Below, piece by piece: positions 1 through 64,000 of a DNA stretch of 64,000 nt. Below the pieces are notes generated by a model. That model saw only the letters and a program-made list of their open reading frames with translations, made no database searches and was not told the origin of the DNA. Every line of letters begins with the position of its first letter. The first letter of the stretch is position 1. The stretch is from Dipteris shenzhenensis. Its lineage: Eukaryota. The stretch lies in NCBI GenBank assembly GCA_047967505.1, contig CM106538.1; one strand, given 5' to 3'. A program made the position numbers and the translations under genes.

Positions 1-1900
1 CCATCCACTCTTCCATCACGTATCACTTTTGTGGATAATGGGCCTTTATGTCCACATGCAAGGCAGTTTTGATGTGGACAATGCATGACTTCCCAAGCTA
101 TGGAGAGTGTTCAGGTAAGCATTGAACTTTTAATTATGACTAGGGAATTGATGTGGCACCCTAAACCCACCTTGCTTATGAAATTGTGTCTATTGTTTAG
201 GTCTCACTACATCGGGTTACCATGCATGTCTTGTTTGTGGTCCTTCGCTAGTTGCTTCACGGCTAGAGGACTTGAATGAGGTCATCTATGAGAATCACCA
301 TCGATTTCTCCCACCTGATCATCCTAGATATGTCAACCCTTGGGATGAAGTCCCCCCATAGTCACTCACTGCAGGAGATTGGAAGACAATTTGGGACCTT
401 CCCACAATGACTCCTCCACTTGGCATGAGCTGGTAAGGGCTTGTAACTATTGTGTGCTATTATGAATGGAAATAATTATTGGACGCTAACACCATCTTTT
501 GTTTAGGTACTCGATCTTTTATCGACAACCATATTGGTCCCACCTCAAGATCAATCACCTGCTTGATCCCATGCATATCTACAAGAATGTGGCATCTACC
601 ATTTGGGCACATTTAAATAGGACACGAGATTCCTTGAGCATAAGGGAGGATCTACACAACATAGGGACAATGCATGAAGCTTGGCCACAAGAGAGGCCAA
701 ATGGGCATGTCTTTTTACCCCGTGCACCATGGAAGTTATCAAAGCTAGAGATGGTGGTGTGAAGCATGCTATCACTACAATTCATACTCCCACTGTGGAT
801 GCATGAGGTGTTTGAAGGGGGCCTTCACAAAGATTAAGAAAAGAGGGGTAGAGCAATTATACGGCTTGAAATGTCATGATTGGCACAAGATGCTCCAAGT
901 AACTATGACTTGGCATAATCTCTTTTTCCTTCCAAATTTGTGAGTGTGGAAGCAACTAATCAACCATCGCTCATGTGTTCAATTCATACTACATACTAGC
1001 ATTTCTCATAGTGCATCGAAGGGCATGAAGGATTGTATTTACAAGATGGGCAAGCTTGTGAGGTGCTTCACACCATACAAAATGTGAAGCATATCAATGC
1101 GTGATGCAAGGTTTTCATATTGCTAATATGATTTTTTCTTTCTAGATATGTGAGCTCAAAGGAAATGGATCCCACCATGCTTGAGGATGCTCAAGTTATG
1201 TCACTAGAGGTGGTTTGTTTAGTGGAGGAGACCTTTCCATGTTCTATTCTCACAAGCCAACTACATCTTGTAGTGCATTTGGTTGATGAGATTGCTATAT
1301 GCGACATTGTACATGCATGTTGGTTGTTCTTCCTCGATCTCTTCATGAAGACCTTGAAGGATTTTGTGAGGCAAAATTCAAGGTCCGAAGGTACAATGGC
1401 CGAGGGTTGGTTGGTACAAGAGTAACTTGTATATATTTCTTAGTTTCTTATTGATGTGGATAGCTCTCTCCCACGACTATGGAGAGATGAAGAAGACCTG
1501 AGGATTACATGTATTGTGTCTCAAGGGAAAGGACGGAGCAAAGTAATGGATCAAGAGTTGTTTGATAATCTAAACCTCTAGTGCATGCTTAATAGAAGGC
1601 TTTAAAGAGGGAAGGGAAAAGGTTTAAGAATTTCAACAATGCATTGACCATGGACGTGATGATGATAGTGATACAAGAGAGGAGGATGATCATGAGATAG
1701 GAGATACAGATATTCAGGCCATTACCGATGAGGACGAGCCTGCCATTGGTGATGATGATTTTGATGAGCATAGTAGCACAATTAGTAGTGGGCTAAATGT
1801 ATTTGTACATCTCCACATTGGTTTGGATATTGAAGTAGATAGTTTGGCAAGGGTTGATCTCATTGAGGATGAGATCGACCATCATTCTCTCATCCAAATT
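1..1900 (+). pseudogene. CACTA/En-Spm transposase (TnpD/Tnp2-like), degenerate, multi-exon, 5'-truncated by the window edge
   Basis: Translated pieces INHLLDPMHIYKN, GLKCHDWHKMLQ and LHLVVHLVDEIAIC..FMKTLKDFVRQ..EGTMAEGWLVQE match En/Spm transposase motifs and are colinear with the CACTA at 30995-35120. GT-AG introns (e.g. 433-506), several stops, and an acidic tail at ~1640-1880. Confidence 0.85.
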
Positions 1901-2308
1901 TCTTACACATTGGCAAAACTATTTTATACATTGTCTCATTCTCCTCACCTCACTTAACTTTTGTATATGTGTGTTTGGTAAAAAGCATATTAAAGTGTGA
2001 CACATGCATAGCATTGATATTTTTTTAAAATTATGTGCTTTGGTAATCATGGGCAATGTTTGGAAAGCAGTGATACACATTTATCAGCCTGTAACAAAAT
2101 TTCAAACTCTGCTGCACGTTTATAAACGAATCTAGATATACAGTGTAGACGCGCTAGTAACCACGCTAATAGATGCGCCCGTATTTTCATTAATTCTATA
2201 TGCCCCTATAGATGCGCCTACTATTTTTCACGTCTATAGTTGTTTTGTCTTGTTGTGTGATAAAATATAAACTAAGAGCTTTTCATTTATCCATTTTGCA
2301 TCCTAGTG
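1..2308 (+). mobile_element. 3' part of a CACTA element; probable terminus TAGTG at 2304-2308
   Basis: Transposase relic is followed by short subterminal repeats (TAGAYGCGC x3, ~2146-2220) and TAGTG. The other end lies outside the window, so no TSD check is possible. Confidence 0.5.
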
Positions 2309-4378
2309 TGGGTAGATATCCGCTAGCCTAAGTAAGCCCACCACTGACATTGGACACTTTTTAAAAGGATACAAAAACTTACAAATTTGTTTGGAAGCTT
2401 TGTTTGTCCTTCTTTATTTTTTTTGTGATTCCAAGCAGAGGTGGATTCTTAGGAATGCAAATAGTACAAGGTGGAGGCATAGTATATATAAGAAACTGTA
2501 CCGCACAGTAGATTTAACCATACCAAGTGATAGTTAATGTAAACCCACGAGGTATCTAGACCCTATCATGCGGTAGATATTGTACCACACGGTATGAAGT
2601 AATACCATGTGGTATTGTCACTTACTTACTGCACCGTGTGCCGTTTCACCATGCGATAGCCTGCTACAGCAGGTGCCAATAAAAAATAATGACTAGACTA
2701 ATTTAAATCGCTCCAAGGAGCCCATAAGAATGTTTAAAATATTTTAGTTCGTCGATTTAAAATGCCCATTTTAAATCCCTCCCAAATCCCTATGGAGATC
2801 CCATAGATTGTCATGCCTTATTCCCTTTCTTGTTTGGACATCATTTAATTATGTGGCCTACAATCGAACACAAGACACAATAATGTGAGAAAATCTTATA
2901 AATAAGGGGTTGAACTCTTGGCTGAGAACTTGACTTGGTCAATATCAACACTTTATTCAAAAGGTCCTCGCTCAAATCCATGAGAACGCAAACTAACTTG
3001 TGGGTGTGTTCATGGATTGATGATTTTCTTTTGCTCCACGCCTATAACCTTGCTCCAAACTAGAGCAACATTCCTTCGCCTACCTGCAGAATACAAGGGG
3101 GAGATTTGGAAGCTCTACGCATCTCAAGGCTTTGGAAGCTTGGGGGAGCTTCAAGGTTGAGAGCAACGGACCATCTTTCTAAATATAACAAATGATTTCT
3201 AATGATGCATAATGTATGATTCTTAACTGCCAAAGCTCCATCTTTGTCTTCTCAAAAAGAAAGGCAAAGTATCCATTTTTGCTCAGGTATCAAATAGTTT
3301 TAACATTCGAACCCATTTTGAACAAGTGAATAGAGTGACATAGGATATGTTCATTGATCCCAATCACTTCCACCTTATCTTGATATACATCTCCTTTTGT
3401 TGAAAAGAAAGAATGCATAGAACCTTCGAGTCTAGTAGAAGTAGCACTTGATCAATCTGCTGTCTATTTTGCACTAGATTCTTTGGAACCTATGTATCAC
3501 CAATTGATTTTTTGCTAGCCCCAAGCATCCAATCTTGCCATGCAATGTGAGGGCTAACGAGATGGCGAGCTCTTGCAAAAAAGTTGGACTCACTAGCAAT
3601 ACCTATTGAATGAGAAGAAAAAACTTTTTGCATGACACTTGAATAGTGCCCATGTAGGAGGTTGGATGACGAGTGGTCTCTAGACCTAGTTGTAACATTG
3701 GAGTGATGAGGGAGCGAGGGCCTAGTTGCTCAAGGATAGAGTTTGAGCTACCCTTAATGAAGGAAAACTGGCACTAGAAGCGAGAAATCCATGCCAACAT
3801 GTCGTATATAAAGAACCGGAAGGACGAGCAATAAGGGAGAAGAAGAAAGGGATTAGAGAAAGTGCTATAGGGGAGAAGGGAGGTAGAGGGTAGAATTAAA
3901 TAGGAGAGGAGCAAGTAGAGAAAAGAGGGGGGAAGGGGGGGGTGGCTCGACTTTTATCGCTACCCCGCTCCACTTTTTTTCTATTTTCTATTTTTGTTGT
4001 TGCATATGCCATATTCAAGCATAATCTTGACTCACTTGGCTTTTGATTGATCCCTTTGTTTTTCTCTAGTGCATTCTCCATGAGGCTGCAATGGCCGTTG
4101 CTATTACTCACAATATAGCCTAACCTTCAAGGTGACGTCAAGCTCATGCACAATAGCCATGCCAAGAAATCAAATGGAGATTAAATGAGTAGAGCAAATA
4201 GGGAAGAGCGACTAAAACAATCTACTCATAGAAATAGATAGGCTAAGAATGAAACATTTCTTATTTATGACATTCCATTTGAGGTTTAACAATAAGGTAG
4301 GTCCTAAGGATAGCTCACTAGTGAGTAGCTAGCTCATACAGATTCAAGTTGAATTGATCTTGGAGGTTAATATGGGAT

Positions 4379-4473
4379 ATACTTCCCTTCTATTCATTTG
4401 ATTGTGCTACTAGCTCTAATAGTTTCTTATACTTCCCTTCTATTCATTTGATTGTGCTACTAGCTCTAATAGT
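4379..4473. repeat. ~45-bp direct tandem duplication
   Basis: ATACTTCCCTTCTATTCATTTGATTGTGCTACTAGCTCTAATAGT occurs at 4379-4423 and 4429-4473. Confidence 0.9.
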
Positions 4474-6099
4474 ATCTAAAGGTCAGCATTATTTTGTCAC
4501 TTGTATTGACATACTTGTATAAAAGCAAAGTGATTGGTTTTTTTATATTAGTTTGCATTATAATTTTGTGCGTGCTACATAAAGGGGATCTATCTCTAAC
4601 CTCGAAGGCCTCTATCTCCATACAAGTGGTATATTTGAGTGACGAGGAGCTTGGATGAGTATGTCCCCAAGCTCATAAAATAATATATAAATATGAAAGT
4701 TCCTAAGGATCTAGCCTGCCAATTCATCGTGAAAAAACAAGAAGAATTGTTTTGAATCTTCCGACAATCAACGTTGAAGAATTTGGAAAGCTCATTAGAT
4801 CGAGTTTTATCAAGAGATAGTGAAAGGTTAAAACTTGGAAAGGTAATTCCAATTCACTGGTCAACCATTAGACTCACGTCGTGGTGCGTTGATTGTTATT
4901 TGGCACTTGCTGCCCGAATGGCAGCGGCAATGATCGACATATTGAACTTGCGCTGGAGCCAGGAGGCAGGATTCCGCAGTCCTATGAGTCGGGCTGAAGG
5001 GCCGCTGGAACCCGACTCCTGAGAACTTGTGAGAAGTGGCAGTTCTCAGTTCTAACACGAGGGCTTCGATTCCCGAAGTTGAGATTTGGCCTGGTCAAGT
5101 TTCCAATGAACGAAATGTCTCCTGATCGACGTGAATGTGCTGAGAGAGGGAACAAAGGGGGTCTTTATGCCGAAACGACTAGTTTGAATGTTGGGATCGG
5201 ATCCGGGGAGGATTGAAGATGATTGGGAAGGAGTGGGTGGGTGGGGTACAAAACGTAAAAGAACAAGTATTGAGAATATTGGACTCTTGAGGGCCAGAGT
5301 CCAGACTCCAAAGTTCAAACATGAATTCTTCGGTTGCAGCGTCTAGCCAATATAGTAGATTATTGATCGAAGGTAGGCACTGGGCGGTGGGAGGTTGAAG
5401 GATGAAGCCTGCAGGCTGCAGCCTGCAATCTGCTATAGAGTCCAGACTCATCACCTATACTGATAAATGGGAAAGATACGGACTGGACTCTGGAGATTTC
5501 TGCAACCTCTTTTTGTGTTGTTTTGCGAGTGGAGAAGGATATAAAAATCAGGGGGTTATTTAGGGAGTCGGGTTCTGTCGGAGGGGACTCTTTCAGACAT
5601 CAACCGGCCTGCAACGGAGGATTTCTGCAACTTGCAAGTTACAAGATGAAAGACTAAAGGGGACGTGTGTAATGTGTAGTATAGACTTATAATTGCTAAA
5701 GTGACATGATACTAGTACGACTCATTCACACTCACTATAAGAGTTTGGAGTGCAGGATTAAGTGTAACAAAAAGGACGTGTAAAAAACGAGCTGAGAGAA
5801 ACAGCACTATACTATCATTTTATATTTTGTGAAAACACCTCCAAATTCATGGGGAAGAAACTCCAAGAAATGCGAACTCGAATTTCATTTTTAGGAAAGG
5901 TGGGAGAAACTGGCACCAAGAGGAGCTATTATTGCAAAATACCGGTTCAAATTGTGCCTTAAGAGATTAAATTTCAATAAGCATTATCGTCTACAAAGCG
6001 GGTTTTGAAACAACCAAAAGGAAACTCTAGAGTCTGTTCCACAAAGTCTATATAAAAATTTGAAACCCGTGATGTGGTGAGAAAAATGTTTTCTGTGGA

Positions 6100-6889
6100 G
6101 GTGGGCAATTGGGTCGTGGGTTAGGGGTACCTGAGGAGGAGCGGGGAGGCAGGGTTTAAAAGCGAGGGTGAGTTAGGGGACAGGGTCATAAATAACGCGG
6201 GCAGTTATAAGAAAGGGGTTTAAAAGGTGGGGTGCGCGAGGGCGCAGGTGAACGTAACGGCTGCCACCCTCGCGGCGACAGCGTCAGTATGCCGCCGAGT
6301 AGGAAACACAAGCCTATAACCAGTCGGGCGGGTAACGCACATGGCCACCCGGGCCCACTTTGCATTATTGCTCAGTAGTCGCGGGCCCGGCTCTCGTCAC
6401 CCCACCAACGTGGCGCTTAAAAGCGGATCGTACCGTATCCCTTCCCACTCCCGACTACGCGGATTAAAATACGGGAAAAAGATAAGCGGGGGAACATGTA
6501 TGCCGCGTATATACCTATCTTGTACGTGATGATGGGGCGGCGATGACTCATCAGTGATGCATGGGATGTACATTGTACAAGGGTGGTGCTCCACTGCTCC
6601 CTGCGGGGTGGCAAGGCGTTTGGGGGCGCCGTTAGCGTTGACGGCGGACGTTAGGCGAGTGCCTGGGGGCAGGGAACCGCCGCCACATACGTGAGAGCAG
6701 TGACGGCGCCATGCACAAAATTAGGGCTTTAATGCAAAATTAGGGTTTAGTAGTGTTACGTGTGTGTGTATATATACGCATGTAGTAGTCCTCGCCAGTT
6801 AACCACAGCTCGCTATTTGTTTTGCCATTTATCCCACATACACACGCTTTCGCTCGCTTTGCCTTCTTTCTTCCTTCCTTCCACCTCCC
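6100..6889 (+). promoter_or_regulatory. CpG-rich promoter/5' region of the VQ gene
   Basis: CpG-rich island in a CpG-poor background; TATA-like TATATATA 6769-6776; telo-box-like TTAGGGTTT 6740-6748; GGGCCCAC (TCP-like) 6351-6358; pyrimidine-rich leader before the ATG. Motif matches only. Confidence 0.5.
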
Positions 6890-7636
6890 ATGGCGCCTCC
6901 CCCTCCCCCTCCCCCTCCCCCCTTCCTTGGCCTCTCCCATTCCTCCCTCCCTGTCTCCAAGCCCCGCCCCTCTCCCTTCCACCACCCCCCTCCCTTTTCT
7001 CCTCCCGTCCGCCTCACTCCCATCATCCGTGTCGTCCACGTTCGCCCTCCCAAAGTGATTAAGACAGACGTCGCCAACTTCCGAGCTCTTGTGCAGAAGC
7101 TCACAGGGATGTCGTCCATCTCCGAGAGCGATGAGCCCACTTCCAAGAAGCTGCAGGGGAAGGCACCCAAGCGCAAACGCGAGGACGCGGTCCGAACTGT
7201 CGCTCAGGATGGCCCCGACGTGCAGTGTGCGATCGCAGACACTGAGAATCTTGTGCAGAAAGAACAGTTCCAACAGTGTAGGCTGCAGCGCCATATGGTG
7301 TGTGCGCAACTTGCAGCACCGCTTCCATACTTGCAACCGTTGTCGTGCTCGCAAGTGACTGAGAACAGACTCACTGACGGGAGATCGAGATTCCACAACG
7401 ATCGTTATGTGAGCGGCGGTCTGAGCTCCGGTGAGAGTTCTGGAAGTGTAAAACGTTCGAAATTCAGCGACTTCGATATAATTTGTGGCCTTATTGCGTC
7501 CGTCCCAGTGCTCGAACTTCCCCAACTTCCACCACTCACAATTCCTTGTCACGAGAACAATTCTTTCTTAGAGCAACATTCTTGCTGGAGATTTCCGTTT
7601 GTGTCTGTGTTTTCTGGTGGACATCAGGATTTCTAG
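6890..7636 (+). CDS. VQ motif-containing protein (plant WRKY cofactor family), intronless, 248 aa
   Basis: Canonical VQ motif FxxhVQxhTG (FRALVQKLTG) preceded by the typical PKVIKTDVAN segment; Pro-rich N-terminus; basic KRKR patch; intact ORF. Confidence 0.92.
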   Translation: MAPPPPPPPPPFLGLSHSSLPVSKPRPSPFHHPPPFSPPVRLTPIIRVVHVRPPKVIKTDVANFRALVQKLTGMSSISESDEPTSKKLQGKAPKRKREDAVRTVAQDGPDVQCAIADTENLVQKEQFQQCRLQRHMVCAQLAAPLPYLQPLSCSQVTENRLTDGRSRFHNDRYVSGGLSSGESSGSVKRSKFSDFDIICGLIASVPVLELPQLPPLTIPCHENNSFLEQHSCWRFPFVSVFSGGHQDF

Positions 7637-9249
7637 ACCCAGGGTCACCTTAGGCCAATCTCTGCCATCTTCACGTTGAGGTCGTTGTGACTGAATTCTG
7701 CGTGAGATTCATGGAGGACTGTTGCATTGAGGCTTTGATATGAAGTGTATATATTGGATTCCCCGCTATGACGTTTCCGGTACGAATGAATAGCGCAGGT
7801 GTCATTGCCACACCTTCAGAAGTCCAGTGCGCTTGGTGTAAGCTTAAGCGTTCAAGGTGAACGAACACGACAGAGAAAGCTTAAGCGTTCAAGAGAAAGC
7901 TGCACATCCGGCAAAACTCGCATTTCGAGACTACTTGATTTGGCATGAGTGAGCATGAACGAGATGCATGCAGAGCAGTAGAACATCTGAGGTTTTTTGG
8001 GTAAATCGGTATATAGCATGGATGCTAGTCTCTGATCAACATAGTGACTTCGTTATATAATATATAGTGCTATCGGTGCAGACGTGTACAAACATCTGGT
8101 ATATTATGCTTGTAATTGTTAACCCATAGCCTATTGTGTCCAAAATTTAATGGTCTACGCATTTTTGGGTACTTCATCTCGCACTCACCCATATGGTGTC
8201 TATAACAAAGTGTAAACTTTGCATCTCGTTCACCAAGTTTGATAACGAGGTATACAAAACTCTAAAATCAGCTGATAGGACTATCTCAAATTCTCAAGTA
8301 CCGTATGCCGAGGAATTTTTGTGCGACATCCGGACACGTAGGGAGGGATAGATAATTCCACGTTATAGATAATGGACTTTACAAGCTGTATGATATCTAA
8401 TCATAATCTTGTATAATGGTTGGGCACTTGAATACTTTCATTGCGCTTTCTTATTTTAGGGGTCCTCCATCGTCCTACGATGTACACAGTCAAGATGGTC
8501 TCCACGAGCTTTTTATTGATAATACTTTACTTTGAGCTCAAACATTGGAATGTTCTTAAAGGCTACACTCTAAGCTCGAACAACGGCACGATCTAGCTGG
8601 CTACATGGTTTTGACTGTGCCCAGTAGATCATGGAAAACGTTTTCTGACTTCTTTTATCCCCCGGGCCCCCATTCCCAAGGAAAGGGAGTCTACAATTGC
8701 ATGGCTTATTGATCAAGGCTTCATGAGTACCCGCTGGTGACAGGTTAATTTACATGTCTTCGTCTACCATGCGTCTAAGTTTAGACTCAGTTCAGACCAC
8801 GATCTTTATTCTATCGCAATGTTTATTGGTGGAGCCCGGCCTGATCAATGAACCTGTGCCCCATCTTCGATCTGAAAGACGTTGTTTCACGTAGCTTGCT
8901 TACGACTACATGCTTCTCCTCCATTGCGGCCATAATTTGATATTGGAGTGGCCGCAATCATCCATGTCTCGCAAGCCACTCGACATTGCAATTTCCAAGG
9001 ACAGCTGGTGAATGTCCCTTGCATATTCTACCTTGCTAGCGCCTAAGAGATAAGTGGCAATGTGAGGACATGTGGTGGTTGGCCATTGGCTTATTATTAT
9101 AGCAATTTCTTTTACCATAAGTTTCTCATCCACCAGCACGCACAAGCTAATAATATCTTCTTACCATGATCTCTCCCCTTCCTCTTATATTTGGGATGTA
9201 AGATCATTCTCTTGTACTTGCTATGCTCATTTCATTAGTCCTCCCTTTG

Positions 9250-9880
9250 TAGAGTAGCTCGTCATTGCTTAGACTGCACTTCTGGCCCTTATTGCCACAA
9301 GGTTAGCACTAACACAAAGACTTCAATCCCCTAACAACAATCATGGTGCAACAACCCTTTGAAAAATGAAAAATTTACTTTGTAGGACCATACATCCTAC
9401 TGCTAAAGAAACACAAGCCTGGTACATAATAGACATAACACATTATTTCACTAAATGCGGTGAGGCAAAAGCAACATGCGAAGGTGATGCCAGAAGTACT
9501 GCCAAGTTCCTTTATAAAAAAGTGATCACACGGTACAGTTGCCCCTTAGAAATAGTCTCTAACCACAGAACACACTTTTTCAATGAAGTGATTTGAAAAC
9601 TTTACTTAGGATTCACAATCGTACACTGGAATACCTATTCCTATTTTCCCTATGGAAACAAGCAAGTAGAATTTGCCAATAAAACCCTATGCATTATTCT
9701 CACAAAGGTAGTGAAACCCAAAATCTTTGACTAGAAAACAATCTCAACTCTATCTTATGGGCCTACAGAACCACTTTTAAGGTAAGCACAAGTTTTACAC
9801 CATTCCAACTAGTATATGGTTTGGAGGCGGTAGTCCCATTAGAATTCATTATGGTCAACGTTTGCTTGGGTATAGCCAAT
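9250..9880 (+). pseudogene. Ty3/Gypsy integrase core relic
   Basis: YIIDITHYFTKCGEAKA..ARSTAKFLYKKVITRYSCPLEIVSNHRTHFFNEVI, then [26 protein letters not shown]; frameshifts and stops. Confidence 0.8.
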
Positions 9881-10128
9881 TGTAGAACTATTTTCGGGGA
9901 CATTTTGGGGCCGCAATGTGATGAGCTTCTGGGTGAATATTTGAAATTTGTGCGGACTCGCGCTCTTGTCAAAAATTTTCTCAACGTCATGAACACGCAC
10001 TGGCATAATAATGAGACGCAATCTTATCATGGTCAATAGCATAGAGCTCGACACATGGAACTATATGCATTTACTCATGAGCACATAGATTGTTGCTCCG
10101 GCCTCTGGCCTGACTACATCACACAACC

Positions 10129-10184
10129 GAGGTAGTCAATAGAGCGAGCGAGAAAAAGCGAGCGGGCCCAATGAAGCGAGCGAG
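10129..10184 (+). repeat. Left imperfect TIR of the MULE
   Basis: GAGGTAGTCAATAGAGCGAGCGAGAAAAAGCGAGCGGGCCCAATGAAGCGAGCGAG; AGCGAGCG at 10143, 10157 and 10175. Confidence 0.85.
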
Positions 10185-10897
10185 TTTTTTTACAATTCCT
10201 CCGATGAGAACAAATTTGAAACCGAACTTACTATAGCAAGATGTTGTCATAATAAGTATACCAATAATCAGACTTACAATCCACCCTATCTTTCACTTGA
10301 AGAACATAAACTAATTACCAAACTCATAACATAGATGACTATTGAAATACCACTTCACCCGCAAAATGCACTAGACCAAACTTTCCAAATGTATCCATGG
10401 TTCACCACAACAATTATCAGTCTATGAACAAAATGGTGTTTTAAACCATGTTCTAATCCTCGTGACATTCATCATCAAGAAAGTAGTTGCCCGCATGTGG
10501 TTTATCTAATTGCCACTCATCATATCTCTTGTCGGCTGTCATGAATCTTGCCATTTTTTCTGCATAGCATGGCAACAAACTACAACAAAACATACATTTC
10601 AAAGGAAAGTAAGTCAAAGTGGAACAATGAAAATAATTTCCAACAAGAAGAAAGTCTTGCCATCCTTATGTGTTATACAAAAGACAATTCGCTACCAACA
10701 AAAAGCAAAAAAAATCAATTGCTAGATCAAGGCCTTACAAACACTATCCAAAGCATCAAAATTTGTACTTTCTTGATTCAAAGGCACCCGTAAATGTTCA
10801 CTATCTACCATATTATAAAGATGCTAAATAACACTTTCAAAGTCCTCAATTTTAGCATTCAAAATATATAACAAAAAAACTCAGGGCCAGTAGCATA

Positions 10898-13800
10898 CTA
10901 GTCATCAAAGGGGTTTGTGACAGGTTCCACTCTCTCTTCTTCCCCCTCTCCATCATGCTCTGACCTGATCCGTTTTCCAGAACGATCTGCCACAAGTGGC
11001 TCAACAATGCTAGCCATAATACTGTTGTCTGAATCAAATGAAAAACAAGGCCTGCCAATGGCCTGACAAGCACGCATAAGAGGGGCTGTACCACAACCCA
11101 TCTCTAGAACCAGCCCTCCAGGAACACAGAGAAGAGACATAATGCAACCTACAAAAAAACTACTCCTCTCTAGTCCACCTCGTGCTAGCTGAGAAGACAT
11201 AGGCATGATTGTCCTTGCAGAGGGAGGTATGTAATGAGTCCAGACATCTTCACGTGGATCAATCAAAAGCTGTTGGAAAAGTGGAAAGCTCTCCTCCCAA
11301 AAAACTATTGGATTCTTCTTTGCTCTACGTATTAGAGCTAATACTGAAGATTGCATCTGGAAACCACATGGAGAAAAACATGTATAGTATATTGACTTCA
11401 ACTAGCAAGCATTATAGCATGAAAGATGGCAAAGATAGCATGCATAGGACTTATCCTTCCAAACATAGCATGCATAGGACTAACGAGGAGACATTTGTCA
11501 AAGACACTTTTATCATGGAATGCAAACATAGAATGCATGGAATGGTAGCTTACCTTAACACTTTTATCATGTTCTCTACAAAATCCATATGGAAACTTGT
11601 CATGAATGATCACACGTCTGACAACCTCCAAGCCCTGGACATATGCAAACCATTCCATCCAACCAATACATTGTCCTACAAGCAATTAATTTTATTTAAA
11701 ACTAGTAGAATGGAAACAAAAATGTGAAATGTCAATTGTGGTATTGTGCCTTACCTGCCAAAGGACATATGCATGCCAACCAACCACTATCAGACAAAGA
11801 AGCTGATGCAACTGCAAGCCCATGCCGCACATGGTCCTCGAGCAAGACATTCCAAGTAGGAGTGGATCCTCTCTCATCAAGTGGATAGCCAGATGGAAAA
11901 TCGAGCAATATAAAATCTGAAGCCCACTTCACCTTCTTACCCATCCTCTTGTAGTCCTGATCTCGACTAGCCACTGTAATAAAAAACTCATGCAAAATAG
12001 CATACTTATCATTTCTTTTAGAGTCAGCAAAGTCTTTGCCCATTGCAATGTAATCTCCAACTGTACAAGCAAACAAAGGTGTGATGCCACGGGCCAAGGA
12101 AATGTCAGGTGACTGTGATCGATGGAACACGTATTGCTTCACAAGTCCCGAGATTGATTCTCCACCTATATGCAAAAGCAAATTAATTACAAGTAAAACT
12201 AGTGTTAAAGGAACAACTACATATGCAGAACACAACAACACCCTTACCTGCACTCTCTATGTGATCCATTTCATGCCGCATAGGACTAGATGGTCCCTCA
12301 TCTAGAAAGAGAACAATCATAAACTTATTAATGCAATGTCAAAACAAATTGAAGACAGCATCAACAAACAATCATATTGTATCTTCCTTACCTTTTTCTG
12401 GAGGATGTTCTTGTTTCTCTTTCTCTTTCTTATCTCTCCTTGAGCTTCCCTCCACTTTGTCCTTACTTGCTTCATTGGCTTTTTGTGAAGCATAAGTATT
12501 GTACAAGTCTCTTTCTCGCACCAGTACTTGTCCTTTAGGAAAATCTATCCACCAGGGACAATGTGCTAATTCCCATTGAGAGAGACGGTGCATGCCAGGT
12601 GGATACATGCATGCAGCATGACCAATCTCCACCCAACTCTTGCACAAATTTGAAATGTCAGAGATCCTTTTCTCTATTGCCAAGTGGGAGAGATATCTAT
12701 CAACCAAGAAACACAAAAAAATTGGATGTCCCAAACCATCAAAAGGTCAAAAAATCAAGTGGAACAACCATCAATGATTGTGTAATTACATGAATCAATA
12801 GCACAAAAATAGACAAATGAAAAATGAACCTTCGAATGAATTGACAACATACCTATAAACCACCTATGGGCAGCCATGTCCAACTCAGATAGTCCATCTC
12901 CTTTTTTTCCACCCTTGCTCTCCATCTTTGTTTCCTTTGATCTTAGCATCACAAACATATGTTTTCTCCCCTCCAGTTTTATATCCTCCATGTATTGCTG
13001 CAATGTGTAATCCTTAGGGGTATCCAAAGGCATGCCCATTGTTGTGATCACCCTCAAATCTTCAAGCACTTTCAATGACTGTCTCTCCACCTTCTCCAAA
13101 AATATCTCTCTACTAATCCACCTAAACAGTAAAAGTTGACGCAATTTTATAATAAAAAAATAAGAGTCATGTTATTGGCAAGAAACAAACAAACACCATG
13201 AAAGATGATTCGTATTGGTAGAAGAAACACACCCTCTGTACTCAAGGTCGCCACAGGCATGAAGTACATGTCTCGCATAGGTTTAGTGGCTTCTAACAAA
13301 GAAAGGAAAATATTTTTTTTTTCTAATCTCAAATCAGACTTTGCAATGAGTTGGAGCTTCTCCAATGTCACGCAAGAGTCCGCACCATCAAAGCGCAAGG
13401 CAAACAACTTTTCCAACCAAGCCTCTCCAAGACCAGGATCTATACAATTCAACACCTATCCAAAGATGACATGTCAGTCACTTAACTTCAAAATAAATGC
13501 AACAAAGTATAGAAAATTCAATTCACACCTTTCCCATCCTATCAGCAATTCTCTTTTGAATTATGGTATGCTGCTTTCCTTGTGCCTCTCCCCTTTGATC
13601 TAAAGGTAGCTTTGTAGATATTTTGTCCATTGCTTTTTTAAGCTCTGTATTGTACTCAACCTACATACATAAGTTCCAATTAGAGAAAGCAAAGGAGTGA
13701 TACAGAAGTAAGCATCAATACAAATGCAACATTCTACCTGGAAGACAAGCCTTGCCAGATAACCTCTTGTCAATGGAAACCATGGCTTCTTCCCTTTACT

Positions 13801-14745
13801 CTCTTGAGCCCTCCAATTCTCTATTGATTTGATCTCACTCAAAGACAATGTTTTCATAAACATCATAGAGTCACACTCACAAATGTTGTGTGCATTTATG
13901 AGTATGTCCCTTAGACTGGGTTTGATAATGGCATGTTCATTCATGCTAGAAAACAAACAGTAAAGTACACAACCCAATCAATTATAAATGCAAAGTGGCA
14001 GCATAAAACACAAATGTGGAGAAGATTCAAAGAGTCCATGTACTTACGAATTCATTCGTTGTAGCCCTGCCAAGAGAGCAATCTCACTAATTTTCCTTGG
14101 GTCAATTATTGTGCATACCACTCGTACATGTCTTTTCTTGTTTGTAGGAAAGATTTCCTTGATAACACTCATCCATGCAGTGGTCCTATGATTGCCCTCC
14201 CAAACAAATAACATCTTTTGCGACATAAAATGAAAGTCAGTGTTAGACATCACATCTTTCTCAAACTCCTCATCCACCTCTCTCCAGGTGGGAGACCAAC
14301 TCTTCCTCATATCATCTGTCACAACTATCTCCCCTCCATCACTCTTGCAGACAGATACAATGAAAGACCCTTTCTCCAGGAGATAGCCCTCCACTTGAAA
14401 TGTACTTTTGAGTGAAGATACATCATCACGAAGTCCTCTCACTCTTGCATAAGGTATCAACCTACACAAGGGAATGCGAGGACACTGGTTTGAATCAAGC
14501 ATCCTACATTTGCCAATCACATCACCTCCTCCTTCCACCTGAACTTCACTATCATCCAACTCATCCTCCTCCACTCTTGGACCTTTATCTCTTTGAGTTG
14601 ATGATACTTCAACCTCTAGACCCACCACACTTTCTTGCTCTTCGGTTCCACCTACTGATGATTCAACATTGTGATCTACTTTTGTTCCTCTTGTCACCTT
14701 TGTAGAATGTGCCACTTGAACTTTTCTGCCTTTTTTTCCTGTCAT
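10898..14745 (-). CDS. Multi-exon (~10 exons) ParB-like domain + beta-class N6-adenine/N4-cytosine DNA methyltransferase-like protein, inside the MULE
   Basis: First coding exon 14745-14048 has RIPLCRLIPYARVR..FVWEGNHRTTAW (ParB/Srx GxHR). Phase-compatible GT-AG junctions lead to exons 13945-13738, 13660-13529 and 13455-~13230. Later exons give DFILLDFPSGYP (motif IV-like, ~11885-11917), LSDSGWLACIC, and PGGLVLEMGCGTAPLMRACQAIGRPCFSFDSD (motif I/II-like, ~11030-11125), ending at stop 10898. Some middle junctions are unresolved. Confidence 0.7.
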
Positions 14746-15317
14746 CCTGAAAAGACAAAAAACAAGGCATTTTTCCAATCATAGTTCTCAAAACCTTTTC
14801 AATAAAAACCAAAACTAAAAACAAGAAACAACATGTAACAACAGATAGAGTATAACCTACGGCAGGTTCAAAGGTCTTCTCAAATCTTTCCATATGCTCA
14901 AAAAAACATGAGAGCTTTTTCACATGTATATATGATAAAGGGTTTGTTTATGAAAACATATGCAATACATATCACGAGGGCAAAGCCCCAAACAGATAAT
15001 GAAGTGTGTACACCTCATAAGGAAAAAGCTTCAAACAAATATCTCAAACTGCTGACATATATGAATGCAAAGGTGTGTAAACTCGCACTTATGAATAAAT
15101 ATCATTTTACATATCTAGACAAAAATACATGTATCTACCAATGCAATTGATTTCCAGTTTAGGGAACATTCACCCACTTGTGTCCTAAAAGACAAAGTTT
15201 CATCTCCAATGCACATAGTATATCAACTTGCAGTGGTATCTATACACTTAGATATATGGAATTGCAGTGGCAAATATGCACTTCTATGCCTACCCCTTAC
15301 CCTGATGAAAAGACACC

Positions 15318-16540
15318 TTGAGAAGCGAAAAAGGACAGCGCGTTAACGTGCTGTCCTTTTTGGCATCTCAAGCTGTCTCTCATGAACGCTTTTCAGCAAG
15401 GCTTTTCTACTCAATCCTCCATGTATCAATACTCACAAGAGGTTGCTTCGACTATTTCATCTTTTGTCTCCAAGTATGCTTTGGTATACAGGTCTTATGG
15501 TCTTTGGAATGCTATTGGACTCTTGGAGGGATAGGTCACATGGTCTTTTGATCGCTATGCAAGGAGGGGACTATTGGACTGCCCGAGGGACCAAAATAGG
15601 CAACGCGTTAACGCGCTGTCTCTTTTGGTCTCTCATGCAATTCTAGAGCATAAATAGGACTGTCTTCGAAATGCTACCTAGATGCCGATGGTCTACAAGG
15701 TTTTCTAAAAATTTTCCTCTTATCTCTACACTTGAACATTGGGGACTTGCACTCGCTCATTTGTTTTGTGAGCTTCTTTCATCCGTTCAAGAGTTGAATA
15801 TCACTTGAATGCCTCTCATGGGAGAGGGTCTTGGACTGTCTGGGGCAACAAAAGAGGCAGCGCGTTAACGCGCTGCCTCTTTTACAGCCCTCCACAGTCC
15901 AAGTTCCCCTCCCTTGCATGACTCTGGGTAACTCTAGCAACCACATACATGCCTCGTATATATGGTTTGTAGAATATGGGCACAAATTTTTGACGGCAAG
16001 TCCTATAAAATGAAATGATACCTCGGGCTACTACACAACCAAGTCAACAAAAAACCTGTGAACACCATTGAGTCCTAAGCAACAACCACCGAGCAATGCA
16101 AGCAAAATGGAGTAACGAAACAAAATGGAGCAAGCAAAAGTCGTGAAGAGCCCGAGGAGATAAAATCCGACGCCAAAATGCAGACTAATAAGAGTATACA
16201 GAAAGGCGTACATCCCATAGCCTGGGGCAGCAAAAGAGGCAGCGCGTTAATGGGGCAGCAAAAGAGGCAGCGCGTTAACGCGCTGCCTCTTTTGCTGCCC
16301 CAGGCTATGGTGTGTATGCCTCCCACACTTCCCACAGTTGAAATGCTGTGGTGGCAGTTGGACTGCCTGGGGCAGCAAAAGAGGCAGCGCGTTAACGCGC
16401 TGCCTCTTTTGCTGCCCCAGGCAGTCCAACTGCCACCACAGTTAACGCGCTGCCTCTTTTGCTGCCCCAGGCAGTCCAACTGCCACCACATCCAAGAGAG
16501 GGCAGGAAGGTACACCACATCCAAGAGAGGGCAGGAAGGA
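15318..16540. repeat. Array of long palindromes with core AAAAGAGGCAGCGCGTTAACGCGCTGCCTCTTTT
   Basis: GTTAAC centres at 15342, 15607, 15864, 16274 and 16391; perfect 96-bp palindrome 16346-16441; half-copy duplications at 16223-16250 and 16441-16490. Confidence 0.95.
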
Positions 16541-16689
16541 TACCTGAGTGCGACGTAGGTGATGAAGAAGGAGGCCTGGGGAGGGAAATAGGAAGCGAGG
16601 AGGTTGACGATGGAGGGGGGGTGGGCGATGAAGGCACGGACGTTAAAGGTCCAATTGTCGTCTATGTTGGAGGCGTTTTCATGCGCTAG

Positions 16690-17459
16690 AAACCATTAAA
16701 GAAGGCATGCCCGTTGGAGCTCTTGGTGGTAGTCAGCCGAGCTATTGGGGAAGGCTATAGCATGAGCGTTGGTTGCCTTGTGGAGGCACCTTGCAGGTCG
16801 TTGGCGTCTACTAGTCCCGGAAGGCTGCGGAGGCTCTCTGAGTTGAGGTAGACAAGCTGAGTTGGGGAGCTTTGGAGAAGGTGCAGTAAGGCGCTAGAGT
16901 CCATTGCATGCGCATTGTGTAGAGCGGCGTTAGAGCATCACTGCCGCTGAGCAAAAAAGCCATGCTACCGGTTGAGGAGTCGTTTGGCCATTTGGAGCAC
17001 TGCTGGCTAGCAGTTGTTGGCGACGAAGAAGATGGTCGAGCTGCCTGGGCTGAGGTCGGTAGCGATGGTGACGCCGAGGAAGACTGGAAGCGGAGCAACA
17101 AAAGGGAGAGGGCGAGTGCAGCGGCGAAGGTATGAGTAGAAATGAAGACTAATAATGGGCGAAGGGAGATGGAAGCATTCCAAAAGCGGCAGGAAGGGAG
17201 GGTTGAAGGTATGGAGGTCGAGAATGGAGGTGGAGCTCTGAAGCAGGCGAGGGTGATGAAGGAGGCAGACATGGAGGGGACGGAGGGAGGGATGAGAAGG
17301 GAGTGAAGGGGGAGGAGGAATGGAATTAGAGGAGTGGGGAGTGAGAGTGAAGGTGGAGGAGGAGGAGGAGATATTGGAGAAGGAGCTATGGAGATATTGG
17401 AGCGATAGAGATGGAAGAAGGTGACGACGACGACGATCGTGGTGCATAAGGTAGACCAA
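16690..17459 (-). pseudogene. Possible degenerate ORF of unknown function inside the MULE
   Basis: The frame of ORF 17007..17459 continues past in-frame stops as plausible protein (..IFFVANNC*PAVLQMAKRLLNR*HGFFAQRQ*CSNAALHNAHAMDSSALLHLLQSSPTQLVYLNSESL..). No recognisable domain. Confidence 0.3.
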
Positions 17460-17460
17460 A

Positions 17461-17635
17461 GCGAAGCGAGGTTAAAAGAGAATGAGCGAAGCGAGGCGAA
17501 GGCAGGCGAAGGAAGGCGAAGGAAGGCGAAGGCGAAGGCGAAGGAAGGCGAAGGAAGGCGAAGGCAAGGAAGGCGAAGGCGAGTCTAGAGGCGAAGGCAG
17601 GCGAAGGAAGGCGAAGGAGTGCAGTAGGAAGGAAG
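17461..17635. repeat. (GAAGGC/GAAG)n purine-rich simple repeat
   Basis: Run of GGCGAAGGAAGGCGAA units, directly visible. Confidence 0.9.
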
Positions 17636-18275
17636 CTACAGTGCACGAGTTAGTAGTAGACAGCGTAGCAAACGAATTCTCTTGACGTAAACGCTGATGC
17701 CGTTTAGGATGTCGTCCGAAGTGCATTCCTGTGTTTGTATCCCTTCGTGTTGATATGTTTCCAGGAAACTTTTGTTTGCTTTTTTCAATGCATCGTAAAT
17801 CAATGCCCTCACAAGACGAATATAACTGTGACTTCTGTAGCGCAGCACCTCCTCGTCCTGGCAGACATCAAACATCTTGTAAAATTCGTTTTTAGACTTT
17901 TTGTTGCGCAATCTGTTCGCCATCTCTTCCAAGGCCTGGTTGAGATGCGTGTTGAGGTTGTAGGCAGTTCGTTTCAGTTCGTTTCCCGAGTACACAAAAG
18001 CTGATCATATAATACACTATTTTGGTTTTTCAGAATCTCCATCTCTTCCTGAAGCTTCGAACAGAAGTCCTGAAGTTTCTCTACCTTCTGTTCGAGCTTG
18101 TTACTTTGCACGGCCTCGTCGAGAAACGTTCTTTCTGTCGGAGGGGAGTCTTCGACCTCTGGTCCGGACAAAGCCCTCTTTCCATAGTCGAAGACTCGTG
18201 TGGACCTTGGACGTCGACGCTTAGTTTCCCGAAAGGATTCGCTTCTTGAGATCTTCCTCTTCTTTTATGAGCCAA
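17636..18275 (-). pseudogene. Small coiled-coil orphan ORF inside the MULE, frameshifted
   Basis: Overlapping frames 17974..18171 (SNKLEQKVEKLQDFCSKLQEEMEILKNQNSVLYDQL, heptad pattern) and 17636..17995 join by a frameshift near 17990; divergent from the transposase. Confidence 0.45.
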
Positions 18276-19104
18276 TGTTTTCCATCAATTTCATCAGCAT
18301 TTACTCCACTCGAATTCCAATGGACCTGTCACCCCGCCCAACGCTCAGTCAATGGCAGGCCTAGCCTTTAGAGAAACGATTTTATCAGATTTTGCAGGCC
18401 TGGTCATTATTAGACGGTAGGAGAAGACGTGGGTATGGGTAACGCCAGAAACCGCATAACCCTTGTAATAGTGAGGAGAACACCTTGTAATGACTCATGA
18501 TGGAAATAGTAATATTGCTCGTTCATGCAAATGTGAAGTAAACTAACACGTTTTGATAGTTTTCATTTTAGATATGGATTTGAAGATACTACTCATTCTA
18601 ACTATTACTAGTAAAATATAGTAATTATAAATCTTTAATTTTTTTCTTAATATTTTAGTCTTTCAATTATATAAATTTGAAAGTTACTTCTCTTTTTATT
18701 CATTTATATTAAATGTACACCCTTACTGAATGAAATGCATGTAGGCGTCATTCAAGTTACTATATGCATGAAGGCATCTTGTTCAAAGATTACCATTATT
18801 CTAAACAAATAAACACATCTTGTTCAATAAAGACTTGCAGTTAAACGACCACCTTGGATGCTAATAGTGACATCCATTTGCATTTGACACTTACAGAGAC
18901 GAACTTGCTTCTTCTCTTCTCTCCCATAATCCCTCTCAGTGGCTCTTTCAACACTTCTCTTTGCTCCATTCTCTTCGGTCTCCAACACATCTATGCCATT
19001 TCTTCTTTTGCCTCCCTGCTTCCGGACCCTTTGTGTAGCTAGCTTTTCTCTTGTTCTTTGGTTGGTGTCGTCTGGTGCTACATCTTGGCTCTAGCATTTG
19101 AATC

Positions 19105-22100
19105 ATGCCTTTCTCAGTTTTCATTCGCTTTGGAGAACACGAATCATTGACCATTCGTTTTGACACTCCTTTCCTGGAGGTTTCATTGGTGGAGCTTAAG
19201 GAACACTTTCACATTGAGAACGAGGACATTGAGCTGCATCAAGAAATCGGAATAGATGAGCTTGCCATTGTACTTCTAGTGGTAAACTTAGAGGATGGTC
19301 AGAAAGGGTTCAAGATTAGTGGTAGCCAACAATCAACCTTAAGAGTTCACATGCCCTATAAAAGAGGTTCTCATGGTGACTTTATGAATCATGAACTAAA
19401 TAGTGTGGTTTCACTGATAGAGAGGATGCCTTTGAATAGTTCTCTTCATGTTGCGCTCAAATCTGCAGTTCGAGTGGAGAAAGTTACTGAGCTTCCTCTA
19501 ACTTATGATGGATATATTGTCTTCGAACTTCCACCTATGCCTAAGGGTTCACCAATGTCTGGAATGGATCAGAATACTGATGGTCATGTTTGGACAAAAT
19601 ATTCCACATGTTCGCAAGACTGCTTCAATGGTGTTGTGAGAATGAGTAGATGTTCAGGTTATTTGAGATGTTGTAATTTGGATTGTCCTTTCCTTGAACG
19701 AATGGGAGTTTTAAATGATACACAATGGAAAGGAAAGCTTAGGAGACCTCCTCTACCTGGTCCCATTGATCCAGCCTTGGGGTCACTTGTGTGCAAGCAT
19801 TGTGATGCAATACCAGAGTGTGTTTACCTATGCAGTGCTATTATATATTATTGCTTTCCCCATGAATGAGTGAAGACAACGAGATGTGCAGTGCATGTGG
19901 GTTTCCATGACCATCCAGTTGAAAAAGGTAGAAGTCGAGCAAAGGAAATGCAAGTAGATGATCTCATTTCAATGCGTGCAAGGTTGAATGGAAATTCCTC
20001 TTGCAAAAAAATCGAGGTGTCTGTGGCACAAGACCTTGTGATGGAGATGATGCTAGCAAAGGATGGGGTTGTTGTGGAGCCGCTAGATGATCAAAAGTTC
20101 GAAGAAGTGCTTGAAACCATTACACCAATGACCCAGAGAAGGAGGCTTCAGAGAGTGGTGCAGAGCGCAAGAAGTGAGGCTAGAGGAGGGGATGGTGGAA
20201 TGGATTCAATACTTGATTTAAAGAGGAGATGCAAATATCCATACCTACAAAGTATCCTATTTCCTGAACAATTGCAAGATGAACAACAACCACATATCTT
20301 CAAAATGTCGACCATTGGTCCAGGATCAGGAGTTGATCTAGTGAATCGCATGCGGCCTGGTGGGAGCTTGGGATCACAATGGGTTCATTTTGACCATGTG
20401 CATCGAGTGAGGGGATGGTCAACAATGGGTGCTCATGTGTATGACCCATTCATAAGGGAACTATTAACTATAGCAATATGTGAATTCAAGGTGGAGGATA
20501 ACCATGCTCAAGTTCGATTCTGGGAGCTACTGAACAATACAATGGAGAAGAATGGTTTTAAAAATCCTGAATTCCGTGGATTCATGGCAGATGGAGCAGG
20601 AGCAAATTGGCTGGCTGTCCGCACTGTTTACAATGGGGGACCGGAAAATGTGATGGATGGTAGAGAAAGAACTTGTGTTTTCCATTGGGAGATGAGCATG
20701 GTTGAGCACACCAGACGATGCATTAAGCCGCAATTTCAGGAGGAGCATAAACTTCTATGTCGGAAGTGGAGAGAGGCAACAACTTCAACTTCTGCAGACC
20801 AATGCAAACAAACATTGAATTTGTATTGGTCCCCAATTCATGTGAAGGAGGGTGAGCTACCAACATTGCATACGTGGCTTGCTTGGTGGGATGTTAGAGT
20901 CAACCAGTGGGGGGGAATGTTCTTGCAGCAAGAAGAGCACTCTGGATTTGTTCCTACAGTGAACCTTTCAGAGACAAAACATTCTAGCATGAGAGCAGCA
21001 CATGGATATGCAAAACACATAACATTGTATGATGCTTGTGCGCAGATCTTGCAATGAGTGTCCTTCAGAGTGCCCACTACAATGCCTTTATGAATGGAAG
21101 ACACTTGGGTACAGGACCAAATTTGGATGCTCTCCGACGAAGAATACTTGATGGTAGTGGGTCTGGTAAAGGGGACAGAAATAGGCTTGTGGATTCATCA
21201 CACATAGTGATTGAAGAGGGTGGGATACAATCTCCTGAGATGAATAGGCCAATAACAGAATCGGTGAGCATAAGAAGAAAGAGGGGTTCAAAATGTTCAA
21301 CATCGGTCCATGCAAATGATAGTCATCGACCAGAATACATGACAGTGACAACAAGGAGAGTGATAGGGAAAAGAAGACAAATTGATTTTAAAAGTCCATC
21401 ACAGGACGTGGTTTGTAGAGAGATAGATATTCATGAAGCCAATTGGGCGATCAGGAGAACTGAACCACATAGCGTTGTCACATGCTTTGGCTACTTGGCA
21501 GAGAGTCGGAGACGATGTGGGGCACTAATCAATGCACTTGGTAGAAGTGCAAGTTATGGTGTGCCAGCCCCTTGTTTTAAGGGAAGAAGGCAACATTCTC
21601 ATGGAGTGACAGAGCAGTTTGTATGGTTTTGTAATACTTCTGTCACCCATACATGGAATGTGGATAAATCCATTCAAGGTGTTCCTGGGGTCTCTCCAGG
21701 TGTATGGAAGGTTGCAAGTGGGACATCAATGACTGTAGACGAGAGGGGTGCCCTTGTAAGGGCAGGTTTCGTATTTAATAGTGATGATTCTATTGGTGTG
21801 ATGGGACCTCCTTATGCATAGCAGATCCATACACCTAGCCATGTGCACCCTTCTCATCGTGATGGAAAGCTTGTTTCATGGAGAAGTAAGTTGAATAAAG
21901 ATTTCAACGAAAGGATACACAAGGCAGTTACAGAAAATGGGGAGGTGGTGAGAGAGAACATCATTATTCCACATGAGGTGCATGTATTCCATGTTCGTAC
22001 AACAGGATCAATGTCTAAGGGGCTAACATATAGTGTCTTGATTTCAGAGTTTCCACGTTGCACATGCCTTGATTTCACAGAAAGGGAAGCAAGAAAAAGT

Positions 22101-22250
22101 CCCTACATGCCTTGCAAGCACATATACTTCGTGTTTATTGTTGTCTTGGGCTTAACTGAAATGGTGCATCAGTTTATGCATCAGGCTGCATTGACAAAAG
22201 TTGAATTGTTTCAAGCTCTGGGTGGTAGAAGAAACCCATCAAGTATGTAG
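19105..22250 (+). pseudogene. MULE transposase with GCM-like N-terminal Zn domain and C-terminal SWIM finger; two stops and one frameshift
   Basis: C/H-rich region ending GFHDHP (GCM/WRKY-fold like); catalytic-type WVHFD, FMADG, CVFHW and VNLSETKH; SWIM CTCLDF..CKHI. TGA 19867-19869, frameshift ~21040, TAG 21819-21821; no introns needed. Confidence 0.85.
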
Positions 22251-22850
22251 TGTATGGCTTGGATGCCCTTTTTTTTCAATTCCTTCAGAATCGGATAATA
22301 TATGTAGGTGTGCTTCCTTGCATGATGCTACACTAAGTTGTATTTTTTGAAGGTGGAAGAAACCCATGAAGCATTTAGTAGGCAGCCTAGATGCCTTTTT
22401 TATATTTCCTTTGGAAGCGGATGATATATATAGGTGTGCTTCCATGTTTTGGCAATGCACAAAAAAACATTTTGTACAATCATTCCAAGGGTTGGTTGGA
22501 AGATATTTTAAAGCATCAAATTTTTCTATCAACTTTTTTTTGTATGACATATGCTTTTTGTGCTATGGAGTTAATAACGTTTAGAAAAAAGGTGACTTCT
22601 GACAACATGAAGAGCAGTTAATGTAATATGTTACTATTCTCATTATTGAAAGCATTCAATGTTTTATTTTATCATTACTTTTTCACAACAAAGGAAACAT
22701 GATTTGAACATGTACTTCTGGAAACATGCTAGCCAAGATGCAGGCGAGTGGTTAAGCTTTCTTAGAGCATAAATTGTGGTAATTGGCTGTCCTGGATGAA
22801 TATGATGTGGCTGTTATTAAACAGATAACACCTTGCATTGTTGTTTGTCC

Positions 22851-22891
22851 ACGCTCGCTTATTTGGCCTCGCTCGCTTTTTGGTAATCCTC
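22851..22891 (-). repeat. Right imperfect TIR of the MULE
   Basis: Reverse complement reads GAGGATTACCAAAAAGCGAGCGAGGCCAAATAAGCGAGCGT; CGCTCGCT at 22852 and 22870. Confidence 0.85.
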
Positions 22892-22900
22892 CACACAACC

Positions 22901-23600
22901 TTTGCCTTGCCATGAATTTGTGGCACATATGGTTTTTGAGAGGGTGGGTTGAGGAAAAGTACACTTGGCACAAGTTTATTTATTAATCCCCAATTGGTAA
23001 TCATGGATCACCTCGGCCATTCTTAACCAAGACGATCAATGAGTAAGGGATAGGTGTAATGTGTCTTTCCATCTCCATCACCACAAAATTCATCATGATT
23101 GTCAATCCATTCACATGCATTCTTGTGCATTAGCTAGCCCTAATTAAGGTTGCCCCATTCTTTGATTCGCAAGTCAAAGAACAAAATAGTTTTGGTGCCA
23201 CACTACATAAGGATGTTGTGGACTTAAAAATACTTATAGAGGAGAACAACCAACAAGCAATCATCCTTTGTAGGATGGCCTTACAGTATGCATGCACAAG
23301 TGCTTAACAATATTATCCTTGACTCAATCATAATTGGGTCTCATTCATAAGGGAAAACTCTCCCCTGTATGGTAGGTTTGAATGGCTCAATTAATGAATG
23401 AAAAAGGCAATGACCCCTCTAGGCAAGGTTTCTCCTCATAGGCTTTCTCTTCTAGGTTGGAATGGTGATCATATTGCATTTACTTAATTCATAAATGAAG
23501 GTAGGTCATTGCTTTCAAGACAAATGAAATTTGTATATATGAATCCTCATGGACTCTTGACATCGTGGATTGTTCTTCACTCCTTACCCTCTACTCCTTT
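22901..23600 (-). pseudogene. Probable Gypsy gag/protease relic
   Basis: Minus strand ~23100-23010 gives NFVVMEME followed by a decayed YPLLIGRPWL-like retropepsin C-terminal motif. Confidence 0.4.
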
Positions 23601-23606
23601 GAAAGC

Positions 23607-23631
23607 CTCTCTCTCTCTCTCTCTCTCTCTC
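23607..23631. repeat. (CT)n microsatellite
   Basis: About 12 CT units. Confidence 0.9.
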
Positions 23632-24099
23632 ATACCATTGCAAATTGATTGGGTAATATTACCTACTTAGGAGAGATATTTAGAATCTTTGAAAGATTTC
23701 GCTTTAGTATTTACTCATGGAGTGCTTTACTCATGAGTATAGGTTTTTCTAAAATAAGCCAAAAAAGCTGTGATACTTCTCCCAACACAAATAACAAAAA
23801 AACTCCAAGAAATGACCGATCTCATGGGTGATAATGTACCTAAAAAAGACTCCTAATTTTAAGATTTTTTGTATATGGATCAAAGGAATATAAAGTTAAA
23901 TCTTGAAAAAAACATAATGATATGAGTTTCTAGTATGCTTTTTTAATTAGAAAAAACGTGATATGGAGGTAGTACTGTATCTTTTCAGCAAGCAATTTTC
24001 TACTAGCAAAGAGTGGTGTCATCTAAAGGTATTTATTTCTTATATTTGTTCCAAAATCTATCATGAAAGCAACCAAGCTTGAGCCACTTGTATGGTTGA

Positions 24100-24981
24100 A
24101 GGAGGTTAAGGAAGTTGAAAAATCAAGCAAGAAAATTGACTACAAGAAGTGCACAAAGAAAGAAAAGGGTTTTTGGGGAAGGTAAAAAATATGTTGGACA
24201 AAAGGATGTATCATGGTGGGTGAAATTATTTTATGACCAAGATCAAATTCTTGGTAAACTCTAAATAAAGGAATGGGATATGGTCAATCCTTTTTTTGGG
24301 CCAGTTATAAGTCAAAGACAATATCCCTTTCAAATAGATTTTTTATAGTAAAGATGGATAACCCCTTGTGCAATATACCCCAACAAGGGAAGGCCGAGGC
24401 CTAAAACTGAATAGCTTGAAGAGACGTGGAGCGGATACCCCCAATAGACTAAAGAGGGTCATCTTGTGGTTACATTGGCAGAGGATGATAACCTTGGGCA
24501 TCCAATTCAAATTTGTAGAGTCATTGGATTGCACAAGGAAGAAAATGGAAATAATATATTGTCTATCACAATACATTGGTATAAAATAAATTATGAATCT
24601 TCCTTCAAACAAAAATATAGCTTGGAAAAGATAAGTGGGCTACACGAAAGATCAAGGAAAAGGAGCAAAAAACATATAGCACTAGTACACTTAGTCTTGA
24701 TGAAGTGGAAATACTTGCATATGGCTTTACTCTTACAAAGGCAGGACATCTCAGAAATCGACTATAAAATATTTCGATCAGAAAAATTCCATGCTTGCAA
24801 GAGAGCAAGGAAACAAATATGCACCTGGAGTCAAGCACAAAGTTTGGAGAGGCATGCTCTTCATCTTGAAGAAGGCAATGTTATTGTTGATAGTGTAGCA
24901 AAAGATCCTTCTTCCACTTCATCTAAAGATGAAACCAATGTAACCAATGATATTGATGCTCAAGAAACTATCAAAGAGTAG
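24100..24981 (+). pseudogene. C-terminal fragment of a DUF7869-type transposase family member
   Basis: EGHLVVTLAEDDNLGHPIQICRVIGLHKEENGNNILSITIHWYK parallels EGLFVAIWASD..GPIWVAKVDKIERDDKGTPITFTTLWYEP at 54330-54480. Confidence 0.5.
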
Positions 24982-25134
24982 GCAATTTTGAAAATGTACA
25001 AGAGGACATTTTGTTGTTACCTAGTAGCAATCACTTTCCAATGGTTTTTTAAATTTAGAAAATATAATCTATGATCTTTACTTCCAATAATACCACAATT
25101 ATCTTTCTATTTGAGATTCATGATTATGTTAAAT

Positions 25135-25800
25135 TTAGGCCCTTCCAAGTGACATCATTATTGGCAATGTACAAGCATCATGTCGAGAATGCCTCTTTGC
25201 AAATGCACTAAAAATTTGGTCAATATGATCATGAGTATAAATGACAAGTAGAGATTTTACTTTCACTTTGTGGAACACTCCTAAATAGAAGAACAATCCG
25301 ATTCTTATTATCTCGAGCAGTGTTGTCAAGTTTGAAGACAAAGTACCTTTGGCAATGCATGTTCCCAGCAAATGAATTATTGTAATTGTCAAATTTGGAT
25401 ATCATGCACCTTTGGATAAGCAAGTAAGACTTTAGGATGCATCCAATCATTGTAAATAAAGCACCAACCAAATTCATTTGCACTAGAGTATCCCCTGTCA
25501 TCCTTTGGTGACCTAGAGGGTGCTATTCAAGCATCACACAAAGTGTTTTGTCTTCTCTTTTGATAGCTACTACTAGTGGGCCTAGGTTTTTTATAGAGCT
25601 CACCATCTCTTTAGCCCTTACATTGCACAGCAAGATTGATGCCAAGTGTTAGTAGAGATTCGGTTCATGATATTAGGTTCCAAAGAATCAGCTACCAGAT
25701 AATATATGGGTCAAGTGTTGTTTCGATTCTACTACACTCAAAGGTTTTGCACATTCTTTCTTTTCAACAGAAGGAGATGTACATCAAGATAAGGTAGTAA
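25135..25800 (-). pseudogene. DUF7869-type DDE transposase relic (second copy, opposite strand)
   Basis: FKLDNTARDNKN and LGVFHKVKVKSLLVIYTHDHIDQIFS are degenerate forms of the DNxxxENKN..GHTHEDIDQxFS signature. Confidence 0.7.
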
Positions 25801-27061
25801 TGGCTATTATAAACAAAGATATCCTCTTTCACTATGTTCAATGGTTGAAGACACATGCATTGATTGGTTTTGTGCATGGTCCACATCCAAGGCTAGTTGT
25901 CTATTTGGATACCTAGACTAGATCAAATTGGTTCAAAAGTGGCTAGATTGTTAAAACGATCTAATACCTTAAAAGAAGATATTTTCCCTTTCTTTTTTAG
26001 AAGCCAGAGATGGCTTTGAAAATTAATAATTGTACGTTATGGTTCATTAGAAATCCACCATTATATGTGGAAAGTTGGCCCACTTCTATTCCCCTTGCCT
26101 TTCACAGTTAGATAAAGTGCATGTTCTCATAGATTTGAGCAAGGATGAGGTGAGGATCTCCTAGAAAAATTATTGATATTGTCCAAGTCAGCTTCATAGC
26201 CAAGAGTCCAGCCCCTTGTTTATAAGAATTTGCCAGTCTAGGCCACACAATTAAATGTCCAAACATGAAAGGAAATAAGGAACAACAATCTATAGGTTTT
26301 ATACTTTTGAAGCGAAGTTCTCCTCCATCTCAATAATGGTAGGAAGTAAGAAAATTGGAAAAGACTACTTCTCAAGGGACTACTTTGGAGAAGGCCATTT
26401 TGAAGGGAAAACAAGCTGTCAGTAATTCCCACAATGGATAACAATTTCAGCCTCTTATATTAGGTCGAAGATGAGCAGGATGGAGATGTTACTCTATGTA
26501 ATAGCCATCTGATCTATATTCAGAGAAATTAGTAGAGGGGACAGTTTTGCATGGAACATCTAATGAAGATGTGAATATCGTGTCCAATGCTTGGCTAATG
26601 AGGCAAGTGGCATTGTCATTTCAAATAATATTGTCTGTCTAGATGAAGGCATGACAACCACAATCAACATTTCTAAGAAACAAAAAGATGAAATCAGGAG
26701 CCAAAATTTGAAGATCTCTATCTTGTATTGAGAGCTAGAGTTGTGAAAGGTTTTAATGGCTTTTGGCTCACTAAGCTTATGTATTTGTATAGTGATGAAT
26801 TTCTAATAATCCATAATTTCCTCAAAAGAAAGAATATAAATTCGAGAAAGCATGTGACATGCAATATAGCAAGGAAGGATTAACTTAAGGTTGTGTGCTA
26901 TTGGATTTGCATTTAAGGATAGTGAAATCTCAAAAAGGAAAACTTGAGGATCGAAACCTAAACACATATGTGCTGGTCTTCAAAATAGATGCTGTGTGAG
27001 ACCCTATATATAGATATAAAAAAACTAGTAAAAAATATATGAAAATAATTGGAAATATCTA

Positions 27062-27320
27062 TGTGCCAGTGGGGAGTCTACTTATGCCGACTTGTAACCA
27101 CTCACATATAGGTATAAAATACCTTTGAACCATGTGCCAGTGGGTGATCCGCATATGCCGATCGGTAACCACTCACACATGGAAAATGTTAGGTTGTAGC
27201 TTATATGTACTTATTAGTTATAAGAAAATACTTGGCTTTCGCCGGTTGTGGCTTGCATTTGCTAGCTGATAACAACTTGATGAAAGTCTAGCCGGTTGTG
27301 GAGCTCGCAATTGCTAGCTT
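27062..27320. repeat. Two pairs of short imperfect direct repeats (LTR U3-like)
   Basis: TGTGCCAGTGGG..ATGCCGA..GTAACCACTCACA at ~27062 and ~27133; GCCGGTTGTGG..TTGCTAGCT at ~27241 and ~27291. Confidence 0.6.
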
Positions 27321-27517
27321 GTATCAACCCACACATTATACGTTAGAGATCATTGCAGACTAAGTTTGCTTGTAAGAGGAATGAGAGAAAAGTCCTACAT
27401 TATCTCAGAACAATTAGTTGATATTATATAGGTATGAAATAAATGCCTAGACTTACATTAGATATTTTCTAACCTAAGTAGTATCCTTGACTTCATTTGT
27501 TCAAACAAATTTTTTTG

Positions 27518-29351
27518 TTAAGTGCAAATGTAGATATTGCTGGCTACTGCACTAGTGTGTGTGAAATACCGACATTCACGTAGAGAGCATGACAACTTAT
27601 AGGCTTTCTTCTCATCACAATAGCCTAAGAAGATACATTTGGTGCTTTTTTGTTGTAGCTTGTTTCTCTCTTTGTCTAGTACATGCGCATAGGATTCACA
27701 CCCAAACATTGTAAAGTGGGAGACAGATGGCTTCTTACTGCTGTAAGCCTCATGTGGTGTTTTACCTTTGAGTGCCTTTGTATAGCTGTGACGATTAAGG
27801 ATGTAAACCGTAGTATTGATAGCCTTAACCCAAAAGTGGTTTGGCAGTCCAGCACCTTTCAACATACACCTCCCCATCTCCACAATGGTCTGCATTCAAC
27901 ATTTAACAATCGAATTTTGCTGAGGGTATGTGGTGTCATCATTTGTCGCTTGATCCCTTTAATCTTGCAAAAATCTCCAAACTCTGTGGAAACAAACTCA
28001 CCATCACCATCCGATCTGAATTTCTTCACTTTTCTCCCTGTTTCATTTTCAACAAGCTGTAGCCATTCTTTCAATTTACCAAAAGCTTGAGCCTTTTTGC
28101 GAAGAAAGTACACCCACATCTTCCTACTATAGTCGTCAACAATCAATAAAAAATAGGAAGATCCCCCCAGGCCTGTGTAGGCATCTTACTGCACAAGTCA
28201 ACATGCACCAACTCTAGAGGATTTTTTGCTCTATTCTTGCTTCTTGTGGGAATGCCTTTCTTTGTTGCTTGCCCATCATGCAAGCTTCACATGGTTCTTT
28301 GAATTCTGCTACTGTAGGTAAGTGAACAACCATTTCTTGCTTCTGCATCTCCTTCAGCACTGCAAGACCGATGTGCCCAAATCTTTCATGCCAAAGTCTG
28401 CTTGTGTCCACTCCAGCAGTGGCTATAAGAGCACTTAGATCATACAGGCTGTTCCTCCTTACTCCTATGCCAACAAGATTTCCAGCACTATCTAGAATTT
28501 TTTCTCTTATCTTGTTGAACCTCACCTCATGGTCAAGGTCAGTTATGGAAGCAACTAATAGCAAATCTCTCTTGATTTGTGGAACATAGAGCACATTAGA
28601 TAGTTTCTTAACATCTCCGTTTACAAAAACAAATGAAACCATACATGTATCCTCAAGAGGGCATTTTGCGTTATTTCCAACCATCACGGTGATGGGTTCC
28701 TGTAGAGGTTGCATAGAACAATATAGACCCTTCTTGTAGGTCATGTGATGGGAGGCACCACTATCCACCAACACCCATGAATTAGTGGTTGACGCTTCTT
28801 GAACTGAGGAATACTCTTCCTCAATGGCCAGAAATAGATCCAACTCTACTTCCATTGTGTTAGTTGTCTCTTTTCCCTTATCTGTCTTCTTCAGGGTACC
28901 ATTCTTGTCATCTGCTTTCTTAACCCGACAATCTGCAATTGCATGGCCCTTCTTCTTGCAGTAGAAGCATTCTCCTTGAAACTTCTTTTTGCCACCCTTC
29001 TTCTTTTGTCACCACTAGTAGAGGACTCACCTTTGGTGGAGGAACCACCTTTGCCTTTTGTAGTGGCAAAGAACACATCATCCCCATTGCTGCTTCCATC
29101 TCGAGCTTTAAGCCTCAATTCCTCCTCCATAAGTAAAGCACAGAACTCCTCAAATGACAATGGTTGGGGTCTCACCTGAGTGTTAAGTGCTGTTACCAGT
29201 CCATCAAACCTTGGTGGACATATTCGGAGACATCATCGAGCTAGCTCTTTGCTAGTATTTTGTATCCCAGCACCAGCCATGTGTTCACATAGATTTTTGA
29301 TTCGAGTTATGAACGCCTCCACTGTCTCTCCTTAATTAAACTTCTCAGCCA
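27518..29351 (-). pseudogene. Ty1/Copia gag-protease-integrase relic, related to Copia A
   Basis: LVDSGASHHMT (protease), LWHERFGH..CEAC (integrase HHCC), IVDDYSRKMWVYFL, RSDGDGEF. The gag segment PLSFEEFCALLMEEE resembles Copia A. No LTRs found. Confidence 0.85.
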
Positions 29352-30607
29352 TGTCAAGACACCATCAAAGCAAAGGATGTTAAAATGTAAGACATGTGAT
29401 GAATTAAAAAATGCCATTGAACATCGTAAATGTGAGCAATAGCGAGGAAGATATATTAAATGGTGATCAATCCATTTACATCATGTACAAGATGCTCAAA
29501 AGTTGTATGCTTCTTGGAGAGAGGAAGCTATTTCACATGTTGATAAGTCCATGTGCATCACCATTGATGGCATGGAACAGAATACCACAACTTTGCCATG
29601 ATATAGACATATCCCACCCGCATTGGAGGGCAAACGTGGACTAAAAACACACTTGTGTGGAGTATTAGTACATGGATACCGAATCTTTTGTGATGTATGT
29701 ATTGATATTTTCCATGACCATGATAGTAACCAGGTTGTTACATCAATCATGAAAGCAATAAGAAAGGTCAGAGATGCTCACGGATGTTTACCTAACACAT
29801 TGCGAATACAAGCTGATAATTGTTGGAGAGAGAACAAGAATAAATATATATTTGCTTTATGCTCTATGCTGGTTGGTTTGAAAACATTTGAAGAAGTGGA
29901 AGTTGGCTTTCTTCTTGTTGGCCATACACATGAAGACATAGATCAAATCTTCAGTGTTATCTCTAGTGAGTTGAAGTCAATGGATTTTTTGACAATGGAG
30001 GATATGCTATTTCAAATTGGGAAAAAAATTGGAGGGTCTCGCAAGAAAGAATCATAAGTGGCTATCTTGGAGAGGATGGTAGATTGGAGAGCATTCATAG
30101 AGCCACATTTACAAGTAGGAGATGATGCCCTCATAGGACACACAAATCCACACTACTTTTGGTTTCACATGCATAACAATATTCCAGTGATGCAATGGAA
30201 GCACTACTCAGTAGATGGAGATCATTTATGGGGTGAGTCATATGCTTTATTACAACAAATAATTCCATTGGAGGAAACTAGATTTGTTCTTGCAAAAAAC
30301 AAATCACTTGACATAGATGAAATAAAAGGCTTGAAAGCCTTCATTAAACATCTTTAAAGTATGATGCAAAAATATCCAGAGCAATCAACTAAGAATTTGG
30401 AGACAATTAAATCAACTACAGCACTTATCCAATCTTTAAAAAGACAAGAAAACTTAATGAGCATTAAATGCTGTGAATCCTTTTGGCTGGAACAAGCTAG
30501 GTCACCAAGTTTTCCTTTGGATATAAATATGTTAGTAGATATGGAGGAAGCAGAGGAATGCCTTTTACCTCAAAAATATTGTGGCAGGAAGGGAGACAAA
30601 CCCTTAC
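29352..30607 (+). pseudogene. DUF7869-type DDE transposase, 5' part (interrupted at 30607 by CACTA)
   Basis: KCKTCDELK, TIDGME, and IQADNCWRENKNKY..FLLVGHTHEDIDQIFS; in-frame stops at 30055 and 30355. Confidence 0.8.
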
Positions 30608-30699
30608 CACTACTACACACGGATCCTATTGCGACATTTACGTACCGATATTTAGCGCATGCGGGGTGCTAATCGTCAATATGAAAAGCGTGTCTCGTA

Positions 30700-30825
30700 A
30701 AGCGTCGCTATATAGTGACATTAGATAAACATCGCTATATAGCGACTATTACAAAAGTCGCTATATAGCGACTTATCAGTGTCGCTATATAGCGACACTA
30801 AGATACTATTTTATAGCGACGTTTT
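30700..30825. repeat. CACTA subterminal palindromic repeats (GTCGCTATATAGCGAC), left
   Basis: About five copies, e.g. near 30704, 30731, 30757 and 30781. Confidence 0.9.
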
Positions 30826-30994
30826 CCAGTTTGTTTTTTAAATTCATATAGGCCTTAAAAGTTAGTTTTTTCCAATGAATTTTTTTTTTAAATTTTCATA
30901 CATGTTTGATCTTATAGAGAATAAAAATATGAGAGCATGTACATCAAGCCTTTGAAGCTCATATATTCATGTCCAAGTTTGAGATGAAAAAAAT

Positions 30995-33900
30995 TCAATT
31001 AAGAGCATTTACATCAACAGTTTCATCTTGAGCCAAGTCTAAGGCGCCAAACAAGTCTATCTCCAACTCTATACCGAGTTGATCTCCTATATCATCATCG
31101 TACTCTAGCATCGTACGTTCATCGAAAAGTACTTGATCATCTTCTTCAATAAAGTGTGGTGATTCTTGATGATCGTTGTCTTCTTCCTCAATACTGTGAT
31201 CTCCATCTTTCTCCCGTGTGATGTCATTATGCGCATCTTCCTCTTGGCTCATATTGTGATCTTCATCTTCTTCGCTAGATTCATCGGGATCAATTGGATC
31301 CGGCATTGGTAGTGGCATCTCCATATCCACATCTCTATCTTCAAAAATTTGCTTACTTCGTGGTGCAATTTGGATCATGTACAACCATCTTCGATCAGAA
31401 CGATCTGGATGCAAAACCACCTATATTGAAGATGGGTGCCAAATGTCATCAATTATATATATGAAATTATGCTCAAGTACATGTATCAATGGATCTTTAA
31501 AAACTAAAGCTTTGATTAATTAAATCATTAGTATGCACTTGCTCACAGTGCTCGGGAAGAACAAAAGTATCATTTTCATCGGTCCAATGTTTGGTGGAGT
31601 CTATTGCAAAGAAACCGCTACTATCTTTTCTCACTGTCGCATGGGGACCGTTGTAAATAGTTCTAAACCATTTTACATCAAGAATGAAAATACTAAATCG
31701 TCTGAAATCAACTTCATAGATGTCACGTATGGTTCCACAATAATCCAACTGCGAGAAGAGAAAATTGGTATCCGAAGCACTTGCTCGGCTATCTTGTGTG
31801 AAGTTAGCCATGAATCCACAATCATACGTGACTCTCTTTGAATCGATGCGTTCCATGTGAAAATGTCATCCATATGACCATAATGCACTGTACTTTTTGT
31901 ACTGTAAAAGAGCATCATTAAAACAATGAAGATGCATCTATTTTATAGCATATATTGCCACAAATAATTACTTAACTATGTCAAGAGGTAAGAAACTTAC
32001 ATGCACCATACATCCAGATGATAACTCTCGCTCGTGCTTGTTTATTGTCTCTCCATCGTGTTTGGCTTTACGTAAAGCTAGTTGTAGCCAATCAAGTGAT
32101 GTGAGTGGGGAGAAGAGCCAGATCCCGTGGATATGGTTGCGATCGCCTATACATTACTCTGAATCTCGTCCTTGCATTTATTCTTTCTACTTTGGCCACT
32201 TCATATCTCTCAATCCACTTCTGCATCTCAGGGCTATTGAGGATACAAAACTTATTGAATTTCTCCATTTTCTCTTCGCTCATCTTTCTTTCAATCCCTT
32301 TTCCTTGGGGAACCTCGCCAACGATGCGATCATCATCCTTGTTATGCCAAGCTTGCGGCATATCGGGATCTGTGGATGCAAGAAACTCTGTGATATATAC
32401 TAATGACTCTTGCACAAGCCATCCCTTTGCAATGCTTGCTTCTAGTCTTGCTCTTTGTCTTACAAATCCCTTTAAAGTTTTCATAAACTACTCGAGAAAA
32501 AACATCCATCGACTATGAACGGTACTTGCAATAGCCACCTCATCAAATATGTGCACAAGCAAGTGGACTTGAGTTGTCATGATGCTCGAGGGAAAGTGCT
32601 TCTCAAGCAAGCATACGGCTTCGATGGATTCCACCCTAGCCTTCTCGATGCTCGATATGGAGGTCTCTTTTTGAGATGTCCACCTATTTCACATGTCCAT
32701 GTAAGATATTTTCATATTCAGTATACAGATTAATCAGCCTAAATTGAAGAAAATGCAATCAATGCGATTTGATAGTAAGCATACCTCACAATACCACAGA
32801 TCTTGAATATAGCATTTCTAACATCTTCTTGTAAGCATCCTTTTATTGTAATTGGGAGGATGAACTATCAAAGCAACAAAGAAGTCATGTCAACAATATA
32901 ACATAATCATAATTTCGCTAATGTATCATGATTATCAGTACACTAATTCTACTTAGAATACTTGTAAGACCTTGTGCCAATCATGGGACTTGAGCCCACT
33001 AAGCTTATTGTCCTTTGAAAATGCTCCTTTCAGGCAACGCATGTACCTTGTCAGTGTTTGAAAAGAGGCAATGTCTGCCTTGATCGATGCCTCCTCCCTT
33101 GTAGAGAGGATCCACGTTGCTTTTGGGAGGACAACTTTTCCCGAAGCATGCACTTGGGGCCACAAACAAGACATCCTATTCATAGCACGCAAGTCTTCTT
33201 GCACTCCTCTTGAGTCTTTGGAACCAACCAAGTGTGCCCAAATAGTAGTCCCCACATTCTTAAAGATATGCATGGGATCCAAGAGATGATTGATTTGTAA
33301 CTGACCCCAATAAGGAAGCTCGTGAAAGATCGATAGCCTCTTCATACCAGGAGGAGGTTCCTCTCCATTTGCCCTCCAAGCTTGAATCCAATCACTTGCC
33401 TTCAAATATGATGGTGGTGGATCAAGCTGACCTCCACGTGCGAGATGGTCGAGTGGAAGGTATCGAGCATGACCTTCATAAACATTTTTCCTCATATGTT
33501 TGGAGTAGTGTGCAAGCGATTTCAAAACCGGTCCACAAACAGGACAAGCATGGTACCCACTTGTAACAAGTCCTGCACGCGTGCATGAATGTGTTAGTAT
33601 AAGACATGCATGCAAAAGAGTCATAAAAGCATAATCCCTCATTATAAATGTAGAGACACAACCATGTACTTGCGCACTCTCCATATCCTAGGTAGTCATG
33701 CATGGTCCACATCAGGATACCCCTGACAAATATCATTGTTATGTCTAGGAGCTCTGGAAATATCAAAGACCTGCACTTCTCTCCATAATATCTGTAACTC
33801 CTTTATCAAAGGTGCCATGTACACGTCCATATTTTTTGCCTTGTACTTTCCTGGCACAAGTAGTGCAAGCATGAGGTGTCCCTTTTTTATTGTTAGCCAT

Positions 33901-35120
33901 GGTGGGATATTGTAATTCACCATGACTATGGGCCATGTCGACCAAGATGTCGAGCGTAACCCGAAAGGATTCATGCCATCGATGGCGAGCCCAAGATGTA
34001 AGTTGTGTGGCTCCCTCGCAAAGCCCGGTCACTAATTATCTATGTGCTTCCAAGATGCACAATCTGCGGGAATCCTCAATGTGTCATTGTTGGACCGATG
34101 AGATGCATGCCATGTCATCAACTTTGCTATGAATTTGCATCAGAACATGTGTTGTATTCTTGCAATGATGGGAAAGTGTCTCAAGACCTTTATCGGTATT
34201 CACTCACCTTGCAAGTCATCTCTATGTCATTGTTCCCCACACTTTGGACAACTAGCCAAATCTCCATGCTCACGACGAAAGAGAATACAATCATTATGGC
34301 AAGCATGGATGGTATCATAATCCATACCCACTGTTGTTAGCATCTTTTTTGCTTCATCTCTTGATGCAGGCATGGTATTTGGTGCAAGCAACATCTTCTG
34401 GAGCAACCTATGACAATTCAAACATACATGGGCTTCGAACAATGATGATTCAGTATACACTATCCAAATGATGTTTCTCAAAACAAACATGATGATTCTC
34501 AAAACAAAAAATATCTGAATAATGAGTCAAATTAATGCAAGAGCTAACCTCATTAAGGCCGAGACACTTGTATCCAACCACCCATACTTTACTTGCAGAT
34601 TCAAGATTTAGAGACAATCACGTAGTTTAGACATCCTAGCACCCTTGTACAATTGTGTTGATTGCAACTCTCACATTTTGACCTCAGACTCTGACATCAC
34701 ATGTACATGGGATGTAGTGCCCCTTAAAATAGAATCCCATCATGTCGACCATACCCTCATCATCATCCAGGAGACTATAGTCTTGCTCAAAGTGTGAAGG
34801 TATATGCATACCCTCGTTAGCCTCCTCATCTTGTTTTAAGATTTCGTGTAAATATAAGATCTTGTATTTCTTGGTATCCAATAAGACTGTGAACTTAAAT
34901 AGCTTTAACTTACTGATAGTCCATCAACACGCGCAACACCAATGATGGGTACTGGTTTGGGCTCCTCCCCATACATCCACAAGTGGTGCATGATAATATG
35001 ATGTTGATGTCGTACTTCTCGCTTGCAATGAGTGCAATGATAGTATAACCTCTCCGTAAGCCACTTTGTGCTCCTAGGCATTGGTGCATCATCAGACGAG
35101 CTTCCACTCGTCCCTTCCAT
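30995..35120 (-). pseudogene. CACTA/En-Spm transposase (Tnp2 type), multi-exon, with frameshifts
   Basis: IHACHNDCILFR..CPKCG; DGMNPF..STWPIVMVNYNIPPW; WTMHDY; GYHACPVC; LDPMHI; GLKSHDWH; LKGFVRQRARLEASIAKG; YCGTIRDI..DVKWF..DSSGF. Confidence 0.9.
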
Positions 35121-35957
35121 CTACACTTATAAAATCACAACATAAGTTGCAAGAAAATATATTAACAGTTATAAAATAGCATCTATGAGCTTCCCTTCAA
35201 CTTAGAACAAAAAGTGTCTTAAAGCATCACTATATAGTGACGTTTTGCTTTGTTCTATCGCCATACAGCGACGCTTTTAATTAAAAACATCGCTATATGG
35301 AGATGCTGTGGGTTAAAACCAAAACCCGATGCTATGTGTAGCGCTTTCTTTAGCACTCTCTAATCTTTCAAGTAAACAAGGCAATCTCTCCTCCCACCTA
35401 TTTCCAATGACCTCCCACCTATTTTCGACAACCTCCCACTCTATTCTCCACTCCTCACCCTTCTCCTAGCTCTTGTACTCCCTCTCCACCCTTCTCCCTC
35501 TTTGGTTTCTTGAAAGGAAGTTTTTTAAGAGGTGAATCTATTTCAACAATGTAGGTTATTTGTTTGTGAGCTTTAGTTTTGTGAATGCTTCTCCTTGTAT
35601 TGCTAAACCTGTAAACTAGTTTTCATGCTTGTTTTCAAAGGATTGAAACAAAAAACGAGATTTCAAGAAAGAAAGAAGACTCACCTCTTCTTTCCCTTTT
35701 TTATATTTCTCTTCCTTGTCTTCCTCCTTGTCTCCTCAATCTTCTCCTTTCAAGAAGTTACTTTTGTAATCTCCTCCTTTAACATCTTATTTGAAAAATG
35801 GTATGTTTCCTCTCTTTTATAGGGCCAGTCCACAACACTGAGCGGGATGTACTATTTCAAGTAAGTGCTTCCTCTTTTTTCCATTTGTTATTTTTGTTAT
35901 TTGCATCGGCCTGCAGCTAGCGCCTTAAGTGCTAGCTGCAGTGATGGGAATAGGAAC

Positions 35958-36325
35958 CCTCTCTTTCCCTCTCTTTCCTCTTCTTTCCCTCTTCTCTCCT
36001 CTTCTCTCCTCTTTTCCTTTTTCTCTCCTTCAATCTTTCAATCTCTTTCCTCCTCTTTTCCCCTCTTTCCTTTCCCTCTTCTTCTCTCTTTCTTTCCTTC
36101 TTCTTCTCCCTTTTCCTCTTTTTCCCTCTTTCCTTTCCCTCTTCTTCTCTCTTTCCCTCTTTCCTTTCCCTCTTCTTCTCTCTTTCTTTCCCTCTTTTTC
36201 CCTCTTTCCTTTCCCTCTTCTTCTCTCTTTCCCCCTTCTCTTATGGTCATGCATAAGCATAAGCATGAGCATATGTCTCCCTCTTCTTCTCTTTTCTCCT
36301 CTTTTCCCCCTCTTTTCCCTCTTTC
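35958..36325. repeat. Polypyrimidine (TC-rich) low-complexity tract
   Basis: Mostly TTTCC/TCTT units over ~370 bp, interrupted by a CATAAG/CATGAG repeat. Confidence 0.9.
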
Positions 36326-36353
36326 ATGCTCATGCATAAGCATAAGCATGAGC

Positions 36354-37084
36354 TGTAAGAAAATAATAAAATGTCTGTGCTCAACAGATAACAGGATCTC
36401 ATGTGTGAGAGAGAAAACAAGATAGTATGGAGAATAAAAAATTTGATTATTGTAGAACTGATACAATAGATGGCGCTGCCTCCTAACCGTGCACTCCTAT
36501 GAAAGAAGCTTTGATGGCATGCTGGAAACAGTAGAAGACGGAGGCTGGATGCTAAGGAATCAAGGTTGCTATAGCTAGTGATGAAATGGGCTTCACGAGC
36601 TTGCTCTTATATAGCCACCAGTCGTAGTCCATTAGGCTCAATTGGGTGGCTGACCTAGTCCGCCAAAAACGGTCGACTGGGGGTCTGACTCGAAATAGGC
36701 CATCGACCATATGATAGAACCGGTGTGAAAAAACAGAGCATCTAACCTACGGTCTCCGTTCAGCCCATAGCCATCTGAGATCATATGAGGCTCCAAACGA
36801 GCCCCGCAACCCGAGAGTGGGTTGCCTCGGGAAATGCTCCATCTACCCTCAGTGCAGTCAGTCAAGGGATGCCTTCCTACACTTGCATGTAGCCTAGTTG
36901 GCAGTGTGCCAACTCTATCTAAAGCCCTAGCCATCAGGCCACACATGGCCCCCATCTGGTATCTAAACCAAGAACTACTGGATAACCGAGCTACTCAAAT
37001 GCCTTCTCCTCATATGGGGGGCTTACAAGTAGAGTTAGCTGGTTCCCGCATAGTTACACGAGAGTGGAGCATTGAAATCTAACA
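36354..37084 (-). repeat. Copia A 3' LTR
   Basis: Direct repeat of 51309-52039. Confidence 0.95.
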
Positions 37085-37559
37085 CCCCCCCTCAATGTCC
37101 ACTTGCAAGTGAACTTACTTTTTTGGCCCAATGCTAAGTCGATGAAGATGCCTCTCCAGCAAGTCTCTTCCAAGAGCCTTTGTGAAGATGTCTGTAGCAT
37201 TCTCTGTAGTTAGACAGTACACTAAGTCGACCTCTCCATCCATGATCAGCTCACATACAAAGTGATATTGAATCTCAATGTGTTTTGTGCGAGCGTGGAA
37301 CACCGGGTTCTTTGCAATCACCATGCAACTCTGATTGTCACATGATAACTGCATAGGCTTGTTCTGCACTTCACCCACATCCCCCAAAATCCTCCTCAAC
37401 CACACTGCCTCACAAGAAGCAAAGCATGCAGATTTGTACTCGGCCTCGGTAGAAGAAAGAAAAACTGTGGGTTGTTTCTTGCTGACCCATGACAGAACTC
37501 CAGATCCAAGTGAGAAATAGTACCCTATCGCTGATCTCCTACTGTCCACGTCTCCTACC

Positions 37560-40500
37560 TGTTGAGATATCGAGCTCCACTCGCGATATGCCAGGGTGAC
37601 CGTTGTGTACTTATGTCACCGACTTGTTAGCTGGAGATGCGGTTGGTACACCGCCCATGAATAATAGCTGGATGACAGCTATCCTTATCTACTCTAGTTT
37701 GTGGCTCAGTTAGTATGCCACCTTAGTTAGTTGAGTTTGGTTTGAGACCCACATATAGGGTTCTTCTATTTTCTTTGTACTTGAGTTCTTTTGGTTTTCA
37801 CAACTAAGAAGAGGAAAACTGTTTTCAGCCTCCACCTTCATGTGTATTCCCCCATTGTGATTGTGAGAAAGCCTCAAGTGAGACTCCTTCCCTCTCTCCC
37901 ACTATCTTCACATGGTATCAGAGCCTTGTTCGTGGTAAGGAGCTCAAGAAAGCAAGCCAAGTTCGTGGTGTCCTGGTAAGAGGACCAGTGTTGCTTTCCT
38001 ATTTCGAGTTTGGGAGCAAATCTCTGCAGGTAGCACAACCAGAAGTGCAAGAGTGCACTGTCTCAGATTGAGACGCCCTTCGCGGTGTGGCGAGAGCGCA
38101 GTATATGCTGCGGATAAGGGCAAAGCCCTTAGTGACGTTATTTTTTTGATTCGAGGTCATTTCGAGGCCCGTTTTGGAGACAAAAGTTCTCCGCAGGCAC
38201 TCAGAAAAAGGCCCTGTTTTTGCTGTGCGACCACTGTTCTGCGGGTTGGTGAAAAGTTGCCACAGAAATTGCATCGTATGCCTTTGTGCAGAGATATTGG
38301 GAGTTGCAGATTCATGCTTGTTGCCTGTTGATGCAAAATCGTCACTAGGAAGTGACTGTGTGGTGAAATACCACTTTCGTCAGTTTTGCAGTTCTGCCCG
38401 TGTGACGCAAAAATTGTGTTTTTTTTGCAGTGACAGAATATTTTGTAGTGTTCTGTAATGGCATTTGATTCTCTTTCATAGATTGTCACTGAAAAGCTTG
38501 ACAAGAACAACTTCCAGGCATGGAAGTTTAGAATGACGAATTTCTTGATGGGAAAAGGCTATTGGGAGTTCATTATAAGAAATGAAGAAGAACCTGTTCT
38601 TCCTAATGTTCCCAGTCAACAAGAAATGCAGGCATTCAAAGGATGGCATGAGAGAGCCAGGAAAGTTATGTACTGGCTGTCTATCAGTATTTCGGACTCC
38701 ATGATTGTGCATATTCAGGATGCAAGTACGCCAAAGGAGGCATGGGATACTTTGGCAAAAATGTACAGCACAAATACGCAAGCCAGGAAAATGCAGCTCA
38801 AGCAAGAGCTGCACAATGTGTAGAGAGAAAACATGAGCATCAATGACTACCACATGAAGGTGAAGAAAATTGCGGATGCACTTGCTTCCATTGGGTCGCC
38901 AGTGGATGATGACGATTTGGTTTCTGTGACCTTGAATGGTCTAGGAAAGGATTATGCACAATTCCAAACATCCATTGCCGTCCGTGAAAAATTTCCAGAT
39001 TTTGAGGAGTTGATTGCTCTTCTAATTTCTGAAGAGCAGAGAAATGGGGGTGCATCTTCTTCAGCAGGAACTTCAAAAGAAACTGTCTTCTACTCAAATG
39101 CTAGCAGAGGTAGAGGCAGAGGTAGAGGAGGCCGATCTACAGGCCGTGGTAGAAATCAGAATATGCAGCAAACACAAGAAAACCAGTCCTATGTAGGAGG
39201 ATGTGGTAACTGTAGAGGCAGGGGGAGCCAAAGAGGCCGTGGTGGATGGCAGAGAGGCCAAAATGCAAACAGCAATGTTGAATGCTACTATTGTGGCAAA
39301 ATGGGTCATATGGCTAAGGACTGCTATAAAAAGCAGAATGACATTATGACTGGAAAATTGCAGCAAGGCAATTATGCATCTTCTAGTAGGCAGGGTGATG
39401 ACAAAAATGAGCATCTATTTATGGTGCAGCATATGACCAATTCTGTGACAAGTGCAGAAGAACGAAATGATGTGTGGTATGTTGACTCAGGTGCATCAAA
39501 CCACATGACAGGTCATGCAGAATGGATGCAAGATGCAAGGAAAATGGAAAAACTAGGATTTGTGGAGACTGGTGATGATACTGCACATCCTATTGTGCAG
39601 ATTGGCAAAATTCCTTTGTCTATGCAGGATGGGAAAAAGAAATACTTGTCTGATGTATTTCATGTCCCGAACATCACCAAGAACCTGGTTTCTGTTGGTC
39701 AGATGGTTGAGCAGGGCTTGCAGGTCAGATTTAATTCTCATGGATGCTTTGTTGAGGATATGAAAAGTAATGGTCGCTTGATAGCAAAAGGAAAGAAGAA
39801 GGGCAGGATGTTTATGTTAGATGCGGACATGCCTGAATTGAGTGCAGCAATGTTTGCACATGGGACCAGTGTAGTTGCAGATATTGATATCTGGCACAAA
39901 CGCATTGGTCATGTTAATATACAGCGACTTAAATCAATGCAAGCCCAAAATATTGTTGCAGGATTGCCTAAATTCAAGGTTGCAGAAATGCACAAGGTTT
40001 GTGAAGCCTGTCAATTTGGGAAACAGGCAAGGAAACCTTTTCGTAGGCATGTTCAAGAGAGTAAAAAGCCATTGGAATTAATCCACTCTGATGTGTGGAC
40101 TACTAAAGCTACATCTATTGGTGGCTGTCACTATTTTGTCACATTTATTGATGACTTCAGCAGAAAACTTTGGGTGTATTTTTTGAAAAAGAAAAGTGAA
40201 GTGTTTGGGCACTTCAAAGCTTTCAAAGCTATGGTTGAAAAAGAAACAGGCCTGCAAATAAAATGCCTAAGGTCAGATGGAGGGGGAGAGTACCTCTCAA
40301 ATGAGTTTGCAAGGTTCTTGCAGGAGCATGGTATAAAGCAGCAATATTCATGCAGTCATACCCCACAGCAAAATGGAATTGCAGAAAGGGAAAACAGGCA
40401 TATTGGAGAGGTATCTCGAGCTATGCTAAATGAAAAAGATCTACCAGATTATTATTGGGCTGAAGCAGTTGCTACAGCAGTTTATATAATGAACAGGACT

Positions 40501-42295
40501 CCCACTGCAGCAATACATGGCATGACGCCAGAGGAGATGTATACTGGTAGGAAACCAAATATTTCTCATTTGAAAATTTTTGGTTGCATTGCCTATGTCC
40601 ATGTGCCAGATGAGTTGAGGTCCAAGTTGGATCCAGAGGCTCAGAAGTGCGTCTTTATTGGTTATTCTCTGCAGCAGAAAGGGTATAGATGCTATAACCC
40701 TTCTACACGTAAGTTCACAGTGAGCAGAGATGTTTTTGATGAGATGAGCAGCTGGTATAAACCAGTAAATGTGATGATTGATGTAGATGCACAAAATTGT
40801 AATGCTGCACAAAATTCACAGCAGCAATCACAAAATATCAGTGGACCTACAGTGTCCTCTAGCAGTGGTTCACATACTTCACCATGGACAGGTAGATTGA
40901 GATCAGGAGAATCTCCTCAAAGCAATGCAGATAGTGGTACACAGGTATCACAGAAAGGAAAAGAGAAGGTAGATCACCCCATGTTTGATGTGAATGCAGG
41001 TCACTCTTATGTGGATGGTGAATCCAGTGGCTCAGAGCAGAGCATTGATGATGAGTTGGGTATTCCTTCTGTTGTTACACCTGGAGTAAGGAAGACTAGG
41101 GATGTTTTGAGAGCACCTGGAAGTGAGCCTATTTTGCGCAGGTCTACCAGGGTTAGGTATCCTGTGGATAGGCTGAAATATGATGGATTTACAGCCATTC
41201 ACTATGCCTATATGGTCAAAGTGATACAGGAACAAGAACCCACTTCTTTTGAGCAAGCCATGGGAAATGAAAAATGGGAGAAAGCCATAGATGAAGAAAT
41301 GGATGCCTTGGATGCTAATGCTACATGGGAATTGGTGCCTTTGCCTAAAGACAAGAATGCAATTGGCTGTAAGTGGGTTTATAAGATCAAGCACAATGCA
41401 GATGGTTCTGTGAATAGATACAAGGCAAGATTAGTTGTCAAGGGGTATGCATGTCAGACATATGGCATTGATTATGATGAAACTTTCAGCCCGGTTGCAA
41501 GGATGGCAACTGTAAGAGTAGCCATTGCTATGGCTGCATCAAAGGGATGGTCTTTACATCAGATGGATGTAAAGAATGCCTTCTTGCATGGTGATTTGCA
41601 AGAAGAGGTCTTTATGGAGCAGCTAGCAGGTTATGTTCATGCTACTCATCCTGAGTTTGTTTGCAGGTTGAAGAAAGCCTTGTATGGCTTGAAGCAAGCA
41701 CCTAGAGCATGGTCTGACAAGATAGGACAGTATCTTGCAGTCTTTCATGCTAGAACAAAGCACATTGAGGTGCATTATCACTATGTGTGGGAGAAGGTTT
41801 TACTAGGTCTTATTGATCTAGTTTATGTCAGCATAGAGGATCAGGTAGCTGACATATTCACAAAAGCATTGGGCACAGAGAAGCTGCGCAAGTTCAGAGA
41901 CCTGCTTGGTGTGCAGGAATTAGGATTGAGCTCGAGGGGGAGTGTTGAGATATCGAGCTCCACTCGCGATATGCCAGGGTGACCGCTGTGTACTTATGTC
42001 ACTGACTTGTTAGCTGGAGATGCGGTTGGTACACCGCCCACGAATAATAGCTGGATGACAGCTATCCTTATCTACTCTAGTTTGTGGCTTAGTTAGTATG
42101 CCACCTTAGTTAGTTGAGTTTGGTTTGAGACCCACATATAGGGTTCTTCTATTTTCTTTGTACTTGAGTTCTTTTGGTTTTCACAACTAAGAAGAGGAAA
42201 ACTGTTTTCAGTCTCCACCTTCGTGTGTATTCCCCCATTGTGATTGTGAGAAAGCCTCAAGTGAGACTCCTTCCCTCTCTCCCACTATCTTCACA
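37560..42295 (+). mobile_element. Copia B: young Ty1/Copia element, 353-bp LTRs, internal RT/RNase H deletion
   Basis: LTRs 37560-37912 and 41943-42295 (6 transitions counted); TSD CTACC; PBS TGGTATCAGAGC 37913-37924; PPT GAGGGGGAG 41934-41942; inserted into the Copia A RNase H ([13 protein letters not shown]). Confidence 0.97.
38458..41982 (+). pseudogene. Copia B gag-pol polyprotein (two premature TAG, in-frame RT deletion)
   Basis: ATG 38458; TAG at 38479 and 38821; CCHC knuckle CYYCGKMGHMAKDC; WYVDSGAS; HHCC and DDE integrase; RT stops at WSDKIGQYL and jumps to [10 protein letters not shown]. Confidence 0.92.
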
Positions 42296-43621
42296 CTACC
42301 CAATCCGAGTCACAGAATCCAGTCAAGATGTTGCCCTTGGTATAGATGATCCCATAATCAAGTGTGCCTTTGATGTATCTCAGCACCCACATCCCTACAC
42401 TCCAATGGTTCTCCCGGGGCTTATTGGAAAACCTGCTTAGTACACCAGTCGCAAAACTGATGTCTGACCGTGTGTTGCACAGGTAAATCAAGTTGCCCAC
42501 AAGCCTTCTGTACTTCCCTTCATCCACCAGTGGTGATGAATCCTCGTTTGAGAGCTTCATGTCAACCTCCATAGGGGTACCAACTATTTTGCACTCAGCC
42601 ATGCCAAATGCTTTCAGTATCTCTCCAACATACTTCAGCTGTGAAATAAAGATCTGTTTCGGCTCCTACCAAACTTCAATCCCCAAACAAAAATGCATCA
42701 GTCCAAGGTCTGTCATTTCAAACTCTCTTCCTAGCAAATGCTTCGTTTTCGAGATCTTCTCTTCATGGTTCCCTGTTATGACAAGGTTGTCCACATAAAG
42801 GACCACGATCATACACCTGCCTCCTTCTCTGGAGATATACAAATTTGCATCAGATGGGCTCCTCCTGAACCCGTTTTGCAGAAAGTAGGCATCGATTCAC
42901 TGGTACCATGCTCGTGGGGCCTGTTTTAGCCTGTAAAGTGCCTTCTTCAGTTTGTAGACTTTACCTTCTGAACCAGGGATCTCAAAACCTGGTGGTTGTT
43001 CCACGTATACCTCCTCCTTAATATCTCCATTCAGAAAGGCAGATTTCACATCCATCTAAAACACAAGCCAACTTCCCTGGGCAGCTAAAGCCAAAACACT
43101 GCGAATTGTGGTTAGTCGAGCTATGGGAGCAAAAGTATCTTGATAATCAAAACCATGTACTTGTGCAAATCCTTCTGTCATGAGTCGAGCCTTGTACTTA
43201 TCCAATGTGCCGTCGGACTTGTACTTGGTCTTGTACACCCACTTGGTTCTGATCACCTTTTGCGTTTTGGTAGTCGATCCACAAGGTCCCAAGTGTTGTT
43301 CTTCATTATGGAGCCATATTCCAACTGCATAGCTTCTATCCACCTATCATTGCCCTGTGCCTCTTCAAGACACTTGGGTTCATCGGCACGGATCACTTCT
43401 GTCATCAAAGCATAGTTAACCAAGTCTTCCTATGCCCTTCTTTACTCCTCTAATCTCTTGGACCAGCGGTGTTCAGATGGTTCCTCCTCAATGGCTGGAT
43501 GTTCTTTGCTGTCCAAAGTTTGCTTTATCCACTTTGGGAATGGCCGTTGCCGTTGTGGTTCTATAGGCTCTTCTTCATCTTCTTTGTCTTGAATCATCCC
43601 AAGCACCATTGGGGGAGTTCG

Positions 43622-46600
43622 TGTAAAGAACAAGGGAGAGAGATAGGAGACTCAAGTTCAGCTTTCTTCACAACACACAAAAGAGAGAGGACACAAGGTT
43701 GGAGGGTGAAGCCTTTCTTCACTTTTGCACACAACAACAATACAATAGAAGAGGGAAATACCCTATATGTCAAAACCTAGAATACGTGGTTCATATGTGA
43801 ACCCAAACCAAAAAGATACGTGGTAGTCTAACTACACCACGAGTACAACTAACATAGGCGGTGACATAAATGATAGTCATCCAGGAGATATATCGGGGGT
43901 AGAGCTTGATATCTCAACACTCCCCCTCAAGCTCAAATCCATCTCACGTACACCAAGCAAGCTCCTAAATCTGTGAAGCTTCTCGGTACCCAATGCCTTC
44001 ATAAAAATATCAGCCACTTGCTCCTCAGTGCTGACATAGACAAGATCAATCTCACCAGCTAGAACCTTCTCTCTCACAAAGTGATAATGCACCTCAATGT
44101 GCTTCGTTCTAGCATGATAAACTGGGTTATTAGCAAGCATGATGCTGCTAATGTTGTCACAATGAATGACAACTGCTGCATGAATTGACTGTCCCATATC
44201 TGCAAGTAGCTTCCGTAACCAAGCTACCTCACATGCAGCCATTGCTGCACCCCTGTACTCAGCCTCTGTGCTCGACAAGGCAACTGTTGGCTGCTTCTTG
44301 CTGCTCCAACTGATGGCACCACTCCCAAGGGAAAACATAAAGCCACTAGTAGATCTCCTGTCTGAGACACTACCAGCCCAATCAGCATCTGTGTATCCAT
44401 GTACCTGTAATGCACACCCAGCTTCATAAAACAGTCCATAATGCAATGTGGACTTCACATACCGCAGTATGCGCCTAGCCGCATCCAAATGTGGCTTCCT
44501 CGGTGCCTACATAAACTGACTTACCAGCCCCACAGCATAGCTCAAATCTGGTCTGGTTATAGTCATGTAAATCAAGCTACCTACTATGCGCCTGTACATA
44601 GTAATATCTTCAAGAAGCTCACCTGTCTCTGCATTGAGCTTCACATTCTACTCCAATGGAACAGAAATAGGCTTACAGCCTGTCATCCCATATTTGGACA
44701 GCATGTCCAAACCGTATTGCCTTTGCAACAGCCATATCCCACTCGGGGATCTAATAACCTCAATGCCCAAGAAGTAACGCAGCTCTCCCAAATCCTTCAT
44801 CTCAAATTTCTGCTTCAACAGCAGCTTCACTTCATTAATGTCTGCATCACTATCACCTGTAATAATCAAGTCATCAACATAGATGACTATAAGCACAATC
44901 CCTCTGTTTGTCCTTTTCACATAAAGTGAAAAATCTGAATTGGAAATCTGAAATCCAATAGTGACAAGATATTGCCCTATCTTGTCTGACCATGCCCTCG
45001 GCGCCTGTTTTAAGCCATACAAGGCTTTGCGCAACCTGCATACAAAATCGGGGTGTAAATTATCCTCATAACCTTTTGGCTGCATCATATAAACCTCTTC
45101 CTGCAAATCACCATGCAAGAAGGCATTTTTCACATCCATCTGATGCAAAGACCATCCCTTTGCAGCAGCCATAGCAATTACTGCTCTCACGGTTGCCATC
45201 CTTGCAACTGGGCTGAAAGTTTCCTCATAGTCAATTCCATATGTCTGCGCAAAACCTTTGGCAACCAATCTTGCCTTGTACCTGCTAACAGACCCATCAG
45301 CATTGTGCTTTACTTTGTAAACCCACTTGCAGCCAATAGCCTTCTTATCATGAGGCAAAGGCATCAAATCCCAAGTGTGGTTTGCATCCAAGGCAGCCAT
45401 CTCTTCATCCATAGCTGCTTCCCAATTTTTATGCCCTGCTGCATCCTCAAAACATGTGGGCTCTGGCTCTTCTAGAACCTTGACCATATAAGCATAGTGA
45501 TGTGCTGTATACCCATCATATCTCAGCCTGTCAACTGGATACTTAATACGAGTGGACCTCCGTACAACTGGATCAGTTGTAGGAGTCTTTAAATCATGCC
45601 TGCTTTTCCTTGCACCAGGTGTAACAACAGAAGGAATCCCAAGTTCCTCATCAAGGCTCATTTCAGAGCCGCTTGACTCTCCATCAACATGAGAGCTACC
45701 AGTAGACACATCAAACACTGGAGCATGGTCTACTTTTTCTTTTCCCTTATGTGACACCTGCACAACACTATCAGGGCTGCCATGTGACGATTCACTAGAT
45801 CTCAATCTCCCTGTCCATGCATTAGATCCACTAGTAGAGGACTCTCTGGGTCCACTCAAGGCTTGAGATTGCTGCTCTGCATTTATTGTAGCATTCCCAT
45901 TTCCTGCATCTGCATCTCCTACCATAATAGTTGGTGCATACCAGCTACTCATTTCATAAAAAACAACATCTCTGCTCACTTGCATTTTGCGGGTGGAAGG
46001 GTTATAACAGCGATACCCTTTCTGGTGCAGAGCATATCCAATAAAGATGCATTTTTCTGCCTTTGGATCCAGCTTTGTTCTCTTCTCATCAGGAACATGA
46101 ACATAAGCTATGCAACCAAATACCTTCAAGTGAGAAATATCTGGTTTTTGGCCTGTATACATTTCTTCAGGCGTCATGCCATGGACAGCTGCAGTGGGGG
46201 TTCTGTTCATAATATAAACAGCAGTTGCTACTGCTTCAGCCCAAAAATAATCAGGCATGTTTTTCTCATTTAGGATCGCCCGTCCTACTTCTGCAATATG
46301 CCTGTTCTTCCTTTCTGCAACCCCATTCTGCTGAGGGGTAGACCTGCCTGAGTACTTCCTTTGAATTCCTTGTTCTTTTAGATATTCACAAAATTCTTCT
46401 GAAAAGTACTCTCCCCCTCCATCAGATCTTAGCACTTTAATATGCACACCTTTCTCTTTTTCAACCATGGCCTTAAAAGCCTTGAAATGGCTGAACACTT
46501 CACTTTTGTGCTTCATAAAATAAATCCACACCTTCCTAGTGTAGTCATCAATAAACGTCACATAATAATGGCATCCACCAATAGAAGCAGCTTTGGTTGT

Positions 46601-49017
46601 CCAAACATCTGAATGGATCACTTCCAAAGGTCTTCTGCTCACCTTAGCATTTTTGGGAAATGCATGTCTGGCCTGCTTACCCATTTGGCATGCTTCACAT
46701 ACCTTTTGCATTCCCTCAACTCTGAATTTAGGCAAACCTGCAACAATGTTTTTCGTTTGCATAGATTTCAGCCTTTGTATATTCACATGCCCAATGCGCT
46801 TGTGCCATATCTCAATATCTGCAATGACACCTCTCCCATGCGCAAACATAGCAGCTTTCACCTTAGGCATATCAACATCCAAGGTGAACATTCTGCCATT
46901 TTTGTTGCCTTTCGCAACCAAGCGGCACTTATTTTTCAAGTCCTCAACAAAGCATCCATCAGGATTAAATCTAACCTGCAGACCTTGCTCAACCATCTGG
47001 CCAACTGAAACCAGGTTCTTAGTGATTTTTGGAACATGAAGTACATCTGCCAAGTACTTCGTTTTGCCATCTTGCATAGCCAATGGCACTTTACCAACCT
47101 GCGTAATTGGGTGCGCAGTATCATCACCTGTTTCAACATAACCTGGCTTATCCAAATTTCTAACATCATGAAACCACTCACCATGACTGGTCATGTGGTT
47201 AGAGGCACCTGAATCAACATACCAAACATCATTGCAAGCTGCAGCATCTCCTGACATGGAGTTAACCATATGCTGCATCACAAAAAGGTGCTCATTTCTG
47301 TCGTCACCATGCCCACTTGATGATGCATAGTTGCTTTGCTGCAACTTCCCACTTTTGATGTCATTCTGCTTTTTATAGGATGTATTCTCCTTGTGTCCAG
47401 GCTTTCCACAATAATAGCATTCTGTGCTGCTATTTACTTGCTGGTTCCTTTGCCATGAACCACGGCCTCTTTGGCTCCCCCTGCCTCTAGAACTACCACG
47501 TCCTCCTCCATAGGACTGGTTTTCCTGTTGTTGCTGTTGGTTCTAATTTCCTGCACGGCCCCGCTCTTCACTCAGCAAGAGAGCAATAAGTTCCTGAAAA
47601 TCAGGAAATGTTTCACGGACTCCAATGGATGTCCGAAACTGTGCATAATCTTTCCCAAGACCATTCAAGGTCACGGACACTAAGTCCTCATCATCAACAG
47701 GTGCTCCAATGGAGGCAAGAGAATCTGCAAGGCCTTTCACTTTCAAGGAATACTCATTTATATTCAGATTTTTCCTTTGCACATTGTGCAACTCCTGCTT
47801 TAGCTGCATCTTTCGTGCTTTGGTATTTGTGCTATACAGCTTCACCAATGTATCCCATGCCTCCTTAGGCGTCTCTACATCCTGTATATGCACAATCATA
47901 GAATCTGAAATGCTAACAGACAGCCAATACAGGCATTTTCTGGCTTTTTCATGCCATTCTTTAAAGGCCTTCAATTCAGCAGGAGTGGGAGCAGCACCCA
48001 AAACTGGTTCTGCAGTTTCACCACTGATGTACTCCCAAACTCCCTTTCCCATAAGGAAGTTTGTCATCCTGAACTTCCATGCTTGGAAGTTGTTCTTGTC
48101 AAGCTTCTCACTGACAATGGTAGACAGATTCTCAGACATTTTACAAATCACGAATTGCAACAGCAACCTGTAAACACAGCAAATGCCTCACAAGGGCAAA
48201 TAGCAAAACTTCTGCAAAAAGCCTCACAGGGGCAGATCTGCAACACTGACGAAAGTGGTATTTCACCACACAGTCACTTCCTAGTGACGATTTTGCATCA
48301 ACAGGCAACAGGCATGAATCTGCAACTCCCAATATCTCTGCACTCATGCGTACGATGCAATTTCTGTGGCACCTTTTCACCGACTAGCCGCGCGCAGTGG
48401 TCGCACAGCGAAAAACAGGGCCTTTTTTTGAGTACCTGCGAAGAACTTCCGCCTTCAAAACGGGCCCCGAAACGGCCTCAAATCAAAAAAATAAAGTCAC
48501 CGAGGTCTTCGCCCTCACCCGCAGCATATACTGTGCTCTCGCCACACCGCGAAGGGCCTCTCAATCTGAAGCAGTGCACTCCTGCACTTCTGGCTGTGCT
48601 ACCTGCAGAGATTTGCTCCCAAACTCGAAATAGGAAAGCAACACTGGTCCTCTTACCAGGACACCACAAGCTTGGCTTGCTTTCTTGAGCTCCTTACCAC
48701 GAACAAGGCTCTGATACCATGTAAAGAACAAGGGAGAGAGATAGGAGACTCAAGTTCAGCTTTCTTCACAACACACAAAAGAGAGAGGACACAAGGTTGG
48801 AGGGTGAAGCCTTTCTTCACTTTTGCACACAACAACAATACAATAGAAGAGGGAAATACCCTATATGTCAAAACCTAGAATACGTGGTTCATATGTGAAC
48901 CCAAATCAAAAACATACGTGGTAGTCTAACTACACCACGAGTACAACTAACATAGGCGGTGACATAAATGATAGTCATCCAGGAGATATATCGGGGGTAG
49001 AGCTTGATATCTCAACA
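43622..49017 (-). mobile_element. Copia C: very young Ty1/Copia element, 298-bp LTRs
   Basis: LTRs 43622-43919 and 48720-49017 (2 differences counted); TSD GTTCG/ATTCG; PBS on - at 48708-48719; PPT on - at 43920-43930. Confidence 0.97.
43877..48139 (-). pseudogene. Copia C gag-pol polyprotein (gag deletion/frameshift near 47560, TAG at 44648)
   Basis: MSENLSTIVSEKLDK.., WYVDSGAS, integrase, RT YVDD, RNase H DADWAG..EAEY..CDN; clear paralog of Copia B. Confidence 0.92.
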
Positions 49018-51308
49018 ATTCGGTCTGCTGTTGGTAGCGGTACTAGATGGATATCCTAGTCCTGGTTGTCTGGGAAGGAAGAATCCTCCTCCAATTGATG
49101 CGGCTATTCTGAGAAGACCACATCACGACTTACAATTACCTTCTTGGTAATAGAGTTATAGAGACGGTAACCCTTTGCCTCTTCACTGTAGCCCAAGAAA
49201 ATACACTTCTGGCTCTTTGGTTCCCATTTGGTTCTGGTAGCATCAGGGACATCCACAAAACAGTCACATCCAAAAACTCTAAAATATGCAGATGAAGGTT
49301 TCTTACCAGAAAAGGCTTGCAGTGGAGTCATCCCATTCACAGCCTTCATTTAGCTATGATTGAGGATGTAAACTGCAGTGTTACATGCTTAAACCCAGAA
49401 AGTCTTTGGCAAATCTTTCCCTTTCATCATACTCCAGCCGATTTCATAGATGACGTGCATCTCGCATTCTGATACTCCATTTTGCTGTGATGTATGTGGC
49501 GGGGGTTTCTGCCTCGATCCCGTGACTTTTGTAGTAACTCTCGAATTCAGTCGATGTAAACTCTCCACCTCTGTTTGATCTCAGCTTCTTCACCTTCCTC
49601 GCCGATTCTTTCTCGACCATTACATGCCATTCCTTGAACCTACTGAAAGCCTCGTCTTTCATCTTCAGGAACTATATCCATATCCTTCTACTGTAGTCGT
49701 CGATCGGCATCATGAAATAGAAGGAACCACCCAAAGCTTCCGTCTCCATATTTCTGCAAAGGTCCGTGTGAACGAGCTCTAGAGGAGCCTTTGCCCTACT
49801 GGCCTCTTTAGGAAAGGGCTGCCAATGCTGCTTGCCCATCATGCAAGCTTCACATACATCGGGCAAATCTGAAATTTTTGGTAGGTCTACAATCATTCCA
49901 CTTTTATGCATCTCCTTCAAAGAACTAAGGTTTAGATGACCAAACCTCTCATTCCATAGCTTAGTGTTCTTCAGATCCACTCGAGCACTGAAAGTTGAGA
50001 GTTCATAAATGTTGTTGCACTGTGTACCTTTACCAATGACCTCCCCTTGAAGATCGAGGATCTATGCACCATTGTTATCGAATTGAACTTTGAGGTCCCG
50101 ATCCGTGATCGCAGAAATGGACAAGTTCGTCTTGATATCTGGCACATAAAGAACATCGGACAACTATTTTACAACTCCATCTGATTGAGAGCAATCGTAG
50201 CTTTTCCTTTTGCTAGAAATTTTGCATCATTGCCGACTGCTACCATGATGTCATTCCCTATTGACTGTAGAGAGGTACACCAATCCTTCCAACTAGTCAT
50301 GTGACATGATGCACCACTGTCAATGATCCAAGGTTCATCCATAGGTACATGAACTGCCTCCATGCAAATCTCCTCAATTGCTACAAACAGCTCTATTAGT
50401 ACTGCCTGCATGCTGTTGCTGGACTCTTTCTTTACTCCGTTCTTCTCATCTACAATCTTCTTTTGGTACTCATTCTGCTTGTGCCTTGCTTTGTTGCAAT
50501 AGAAGCACTTGATCTTCTTCTTTCTCTTTTTATCATCAGAAGAAGATGGGTTACCAGAGTCCTTAGCCTTACCTTTCTTTGTTCCGGTCCAGAAAGGCGA
50601 ATCTTCTCCAGTCCTCATCTTTTGATGCATCTCCTCCTCTAGAAGCATCACACTGAAATTCTCAAAGTTGAGGGGTGGATTTCTGTTCTATGTATTCTCA
50701 ACACTGTAACAAGACCGTCGTATTTTGGTGGGAGAATCTGTATGGACCTTTGTGCTAGATTCTCATTGGTGATGGTGATGCCAATCGTAGTCATCTAATT
50801 GCTCAGATTCTTCACCCTGGTGATGAACTTCTCTGCCGCTTTAGACTCAGACAACTTCTCGTTCGCAAGTTGAGTCTCTAGATTCTGAATCCACGTCTGA
50901 TTCATGGTCTCGTACTGATTTTTCAAGACCGTCCATGCCTCCTCCACTGTGGTGACATGTTGAATTAATGCCATGATGGAATCACTAACACTGCAGACAA
51001 TAGAACACAGTGCATTTGCATTTCTTCTTGTCCATGCGAGAATCTCATCCACAGTTCGTACTATCTGTTGTCCTGCATTGGCTGGATCTGGCCTCACGTC
51101 CACCCCAGTAGCAGTGTCCCAAAGCTCATATGCACTTAGGATGGTCTTCATCTTGAAATTTTAGAGAGGATAATTAGAGCCCTCCAACTGTCTACTTTTG
51201 CCAAACGGTGGGATTTGCAGTCTTGCGGGCTGGGCCATCTCTGACAATTTGCTCGCAAACAGAAACACACTACCAAATCTTCTTGCTAGAGTCCAGGCTC
51301 TGATACCA

Positions 51309-52039
51309 TGTAAGAAAATAATACAACGTCTGTGCTCAATAGATAATAGGATCTCATATGCAAGAGAGAAAAAAAGATAGTATGGAGAATCAAAAATTTG
51401 AATACTATAGAACTGATACAATAGATGGCGCTACTTCCCAACCGTGCGCTCCTGTGAAAAAAGCTTCGATGGCATGCTGGAAATAGTAGAAGACGGAGGC
51501 TGGATGCTAAGGAATCAGGGTTGCTATAGCTAGTGATGAAATGGGCTTCACGGGCTTGCTCTTATATAGCCACCAATCATAGTCAGTTAGGCTCAATTGG
51601 GTGGCCGACCCACTCCGCCCAAAACGGTCAACTGGGGGTCGGTCCCAAAATAGGCCACCGACCATATGATAGAACCGGTGTGCAAAATAGAGCAACTATC
51701 CTACGGTCTCCGTTCAGCCCACAGCCATCCAGGATCATCTGAGGCTCCAAACGAGCCCTGCAACCTGAGAGTGGGCTACCCCGAGAAATGCTCCATCTAC
51801 CCTCAGTGCGGTCAATCAAGGTTTGCCTTCTTGCACTTGCATGTAGCCTAGTTGGCAGTGTGCCAACTCTACCTAAAGCCATCAAGCCATCAGGCCACAC
51901 ATGGCTCCCATCTGGTGTCCAAACCAGGACCTACTAGATAGCTGAGCTACTCGAATGCCTTCTCCTCATATGGGGGCTTACAAGTAGAGTTAGCTAGTTC
52001 CCGCATAGTTACACGAGAGTGGAGCATTGATATCTAACA
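51309..52039 (-). repeat. Copia A 5' LTR
   Basis: Adjacent to the PBS; direct repeat of 36354-37084. Confidence 0.95.
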
Positions 52040-52210
52040 TGAGCTAAGCATGAGCACATGTCTCTGTCTCTTATGCTTATGCTTATCATGCATATGTCTC
52101 CTCTTTTCCTTTCCCTCTTCTTCCTCTTTTCCTTTGCCTATGCCTATGCCTATGCCTATGCTTATGTTTGTTTTTTATTTTTTGTTTTCGTGTTTGTGTC
52201 TATGTTAGAC

Positions 52211-53770
52211 ATGGGATCACATCGCACATCCGATGAGTACAGACAGCCTCGCAAGAGGAGAGCTCACGATCTATATGCTCCAGAGGACTTGATTCCTCTC
52301 AGGCGACTACCTCGAGGACGACCCGACTCCTCTCGGACCTAGCACTACGACTACCCTTGCTCCGACTCCTCTTAGACATAGCACTACGACTACCCCTCGG
52401 GGAACTCCTTTGCTAGCTATGCATGGCTTTGTTGGGAGTCCCGATGAGTTTGTAGTGTAGATGAGCGATGAGGAGGCAGCAAGATTCTTCTCTCTGCTAT
52501 CTCAGAGGACCTCACCAATTCCCTCCCCTACACCAATGGCTGGACATACTGCCCAGCCGTACCCTCGTGCCCCTTCGATCGAGGGGTCATCACCTACGCA
52601 TGCCTCTCATAAGGGAAGGAAGAGTAGGAAGGGCAGCTTATGTTGTGTTGACTCGGGAGATGTAGACGAGTCAGCACACTCACATTCCTATAGGTCTCCA
52701 CTTGGTCTGGAGACATGGTATCAGTCAGGTCCCTTGCCCTTTCCTATTCCCATTGGTACTCCTCACTCCGGAGCGCTCGCACAGCTTCCACTCCTTCTGA
52801 CTCTGCTACCATCAGTCCTCCTTACTCATTAGCTGATCTCTCCTATCAAATCATAGCTACTGGAGAGATAATCGAAGATAGAAAGGGCAAAGCAGTGATG
52901 GCCACCATGAGGTGGTTGATGAGCCATCACTTCAAGAGTGGAATTGCTACCAATTGGCAGTATCAAGATGACCAAAAGAAGCAGGCGATCATCAATGAAT
53001 TAAAATAAAAATACCCTAACCCGCCAAATTGGGAGTTTAATGAGGATTATATGCGAGAGCGCAAGGGTTTGGTCTTGAAGCATTGTAGATCAACCTTGCG
53101 TACTTCCATCACAAAGGGGTTGGCTAAACCCAGCTGGGTAGACAAAGTTGATTGGAAGTTCTTCAAGAAGCAGAATAGGGACCATCCCGAAATGTTCGAG
53201 GGTCAGAGGAGGGCTGCAAAGAGATGGCTAGACATCATAGGTACTTCGCACTTTGGTGCAGGCAGACGGTTGGCGTTTGAGGCAACCATGGTAAGTCTAC
53301 TTCTTCTCATTTAATGTATTGTTCTATTTGTTTTAATACATATTACATGCACTTTAGCTAACTCTAACTCTCGTAAATTGGATCCACAACAAGCTGTGAT
53401 GGGTTGTCTTCCTACAGATGCAGAGACACGACGCGCATTTCGCATAGAAACAAAGCTGTGGTTTATTGAGTAAGAGGCAATGGGAGCGACGGTTGATTGG
53501 GCTGAGGTGGCTGCTCACATGGTATAAGTCTACTCCTACTTGTAATCTCACTTTTTAAATTGTTTTATTCTTTCAGTTCCAATCTAACTTTCAATTTATA
53601 TGGTTCACTCTTAGGGTCAAAGCTCAAGCATCCCATCATCGGAGGTGAGTGATCACCAGGGCCAAGGATCAGATGCACGTGATGAGGATCAGGAAGAAGG
53701 CGCAGCTCACGAGGACCAAGGATGAGGCCAACAAGATAAGGACGAGGACGAGGACGATTCCAATGAGTAG
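52211..53770 (+). pseudogene. CACTA accessory ORF (TnpA/ORF2-like), degenerate, intron-containing
   Basis: Ser/Pro-rich N-terminus, then ..MRWLMSHHF..WQYQDD..KPSWVDKVDWKFF..HFGAGRR, GT donor at 53291 and an acidic tail; lies inside the CACTA ends. Confidence 0.5.
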
Positions 53771-53994
53771 TAGTAGCAGTTTGCATTTTCTTCGCCATGT
53801 ATGTCATTTTGTATATATGCTCGTTTGAGCAATTTTGTATCACCCTTTCGAAAGGGTAATTTTGTAACAAACAATGTTGTATATGTTCGACATGTATATG
53901 CTTTTGTTGCTCGATCATTTCATTTGAGCGATTTTGTATCACCCTTTTAGCAAGGGAAATTTTGTTATAAAAAACCTTTTTTTGTAATTACAAA

Positions 53995-54062
53995 AAAAAA
54001 AGGATTAGTGGGGCTAAACAGGGCCATAGCAAGCCCTATTTAGCCCCACTAATCCTTTTTTT
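53995..54062. repeat. 68-bp near-perfect inverted repeat (hairpin) in the CACTA right arm
   Basis: AAAAAAAGGATTAGTGGGGCTAAACAGGGC-catagcaa-GCCCTATTTAGCCCCACTAATCCTTTTTTT. Confidence 0.9.
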
Positions 54063-54077
54063 AAAGTTGTGTTAATC

Positions 54078-54190
54078 ATCACTATATAGCGACGTTTACT
54101 AGTGTCACTATATAGTGACGATTATCAATGTTGCTATATAGCGACATTTATCAACGTCGCTATATAGCGACACTTTATAGCGACGGTTCT
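54078..54190. repeat. CACTA subterminal palindromic repeats, right
   Basis: About five T(C/T)(G/A)CTATATAG(C/T)GAC copies. Confidence 0.9.
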
Positions 54191-54305
54191 TTTCCAACGC
54201 TTTTAATGACTTTAATAACGATGTTTGCGCCCGTGAATTTTTTTTTAAAAAATGTAAAAAGCGTCGGTATTTTCGTCGAAAAAGGGCCTATGCCTTGTAG
54301 TGTAC

Positions 54306-54787
54306 CAGAGTTTATACCATCTAATGAGATTGAAGAGGGTCTATTTGTTGCAATCTGGGCATCTGATCCAGGTTCAGAGTTGGATGACCAAGGTGGCCCA
54401 ATTTGGGTTGCAAAGGTTGATAAGATAGAAAGGGATGACAAGGGAACTCCTATAACATTCACAACTTTATGGTATGAACCAAAGCCATTGAAAAATCTCT
54501 TGAGAAGATATACCATAAAAAAACTCTATGAGGGATGCTTGGAAAAGAAACGTGAATGGGTTCTAAATAATGAGGGATTAACAGAGGTGGAAGTTCGTAG
54601 CATTATTCATTGTTGGAAATCGAGGACACAAAGTTTTAAAAAGAAGCATGGATACAATGTTGAAAAATGTATCACAATCCCTGATCTAAGTCATGTCCAT
54701 ATTAAACATCATTTGGCAAGACGACCCATCAAGCGCAAATACATTACATGAATCTGATGACTTTGAACGAGATTCAGATGCATAAGA
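54306..54787 (+). pseudogene. DUF7869-type transposase, 3' part (continuation of 29352-30607)
   Basis: Removing the CACTA and one TAC restores the frame: ..GDKPL-PEFIPSNEIEEGLFVAIW.. Confidence 0.85.
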
Positions 54788-55132
54788 TAATGTTTTGTAT
54801 GCTTTTTTCCATACAAATGGTGTATCTATACACCACCAATAAGATAATGTATTGTATGCTTTGTTTTTTAAAAAAAGGGTGTATCTATACACTTATATAT
54901 TGAATTCAACAAACTCTTTTTTTTCAAAAAAATGGTGTATCTATACACCACTTATATGTTGAATTCAACAAAATAGTACATGCACATGAGTCAGCTGTAT
55001 CTTTTGATCCTTTGAGCTTTGAGTTTTGGTGATATTTCACTCTATTGTGGCATACACATTTGGGTGCACTTGGAATTTTGTGTGATTCTATCTTGCAGGC
55101 ACTAGCATTTGGGATTTTGCTTTATTTGCATC

Positions 55133-56100
55133 ATGGCATCCTCTTCCATGTCTGAAAAGGAGTTTTTCAGCATTAAAAAGTTTGATGGGACAAACTTTTC
55201 TTTGTGGAAAGAACAGATAAGGGATGTGCTTATTCAAAAGAAGCAGATAAAACCCTTGCAAGGGATTGCAGCTAAGCCTGCAGCTATGTCCACAGATGAA
55301 TGGAATGAGTTGGATGCATTGGCAAAGTCTACCATTAGACTTCATCTTGGGGAGACACTTTATTTCACAGTAGTCACTGAAAAGAATACGGAAGCTTTAT
55401 GGAAAAAGCTGTGTGCTACATATGAGAAAGAGACTGCCTCAAACAAAGTCTATCTCATGAAGAGATTGTTTGAGCTGCACATGAAGGAGGGAGTATCCAT
55501 AGCTTTGCACTTGAATGAATTTAATGTCATTCAAGCTCAAAAGCTGAATTTCGATGCGGAAATGAGGGCAATATTTCTCTTATGCTCATTACCATCCTCA
55601 TGGGATACTTTCTGTACTACTATCAGTAACTCTGCACCTGGTGGAGTATTGAACTTTGATGATGTGGTTGGTAGCTTGTTGGCCGAGGAGATTAGACGGA
55701 AGTCAATGGAAGGCAAAAAGCAGGATGCAGCCTTAAATGTACAAAGGGGCAGATCACAATCCAGGGGGAAGATTCAAGAAAGAGGAAAGTCCCGTAGCAA
55801 ATCCAGGGCACAAAACATTGAGTGTCACTATTGTGGCAAGAAGGGCCACATGAAAAAGGATTGCTACAAGCTTAAAAGAGAGCAAAAGGATAAGAAAAAG
55901 AATGCAAATTAGGGTGCAAATTAAAAGGAAGAGAGTCCAAGGGAGGCCAAAGGAAAAGTGAAGATCAAGGGGATCAATGCAGTCACACATGATAGTGACA
56001 ATGACATTCTCTTCATGTCTAGTTTATCTGCAGAGTGGCTTACCACTTCAGATGATGCATATTCCAAGGATTGGATTTTGGATTCTAGTGCTTTATTCCA
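55133..56100 (+). pseudogene. Ty1/Copia gag (UBN2 + CCHC) and start of protease, truncated
   Basis: IKKFDGTNFSLWK, LLCSLPSSW, CHYCGKKGHMKKDC, then WILDSSA at ~56070. Confidence 0.85.
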
Positions 56101-56102
56101 TG

Positions 56103-56185
56103 TTATACATCATTGTGGCCACTGATTACTTTACAAAATGGGCTGAAGCCAAAGCAGTCAGAAAGAAAGATGCCAGAAGCACAAG
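56103..56185 (+). pseudogene. Short Gypsy integrase fragment
   Basis: YIIVATDYFTKWAEAKAVRKKDARST; resembles the relic at ~9420-9500. Confidence 0.7.
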
Positions 56186-56648
56186 TCCCATCTATGCTAC
56201 ATTGTGCACCCGAATCCTATAGGTATTTCTAAGAGTGTGAAGACCTCCATTTCTGATTTCTTTACACCCCTTATTAGATAGGAAGAGGGGGGTAGGGCTC
56301 AGTGTGCCATAGATCCCTATTTTCTCATTATTGATCTTGGATCCCGAAGCCATGCAAAAGGTGTTTAGACATTTGAGTGTGCCCTAAATAGAGTTAGTGC
56401 CACATAAGCACAAAGGCCTTTACTAAGCATAATGTGTTTGTAGCGTATGAACAGCCTCATCATCAATTGCCCCTCTTCTTCATAAAAACTTCGACAAGCC
56501 TTAACTTGCAATCCAAGAGGAATTTGCACATGCTCCAAAGAGAAAAAATAATTGGTTCTGAGTTCTACGTGCTTGTCAACTCAGATTTTCTATATGCAAT
56601 TAGACACTGCCAGATTTGAAAGTTTCTTCAACTGGTAAGAGCTTTGCA

Positions 56649-57386
56649 ATGGCGATATGCACCCCAACTATTGAGAAGTTCACTAGGGAAGGGTTTCACA
56701 TGTGGTCTACACAAATGAGGTATCTCCTAATGCATCAAAAGCTTTGGAAGACTGTAAAAGAAGACATACACACTGCACAAAATGATGCCTGGAAGGAAAA
56801 AGATAAAGCAACACTATCAGTCATTGGTTTGCACTTGGGTCCGGGTCCAAACATAATTCATCATATAGACTCCAAGGATGCATGGGATGACTTGAGCACA
56901 ATGTTTGCTACAAAAGCCCAAAACCATGAAATTCATCTTAAGATTGAATTCTATAGTTTGCACATGGGCTTCAATGAATCCATGGCACAATTTGTCAACA
57001 AAATCAAAAGCATTATGACCCAACTAGAAGACATAAATGCAAAAGTAGGGGACAAAGATGCACTTGCAGTTCTCCTTAAAAGCATGCCTGCAAAGTACAG
57101 CTCACTAACAACCACTTTGAAGAATTTTCGAGATCCAAAGTTTGAGGAATTTGTATCTTCTTATCTTGAAAAAGAAAGAGAGTTGAAGTCATCAACATCA
57201 ACATCGACATCTACATCAACACGCAACAGCTATAATGAAGAACAAACACTGTTCAATAAAAATTCAACGAAGTGCTGCCATTGCGGAAGGATGGGTCACT
57301 ATCAAACTGAGTGCAGACTGAAGAACAAACTTGAAAGTGACACCATTGCAAGAAGCTGGGACACAAGGAAGAAGATTGCAGATTGA
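56649..57386 (+). pseudogene. Ty1/Copia gag-only ORF
   Basis: IEKFTREGFHMWSTQMRYLL..LW, LLKSMPAKYSSL, CCHCGRMGHYQTEC; no pol follows. Confidence 0.8.
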
Positions 57387-57610
57387 AGAACTAGCAGGTC
57401 AACTACGTGGAGTCATCATCAAGCCATGAGAAGAATGACAAGAATAACATGTATTGAGAAGCAAAAGCCTTTCCACCTTTAGCCTATATTCTTGTAGTCA
57501 AACTTGACCACCTGAAAGTAGCCATGTAAGCACCTAGTGGAGGATTTGATCTTGTAACTCACATCTTACCACCCAGTGTAGTTGTCAAAGGATCATGGCA
57601 CCAAGGGAGG

Positions 57611-57942
57611 TGTTGAGAGTTGTGGTGCCATGAGCACATGTAGAGCAAAGGTATGAGTAGAAGGCAAGCTACCACATGGCATGGAGGAGATATCCCACAT
57701 GTGAGCATGCATATGGATGTAAGTACGCACTCCTATAAAAGGAAGGTTCATTTGAAGTAATATCAATCAAGCACTTTGCACTATCTCAAGAATCTCTTTA
57801 TGAGTCCAAGCTAATCTATCTTGGAACCTAATTGACTTGAGTTATAGATCATGATCACTCTTAGGATTCATCCACCTTAGATTAATGTTGTCATTAGAGT
57901 AGATAAGGGTCCATAGTAGAGCTCGGTCCATGTGCTTTAACA
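57611..57942 (+). repeat. Probable 3' LTR of the gag-only element
   Basis: PPT-like AAGGGAGG immediately before TGTTGA; TATAAAA at ~57735; ends TTAACA. No partner LTR identified. Confidence 0.5.
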
Positions 57943-60900
57943 AGATATACCAAATGTAACTATATCTCTATTCTTCTCCATTAATAGTACCCTCATGAAT
58001 TTGTAACCTCACTATCTCAATGATAGCTATTTGGGAAAACCAATACAAAATGTATACCAAATACTTTACAAAAATATAATTTTTTTGAAGGATGGAGAAT
58101 TATGCATTTTTTAAATACAAAATCAGAACGCCCCAAAACCCCTAAAACAACTGTAAACACGGATACTTTTTGCTGACTTTTCTATATGTCTTCTTCTCAA
58201 AAAAGGGCCTCCATGGCACTTGAGCCCCCATTTTCATACGTGCTAGCATAGATGGAAACGGGGCCCAAGGCAGCCCATTCTAAGTAGACAAGCTATCAAA
58301 ACGTCGTTAGAAACTATCTGTGTTTGCAATTGTTTTTTGTTGTTCTGAGCTCATTTTTTGTGTAAAAAATGCATAATTTTCTTCATTATTCATAACATTT
58401 TGGGGTTTTATCTAGTGATTATAGCCTATAAGTCCTTTTTATATATGATGATCATTTTAACTTTTATATCACAATGGCATGAAGTTATTTGGGATATCCA
58501 TAGAGGTAGTGCCTTCATCATGTTACATGGATATAATTGATCACAAATGTGTAAGGAAAGGGAGAGACAAGTTGCTTAAGTTAAGTGGCTTATATAAGCT
58601 TGCAAATTAAAGACCCATAGAAATATTTTCTTTAGAAAAAAACATTCTAAATTACCATGGTGTTTTCACCTCTAAAACCCATTGAAGTCCAAAAGATTAC
58701 CTATATAACAGTTATTCAAAGCTCTATGATGAAGACGTAAAATAGGGAAAATCCAAGGTGATTGAAAAAGAGTAAGTGATGCACATTTATAGGTATTGGA
58801 GAATTGATTTTGAGCCCCCTCATGATTTATTTATCCTATATAAGTATTGATTTGGATTGAACTAGATGCCATGGAGACCCCTTTTCATTGATAGCTTGAG
58901 GTATAAAATGTGGAGAAGTATCATGTGTTTGATCTACTTGTATGAATTTGATCATGTGTTAGAATGTGAATTACTAACTTTTTGTGGTATGATAATCACA
59001 TGTATGCATTGATTTAATCATGTGTTTGACCATGAAGTATTAGGTTTTCATGAAGTATGTGTTTAGTCATGTGTTTTTATAGAACATGTTATGCATTTTA
59101 TTGTGATGTGCATATGGGTTTAATTATGTGTTCAATCATGAAGTAGTAGATTTAAATTGTGTTTATACTTTTCCCATTACAACATTACTTAAGTGCCAAA
59201 AAACCTCACCAAATCTGGGAGTGCCTAAAGAGCTTTCAATAGAAAGCTCACCAAAAAATCACACCCTTGTCAATATTTCATCTTGCTCCATTCTTGTGGA
59301 TCTCATCATAAGCAACCACTATGGACACTAGCAAGTACAAAGCAACACCACGAGGGTGTCCAAAAATCTACTAAAGAGACTTGTAAAGTCGGTTGTGAAG
59401 CGACGCATGGAAGCACTTCTAAGGCAGGAAGCATCCTTCCTTTGACTCGATATCTCTATGTAGCTCATTGTTGTCATACTTCCAATCACTCATGCACATA
59501 TCATGGACTTTGTATATTATATCTTACCACATCTCAAATCTTTGATTATTGTGGCTCATGACTAGATGCATGTTATCATCATGTAGGTATGATCAATCTA
59601 TAATAGGTTCTGAGGCATAGGAAGTTTCTTATGCAACTTCTCTACCACAGAGTCTTTCTTATGTAAATATTGGTAATGCCAATTTTTGAAATAGCCTTTA
59701 TCAAATACCACTTGCATGATTTGTTATGGACATGATACAACAATCTTGTATGATATATCTCATCTCATTCACATCAGATGAGGGGGGTCATTTGTGATGT
59801 AGCAAATGGACCCAAGTGCTCGATTGAGGGGCATAGTAACCTTGCTAGGAATGCAAGGGCTAGTCATTCAACTAGTTAGTTGTGTCTCAGGATGTATCTC
59901 TTGACTCACATGCATAGGAGAGATGTAGTCTTCTTGCTAGGAACATAAGGGGAATCCATTCCATTAGCTAGATTTGTCTTGGGTGTATTTTTTGACTCAC
60001 ATCCATAGGAAATACCACATCTAGGCTACAAAAACAATCAAAGAACAAGTATATCCTTTGAAACTAGCAAGTAAAGAGAAGAGAAGAGTAAGCTACTAAG
60101 CAAGAAAGAAAGAGAAACAGAGGAGAAAGCTAGCAAGTAATAAAACAAACAAAGCAAGCAAAAGGTAAGTTGCATCTTCTTCCTCGTCCTCTAGAACATT
60201 ATATTAGGGAATTGGAAATTTCGGAAATAGTTTTTGAATTCCCATTATGGTTAAGATTTGGCCACATGGTCAAATATTAATCCCTTACTTGAAGGTGGAT
60301 TCTGCCCTAAACACTATATTAAGGAATCCTACCAAGTCCCACTTTCAAATAAGATGTCAAGCTCCCAAATTATCTAATATATCTTCCCCTTCTCCTCCAT
60401 CTTAATATTCTATTCACCTCTCTTTCAAGGTACTGCATTTTCTTGCCTTGAATGGTGAGTTTCAGAGAGGAAAAGGGTTCAAAATAAACAAACATAAGGA
60501 ATCCATGGTTTTCTCTTTTATAAACATACATATCTCCTAGCATGTTTGAACACTTATCTAGAGGAATTTCATCCTTTTAGACCCAAACAATGGCGAAAAA
60601 AGGGAAGAATTCTTAGAAACAAGATTGAAACTTATTGCAAATAAAAGAGTGAACCGAGAGAAGGAAATGGCTTGTTGAAGCCCACAAACTCCTCAAGCCC
60701 TTGAACTCTTATTTCTTCTAAAAGAGGGAAGAGTGGGGGGCAAGGCAATCACTCTAAATGCATGAAACAAAGGCGGTGAACATGGGGGACGAGCATTTTC
60801 TGAGCGAAATCTTCCGAGCGTCCGAGCGAAGGAAAAAAAAAGCTTCCAACTATGCATAAATATGGCAAAAATCGATCAGAAGAAAACATAGTTTCACTTA

Positions 60901-61909
60901 GAAATATGCAAAGTATTATAGCAATGCCTATTTTATACAAAAATCTTTAGGTGAATCTGTAGGAATGGTGAGAGCATAATGGGATGGCTTTTGAAGAAAC
61001 CCACATGTAGAGTAGACTTCTCTATGAAAATTCCCTTATGATCCTTCTTACAACTTTTACTTAATAGGAGGTGACATTGAAAACCCTCTCTCAACCTATC
61101 TTCATGAAAGAGTTTCTTCAAAGAAAACTTATTGAAGCAAGCCATCCAGGTAGTTTCGCCAGCGAAACCCCTTTGAAGCAAGTCTCCCAAGGTAGTTTCG
61201 CTGGCGAAACTACCTTGGACAGCACTTTTAAAAGTGACATAACTTTCATATCCAATGTCCAAATATAGTCATTCAACCACTCAAATTGATCGGAACACCC
61301 CATTTGAGCACATCTATGGAGTTATATTTTGGAAAATCTTTCATATATAGTATTAAATATTACATGTATTTTATGAGAGTGATATATAAGCCTAAGTTAA
61401 TACTTATTTATAGTAATTTAAACTTCTTTAGAAACATGTCCATAAATATGCTATAAAAACACTAAAAAGATATTGCCATATGATATAAATGTGTTAATAA
61501 GTAATTATATATGCATAGTATTATTACATTGAGAGTGATTATGAGGAATATTTCTTAAAGGAATCAACACTTTTTTAAGATAATAACAGGGGTACAAAGG
61601 GATGTCTCTAAATAAGAAAATTATGTTGTGTAAAAATGAATGAGTGACTAGTCTGTATATTTTTATGATAAAGGGATCTAGTTCTAGTGAAAATAAAAGT
61701 GTAAAAACCATGTTTCCTAAAGAAAAACATTTTTAAAAATCTCTTGAAAAACACGCTCGGATAAACCTGCTCATAGGTTTTTGCTCGTAAAATTGACGCA
61801 TCCGTGAACATGTTCTGGTTTCATCTTTTTTTGTAGGTATCCATTAATATTTCTCTTTAAAATCATAGTTTGCATTACTGACAACTGTATTGTTGATAAT
61901 GACAAAACC

Positions 61910-63566
61910 AGAGCATGTGCACATAGGTAAGATTTTCTTTTTTGTTTCACCATTTCCATAAAAGACTAGCATATTTATGGTGAAGATGGTTTGTGTATAG
62001 ATGGCTAGACATAGTTCACTATCATCCAAGCAAAGCCTAATACATAGGTGCTCCAAGTGGCTTCATCAAGGATTCCTCATCCATGTACATGGTACAGGTT
62101 GCAAATGAGTTGTGAGCATTGTTTTGTGTCATAGGACATCTAAGATAACAAGGAGGTTTTGAGGGATGACTTTTAGCTTTTGGATGATGACTCACAAGTG
62201 AGTGTTTGTACAAGTGTAAAAAGTAAATGCATCAATGGGCTTCTAGCACACTTGTACCATGTGTATGTATATTAAATGTGTATGATACTTAGTAGATATA
62301 TTAGTGCTAGTAAGATCAATGTGCTCACAAGTTTTGATGTATATTGGATATCATTTGCATGGTTGGCCATGCATGTTTCCTTGTATTCACCATGTATCAA
62401 GCATAATTATTTGAAAAGATGTAGCAGTGGGATTCTACCATCATAGGTGTATGTATCAGAGATGGATACAATCCTTTGAAAAGGCCTTAATGTTAATAAG
62501 ATCCATGTTCTCACAAATTTTAATGTGCATCTTTCCTTTTCTTTCACCTCTGGGGGGTCCATTGAGGGTCCCACATTGTATGTAAATGTAGCATGTGGGT
62601 TCAACAATTTTTTAAAATTTGGGTATGGAAAAAAATCATAGGCTTGTATAAAAAAAGGAGTTTTAATAATATCTCTTAAACACAACACATGTCATTATGA
62701 CAATTCATTTTCCATGGGTCATGACTATACAAAGAGGTTTTTACCCAAGACTTCATTGGACGTGCTCAATACTTTCATCTTTCAAATGACTAGAATTTGA
62801 GTGCATTGTAATTTTGGAAGGTCTTGTGAAATATATATATTTTTTTGAAATATCGATGTCAAAATAAAGTCCTATAGAGGAATTGATATAGACATAAATA
62901 TAGAATCTATATCTCATCTATATAGATACTATAGAGGATTCAAGTCCCGATGTGAATACTGATGCAACTACCATTGAAAAATCAAATCTACACTTTTCTA
63001 ATGCTCGAATATATTTTTCAAAGCTCCATCATTTGGACCCAATTAGATTTCTAGGAGAAATATAACGAAGATGGGCCTTTGGAAAATATAATGTAGATGG
63101 GCCTTTGGGTAGTAGCAAGATATACTCCTATTCCATCTTCCCTAGTCTTAACTTGCTCCCTCACTTGTTTTCTTTACTAACAACTATAATGATGATTATT
63201 GATAGAAATAGAGCATGTGCACACGTATAATTTTCTTGTTTGTTTTTCCATTTTTGTAAAATACCAACATATTTAAGGTGAAGATGGTTTGTGTACAGAT
63301 GGTTAGACATAGCCCACCATCATCAAAGAAAATCTTGATACATAGGTGCTCTAAGTGGCCTCATCAAGGATTCTTTGTCCGTGTACATGGTGCAAGTTGC
63401 AAATGAGATGTCAGCATTGTTTGTGTAACAAGCCATCTAAGATTAGAAGGATATTTTGAGGGATGAAGTTGGATTCTAGATGATGACTCGGAGGTGGGTG
63501 TTTGCATAAGTGTAAAAGTGAATGCATCAATGAGATTCTACCACACTTGTACCATGTGCATGTATT
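61910..63566. repeat. Diverged ~360-bp direct repeat (61910-62270 and ~63210-63566)
   Basis: Colinear from AGAGCATGTGCACA through GGTGAAGATGGTTTGTGT to CACACTTGTACCATGTG; roughly 80% identical by eye. Confidence 0.85.
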
Positions 63567-64000
63567 AGGGATTTAAAAAGTACATTTTTTTAAATAAAAA
63601 TACGTAATTTTTAAATAAAGATCATGTCCTAATGCCCTAAATGCAAAAAAATGCGGTTTTTTACACCACCTAATGAATGGAAGACCACCACACAGTACAC
63701 ACTCTTACCACACAATACCATTATGAAAACACCACGCGGTATCTAGCCATAGCAAGTAGTATCAGTTGCCCCACACGATCCATGGCCTATACCGGCAATA
63801 ATTATTAGGACATCAATAAACACTGTCGGTAATGTTCATGTATCATGTGGTACATGTCCAATTGGCATGTGTGATAGCTTGGATCGTCCGATTGAGAAGG
63901 ATATGAAATCTTGTACATTGAGATACCGCATGGTACAGGAAGGGTATTGGCAATGCATGTGACAATCTATAAAAGGACCCCGCCCCCACCACTACCGCCC

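Follow-up and report, generated by a model that had tools for sequence, protein, structure and literature searches.

A dead Mutator-like transposon in the fern Dipteris shenzhenensis with a gene for a predicted ParB-like and methyltransferase-fold protein

We analyzed a 64,000-nucleotide stretch of contig CM106538.1 of Dipteris shenzhenensis (assembly GCA_047967505.1), hereafter the window. Positions 10129-22891 are a single DNA transposon, which holds a transposase pseudogene, a spliced accessory gene lying head-to-head with it on the opposite strand, and, between the two, an array of palindromes, a host-gene fragment and open frames (Table 1). The bounds claimed from the sequence were confirmed: a perfect 9-bp target site duplication (TSD), CACACAACC, flanks inverted ends that are imperfect, both starting with GAGG and sharing a block of ~30 nt (AAAAAGCGAGCG..AAGCGAGCG) that is 87% complementary. 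A TSD of about 9 bp and terminal inverted repeats, imperfect as these are, are as expected of Mutator-like elements (MULEs). A 17-nt end motif occurs twice within the window, solely at the two ends, against 0.01 occurrences expected. Contigs of the runs X3 and X6 part from the window precisely at the two ends of the element, 10129 and 22891 (at 10129, three contigs of X3 and one of X6).

Table 1. Features of the transposon and its flanks, in positions of the window.
Feature	Position	Strand	Basis
Left TSD, CACACAACC	10120-10128	.	direct reading; identical to 22892-22900
Left terminal inverted repeat, GAGG tip, GCGAGCG-rich	10129-10184	+	
Accessory gene, 10 exons, stop 10898-10900	10901-14745	-	joined contigs, splice ends, frames, homologues
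Accessory exons 1-5	14745-14048, 13945-13738, 13660-13529, 13455-13233, 13121-12863	-	
Accessory exons 6-10	12706-12392, 12301-12248, 12165-11755, 11675-11554, 11356-10901	-	
Predicted ParB/sulfiredoxin-fold N-terminal domain; PLCR at 14472, EGNHR at 14199-14185	14050-14520	-	AF2, Foldseek
Motif IV position, DFPS in window copy, non-canonical	11891-11902	-	aligned rows
Motif I (SAM loop), GCGT in LVLEMGCGTAP	11087-11098	-	aligned rows; phrog_3008 match
Five long palindromes and a half unit, core GGCAGCGCGTTAACGCGCTGCC, lying between the divergent gene pair	15311-16490	.	
RSN1_7TM (OSCA-type channel) host-gene fragment	16441-16641	-	PF02714 E 5.2e-7, 29.8 bits vs 28.7 cutoff
GCGAAG/GAAGG-type tandem repeat	17486-17632	.	
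Two overlapping open frames ("orphan ORFs"), coding status unsupported	17636-18264	-	
Transposase pseudogene	19105-22250	+	stops, frameshift, alignment to homologue P0004
Right terminal inverted repeat	22850-22891	-	
Right TSD, CACACAACC	22892-22900	.	perfect 9-bp copy of left TSD

The transposase gene has no introns and aligns collinearly with P0004, a homologue of 1058 aa (identity 48% and 44%), in a class of ~1050 aa; the transposase of the family's autonomous form has a Cys/His-rich N-terminus. The sequence-only reading had named it a GCM-MULE-SWIM transposase, of which the plus strand, the SWIM finger and the 9-bp TSD stand. The finger is C-terminal (~22032-22142) and falls below the Pfam cutoff in the window copy (E 0.0055), with 22.8 bits against a cutoff of 19.6 in P0004; PF04434 was matched by four of 20 family members or pieces. 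By Pfam, however, none of these 20 matched the MULE core (PF10551 / PF00872, at E <= 1) or GCM. A D..D..CxxH..E pattern, which we take to be that of such transposases, is visible in the alignment, and in the ESM Atlas P0004 adjoins SWIM/MULE clusters at 0.86-0.90, which is a lead only. The label "GCM-MULE" is used because of TSD length, SWIM and language-model features.

The accessory gene has a conceptual product of ~959 aa. Its exon frames fit the homologues that support the gene model (P0001-3, P0009 and P0012), and eight of its introns have GT-AG ends. Nine intron-less joints were found in contigs of X3, most of them also in X2 and X6 (joined contigs with CT..AC ends in all three), which bears out the divergent spliced gene proposed on the minus strand. 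These are three public runs, none recorded as RNA; since the joined form also occurs in X2, a run guessed to be DNA, the contigs may derive from processed DNA copies. In the window copy two 1-bp deletions, one near 13250 and the other at 12862/3, disrupt the gene; at these places other copies have an extra C (after 13250 in X3; after 12862 in X1, X2 and X3). The transposase has two in-frame stops (TGA at 19867-19869, TAG at 21819-21821) and a frameshift at ~21042-21045, and this copy of the element is dead. The breakage of both genes had escaped the sequence-only reading. That reading had also named neutral evolution of the accessory gene as a point against it. The 14 exonic differences to other copies that are listed comprise 11 non-synonymous and three synonymous, close to neutral, but they come from a sample of 37 of 369 differences.

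The accessory protein is laid out as an N-terminal domain with a predicted ParB/sulfiredoxin fold, a conserved middle of ~400 aa, and a predicted beta-class N6A/N4C methyltransferase (MTase) fold, an order found in full also in P0009 and locus L002. Its earlier description as ParB-like and MTase-like is backed by structure prediction and fold search, not by Pfam. The AF2 model of the N-terminal domain has a pLDDT of 95.8, and every named Foldseek PDB match from rank 1 down to 37 is a ParB, Noc, Srx, KorB, PadC or SbnI structure, with probability up to 1.00 and otherwise weak figures (E 9.8e-3 to 1.3, query TM 0.21-0.44, target TM up to 0.56). Pfam ParB (PF02195) matched neither the window nor the family proteins scanned, PDB sequence profile searches gave nothing under E 0.27, and we identified no ParB-type HTH in the accessory protein. 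Of 86 aligned relatives, 66 have the motif [DE]GNHR, whose G, N, H and R are almost invariant in alignment A2. We take it to be the conserved G-x-x-R type motif that follows the central strand of ParB/Srx; presumably it is closer to the motif of ParB-like nucleases and sulfiredoxin than to the ParB CTPase box.

The palindrome array, also claimed earlier, is well supported. Its units are GCGCGTTAACGCGC palindromes; the 22-nt core has five matches within 15334-16404 against 0.00 expected, and seven of the 14 long palindromes of the window fall in 15311-16441. This middle segment is variable: other copies show just part of it, and the middle 3 kb, home of most palindromes, is sparsely covered by X1 contigs. 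It might be that the ParB/Srx domain is a nuclease or NTPase aiding excision or integration rather than recognizing sequence, and that the palindromes are unrelated to it, being copy-specific repeats or small foldback insertions. The presumed nuclease- and sulfiredoxin-like character of [DE]GNHR, the variability of the segment and the absence of an identified HTH agree with such a role. However, several unrelated loci (L057, L070, L064 and L052) have palindromes no more than 2.5 kb away from a ParB-like gene, a figure with no control, and the available text on the red-algal Plavaka transposons describes a like palindrome-ParB association (bioRxiv 10.1101/2025.02.11.637652); we rate this explanation the least probable of those considered.

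The sequence-only reading did not remark on the host-gene fragment, whose RSN1_7TM match was made on the ORF 16078-16695. It did report two orphan ORFs; the open frames are present, with a second stretch open at 16811-17584 on the minus strand, but their coding status is unsupported: no relatives were found among the collected proteins or 80 metagenome loci, the sole domain match is a sub-threshold coiled-coil (ZapB), and one X3 contig covers 17795-18013.

For the MTase part, the AF2 model of homologue P0001 (pLDDT 74.5) matches CcrM at E 2e-11 in the Foldseek PDB search, followed by M.BceJIV (5.4e-10), M.PvuII (6.1e-9), M1.HpyAVI, M.RsrI, M.MboIIA and the rotifer N4CMT (8s9m, E 2.6e-7); there were 173 matches at E <= 0.001, and target TM-scores against MTase structures were 0.48-0.71. 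The order is permuted as in the beta class, with D-x-P-x after a strand (P0001 313-319) preceding GxGT after a strand (490-493). Sequence links are weaker. N6_N4_Mtase (PF01555) gave no match in the window or 16 fern relatives, the best score being the sub-threshold one of Riccia P0158 (E 5.2e-5, 23.7 bits vs 26.7 cutoff). The PHROG DNA-methyltransferase family phrog_3008 matches the motif I part (window E 0.01, P0158 8.7e-7), a weak link found in five of ten proteins at E <= 0.15. In the ESM Atlas, phage N6_N4_Mtase + ParB_N clusters come closest among the named ones (0.85-0.86), and in the fold search BFVD phage proteins of 397-518 aa, one of them named ParB/Sulfiredoxin, align over 459-560 columns, across both domains.

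Motif IV departs from the usual form. The canonical (D/N/S)PP(Y/F/W), including DPPY, was found in none of the 34 aligned relatives: D stands at position 1 in 30, P at position 2 in none and at position 3 in all 34, and an aromatic residue at position 4 in 13, giving a general D-[LFV]-P-x (forms include DLPF 9, DFPT 6, DLPT 4 and DVPF 3). Since the motif is non-canonical in all 34 rows, catalysis is doubtful. The MTase fold may be that of a pseudoenzyme, the protein binding DNA and/or SAM without methylating and acting as a cofactor of transposition or in anti-silencing, in the manner reported for MURB or VANC. The missing PP dipeptide, a fern sublineage whose motif IV lacks the aromatic residue (DFPT, DFPS, DFPP) and the sub-threshold Pfam scores throughout are what such a protein would show. 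On the other side, 13 of 19 aligned rows, window included, retain GxGT, together with the acidic residue that follows the next strand; in motif IV, D and P persist, with an aromatic in forms such as DLPF and DVPF; and conservation across ferns and liverworts exceeds what a scaffold would need. We regard a pseudoenzyme as possible, if rather unlikely.

The accessory gene has 265 relatives at E <= 1e-3, in Adiantum ferns, one liverwort and 174 metagenome stretches; the named members, from Adiantum capillus-veneris, A. nelumboides and Riccia sorocarpa, carry a wide range of locus tags. Of the same three species, A. nelumboides and Riccia have transposase relatives as well. Run X1 placed 527 contigs on the 14-kb stretch (94 at 99+% identity, 242 at 95-99%, 143 at 90-95% and 48 below 90%), and the listed pieces cover the accessory gene, the transposase and the right end. 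Four of the 80 metagenome loci (L040, L057, L075 and L076, three distinct elements) carry transposase-family remnants on the other strand, upstream of the ParB-like gene and head-to-head with it as in the window.

The accessory gene could still be an independent mobile or host gene, nested or captured in Pack-MULE fashion, that is no functional partner of the transposase. One host fragment or more (RSN1_7TM) has been captured by the element; the majority of long metagenome loci that hold the ParB-like gene, at least ten distinct ones, have no transposase remnant near it (and no MTase half either); and the named transposase and accessory homologues of Adiantum and Riccia have non-adjacent locus tags in a small sample. 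Against this, three further distinct elements, deeply diverged from this one (L040, L057, L075/76), show the divergent pairing too, the ParB-like P0067 and the transposase relative P0172 each lie on a 5291-bp contig (taken as the same contig from equal size alone), X1 contigs fall on both genes, and the accessory gene is not flanked by a TSD or TIR of its own within the element. The gene is no one-off capture: relatives are widespread, the pairing recurs in three other elements, joined contigs without introns come from three runs and contigs part from the window at both termini. We judge an independent gene improbable. Membership of the accessory gene in the transposon family, as the sequence-only reading had suggested, is supported; that its product binds and methylates its own DNA is what we infer beyond this.

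The reading we prefer, at a probability of roughly 0.55, is that the window holds a dead copy of a multi-copy fern Mutator-like family, whose autonomous form would encode a transposase and a ParB-MTase accessory protein acting on the family's own DNA, this protein probably being a deeply diverged, intron-bearing eukaryotic relative of phage ParB-MTase fusions. The accessory protein (~960 aa) would recognize element DNA through its ParB-like part, with the palindrome array of the divergent promoter region as candidate recognition site; the SAM-binding MTase fold would mark or occupy this DNA, and marking or occupancy would modulate silencing or transposition of the family.

Second, family-specific genes that affect an element's own activity or silencing are reportedly found elsewhere in the Mutator superfamily, as mudrB of MuDR and VANC of VANDAL, and in having such a second gene our element is like them; to our knowledge, their proteins are unrelated and have no ParB or MTase folds. 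Phage and bacterial ParB_N + N6_N4_Mtase fusions (PF02195 + PF01555) have the domain order and folds predicted for the accessory protein, which differs from them in its low identity (9-14%), ~400-aa middle insert, introns, and D-x-P-x instead of DPPY/SPPY; no relative turned up in scans of prokaryote and viral contigs with the pattern VW[DE]GNHR, nor in phage records. In eukaryotes, the available text of PMC4738411 describes chlorophyte and chytrid Dam-like MTases fused to a ParB-derived module from phage ParB-terminase loci; those are M.EcoKI/TaqI-like group 2 enzymes with a ParB HTH, unlike the beta-class fold (CcrM, PvuII, RsrI) and ParB/Srx N-domain predicted here. Marchantia MpDN4MT1 and bdelloid N4CMT are, as predicted here, beta-class amino-MTases of bacterial type, but belong to the host; the motif of MpDN4MT1 is the canonical TSPPY, and ParB is mentioned 0 times in the available text (bioRxiv 10.1101/2021.02.12.428880).

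The closest parallels come from algae, where, as here, a DNA transposon encodes both ParB-like and MTase domains separately from its transposase. According to the available text of PMC12477816, Sola1-1_Ec32 of Ectocarpus encodes, opposite the transposase strand, a 1104-aa accessory protein with a ParB-like domain and a DNA MTase predicted to make 4mC/6mA, which, it is proposed there, binds and marks the element that encodes it, and green and red algal transposons with such accessory proteins are cited there. The two share a long ParB-like + MTase protein (1104 vs ~960 aa) on the opposite strand of a large DNA transposon. They differ in transposon class (Mutator-like with 9-bp TSD and SWIM vs Sola1), in host (fern and bryophytes vs brown alga), and in that here Pfam is blind to both domains and motif IV is non-canonical, the algal protein being compared by its description only. 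In red-algal Plavaka (EnSpm) elements, the available text of bioRxiv 10.1101/2025.02.11.637652 reports an N6A-MTase-like PAG2, a ParB-like PAG3 and tandem inverted-repeat arrays beside the ParB-domain gene, with self-binding proposed; there the domains sit in separate proteins with SET and 2OG oxygenase partners, whereas here they are fused in a Mutator-like element. Our literature searches found no published MULE with ParB-MTase cargo, as the sequence-only reading had held, but the same kind of accessory is already published for algal transposons, and its claim of novelty was therefore too strong. The accessory type is known from brown, red and green algae; what is new is its presence in a land-plant Mutator-like element, which extends the known range of this kind of transposon cargo to land plants.

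A single transposable element occupies positions 10129-22891 of the window and is bounded on both sides by the 9-mer CACACAACC. Each end begins with GAGG, and the two have in common a GCGAGCG-rich block with 87% complementarity; one 17-nt motif from it is found in the 64-kb window only at these two ends, twice in all against 0.01 expected. The sequence-only reading, which had described one element with a perfect 9-bp target-site duplication and inverted ends, thus agrees with our results. When public contigs were compared over 9500-23500, those of two sequencing runs (X3 and X6) departed from the window exactly at 10129 and at 22891 and continued into other sequence; therefore, the family has inserted elsewhere with the same termini. 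In this comparison, the flanks past both termini in other copies gave no matched 9-bp pair that would constitute a second target-site duplication, and no paralogous empty site was found within the 64-kb window. Contigs from X3 and X6 also join 21679 to 22852, skipping 1172 bases with TG..CA ends, and contigs cease to match the window just before 21652. The 21679-22852 joint may reflect a deletion derivative with the same right end.

The plus-strand frames at 19102-22250 are intronless and collinear with three transposase homologues from public assemblies (P0004-6, 1050-1058 aa), with identities of 48% and 44% over two blocks. The frame of the window copy is broken three times (see table). The sole Pfam match is a C-terminal SWIM finger (22.8 bits in P0004, cutoff 19.6; E 0.0055 in the window copy), and the MULE and Transposase_mut models matched none of 20 family members. 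Of the GCM-MULE-SWIM transposase initially proposed, the SWIM finger was thus recovered by Pfam and the MULE core was not; GCM is a putative label for the Cys/His-rich N-terminus. Because of the 9-bp target-site duplication, the terminal inverted repeats and the SWIM finger, we file the element as Mutator-like, with a core domain that is not recognised by Pfam models. P0004 also adjoins eukaryotic ESM Atlas clusters with SWIM and MULE members (scores 0.86-0.90), which we regard as a lead only.

The accessory gene lies head-to-head with the transposase, and its minus-strand frames between 14712 and 10904 match three Adiantum nelumboides hypothetical proteins. Nine intron-less joints in this gene are carried by contigs of X2, X3 and X6, and eight of them end in CT..AC as read on the plus strand, equivalent to GT-AG on the minus strand, as expected from the divergent spliced gene read from the sequence. 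Spliced molecules of the accessory gene exist or existed, most simply as transcripts; that the joined sequences are processed DNA copies is a possible, less simple source, given that X1, X2, X3 and X6 all lack a record as RNA runs (by our guess, X3 and X6 are RNA and X2 is DNA). Alternative joints, which suggest isoforms or variant copies, were seen at 13118-13383 (264 instead of 111 bases skipped) and 13658-14046 (387 instead of 77).

The accessory frames run through correctly in exons 1-4 and 6-10, with a one-base slip where exon 4 ends and another at the donor of exon 5. Past the slip, the exon 4 tail is in a frame matching the Adiantum homologue. Other copies carry an extra C after 13250 (X3) and after 12862 (X1, X2 and X3), and from these and the slips it follows that the accessory gene of the window is also broken. 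The listed differences to other copies, too small and biased a sample for judging selection, are 3 synonymous and 11 nonsynonymous. The family is real, and the element in the window is a dead copy of it.

An exhaustive HMMER search with the accessory homologue P0001 identified 265 relatives at E <= 1e-3, including ferns, a liverwort and many environmental plant contigs, a large family unseen by Pfam. Named accessory relatives comprise many locus tags in Adiantum capillus-veneris, A. nelumboides and the liverwort Riccia sorocarpa, and named transposase relatives come from A. nelumboides and Riccia. The complete order of ParB-like domain, middle region and methyltransferase (MTase) is also present in P0009 of A. 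capillus-veneris and in the metagenome locus L002. Run X1 gave 527 contigs on the compared stretch (identity classes 94/242/143/48), the listed pieces falling within both genes and at the right end, with little or no cover at about 16.0-18.4 kb and on the flanks. All these runs were picked via the accessory gene and contigs break at repeats, so that neither these gaps in X1 nor the near-zero transposase cover of X2, X3 and X6 is informative.

Scanning metagenome contigs with a 10-row alignment, we found 174 stretches that encode the ParB-like domain, and kept 80 loci. Four of the 80 (L040, L057, L075 and L076, representing three distinct elements) have transposase-family remnants upstream on the opposite strand, with gaps of 0.8-7 kb (4.3 kb in the window). 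The ParB-like P0067 and the transposase relative P0172 each come from a 5291-bp contig, and that size alone suggests that they share it. Long ORFs of other loci were only ordinary plant or copia genes. Several results count against family membership of the cargo gene: the sampled accessory and transposase locus tags in Adiantum and Riccia are not adjacent; at least 10 other distinct long metagenome loci have no transposase remnant, and no MTase half either; and the pattern VW[DE]GNHR, with 22 and 17 matches in prokaryote and viral contigs, retrieved no relative. A tblastn search of phage records with the ParB-like exon gave no match. However, the one-off capture that the sequence-only reading had raised as the alternative is at odds with the many accessory relatives and with the head-to-head pairing in three other elements. 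The transposase lineage has in this cargo gene an integral partner that is spliced and widely conserved.

Pfam, NCBIfam and PDB sequence searches were blind to the accessory protein: PDB chains searched with P0001 and with three profiles of relatives (A1, A2 and A5) gave nothing significant, and the NCBIfam matches were generic methyltransferase models, far below threshold. The AlphaFold2 model of P0001, based on an alignment of 122 relatives, had a pLDDT of 74.5, exceeding 90 in the domain cores. Compared with PDB using Foldseek, this model matched beta-class amino-methyltransferases (173 matches at E <= 0.001), such as CcrM (E 2e-11), M.BceJIV, M.PvuII, M1.HpyAVI, M.RsrI, M.MboIIA and the bdelloid N4CMT. 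Among the best matches in predicted viral structures are phage proteins of 397-518 aa, with alignments of 459-560 columns that span both domains, in line with the ParB-like and N6A/N4C-MTase-like motifs noticed earlier; one matching phage protein bears the name ParB/Sulfiredoxin. In the ESM Atlas, the closest clusters that bear a name are phage N6_N4_Mtase + ParB_N proteins (0.85-0.86). For the N-terminal domain of the window (14050-14520), the fold was predicted with a pLDDT of 95.8, and the named PDB structures nearest to it (ranks 1-37) are without exception ParB, Noc, sulfiredoxin, KorB, PadC or SbnI, with weak E-values (9.8e-3 upward). Weak sequence links agree with this fold picture: PF01555 in the Riccia relative P0158 (E 5.2e-5), and PHROG 3008 (phage DNA-methyltransferase) in 5 of 10 proteins at E <= 0.15 (best 8.7e-7), always on the C-terminal SAM-loop part.

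Among the aligned relatives, 66 of 86 rows contain [DE]GNHR, and 13 of 19 contain the SAM loop GxGT, the window included (LVLEMGCGTAP). At the motif IV position, which reads DFPS in the window, 30 of 34 rows retain the D and all 34 have P at the third place; the canonical PP occurs in none of them, and the fourth residue is aromatic in 13. The motif order IV-then-I fits the beta class. The accessory protein is predicted by modelling to have an MTase fold, probably with a cofactor site. One ParB-like relative (P0054, A. capillus-veneris, 1176 aa) is annotated with a NIF/FCP1-type phosphatase domain (PF03031, E 2.4e-12), which reflects a true fusion or else gene models that were merged. Three Riccia sorocarpa proteins (P0156, P0158 and P0159, in the 90%-identity cluster of P0089, itself unnamed) carry the UniRef name "Trimethylguanosine synthase". 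This name looks misleading, since P0158, the one scanned of the three, matches sub-threshold DNA-methyltransferase models only.

The palindrome array between the divergent genes consists of GCGCGTTAACGCGC palindromes. Its core matches 5 times, with 0.00 matches expected, and its 1.1 kb holds 7 of the 14 long palindromes of the window; both the array and the orphan ORFs inside the element had been pointed out from the sequence. Adjoining the array is a fragment resembling a channel gene, which seems to have been captured from the host in the manner of Pack-MULEs. From this fragment, the neighbouring tandem repeat and the two frames without relatives, it follows that the middle segment is at least partly acquired or variable. 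The X1 contig cover reaches the first palindromes only. In an uncontrolled comparison, palindromes were also found within ~2.5 kb of ParB-like genes in four unrelated metagenome loci. According to excerpts of a Bostrychia study, the ParB-like accessory gene PAG3 adjoins inverted-repeat arrays in red-algal Plavaka elements (bioRxiv 10.1101/2025.02.11.637652). Encouraged by these four loci and the red-algal case, we infer by analogy that the ParB-like domain may act with the palindromes.

The window is rich in retrotransposons, including two long Ty1/copia frames. The 1052-aa ORF at 38824-41982 was considered as a second transposase copy and rejected, as it is a copia polyprotein. The VQ-motif frame is probably a host gene; the region around it (6001-8000) is GC-rich (53% GC). 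The second, unrelated set of palindromes may correspond to subterminal repeats of another transposon family.

Table. Positions of features in the window and, where a locus is named, in metagenome loci.
Feature	Position	Strand	Details
VQ motif open frame	6803-7636	+	PF05678, E 1.3e-12
Target-site duplication CACACAACC	10120-10128 and 22892-22900		directly outside each end
Accessory gene, ten exons	ATG 14745, stop 10898-10900	-	product would be ~959 aa
Five long palindromes and a half unit, core GGCAGCGCGTTAACGCGCTGCC	15311-16490		between divergent genes
Fragment resembling an RSN1_7TM (OSCA-type) channel gene	~16441-16641	-	PF02714, 29.8 bits, cutoff 28.7; adjoins array
GCGAAG-type tandem repeat	17486-17632		
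Two open frames without any relative	17636-18264		
In-frame TGA, transposase	19867-19869	+	
Frameshift, transposase	near 21042-21045	+	
In-frame TAG, transposase	21819-21821	+	
Third Ty1/copia fragment	28214-29008	-	
Transposase_21 (CACTA/EnSpm type) sub-threshold match in open frame	32953-33687	-	E 4.5e-5, 23.2 bits, cutoff 28.6
Ty1/copia polyprotein frame	38824-41982	+	RVT_2, rve, gag
Ty1/copia polyprotein frame	44648-47542	-	RVT_2, rve, gag
Second palindrome set, GCGAC..TATAGCGAC units	54070-54174, 30753-30824, 35257-35304		
Palindromes in metagenome loci	L057 8850-9524; L070 7847-7920; L064 4479-4562; L052 12567-12806		several with AAGCTTGG-type cores

It is plausible that the accessory protein functions on the DNA of its own element. 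A more specific reading is that an active, ParB-tethered DNA amino-methyltransferase with a non-canonical D-x-P-x motif, serving self-marking against silencing, is encoded by a Mutator-like lineage whose range takes in ferns, liverworts and other land plants; we consider this unlikely, with a probability of roughly 0.15. Tethered by its own ParB-like domain to palindromes of the element, the enzyme would place 6mA or 4mC on the transposon's own DNA, and these marks would let the transposon escape or redirect host 5mC/small-RNA silencing. If true, land plants would have an epigenetic writer encoded by a transposon, and amino-methylation signals in the genomes of ferns and bryophytes would have a hidden source in it. 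The gene model, the conserved motifs and the candidate binding sites make self-marking by eukaryotic transposons directly testable, and the test would be cheap, as several fern and liverwort genomes already have PacBio and nanopore data. For annotators, our results are a warning that dozens of "hypothetical proteins" of Adiantum and Riccia are transposon genes.

The sequence-only reading knew of no described MULE with this cargo, and in full-text literature, as distinct from subscription journals and supplements, we found no MULE or land-plant case; the same kind of cargo is nevertheless known from algae. Excerpts of an Ectocarpus survey describe Sola1-1_Ec32, with a 1104-aa protein carrying ParB-like and 4mC/6mA DNA MTase domains opposite the transposase, and cite Iyer et al. 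2011 and the Bostrychia paper for such cargo (PMC12477816). The accessory genes of Bostrychia Plavaka include, in the excerpts of that paper, the N6A-MTase-like PAG2 and the ParB-like PAG3 (bioRxiv 10.1101/2025.02.11.637652), and ParB-HTH-fused Dam-like MTases of chlorophytes and chytrids appear in excerpts of Iyer et al. 2016 (PMC4738411). Until now, reports of transposon-encoded ParB-like/DNA-methyltransferase proteins came from algae; here, in contrast, cargo of the same kind belongs to a different superfamily (Mutator-like) and to land plants. The novelty lies in the superfamily, in the land-plant range, in how large the Pfam-unseen family is, and in the non-canonical catalytic motif.

Follow-up and report, generated by a model that had tools for sequence, protein, structure and literature searches.

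Structure of the locus

The window analyzed here is the whole 64,000-nt stretch of Dipteris shenzhenensis DNA, and all of the peptide strings quoted in a preliminary description of it lie on the minus strand inside positions 10898-12170. The strings DFILLDFPSGYP and LSDSGWLACIC fall within an ORF at 11732..12256 (-), corresponding to exon 8, while GLERSSFFVGCIMSLL and PGGLVLEMGCGTAPL..ACQAIGRPCFSFDSD fall within an ORF at 10898..11401 (-) whose stop codon occupies 10900-10898, corresponding to exon 10. These ORFs belong to a gene of ten exons (14745..10898, -) separated by nine GT-AG introns with matching phases, in which exons 8, 9 and 10 encode a methylase-like domain comprising the C-terminal ~330 residues.

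This exon structure is supported by sequences from other organisms. Contigs of sequencing runs X2 and X3, which come from two other organisms and whose DNA or RNA nature is a guess, as for the other runs, span all nine introns, and at eight of these the joint agrees exactly with the predicted border. P0038, a single 1198-aa ORF on a 4658-nt transcript-like contig, is collinear with every exon at 30-54% identity per exon (tblastn), and at 30-48% over exons 8-10. In an alignment with fern proteins the translations of exons 8-10 likewise follow the C-terminal domain collinearly, the identity to the first row of the alignment being 35-46%. This twofold collinearity, together with the protein matches of the last exon alone, takes the original peptide finding beyond chance. 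Co-splicing of the domain exons, whose lack would have refuted the preliminary description, is borne out by X2 and X3, which join exons 8-9 and 9-10 exactly at the predicted borders, and by P0038, which reads through them. A loose end in X3 corresponds to an upstream 5' exon, to which the window has no match at three or fewer mismatches.

Coding exon 1 (14048..14745, -) opens with an ATG at 14745-14743, right after a splice acceptor, and ends at a GT donor; it encodes an acidic N-terminus followed by a conserved block, IPLCRLIPYARVRGLR...FVWEGNHRTTAW, and is 54% identical to P0038 residues 300-468. Exon 2 (13738..13945, -) has GT-AG borders and is collinear with P0038, with joints at 13945/14048 in X3 and at 13660/13738 in both X3 and X2. 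Exons 3 (13529..13660, -) and 5 (12864..13121, -) each rest on X-run joints, P0038 collinearity and borders, and exon 4 (13233..13455, -), between them, is one base too short to hold the frame. Exon 6 (12392..12696, -) begins at the sole AG acceptor available in the window, and exon 7 (12248..12301, -), of only 18 codons, is fixed by joints at 12301/12392 and 12165/12248 in X2 and X3.

The methylase-like domain begins in exon 8 (11755..12165, -; translation P0001; 46% identical to P0038), which supplies its N-terminal half: a first strand that includes GDY, the strand-4 motif, and a strand with LSDSGW. The motif IV position reads D-F-P-S-G (11888..11902, -), where canonical enzymes have D-P-P-Y-G. 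Exon 9 (11554..11675, -; P0002), with joints 11675/11755 and 11356/11554 present in X2 and X3, forms the middle of the domain, a helix and strands equivalent to motifs VII-VIII. Exon 10 (10898..11356, -; P0003) includes the stop codon and carries, all on the minus strand, motif X (11176..11129), the motif I glycine loop LVLEMGCGTAP (11113..11081), motif II CFSFDSD (11047..11027), and an acidic tail that closes on NPFDD (10915..10901), a terminal x-P-[FYML]-D that is common to most relatives.

State of the copy in the window

The missing base of exon 4 maps to a GGG run at 13249..13252 (-), where relatives read ..PVGDLEYRGW.. and P0038 reads GDISYRGW, while the window reads ..PVATLSTEG and then continues out of frame into exon 5, meeting a stop 16 codons into that exon. 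X3 contigs hold one additional letter at 13250, and X2 and X3 each place 18 letters between the two sides of the joint, one more than the window. When the exons are joined at the borders that relatives use, the CDS comes to 2870 nt with its reading frame interrupted in exon 5, so that the protein would be truncated before the methylase-like domain unless an alternative donor 4 nt downstream (13228-13227) is used, which yields a 957-aa ORF with no internal stop. Since exon 4 lacks this base, the copy is either recently disabled or reliant on the shifted splice donor. This frame break, which the preliminary description missed, lies upstream of motif IV and is a separate matter from it.

There is about an even chance that the copy in the window is a non-functional pseudogene, whatever intact members of the family do. 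Besides the broken frame, exon 6 in the transcripts of relatives starts 11-12 nt further upstream, adding four residues, and at the corresponding joint (12706/12863), where X2 and X3 leave one letter unaligned, the window has no AG; as modelled, the exon 5/6 junction keeps the frame. A further close copy, in X1, is interrupted by a stop at 14414, and Adiantum holds numerous truncated gene models. Weighing against a pseudogene, the frame is broken only once in ~2.9 kb, every exon is otherwise open and 30-54% identical to P0038, the GT 4 nt downstream rescues a stop-free ORF, the missing base sits in a kind of run prone to assembly errors, and the X1 contig, from the window's own organism, reaches only to 13252. 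Comparison of the window with close copies listed 23 coding differences, 16 non-synonymous (one a stop) and 7 synonymous, a small and tool-chosen sample that points to weak constraint on recent copies.

A family of fern and lycophyte proteins

Searched against 1.84 billion proteins, the last exon (P0003) gave 27 matches at E <= 1e-3. The 18 matches with a named organism come from Adiantum nelumboides (12), A. capillus-veneris (4) and the lycophyte Diphasiastrum complanatum (2), and every one of them is labelled hypothetical or uncharacterised; the lycophyte protein P0026 matched P0003 at E 1.4e-6. A word-index search with exon 8 against the "longer" lengths returned no homologs, and among the matches listed only close Adiantum copies aligned over the full length. 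A non-exhaustive literature search returned no description of the family, and supplementary tables, such as those of HGT surveys or of Iyer et al., could list such genes. As the catalytic loop is replaced in every relative examined and all of these are unnamed fern or lycophyte proteins, the family represents a so far undescribed branch of the bacterial and phage adenine/cytosine DNA methylases, one that is probably non-canonical.

A permuted methyltransferase fold

The preliminary description had assigned the domain to the beta-class amino-methyltransferases, and structural comparison agrees. An AlphaFold2 (AF2) model of the fern homolog P0012 (34-row alignment; residues 211-480; domain pLDDT mostly above 90, block values mostly 81-97), which stands in at 38-44% identity to the window exons for the window's own spliced protein, gave CcrM 6pbd as its best Foldseek match in the PDB (E 5.5e-12), with M.BceJIV (6.2e-12), PvuII (2.8e-11) and M1.HpyAVI (6.9e-11), and with rotifer N4CMT, RsrI, MboIIA and TTHA0409 also among the top matches. 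TM-scores of the top matches, normalised to the target, were 0.52-0.75, and 184 matches had E <= 1e-3; beta-class N6/N4 DNA amino-methyltransferases ranked first, with type III Mod and MT-A70 enzymes after them, and the best BFVD matches were N4/N6 methylases of phages and Pandoravirus. The motif order claimed earlier, with IV ahead of I, is equally upheld by the secondary structure of the P0012 model and by profile alignments: a strand at 261-267 ends in ..LDFPTG, the glycine loop lies at 442-446 near the C-terminus, and the strand-4 motif and motifs V-VIII are N-terminal to helix X and motifs I-II.

The family profile matched DpnA/M1.HpyAVI best in the PDB (E 0.0012), with 8 of the 16 listed matches being beta-class DNA methylases. 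With hhalign, phage N6_N4 enzymes matched at E 6.6e-6 over a span of only 66 columns; motifs X, I and II are covered both there and in the HMMER alignment to DpnA. Single-sequence phmmer with exons 8 and 10 against the PDB gave no significant match, BLASTP of exon 10 against one canonical phage methylase gave none, and no Pfam, NCBIfam or PHROG methylase model was significant on the window exons or the fern proteins. The PF01555 cut-off of 26.7 bits was passed by P0039 (36.3), P0026 (33.8), P0031 (28.5) and P0029 (27.5), in each case confined to profile positions 164-219; the fern protein P0012 scored 13.3 bits, below the cut-off, and PF01555 did not match the window exons, P0006, P0027, P0030 or P0038.

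An ordinary, non-permuted class I methyltransferase acting on small molecules or proteins, with a coincidental N6_N4 resemblance, is a highly improbable reading. It could draw on Methyltransf_23 (E 0.02), the sole Pfam match on a window exon, on a weak CpaM match in NCBIfam, and on the similarity of the loop VLEMGCGT to the classical motif I; these two matches are far under their cut-offs and cover the glycine loop alone, and in this domain the strand-4 motif comes first and the SAM loop follows at the C-terminal end. We rejected this candidate, which is contradicted by the Foldseek matches of the P0012 model: no small-molecule or protein methyltransferase is among the PDB ranks listed. We have high confidence in the identity of the fold and of the family it belongs to.

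Motif IV and the SAM site

The preliminary description saw an altered motif IV beside an intact SAM-binding half and offered decay of this copy as one possible cause. Alignment of homologous copies sustains both parts of the observation and does away with the cause. Motif IV reads D-[F/L]-P-x-x in 13/13 covering family members and (D/N/S)PP(Y/F/W) in 0/13, with DPPY and DPPF absent throughout, and because the form is shared by all 13 the oddity is not decay of the window copy. The variants are DFPSG in the window, DFPTG in P0038, P0006, P0027 and P0012, DFPIG in P0032, DLPTG in P0023, P0040 and P0041, DLPTR in P0030, DLPMD in P0042 and P0044, and DLPMN in P0043; phage comparators have DPPY. 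The D and the second P are invariant in 7/7 aligned relatives and in further ORFs, 13 members in all, whose sequences otherwise agree at only 26-53% identity. The register, DFPTG over DPPYG, comes from a statistically weak hhalign alignment (E 0.019, probability 2.4%), and the motif falls at the end of the 261-267 strand in the P0012 model.

On the SAM side, the family alignment shows conservation of the glycine loop GCGT[A/G/S]P and of ..S[F/L/I]D.D, whose counterparts in DpnA and the phage enzymes are FxGSGTT and ..IE/ELD, and lycophyte relatives have a canonical-looking motif I, DPFMGGG. Other pocket positions have changed throughout the family, W.K..P.P being replaced by (V/I)..D(K/R).(P/A)(Y/C)(G/S) and HP..KP by G.(E/Q)RS.

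Predicted function of the domain

The explanation that we favor as a whole, at slightly better than even, is a C-terminal domain of the permuted N6_N4_Mtase type that would bind SAM and would not carry out canonical N6-A or N4-C base methylation. The C-terminal ~330 residues are read as descending from bacterial or phage DNA amino-methyltransferases and have kept the SAM-binding elements, namely the G-C-G-T-x-P loop after strand 1 and the Asp ending strand 2, so that SAM binding is expected from the motif match. Family-wide replacement of catalytic-pocket residues would have cost the domain its canonical base-flipping methylation of N6-A or N4-C. The likeliest function is that of a catalytically remodelled SAM-binding module, probably inactive on DNA bases; that it is a pseudo-methyltransferase serving as a SAM- or nucleic-acid-binding module in a large multidomain protein seems to us evenly balanced.

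Inactivity stays a reading, because the conserved Asp and Pro of motif IV and the SAM loop are equally to be expected of an active enzyme with a variant loop. Such an enzyme, with D-[F/L]-P-x-x as a new catalytic loop and DNA, RNA or a non-nucleic-acid amine as its possible substrate, is the main rival to the pseudoenzyme reading, and we consider it somewhat unlikely. It would account for the invariance of the motif IV Asp and second Pro amid such sequence divergence, for the conservation of the glycine loop and strand-2 Asp, for an entire fold kept with high model confidence in P0012, and for the canonical-looking motif I that lycophyte relatives still have. It has to contend with the loss, in 13/13 members, of the position-4 aromatic of D-P-P-Y, the residue that stacks on the flipped base, with the further replacement of W.K, HP..KP and the first Pro of motif IV, and with a catalytic half recognised by no family model.

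The N-terminal region

A ParB/Srx-like fold in exon 1 is possible. The block ..LIPYAR...EGNHR.. is, as we take it, reminiscent of ParB, and in language-model features exon 1 residues 78-231 lie nearest to DUF3723 clusters (scores 0.96 and 0.95; 187-190 of 256 features in common), with an atlas cluster at 0.91 in which 11% of members have ParB_N. Searches of the N-terminal region with Pfam, PHROG, NCBIfam and a PDB profile gave no ParB match, and the last three no match at all, hhalign against two phage ParB domains aligned 16 columns at E 0.2, and the AF2 model of exon 1 has a pLDDT of 40. In fungi, Starship elements carry DUF3723 (PF12520) as an accessory gene (bioRxiv 10.1101/2021.12.13.472469); the likeness is limited to the language-model features of exon 1, that is to the N-terminal region, and the PF12520 HMM did not match any family member.

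Genomic surroundings and mobile elements

It is rather improbable that a mobile element or integrated virus carries the family or gave rise to it, in which case the family's conservation would reflect selection on the element and not on the host. Several observations lean that way: the abundance of copies and fragments within a single fern genome (the 12 named A. nelumboides proteins), the near-neutral appearance of differences between close copies, and a neighborhood rich in transposons, among them copia elements, a tnp2 piece and, 3' of the gene, the remnant of an integrase, as well as nearest prokaryotic-type relatives that are phage methylases, some of them ParB fusions, and an exon 1 whose atlas lead is a Starship accessory gene. 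Against these stand the nine spliceosomal introns of the gene, and ORF fragments in other organisms that begin and end at the limits of exons 8 and 10. Around the gene neither terminal repeats nor target-site duplications were found, only palindromes upstream; no transposase is demonstrably linked to it, and depth in a DNA run suggested only one to three close copies. Neighboring ORFs at 19102-22250, MULE/SWIM-like by impression, gave no Pfam match at 1e-3.

Significance

In their 2015 survey, Iyer and colleagues (PMC4738411) describe bacterial-type amino-methyltransferases as few in land plants, and the only plant PF01555 enzymes that we found in print are the Marchantia proteins DN4MT1a/b, which write 4mC in sperm. 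We tentatively propose that non-seed vascular plants keep a beta-class lineage derived from phages or bacteria, in which DPPY has been rebuilt as D-[F/L]-P-x-x and the SAM pocket preserved. If this is true, land plants would have acquired amino-methyltransferases a second time, independently of Marchantia DN4MT1, and the product would be either a methyltransferase with a new chemistry or substrate or a pseudoenzyme that senses SAM or reads nucleic acids within a chromatin-type protein of ~1000 aa. A family that spans lycophyte to ferns, escapes Pfam and has a remodelled catalytic loop raises the question of whether ferns and lycophytes contain an unrecognised nucleic-acid modification, or whether a DNA methylase has turned into a SAM- or DNA-binding pseudoenzyme, as in MT-A70 complexes. 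It also provides an annotation handle for a set of fern "hypothetical proteins".

Comparison with known systems

The beta-class PF01555 enzymes (CcrM, M.BceJIV, M1.HpyAVI/DpnA, M.PvuII, M.RsrI, M.MboIIA) have the permuted fold in common with the present family, and the elements follow in the same order: GD strand, strand-4 motif, V-VIII, helix X, glycine loop I and acidic II. Whereas those enzymes carry (D/S)PP(Y/F), HP..KP and W.K, the present family carries D-[F/L]-P-x-x with both of the other blocks replaced, and unlike them the plant domain, which is not known to be active, sits in an intron-rich plant protein of ~950-1200 aa.

Phage ParB-N6_N4 fusions, surveyed in PMC12704722, resemble the plant gene in placing the methylase domain C-terminal to a long N-terminal region; examples are XTK83491.1 of Ruminococcus phage NatCom_23091 and UOF79262.1 of Caudoviricetes sp., which adjoins a terminase. 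The lycophyte relative P0039 matched phage ParB-methylase genes (tblastn) and one BFVD match is a ParB/Sulfiredoxin fusion; tblastn of P0031 against phages gave no match. The phage fusion proteins score on ParB_N and on PF01555 and have DPPY, whereas none of the ParB models recognises the plant N-terminus, and ~450 residues of no assigned function separate the N-terminal block of the plant protein from the methylase domain.

Marchantia MpDN4MT1a/b and rotifer N4CMT (PDB 8s9m; rank 20 among the structural matches in the Foldseek PDB search) present, as here, a bacterial-type fold in a eukaryotic, intron-containing gene, and the Marchantia, fern and lycophyte lineages alike are non-seed plants. 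Activity as 4mC writers has been demonstrated for MpDN4MT1, with the motif TSPPY (bioRxiv 10.1101/2021.02.12.428880), and for the bdelloid rotifer N4CMT, which keeps its catalytic motif (PMC8885841). TSPPY is absent from the window gene and the architecture differs, the comparison with MpDN4MT1 being one with its published motif.

The MT-A70 enzymes have a related permuted fold, and METTL3 matched at E 2.4e-7, clearly weaker than the PF01555 enzymes; there is no sequence match between MT-A70 and the present family, and the degenerate motif differs. METTL14, a non-catalytic binding partner with a degenerate motif IV, offers a precedent for a domain of this kind.

Gene structure and splicing

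The methylase-like domain at 10898-12170 occupies exons 8-10 of a ten-exon gene on the minus strand. The peptides quoted in the preliminary description are all found on this strand. The open frame 11732..12256 contains DFILLDFPSGYP and LSDSGWLACIC; GLERSSFFVGCIMSLL and PGGLVLEMGCGTAPL..ACQAIGRPCFSFDSD belong to the frame 10898..11401, which ends at a stop at 10900-10898, and a 40-residue piece lies between the two frames. The borders of the coding exons, read from the sequence and checked by script, are, all on the minus strand, 14745..14048 (exon 1), 13945..13738 (exon 2), 13660..13529 (exon 3), 13455..13233 (exon 4), 13121..12864 (exon 5), 12696..12392 (exon 6), 12301..12248 (exon 7), 12165..11755 (exon 8), 11675..11554 (exon 9) and 11356..10898 (exon 10), and all nine introns are GT..AG. 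Contigs of four sequencing runs (X1-X4; run kinds are guesses, none being recorded as RNA) were aligned to 10500-15300. Those of X2 and X3, runs on two further organisms from two separate studies, bridge all nine introns, and eight of the nine joints coincide exactly with the predicted borders and have CT..AC ends in plus-strand orientation. The joints 11356/11554 and 11675/11755 are exact, which establishes the co-splicing of exons 8-10. X1 and X4 have none of the listed joints, and every listed piece of theirs is unbroken on 10500-15300. The homologous protein P0038 (1198 aa, read as one ORF from a transcript-like 4658-nt contig) aligns collinearly with the window from its residue 300 through to the C-terminus, across every junction, at 30-54% identity.

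Further joints in the contigs correspond to exon skipping (13658/14046) and to alternative donors in exon 4. Residues 1-300 of P0038 have no Pfam match and no window counterpart, the tblastn alignment beginning at residue 300, and X3 contigs extend upstream of 14748 into an exon that a search of the window did not recover. One X2 contig has 4 letters in place of 154 nt at 11024-11179 in exon 10, a net, in-frame loss of 150 nt that takes out exactly motifs X, I and II; this contig represents a paralog or a variant without the SAM-binding part.

Fold and sequence links to DNA methylases

The decisive test of the fold is a structural comparison, made on a predicted model of the fern homolog P0012 rather than of the window's spliced product (38-44% identity to the window exons; 34-row alignment). 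Over residues 211-480 the pLDDT, given by block, is mostly 81-97, and the N-terminal 200 residues are poorly predicted. Foldseek against the PDB gave 184 matches at E <= 1e-3, headed by CcrM (5.5e-12), M.BceJIV, M.PvuII, M1.HpyAVI, rotifer N4CMT, M.RsrI, M.MboIIA and TTHA0409, after which come a type III Mod subunit and METTL3; in a viral structure library the matches were N4/N6 methylases of phages and Pandoravirus, plus one ParB/Sulfiredoxin fusion. The structural search that had been set as a check on the proposed beta-class amino-methyltransferase fold thus returns beta-class enzymes first for this homolog. In the model, strand VDLIFLD (261-267) leads into the loop FPTG, followed by a helix, a strand with D.GW, a helix, three more strands and a helix at 421-431, and then by strand LVLDM and the glycine loop; the last elements are a helix, strand ACFSFD and one more helix. 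This succession matches the beta-class order read from the sequence, in which the catalytic motif precedes the SAM motifs.

Sequence links to PF01555 (N6_N4_Mtase) are indirect and three in number. Pfam searches found nothing on the window exons apart from Methyltransf_23 at the glycine loop, below threshold, and no convincing match on the fern proteins. Exon 10 matches the lycophyte protein P0026 (HMMER, E 1.4e-6), which, with P0039, P0031 and P0029, scores above the PF01555 cut-off over the last ~55 positions of the profile. The family profile has as its best PDB match DpnA/M1.HpyAVI (E 0.0012); the 16 matches listed divide into eight beta-class DNA methylases and eight other class I methyltransferases, the latter matched on the glycine loop only. 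Against four phage N6_N4 enzymes obtained via tblastn of P0039, hhalign aligned the family over 66 columns covering motifs X, I and II (E 6.6e-6, probability 84.8%).

Motif conservation and predicted activity

For motifs X, I and II, the correspondences proposed earlier appear in both the HMMER and the hhalign alignments. The pairings of LSDSGW with K(P/N)GG and of DFPTG with DPPYG are right in register and statistically weak as alignments, the latter reaching, for example, E 0.019 and a probability of 2.4%. Motif IV is indeed altered: each of the 13 members spanning this position reads D-[F/L]-P-x-x, the Asp and Pro being invariant, and the canonical (D/N/S)PP(Y/F/W) occurs in none of them. 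The alteration is thus old and conserved across the family, and its attribution to decay of the window copy, one of the options first offered, is set aside. The SAM-binding half looks as intact as was described, with conservation of the glycine loop GCGT[A/G/S]P and of the Asp closing strand 2; one Diphasiastrum form retains DPFMGGG at motif I. The canonical pocket blocks HP..KP and W.K..P.P are replaced throughout the family, and a terminal x-P-[F/Y/M/L]-D is common to most members (NPFDD in the window).

The domain would bind SAM through the retained loop and Asp. Canonical base-flip amino-methylation has most likely been lost, given the missing aromatic and first proline of motif IV and the replaced pocket blocks, and the domain would then serve as a binding or regulatory module, a reading of the motifs that we hold to be evenly balanced between right and wrong. 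The principal alternative, that the enzyme is active and its loop novel, is possible and rather unlikely; the invariant Asp and Pro of motif IV fit it as well as they fit an inactive domain.

Distribution of relatives

With exon 10 as query, a full HMMER scan recovered 27 proteins at E <= 1e-3, 15 of them at E <= 1e-10, and profile searches brought further relatives. The 18 that carry an organism name come from Adiantum nelumboides (12), A. capillus-veneris (four) and the lycophyte Diphasiastrum complanatum (two), and all are annotated as hypothetical or uncharacterised; exon-sized queries gave no seed-plant match among named relatives. The others are ORF fragments, many of which begin and end as exons 8 and 10 do. 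The C-terminal exon of D. complanatum has two forms, one with the canonical-looking motif I DPFMGGG that passes PF01555 (P0039/P0026) and one with the fern-like loop LDLGCETS (P0028). Judging from these motifs, canonical and remodelled forms may have diverged before the ferns arose.

State of the window copy

Spliced at the relatives' borders, the window CDS measures 2870 nt, one base too few for a whole number of codons, and meets a stop 16 codons into exon 5. The base is missing at 13249-13252, where X3 contigs are one letter longer, at 13250; X2 and X3 each have 18 letters between the joint sides, against one fewer in the window, and restoring the base gives GDLEYRGW, compared with GDISYRGW in P0038. 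The missing base may be a real lesion or an assembly error; the sole X1 contig at this point ends at 13252. An alternative donor GT four bases downstream, in a weak context, gives a 957-residue ORF with no internal stops. The relatives' exon 6 acceptor is not AG in the window; starting from the next AG, exon 6 is in frame and four codons shorter. The window copy could equally well be non-functional or functional.

The X1 contig over exon 1 shows 16 differences over 738 nt and has G>T at 14414, where a stop replaces a Ser codon. Another genome thus contains at least one close copy that is disabled. In a small, tool-selected sample of 40 listed differences out of 230 between window and contigs, 23 fall in the CDS (seven synonymous and 16 non-synonymous, one being the X1 stop), which suggests that recent copies are under weak constraint.

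N-terminal region and genomic neighborhood

A conserved block in exon 1 may resemble ParB N-terminal domains; the models, profiles and fold tests run gave no support for ParB there. Language-model features of exon 1 residues 78-231 (14053-14745, minus strand) are closest to PF12520 DUF3723 clusters (0.96, 0.95), then to a cluster with ParB_N in 11% of its members (0.91) and to phage DUF6551 (0.89). HMMs found no match of exon 1 to DUF3723, ParB_N or DUF6551, and the DUF3723 and ParB_N pointers are leads only. DUF3723 is described, in the accessible part of one report, as an accessory gene of fungal Starship elements (bioRxiv 10.1101/2021.12.13.472469).

The window is transposon-rich, and the neighborhood is mostly transposon-derived. 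Transposon pieces at 38824-41982 (+), 44648-47542 (-), 28214-29008 (-), 55106-57386 (+), 32953-33687 (-) and 9363-10039 (+) include two long ORFs of 1052 and 964 aa for Ty1/copia polyproteins, other pieces of copia gag and integrase, part of a tnp2 (CACTA-type) transposase and, immediately 3' of the gene, an integrase-like remnant. Descent from a mobile element or a virus, with the gene still selfish, is possible though rather unlikely, and is compatible with either a binding module or an active enzyme.

At 15300-16500, 0.6-1.7 kb upstream of the first coding exon, lies a cluster of near-perfect ~96-nt palindromes built on GGCAGCAAAAGAGGCAGCGCGTTAACGCGCTGCCTCTTTTGCTGCC, with arms of 48-55 nt that are 100% complementary, some without a spacer; they look like MITE or hairpin repeats. 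Four abutting ORFs at 19102-22250 (+), of 255, 395, 262 and 142 aa, have the appearance of a single long gene without introns that stops or a frameshift have interrupted. Pfam gave no match to them at 1e-3; the CxC...CxH of the 142-aa ORF is, we assume, akin to the SWIM zinc fingers of MULE/FAR1-type transposases.

Comparison with known systems

A limited literature search, covering main texts without supplements, found no description of this family. Iyer et al. note, in the part of the article available, few N6A-methyltransferases in land plants (PMC4738411). Overall, the family comes closest to the PF01555 enzymes of bacteria and phages, among them ParB fusions, which the available text of PMC12704722 describes as enriched in phages. 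The closest systems in eukaryotes are Marchantia DN4MT1a/b, which retain TSPPY according to the accessible portion of bioRxiv 10.1101/2021.02.12.428880, and rotifer N4CMT (PMC8885841, in part). The present family shares the fold of PF01555 enzymes but departs from them in two features that define the group, namely HMM score and catalytic motif.
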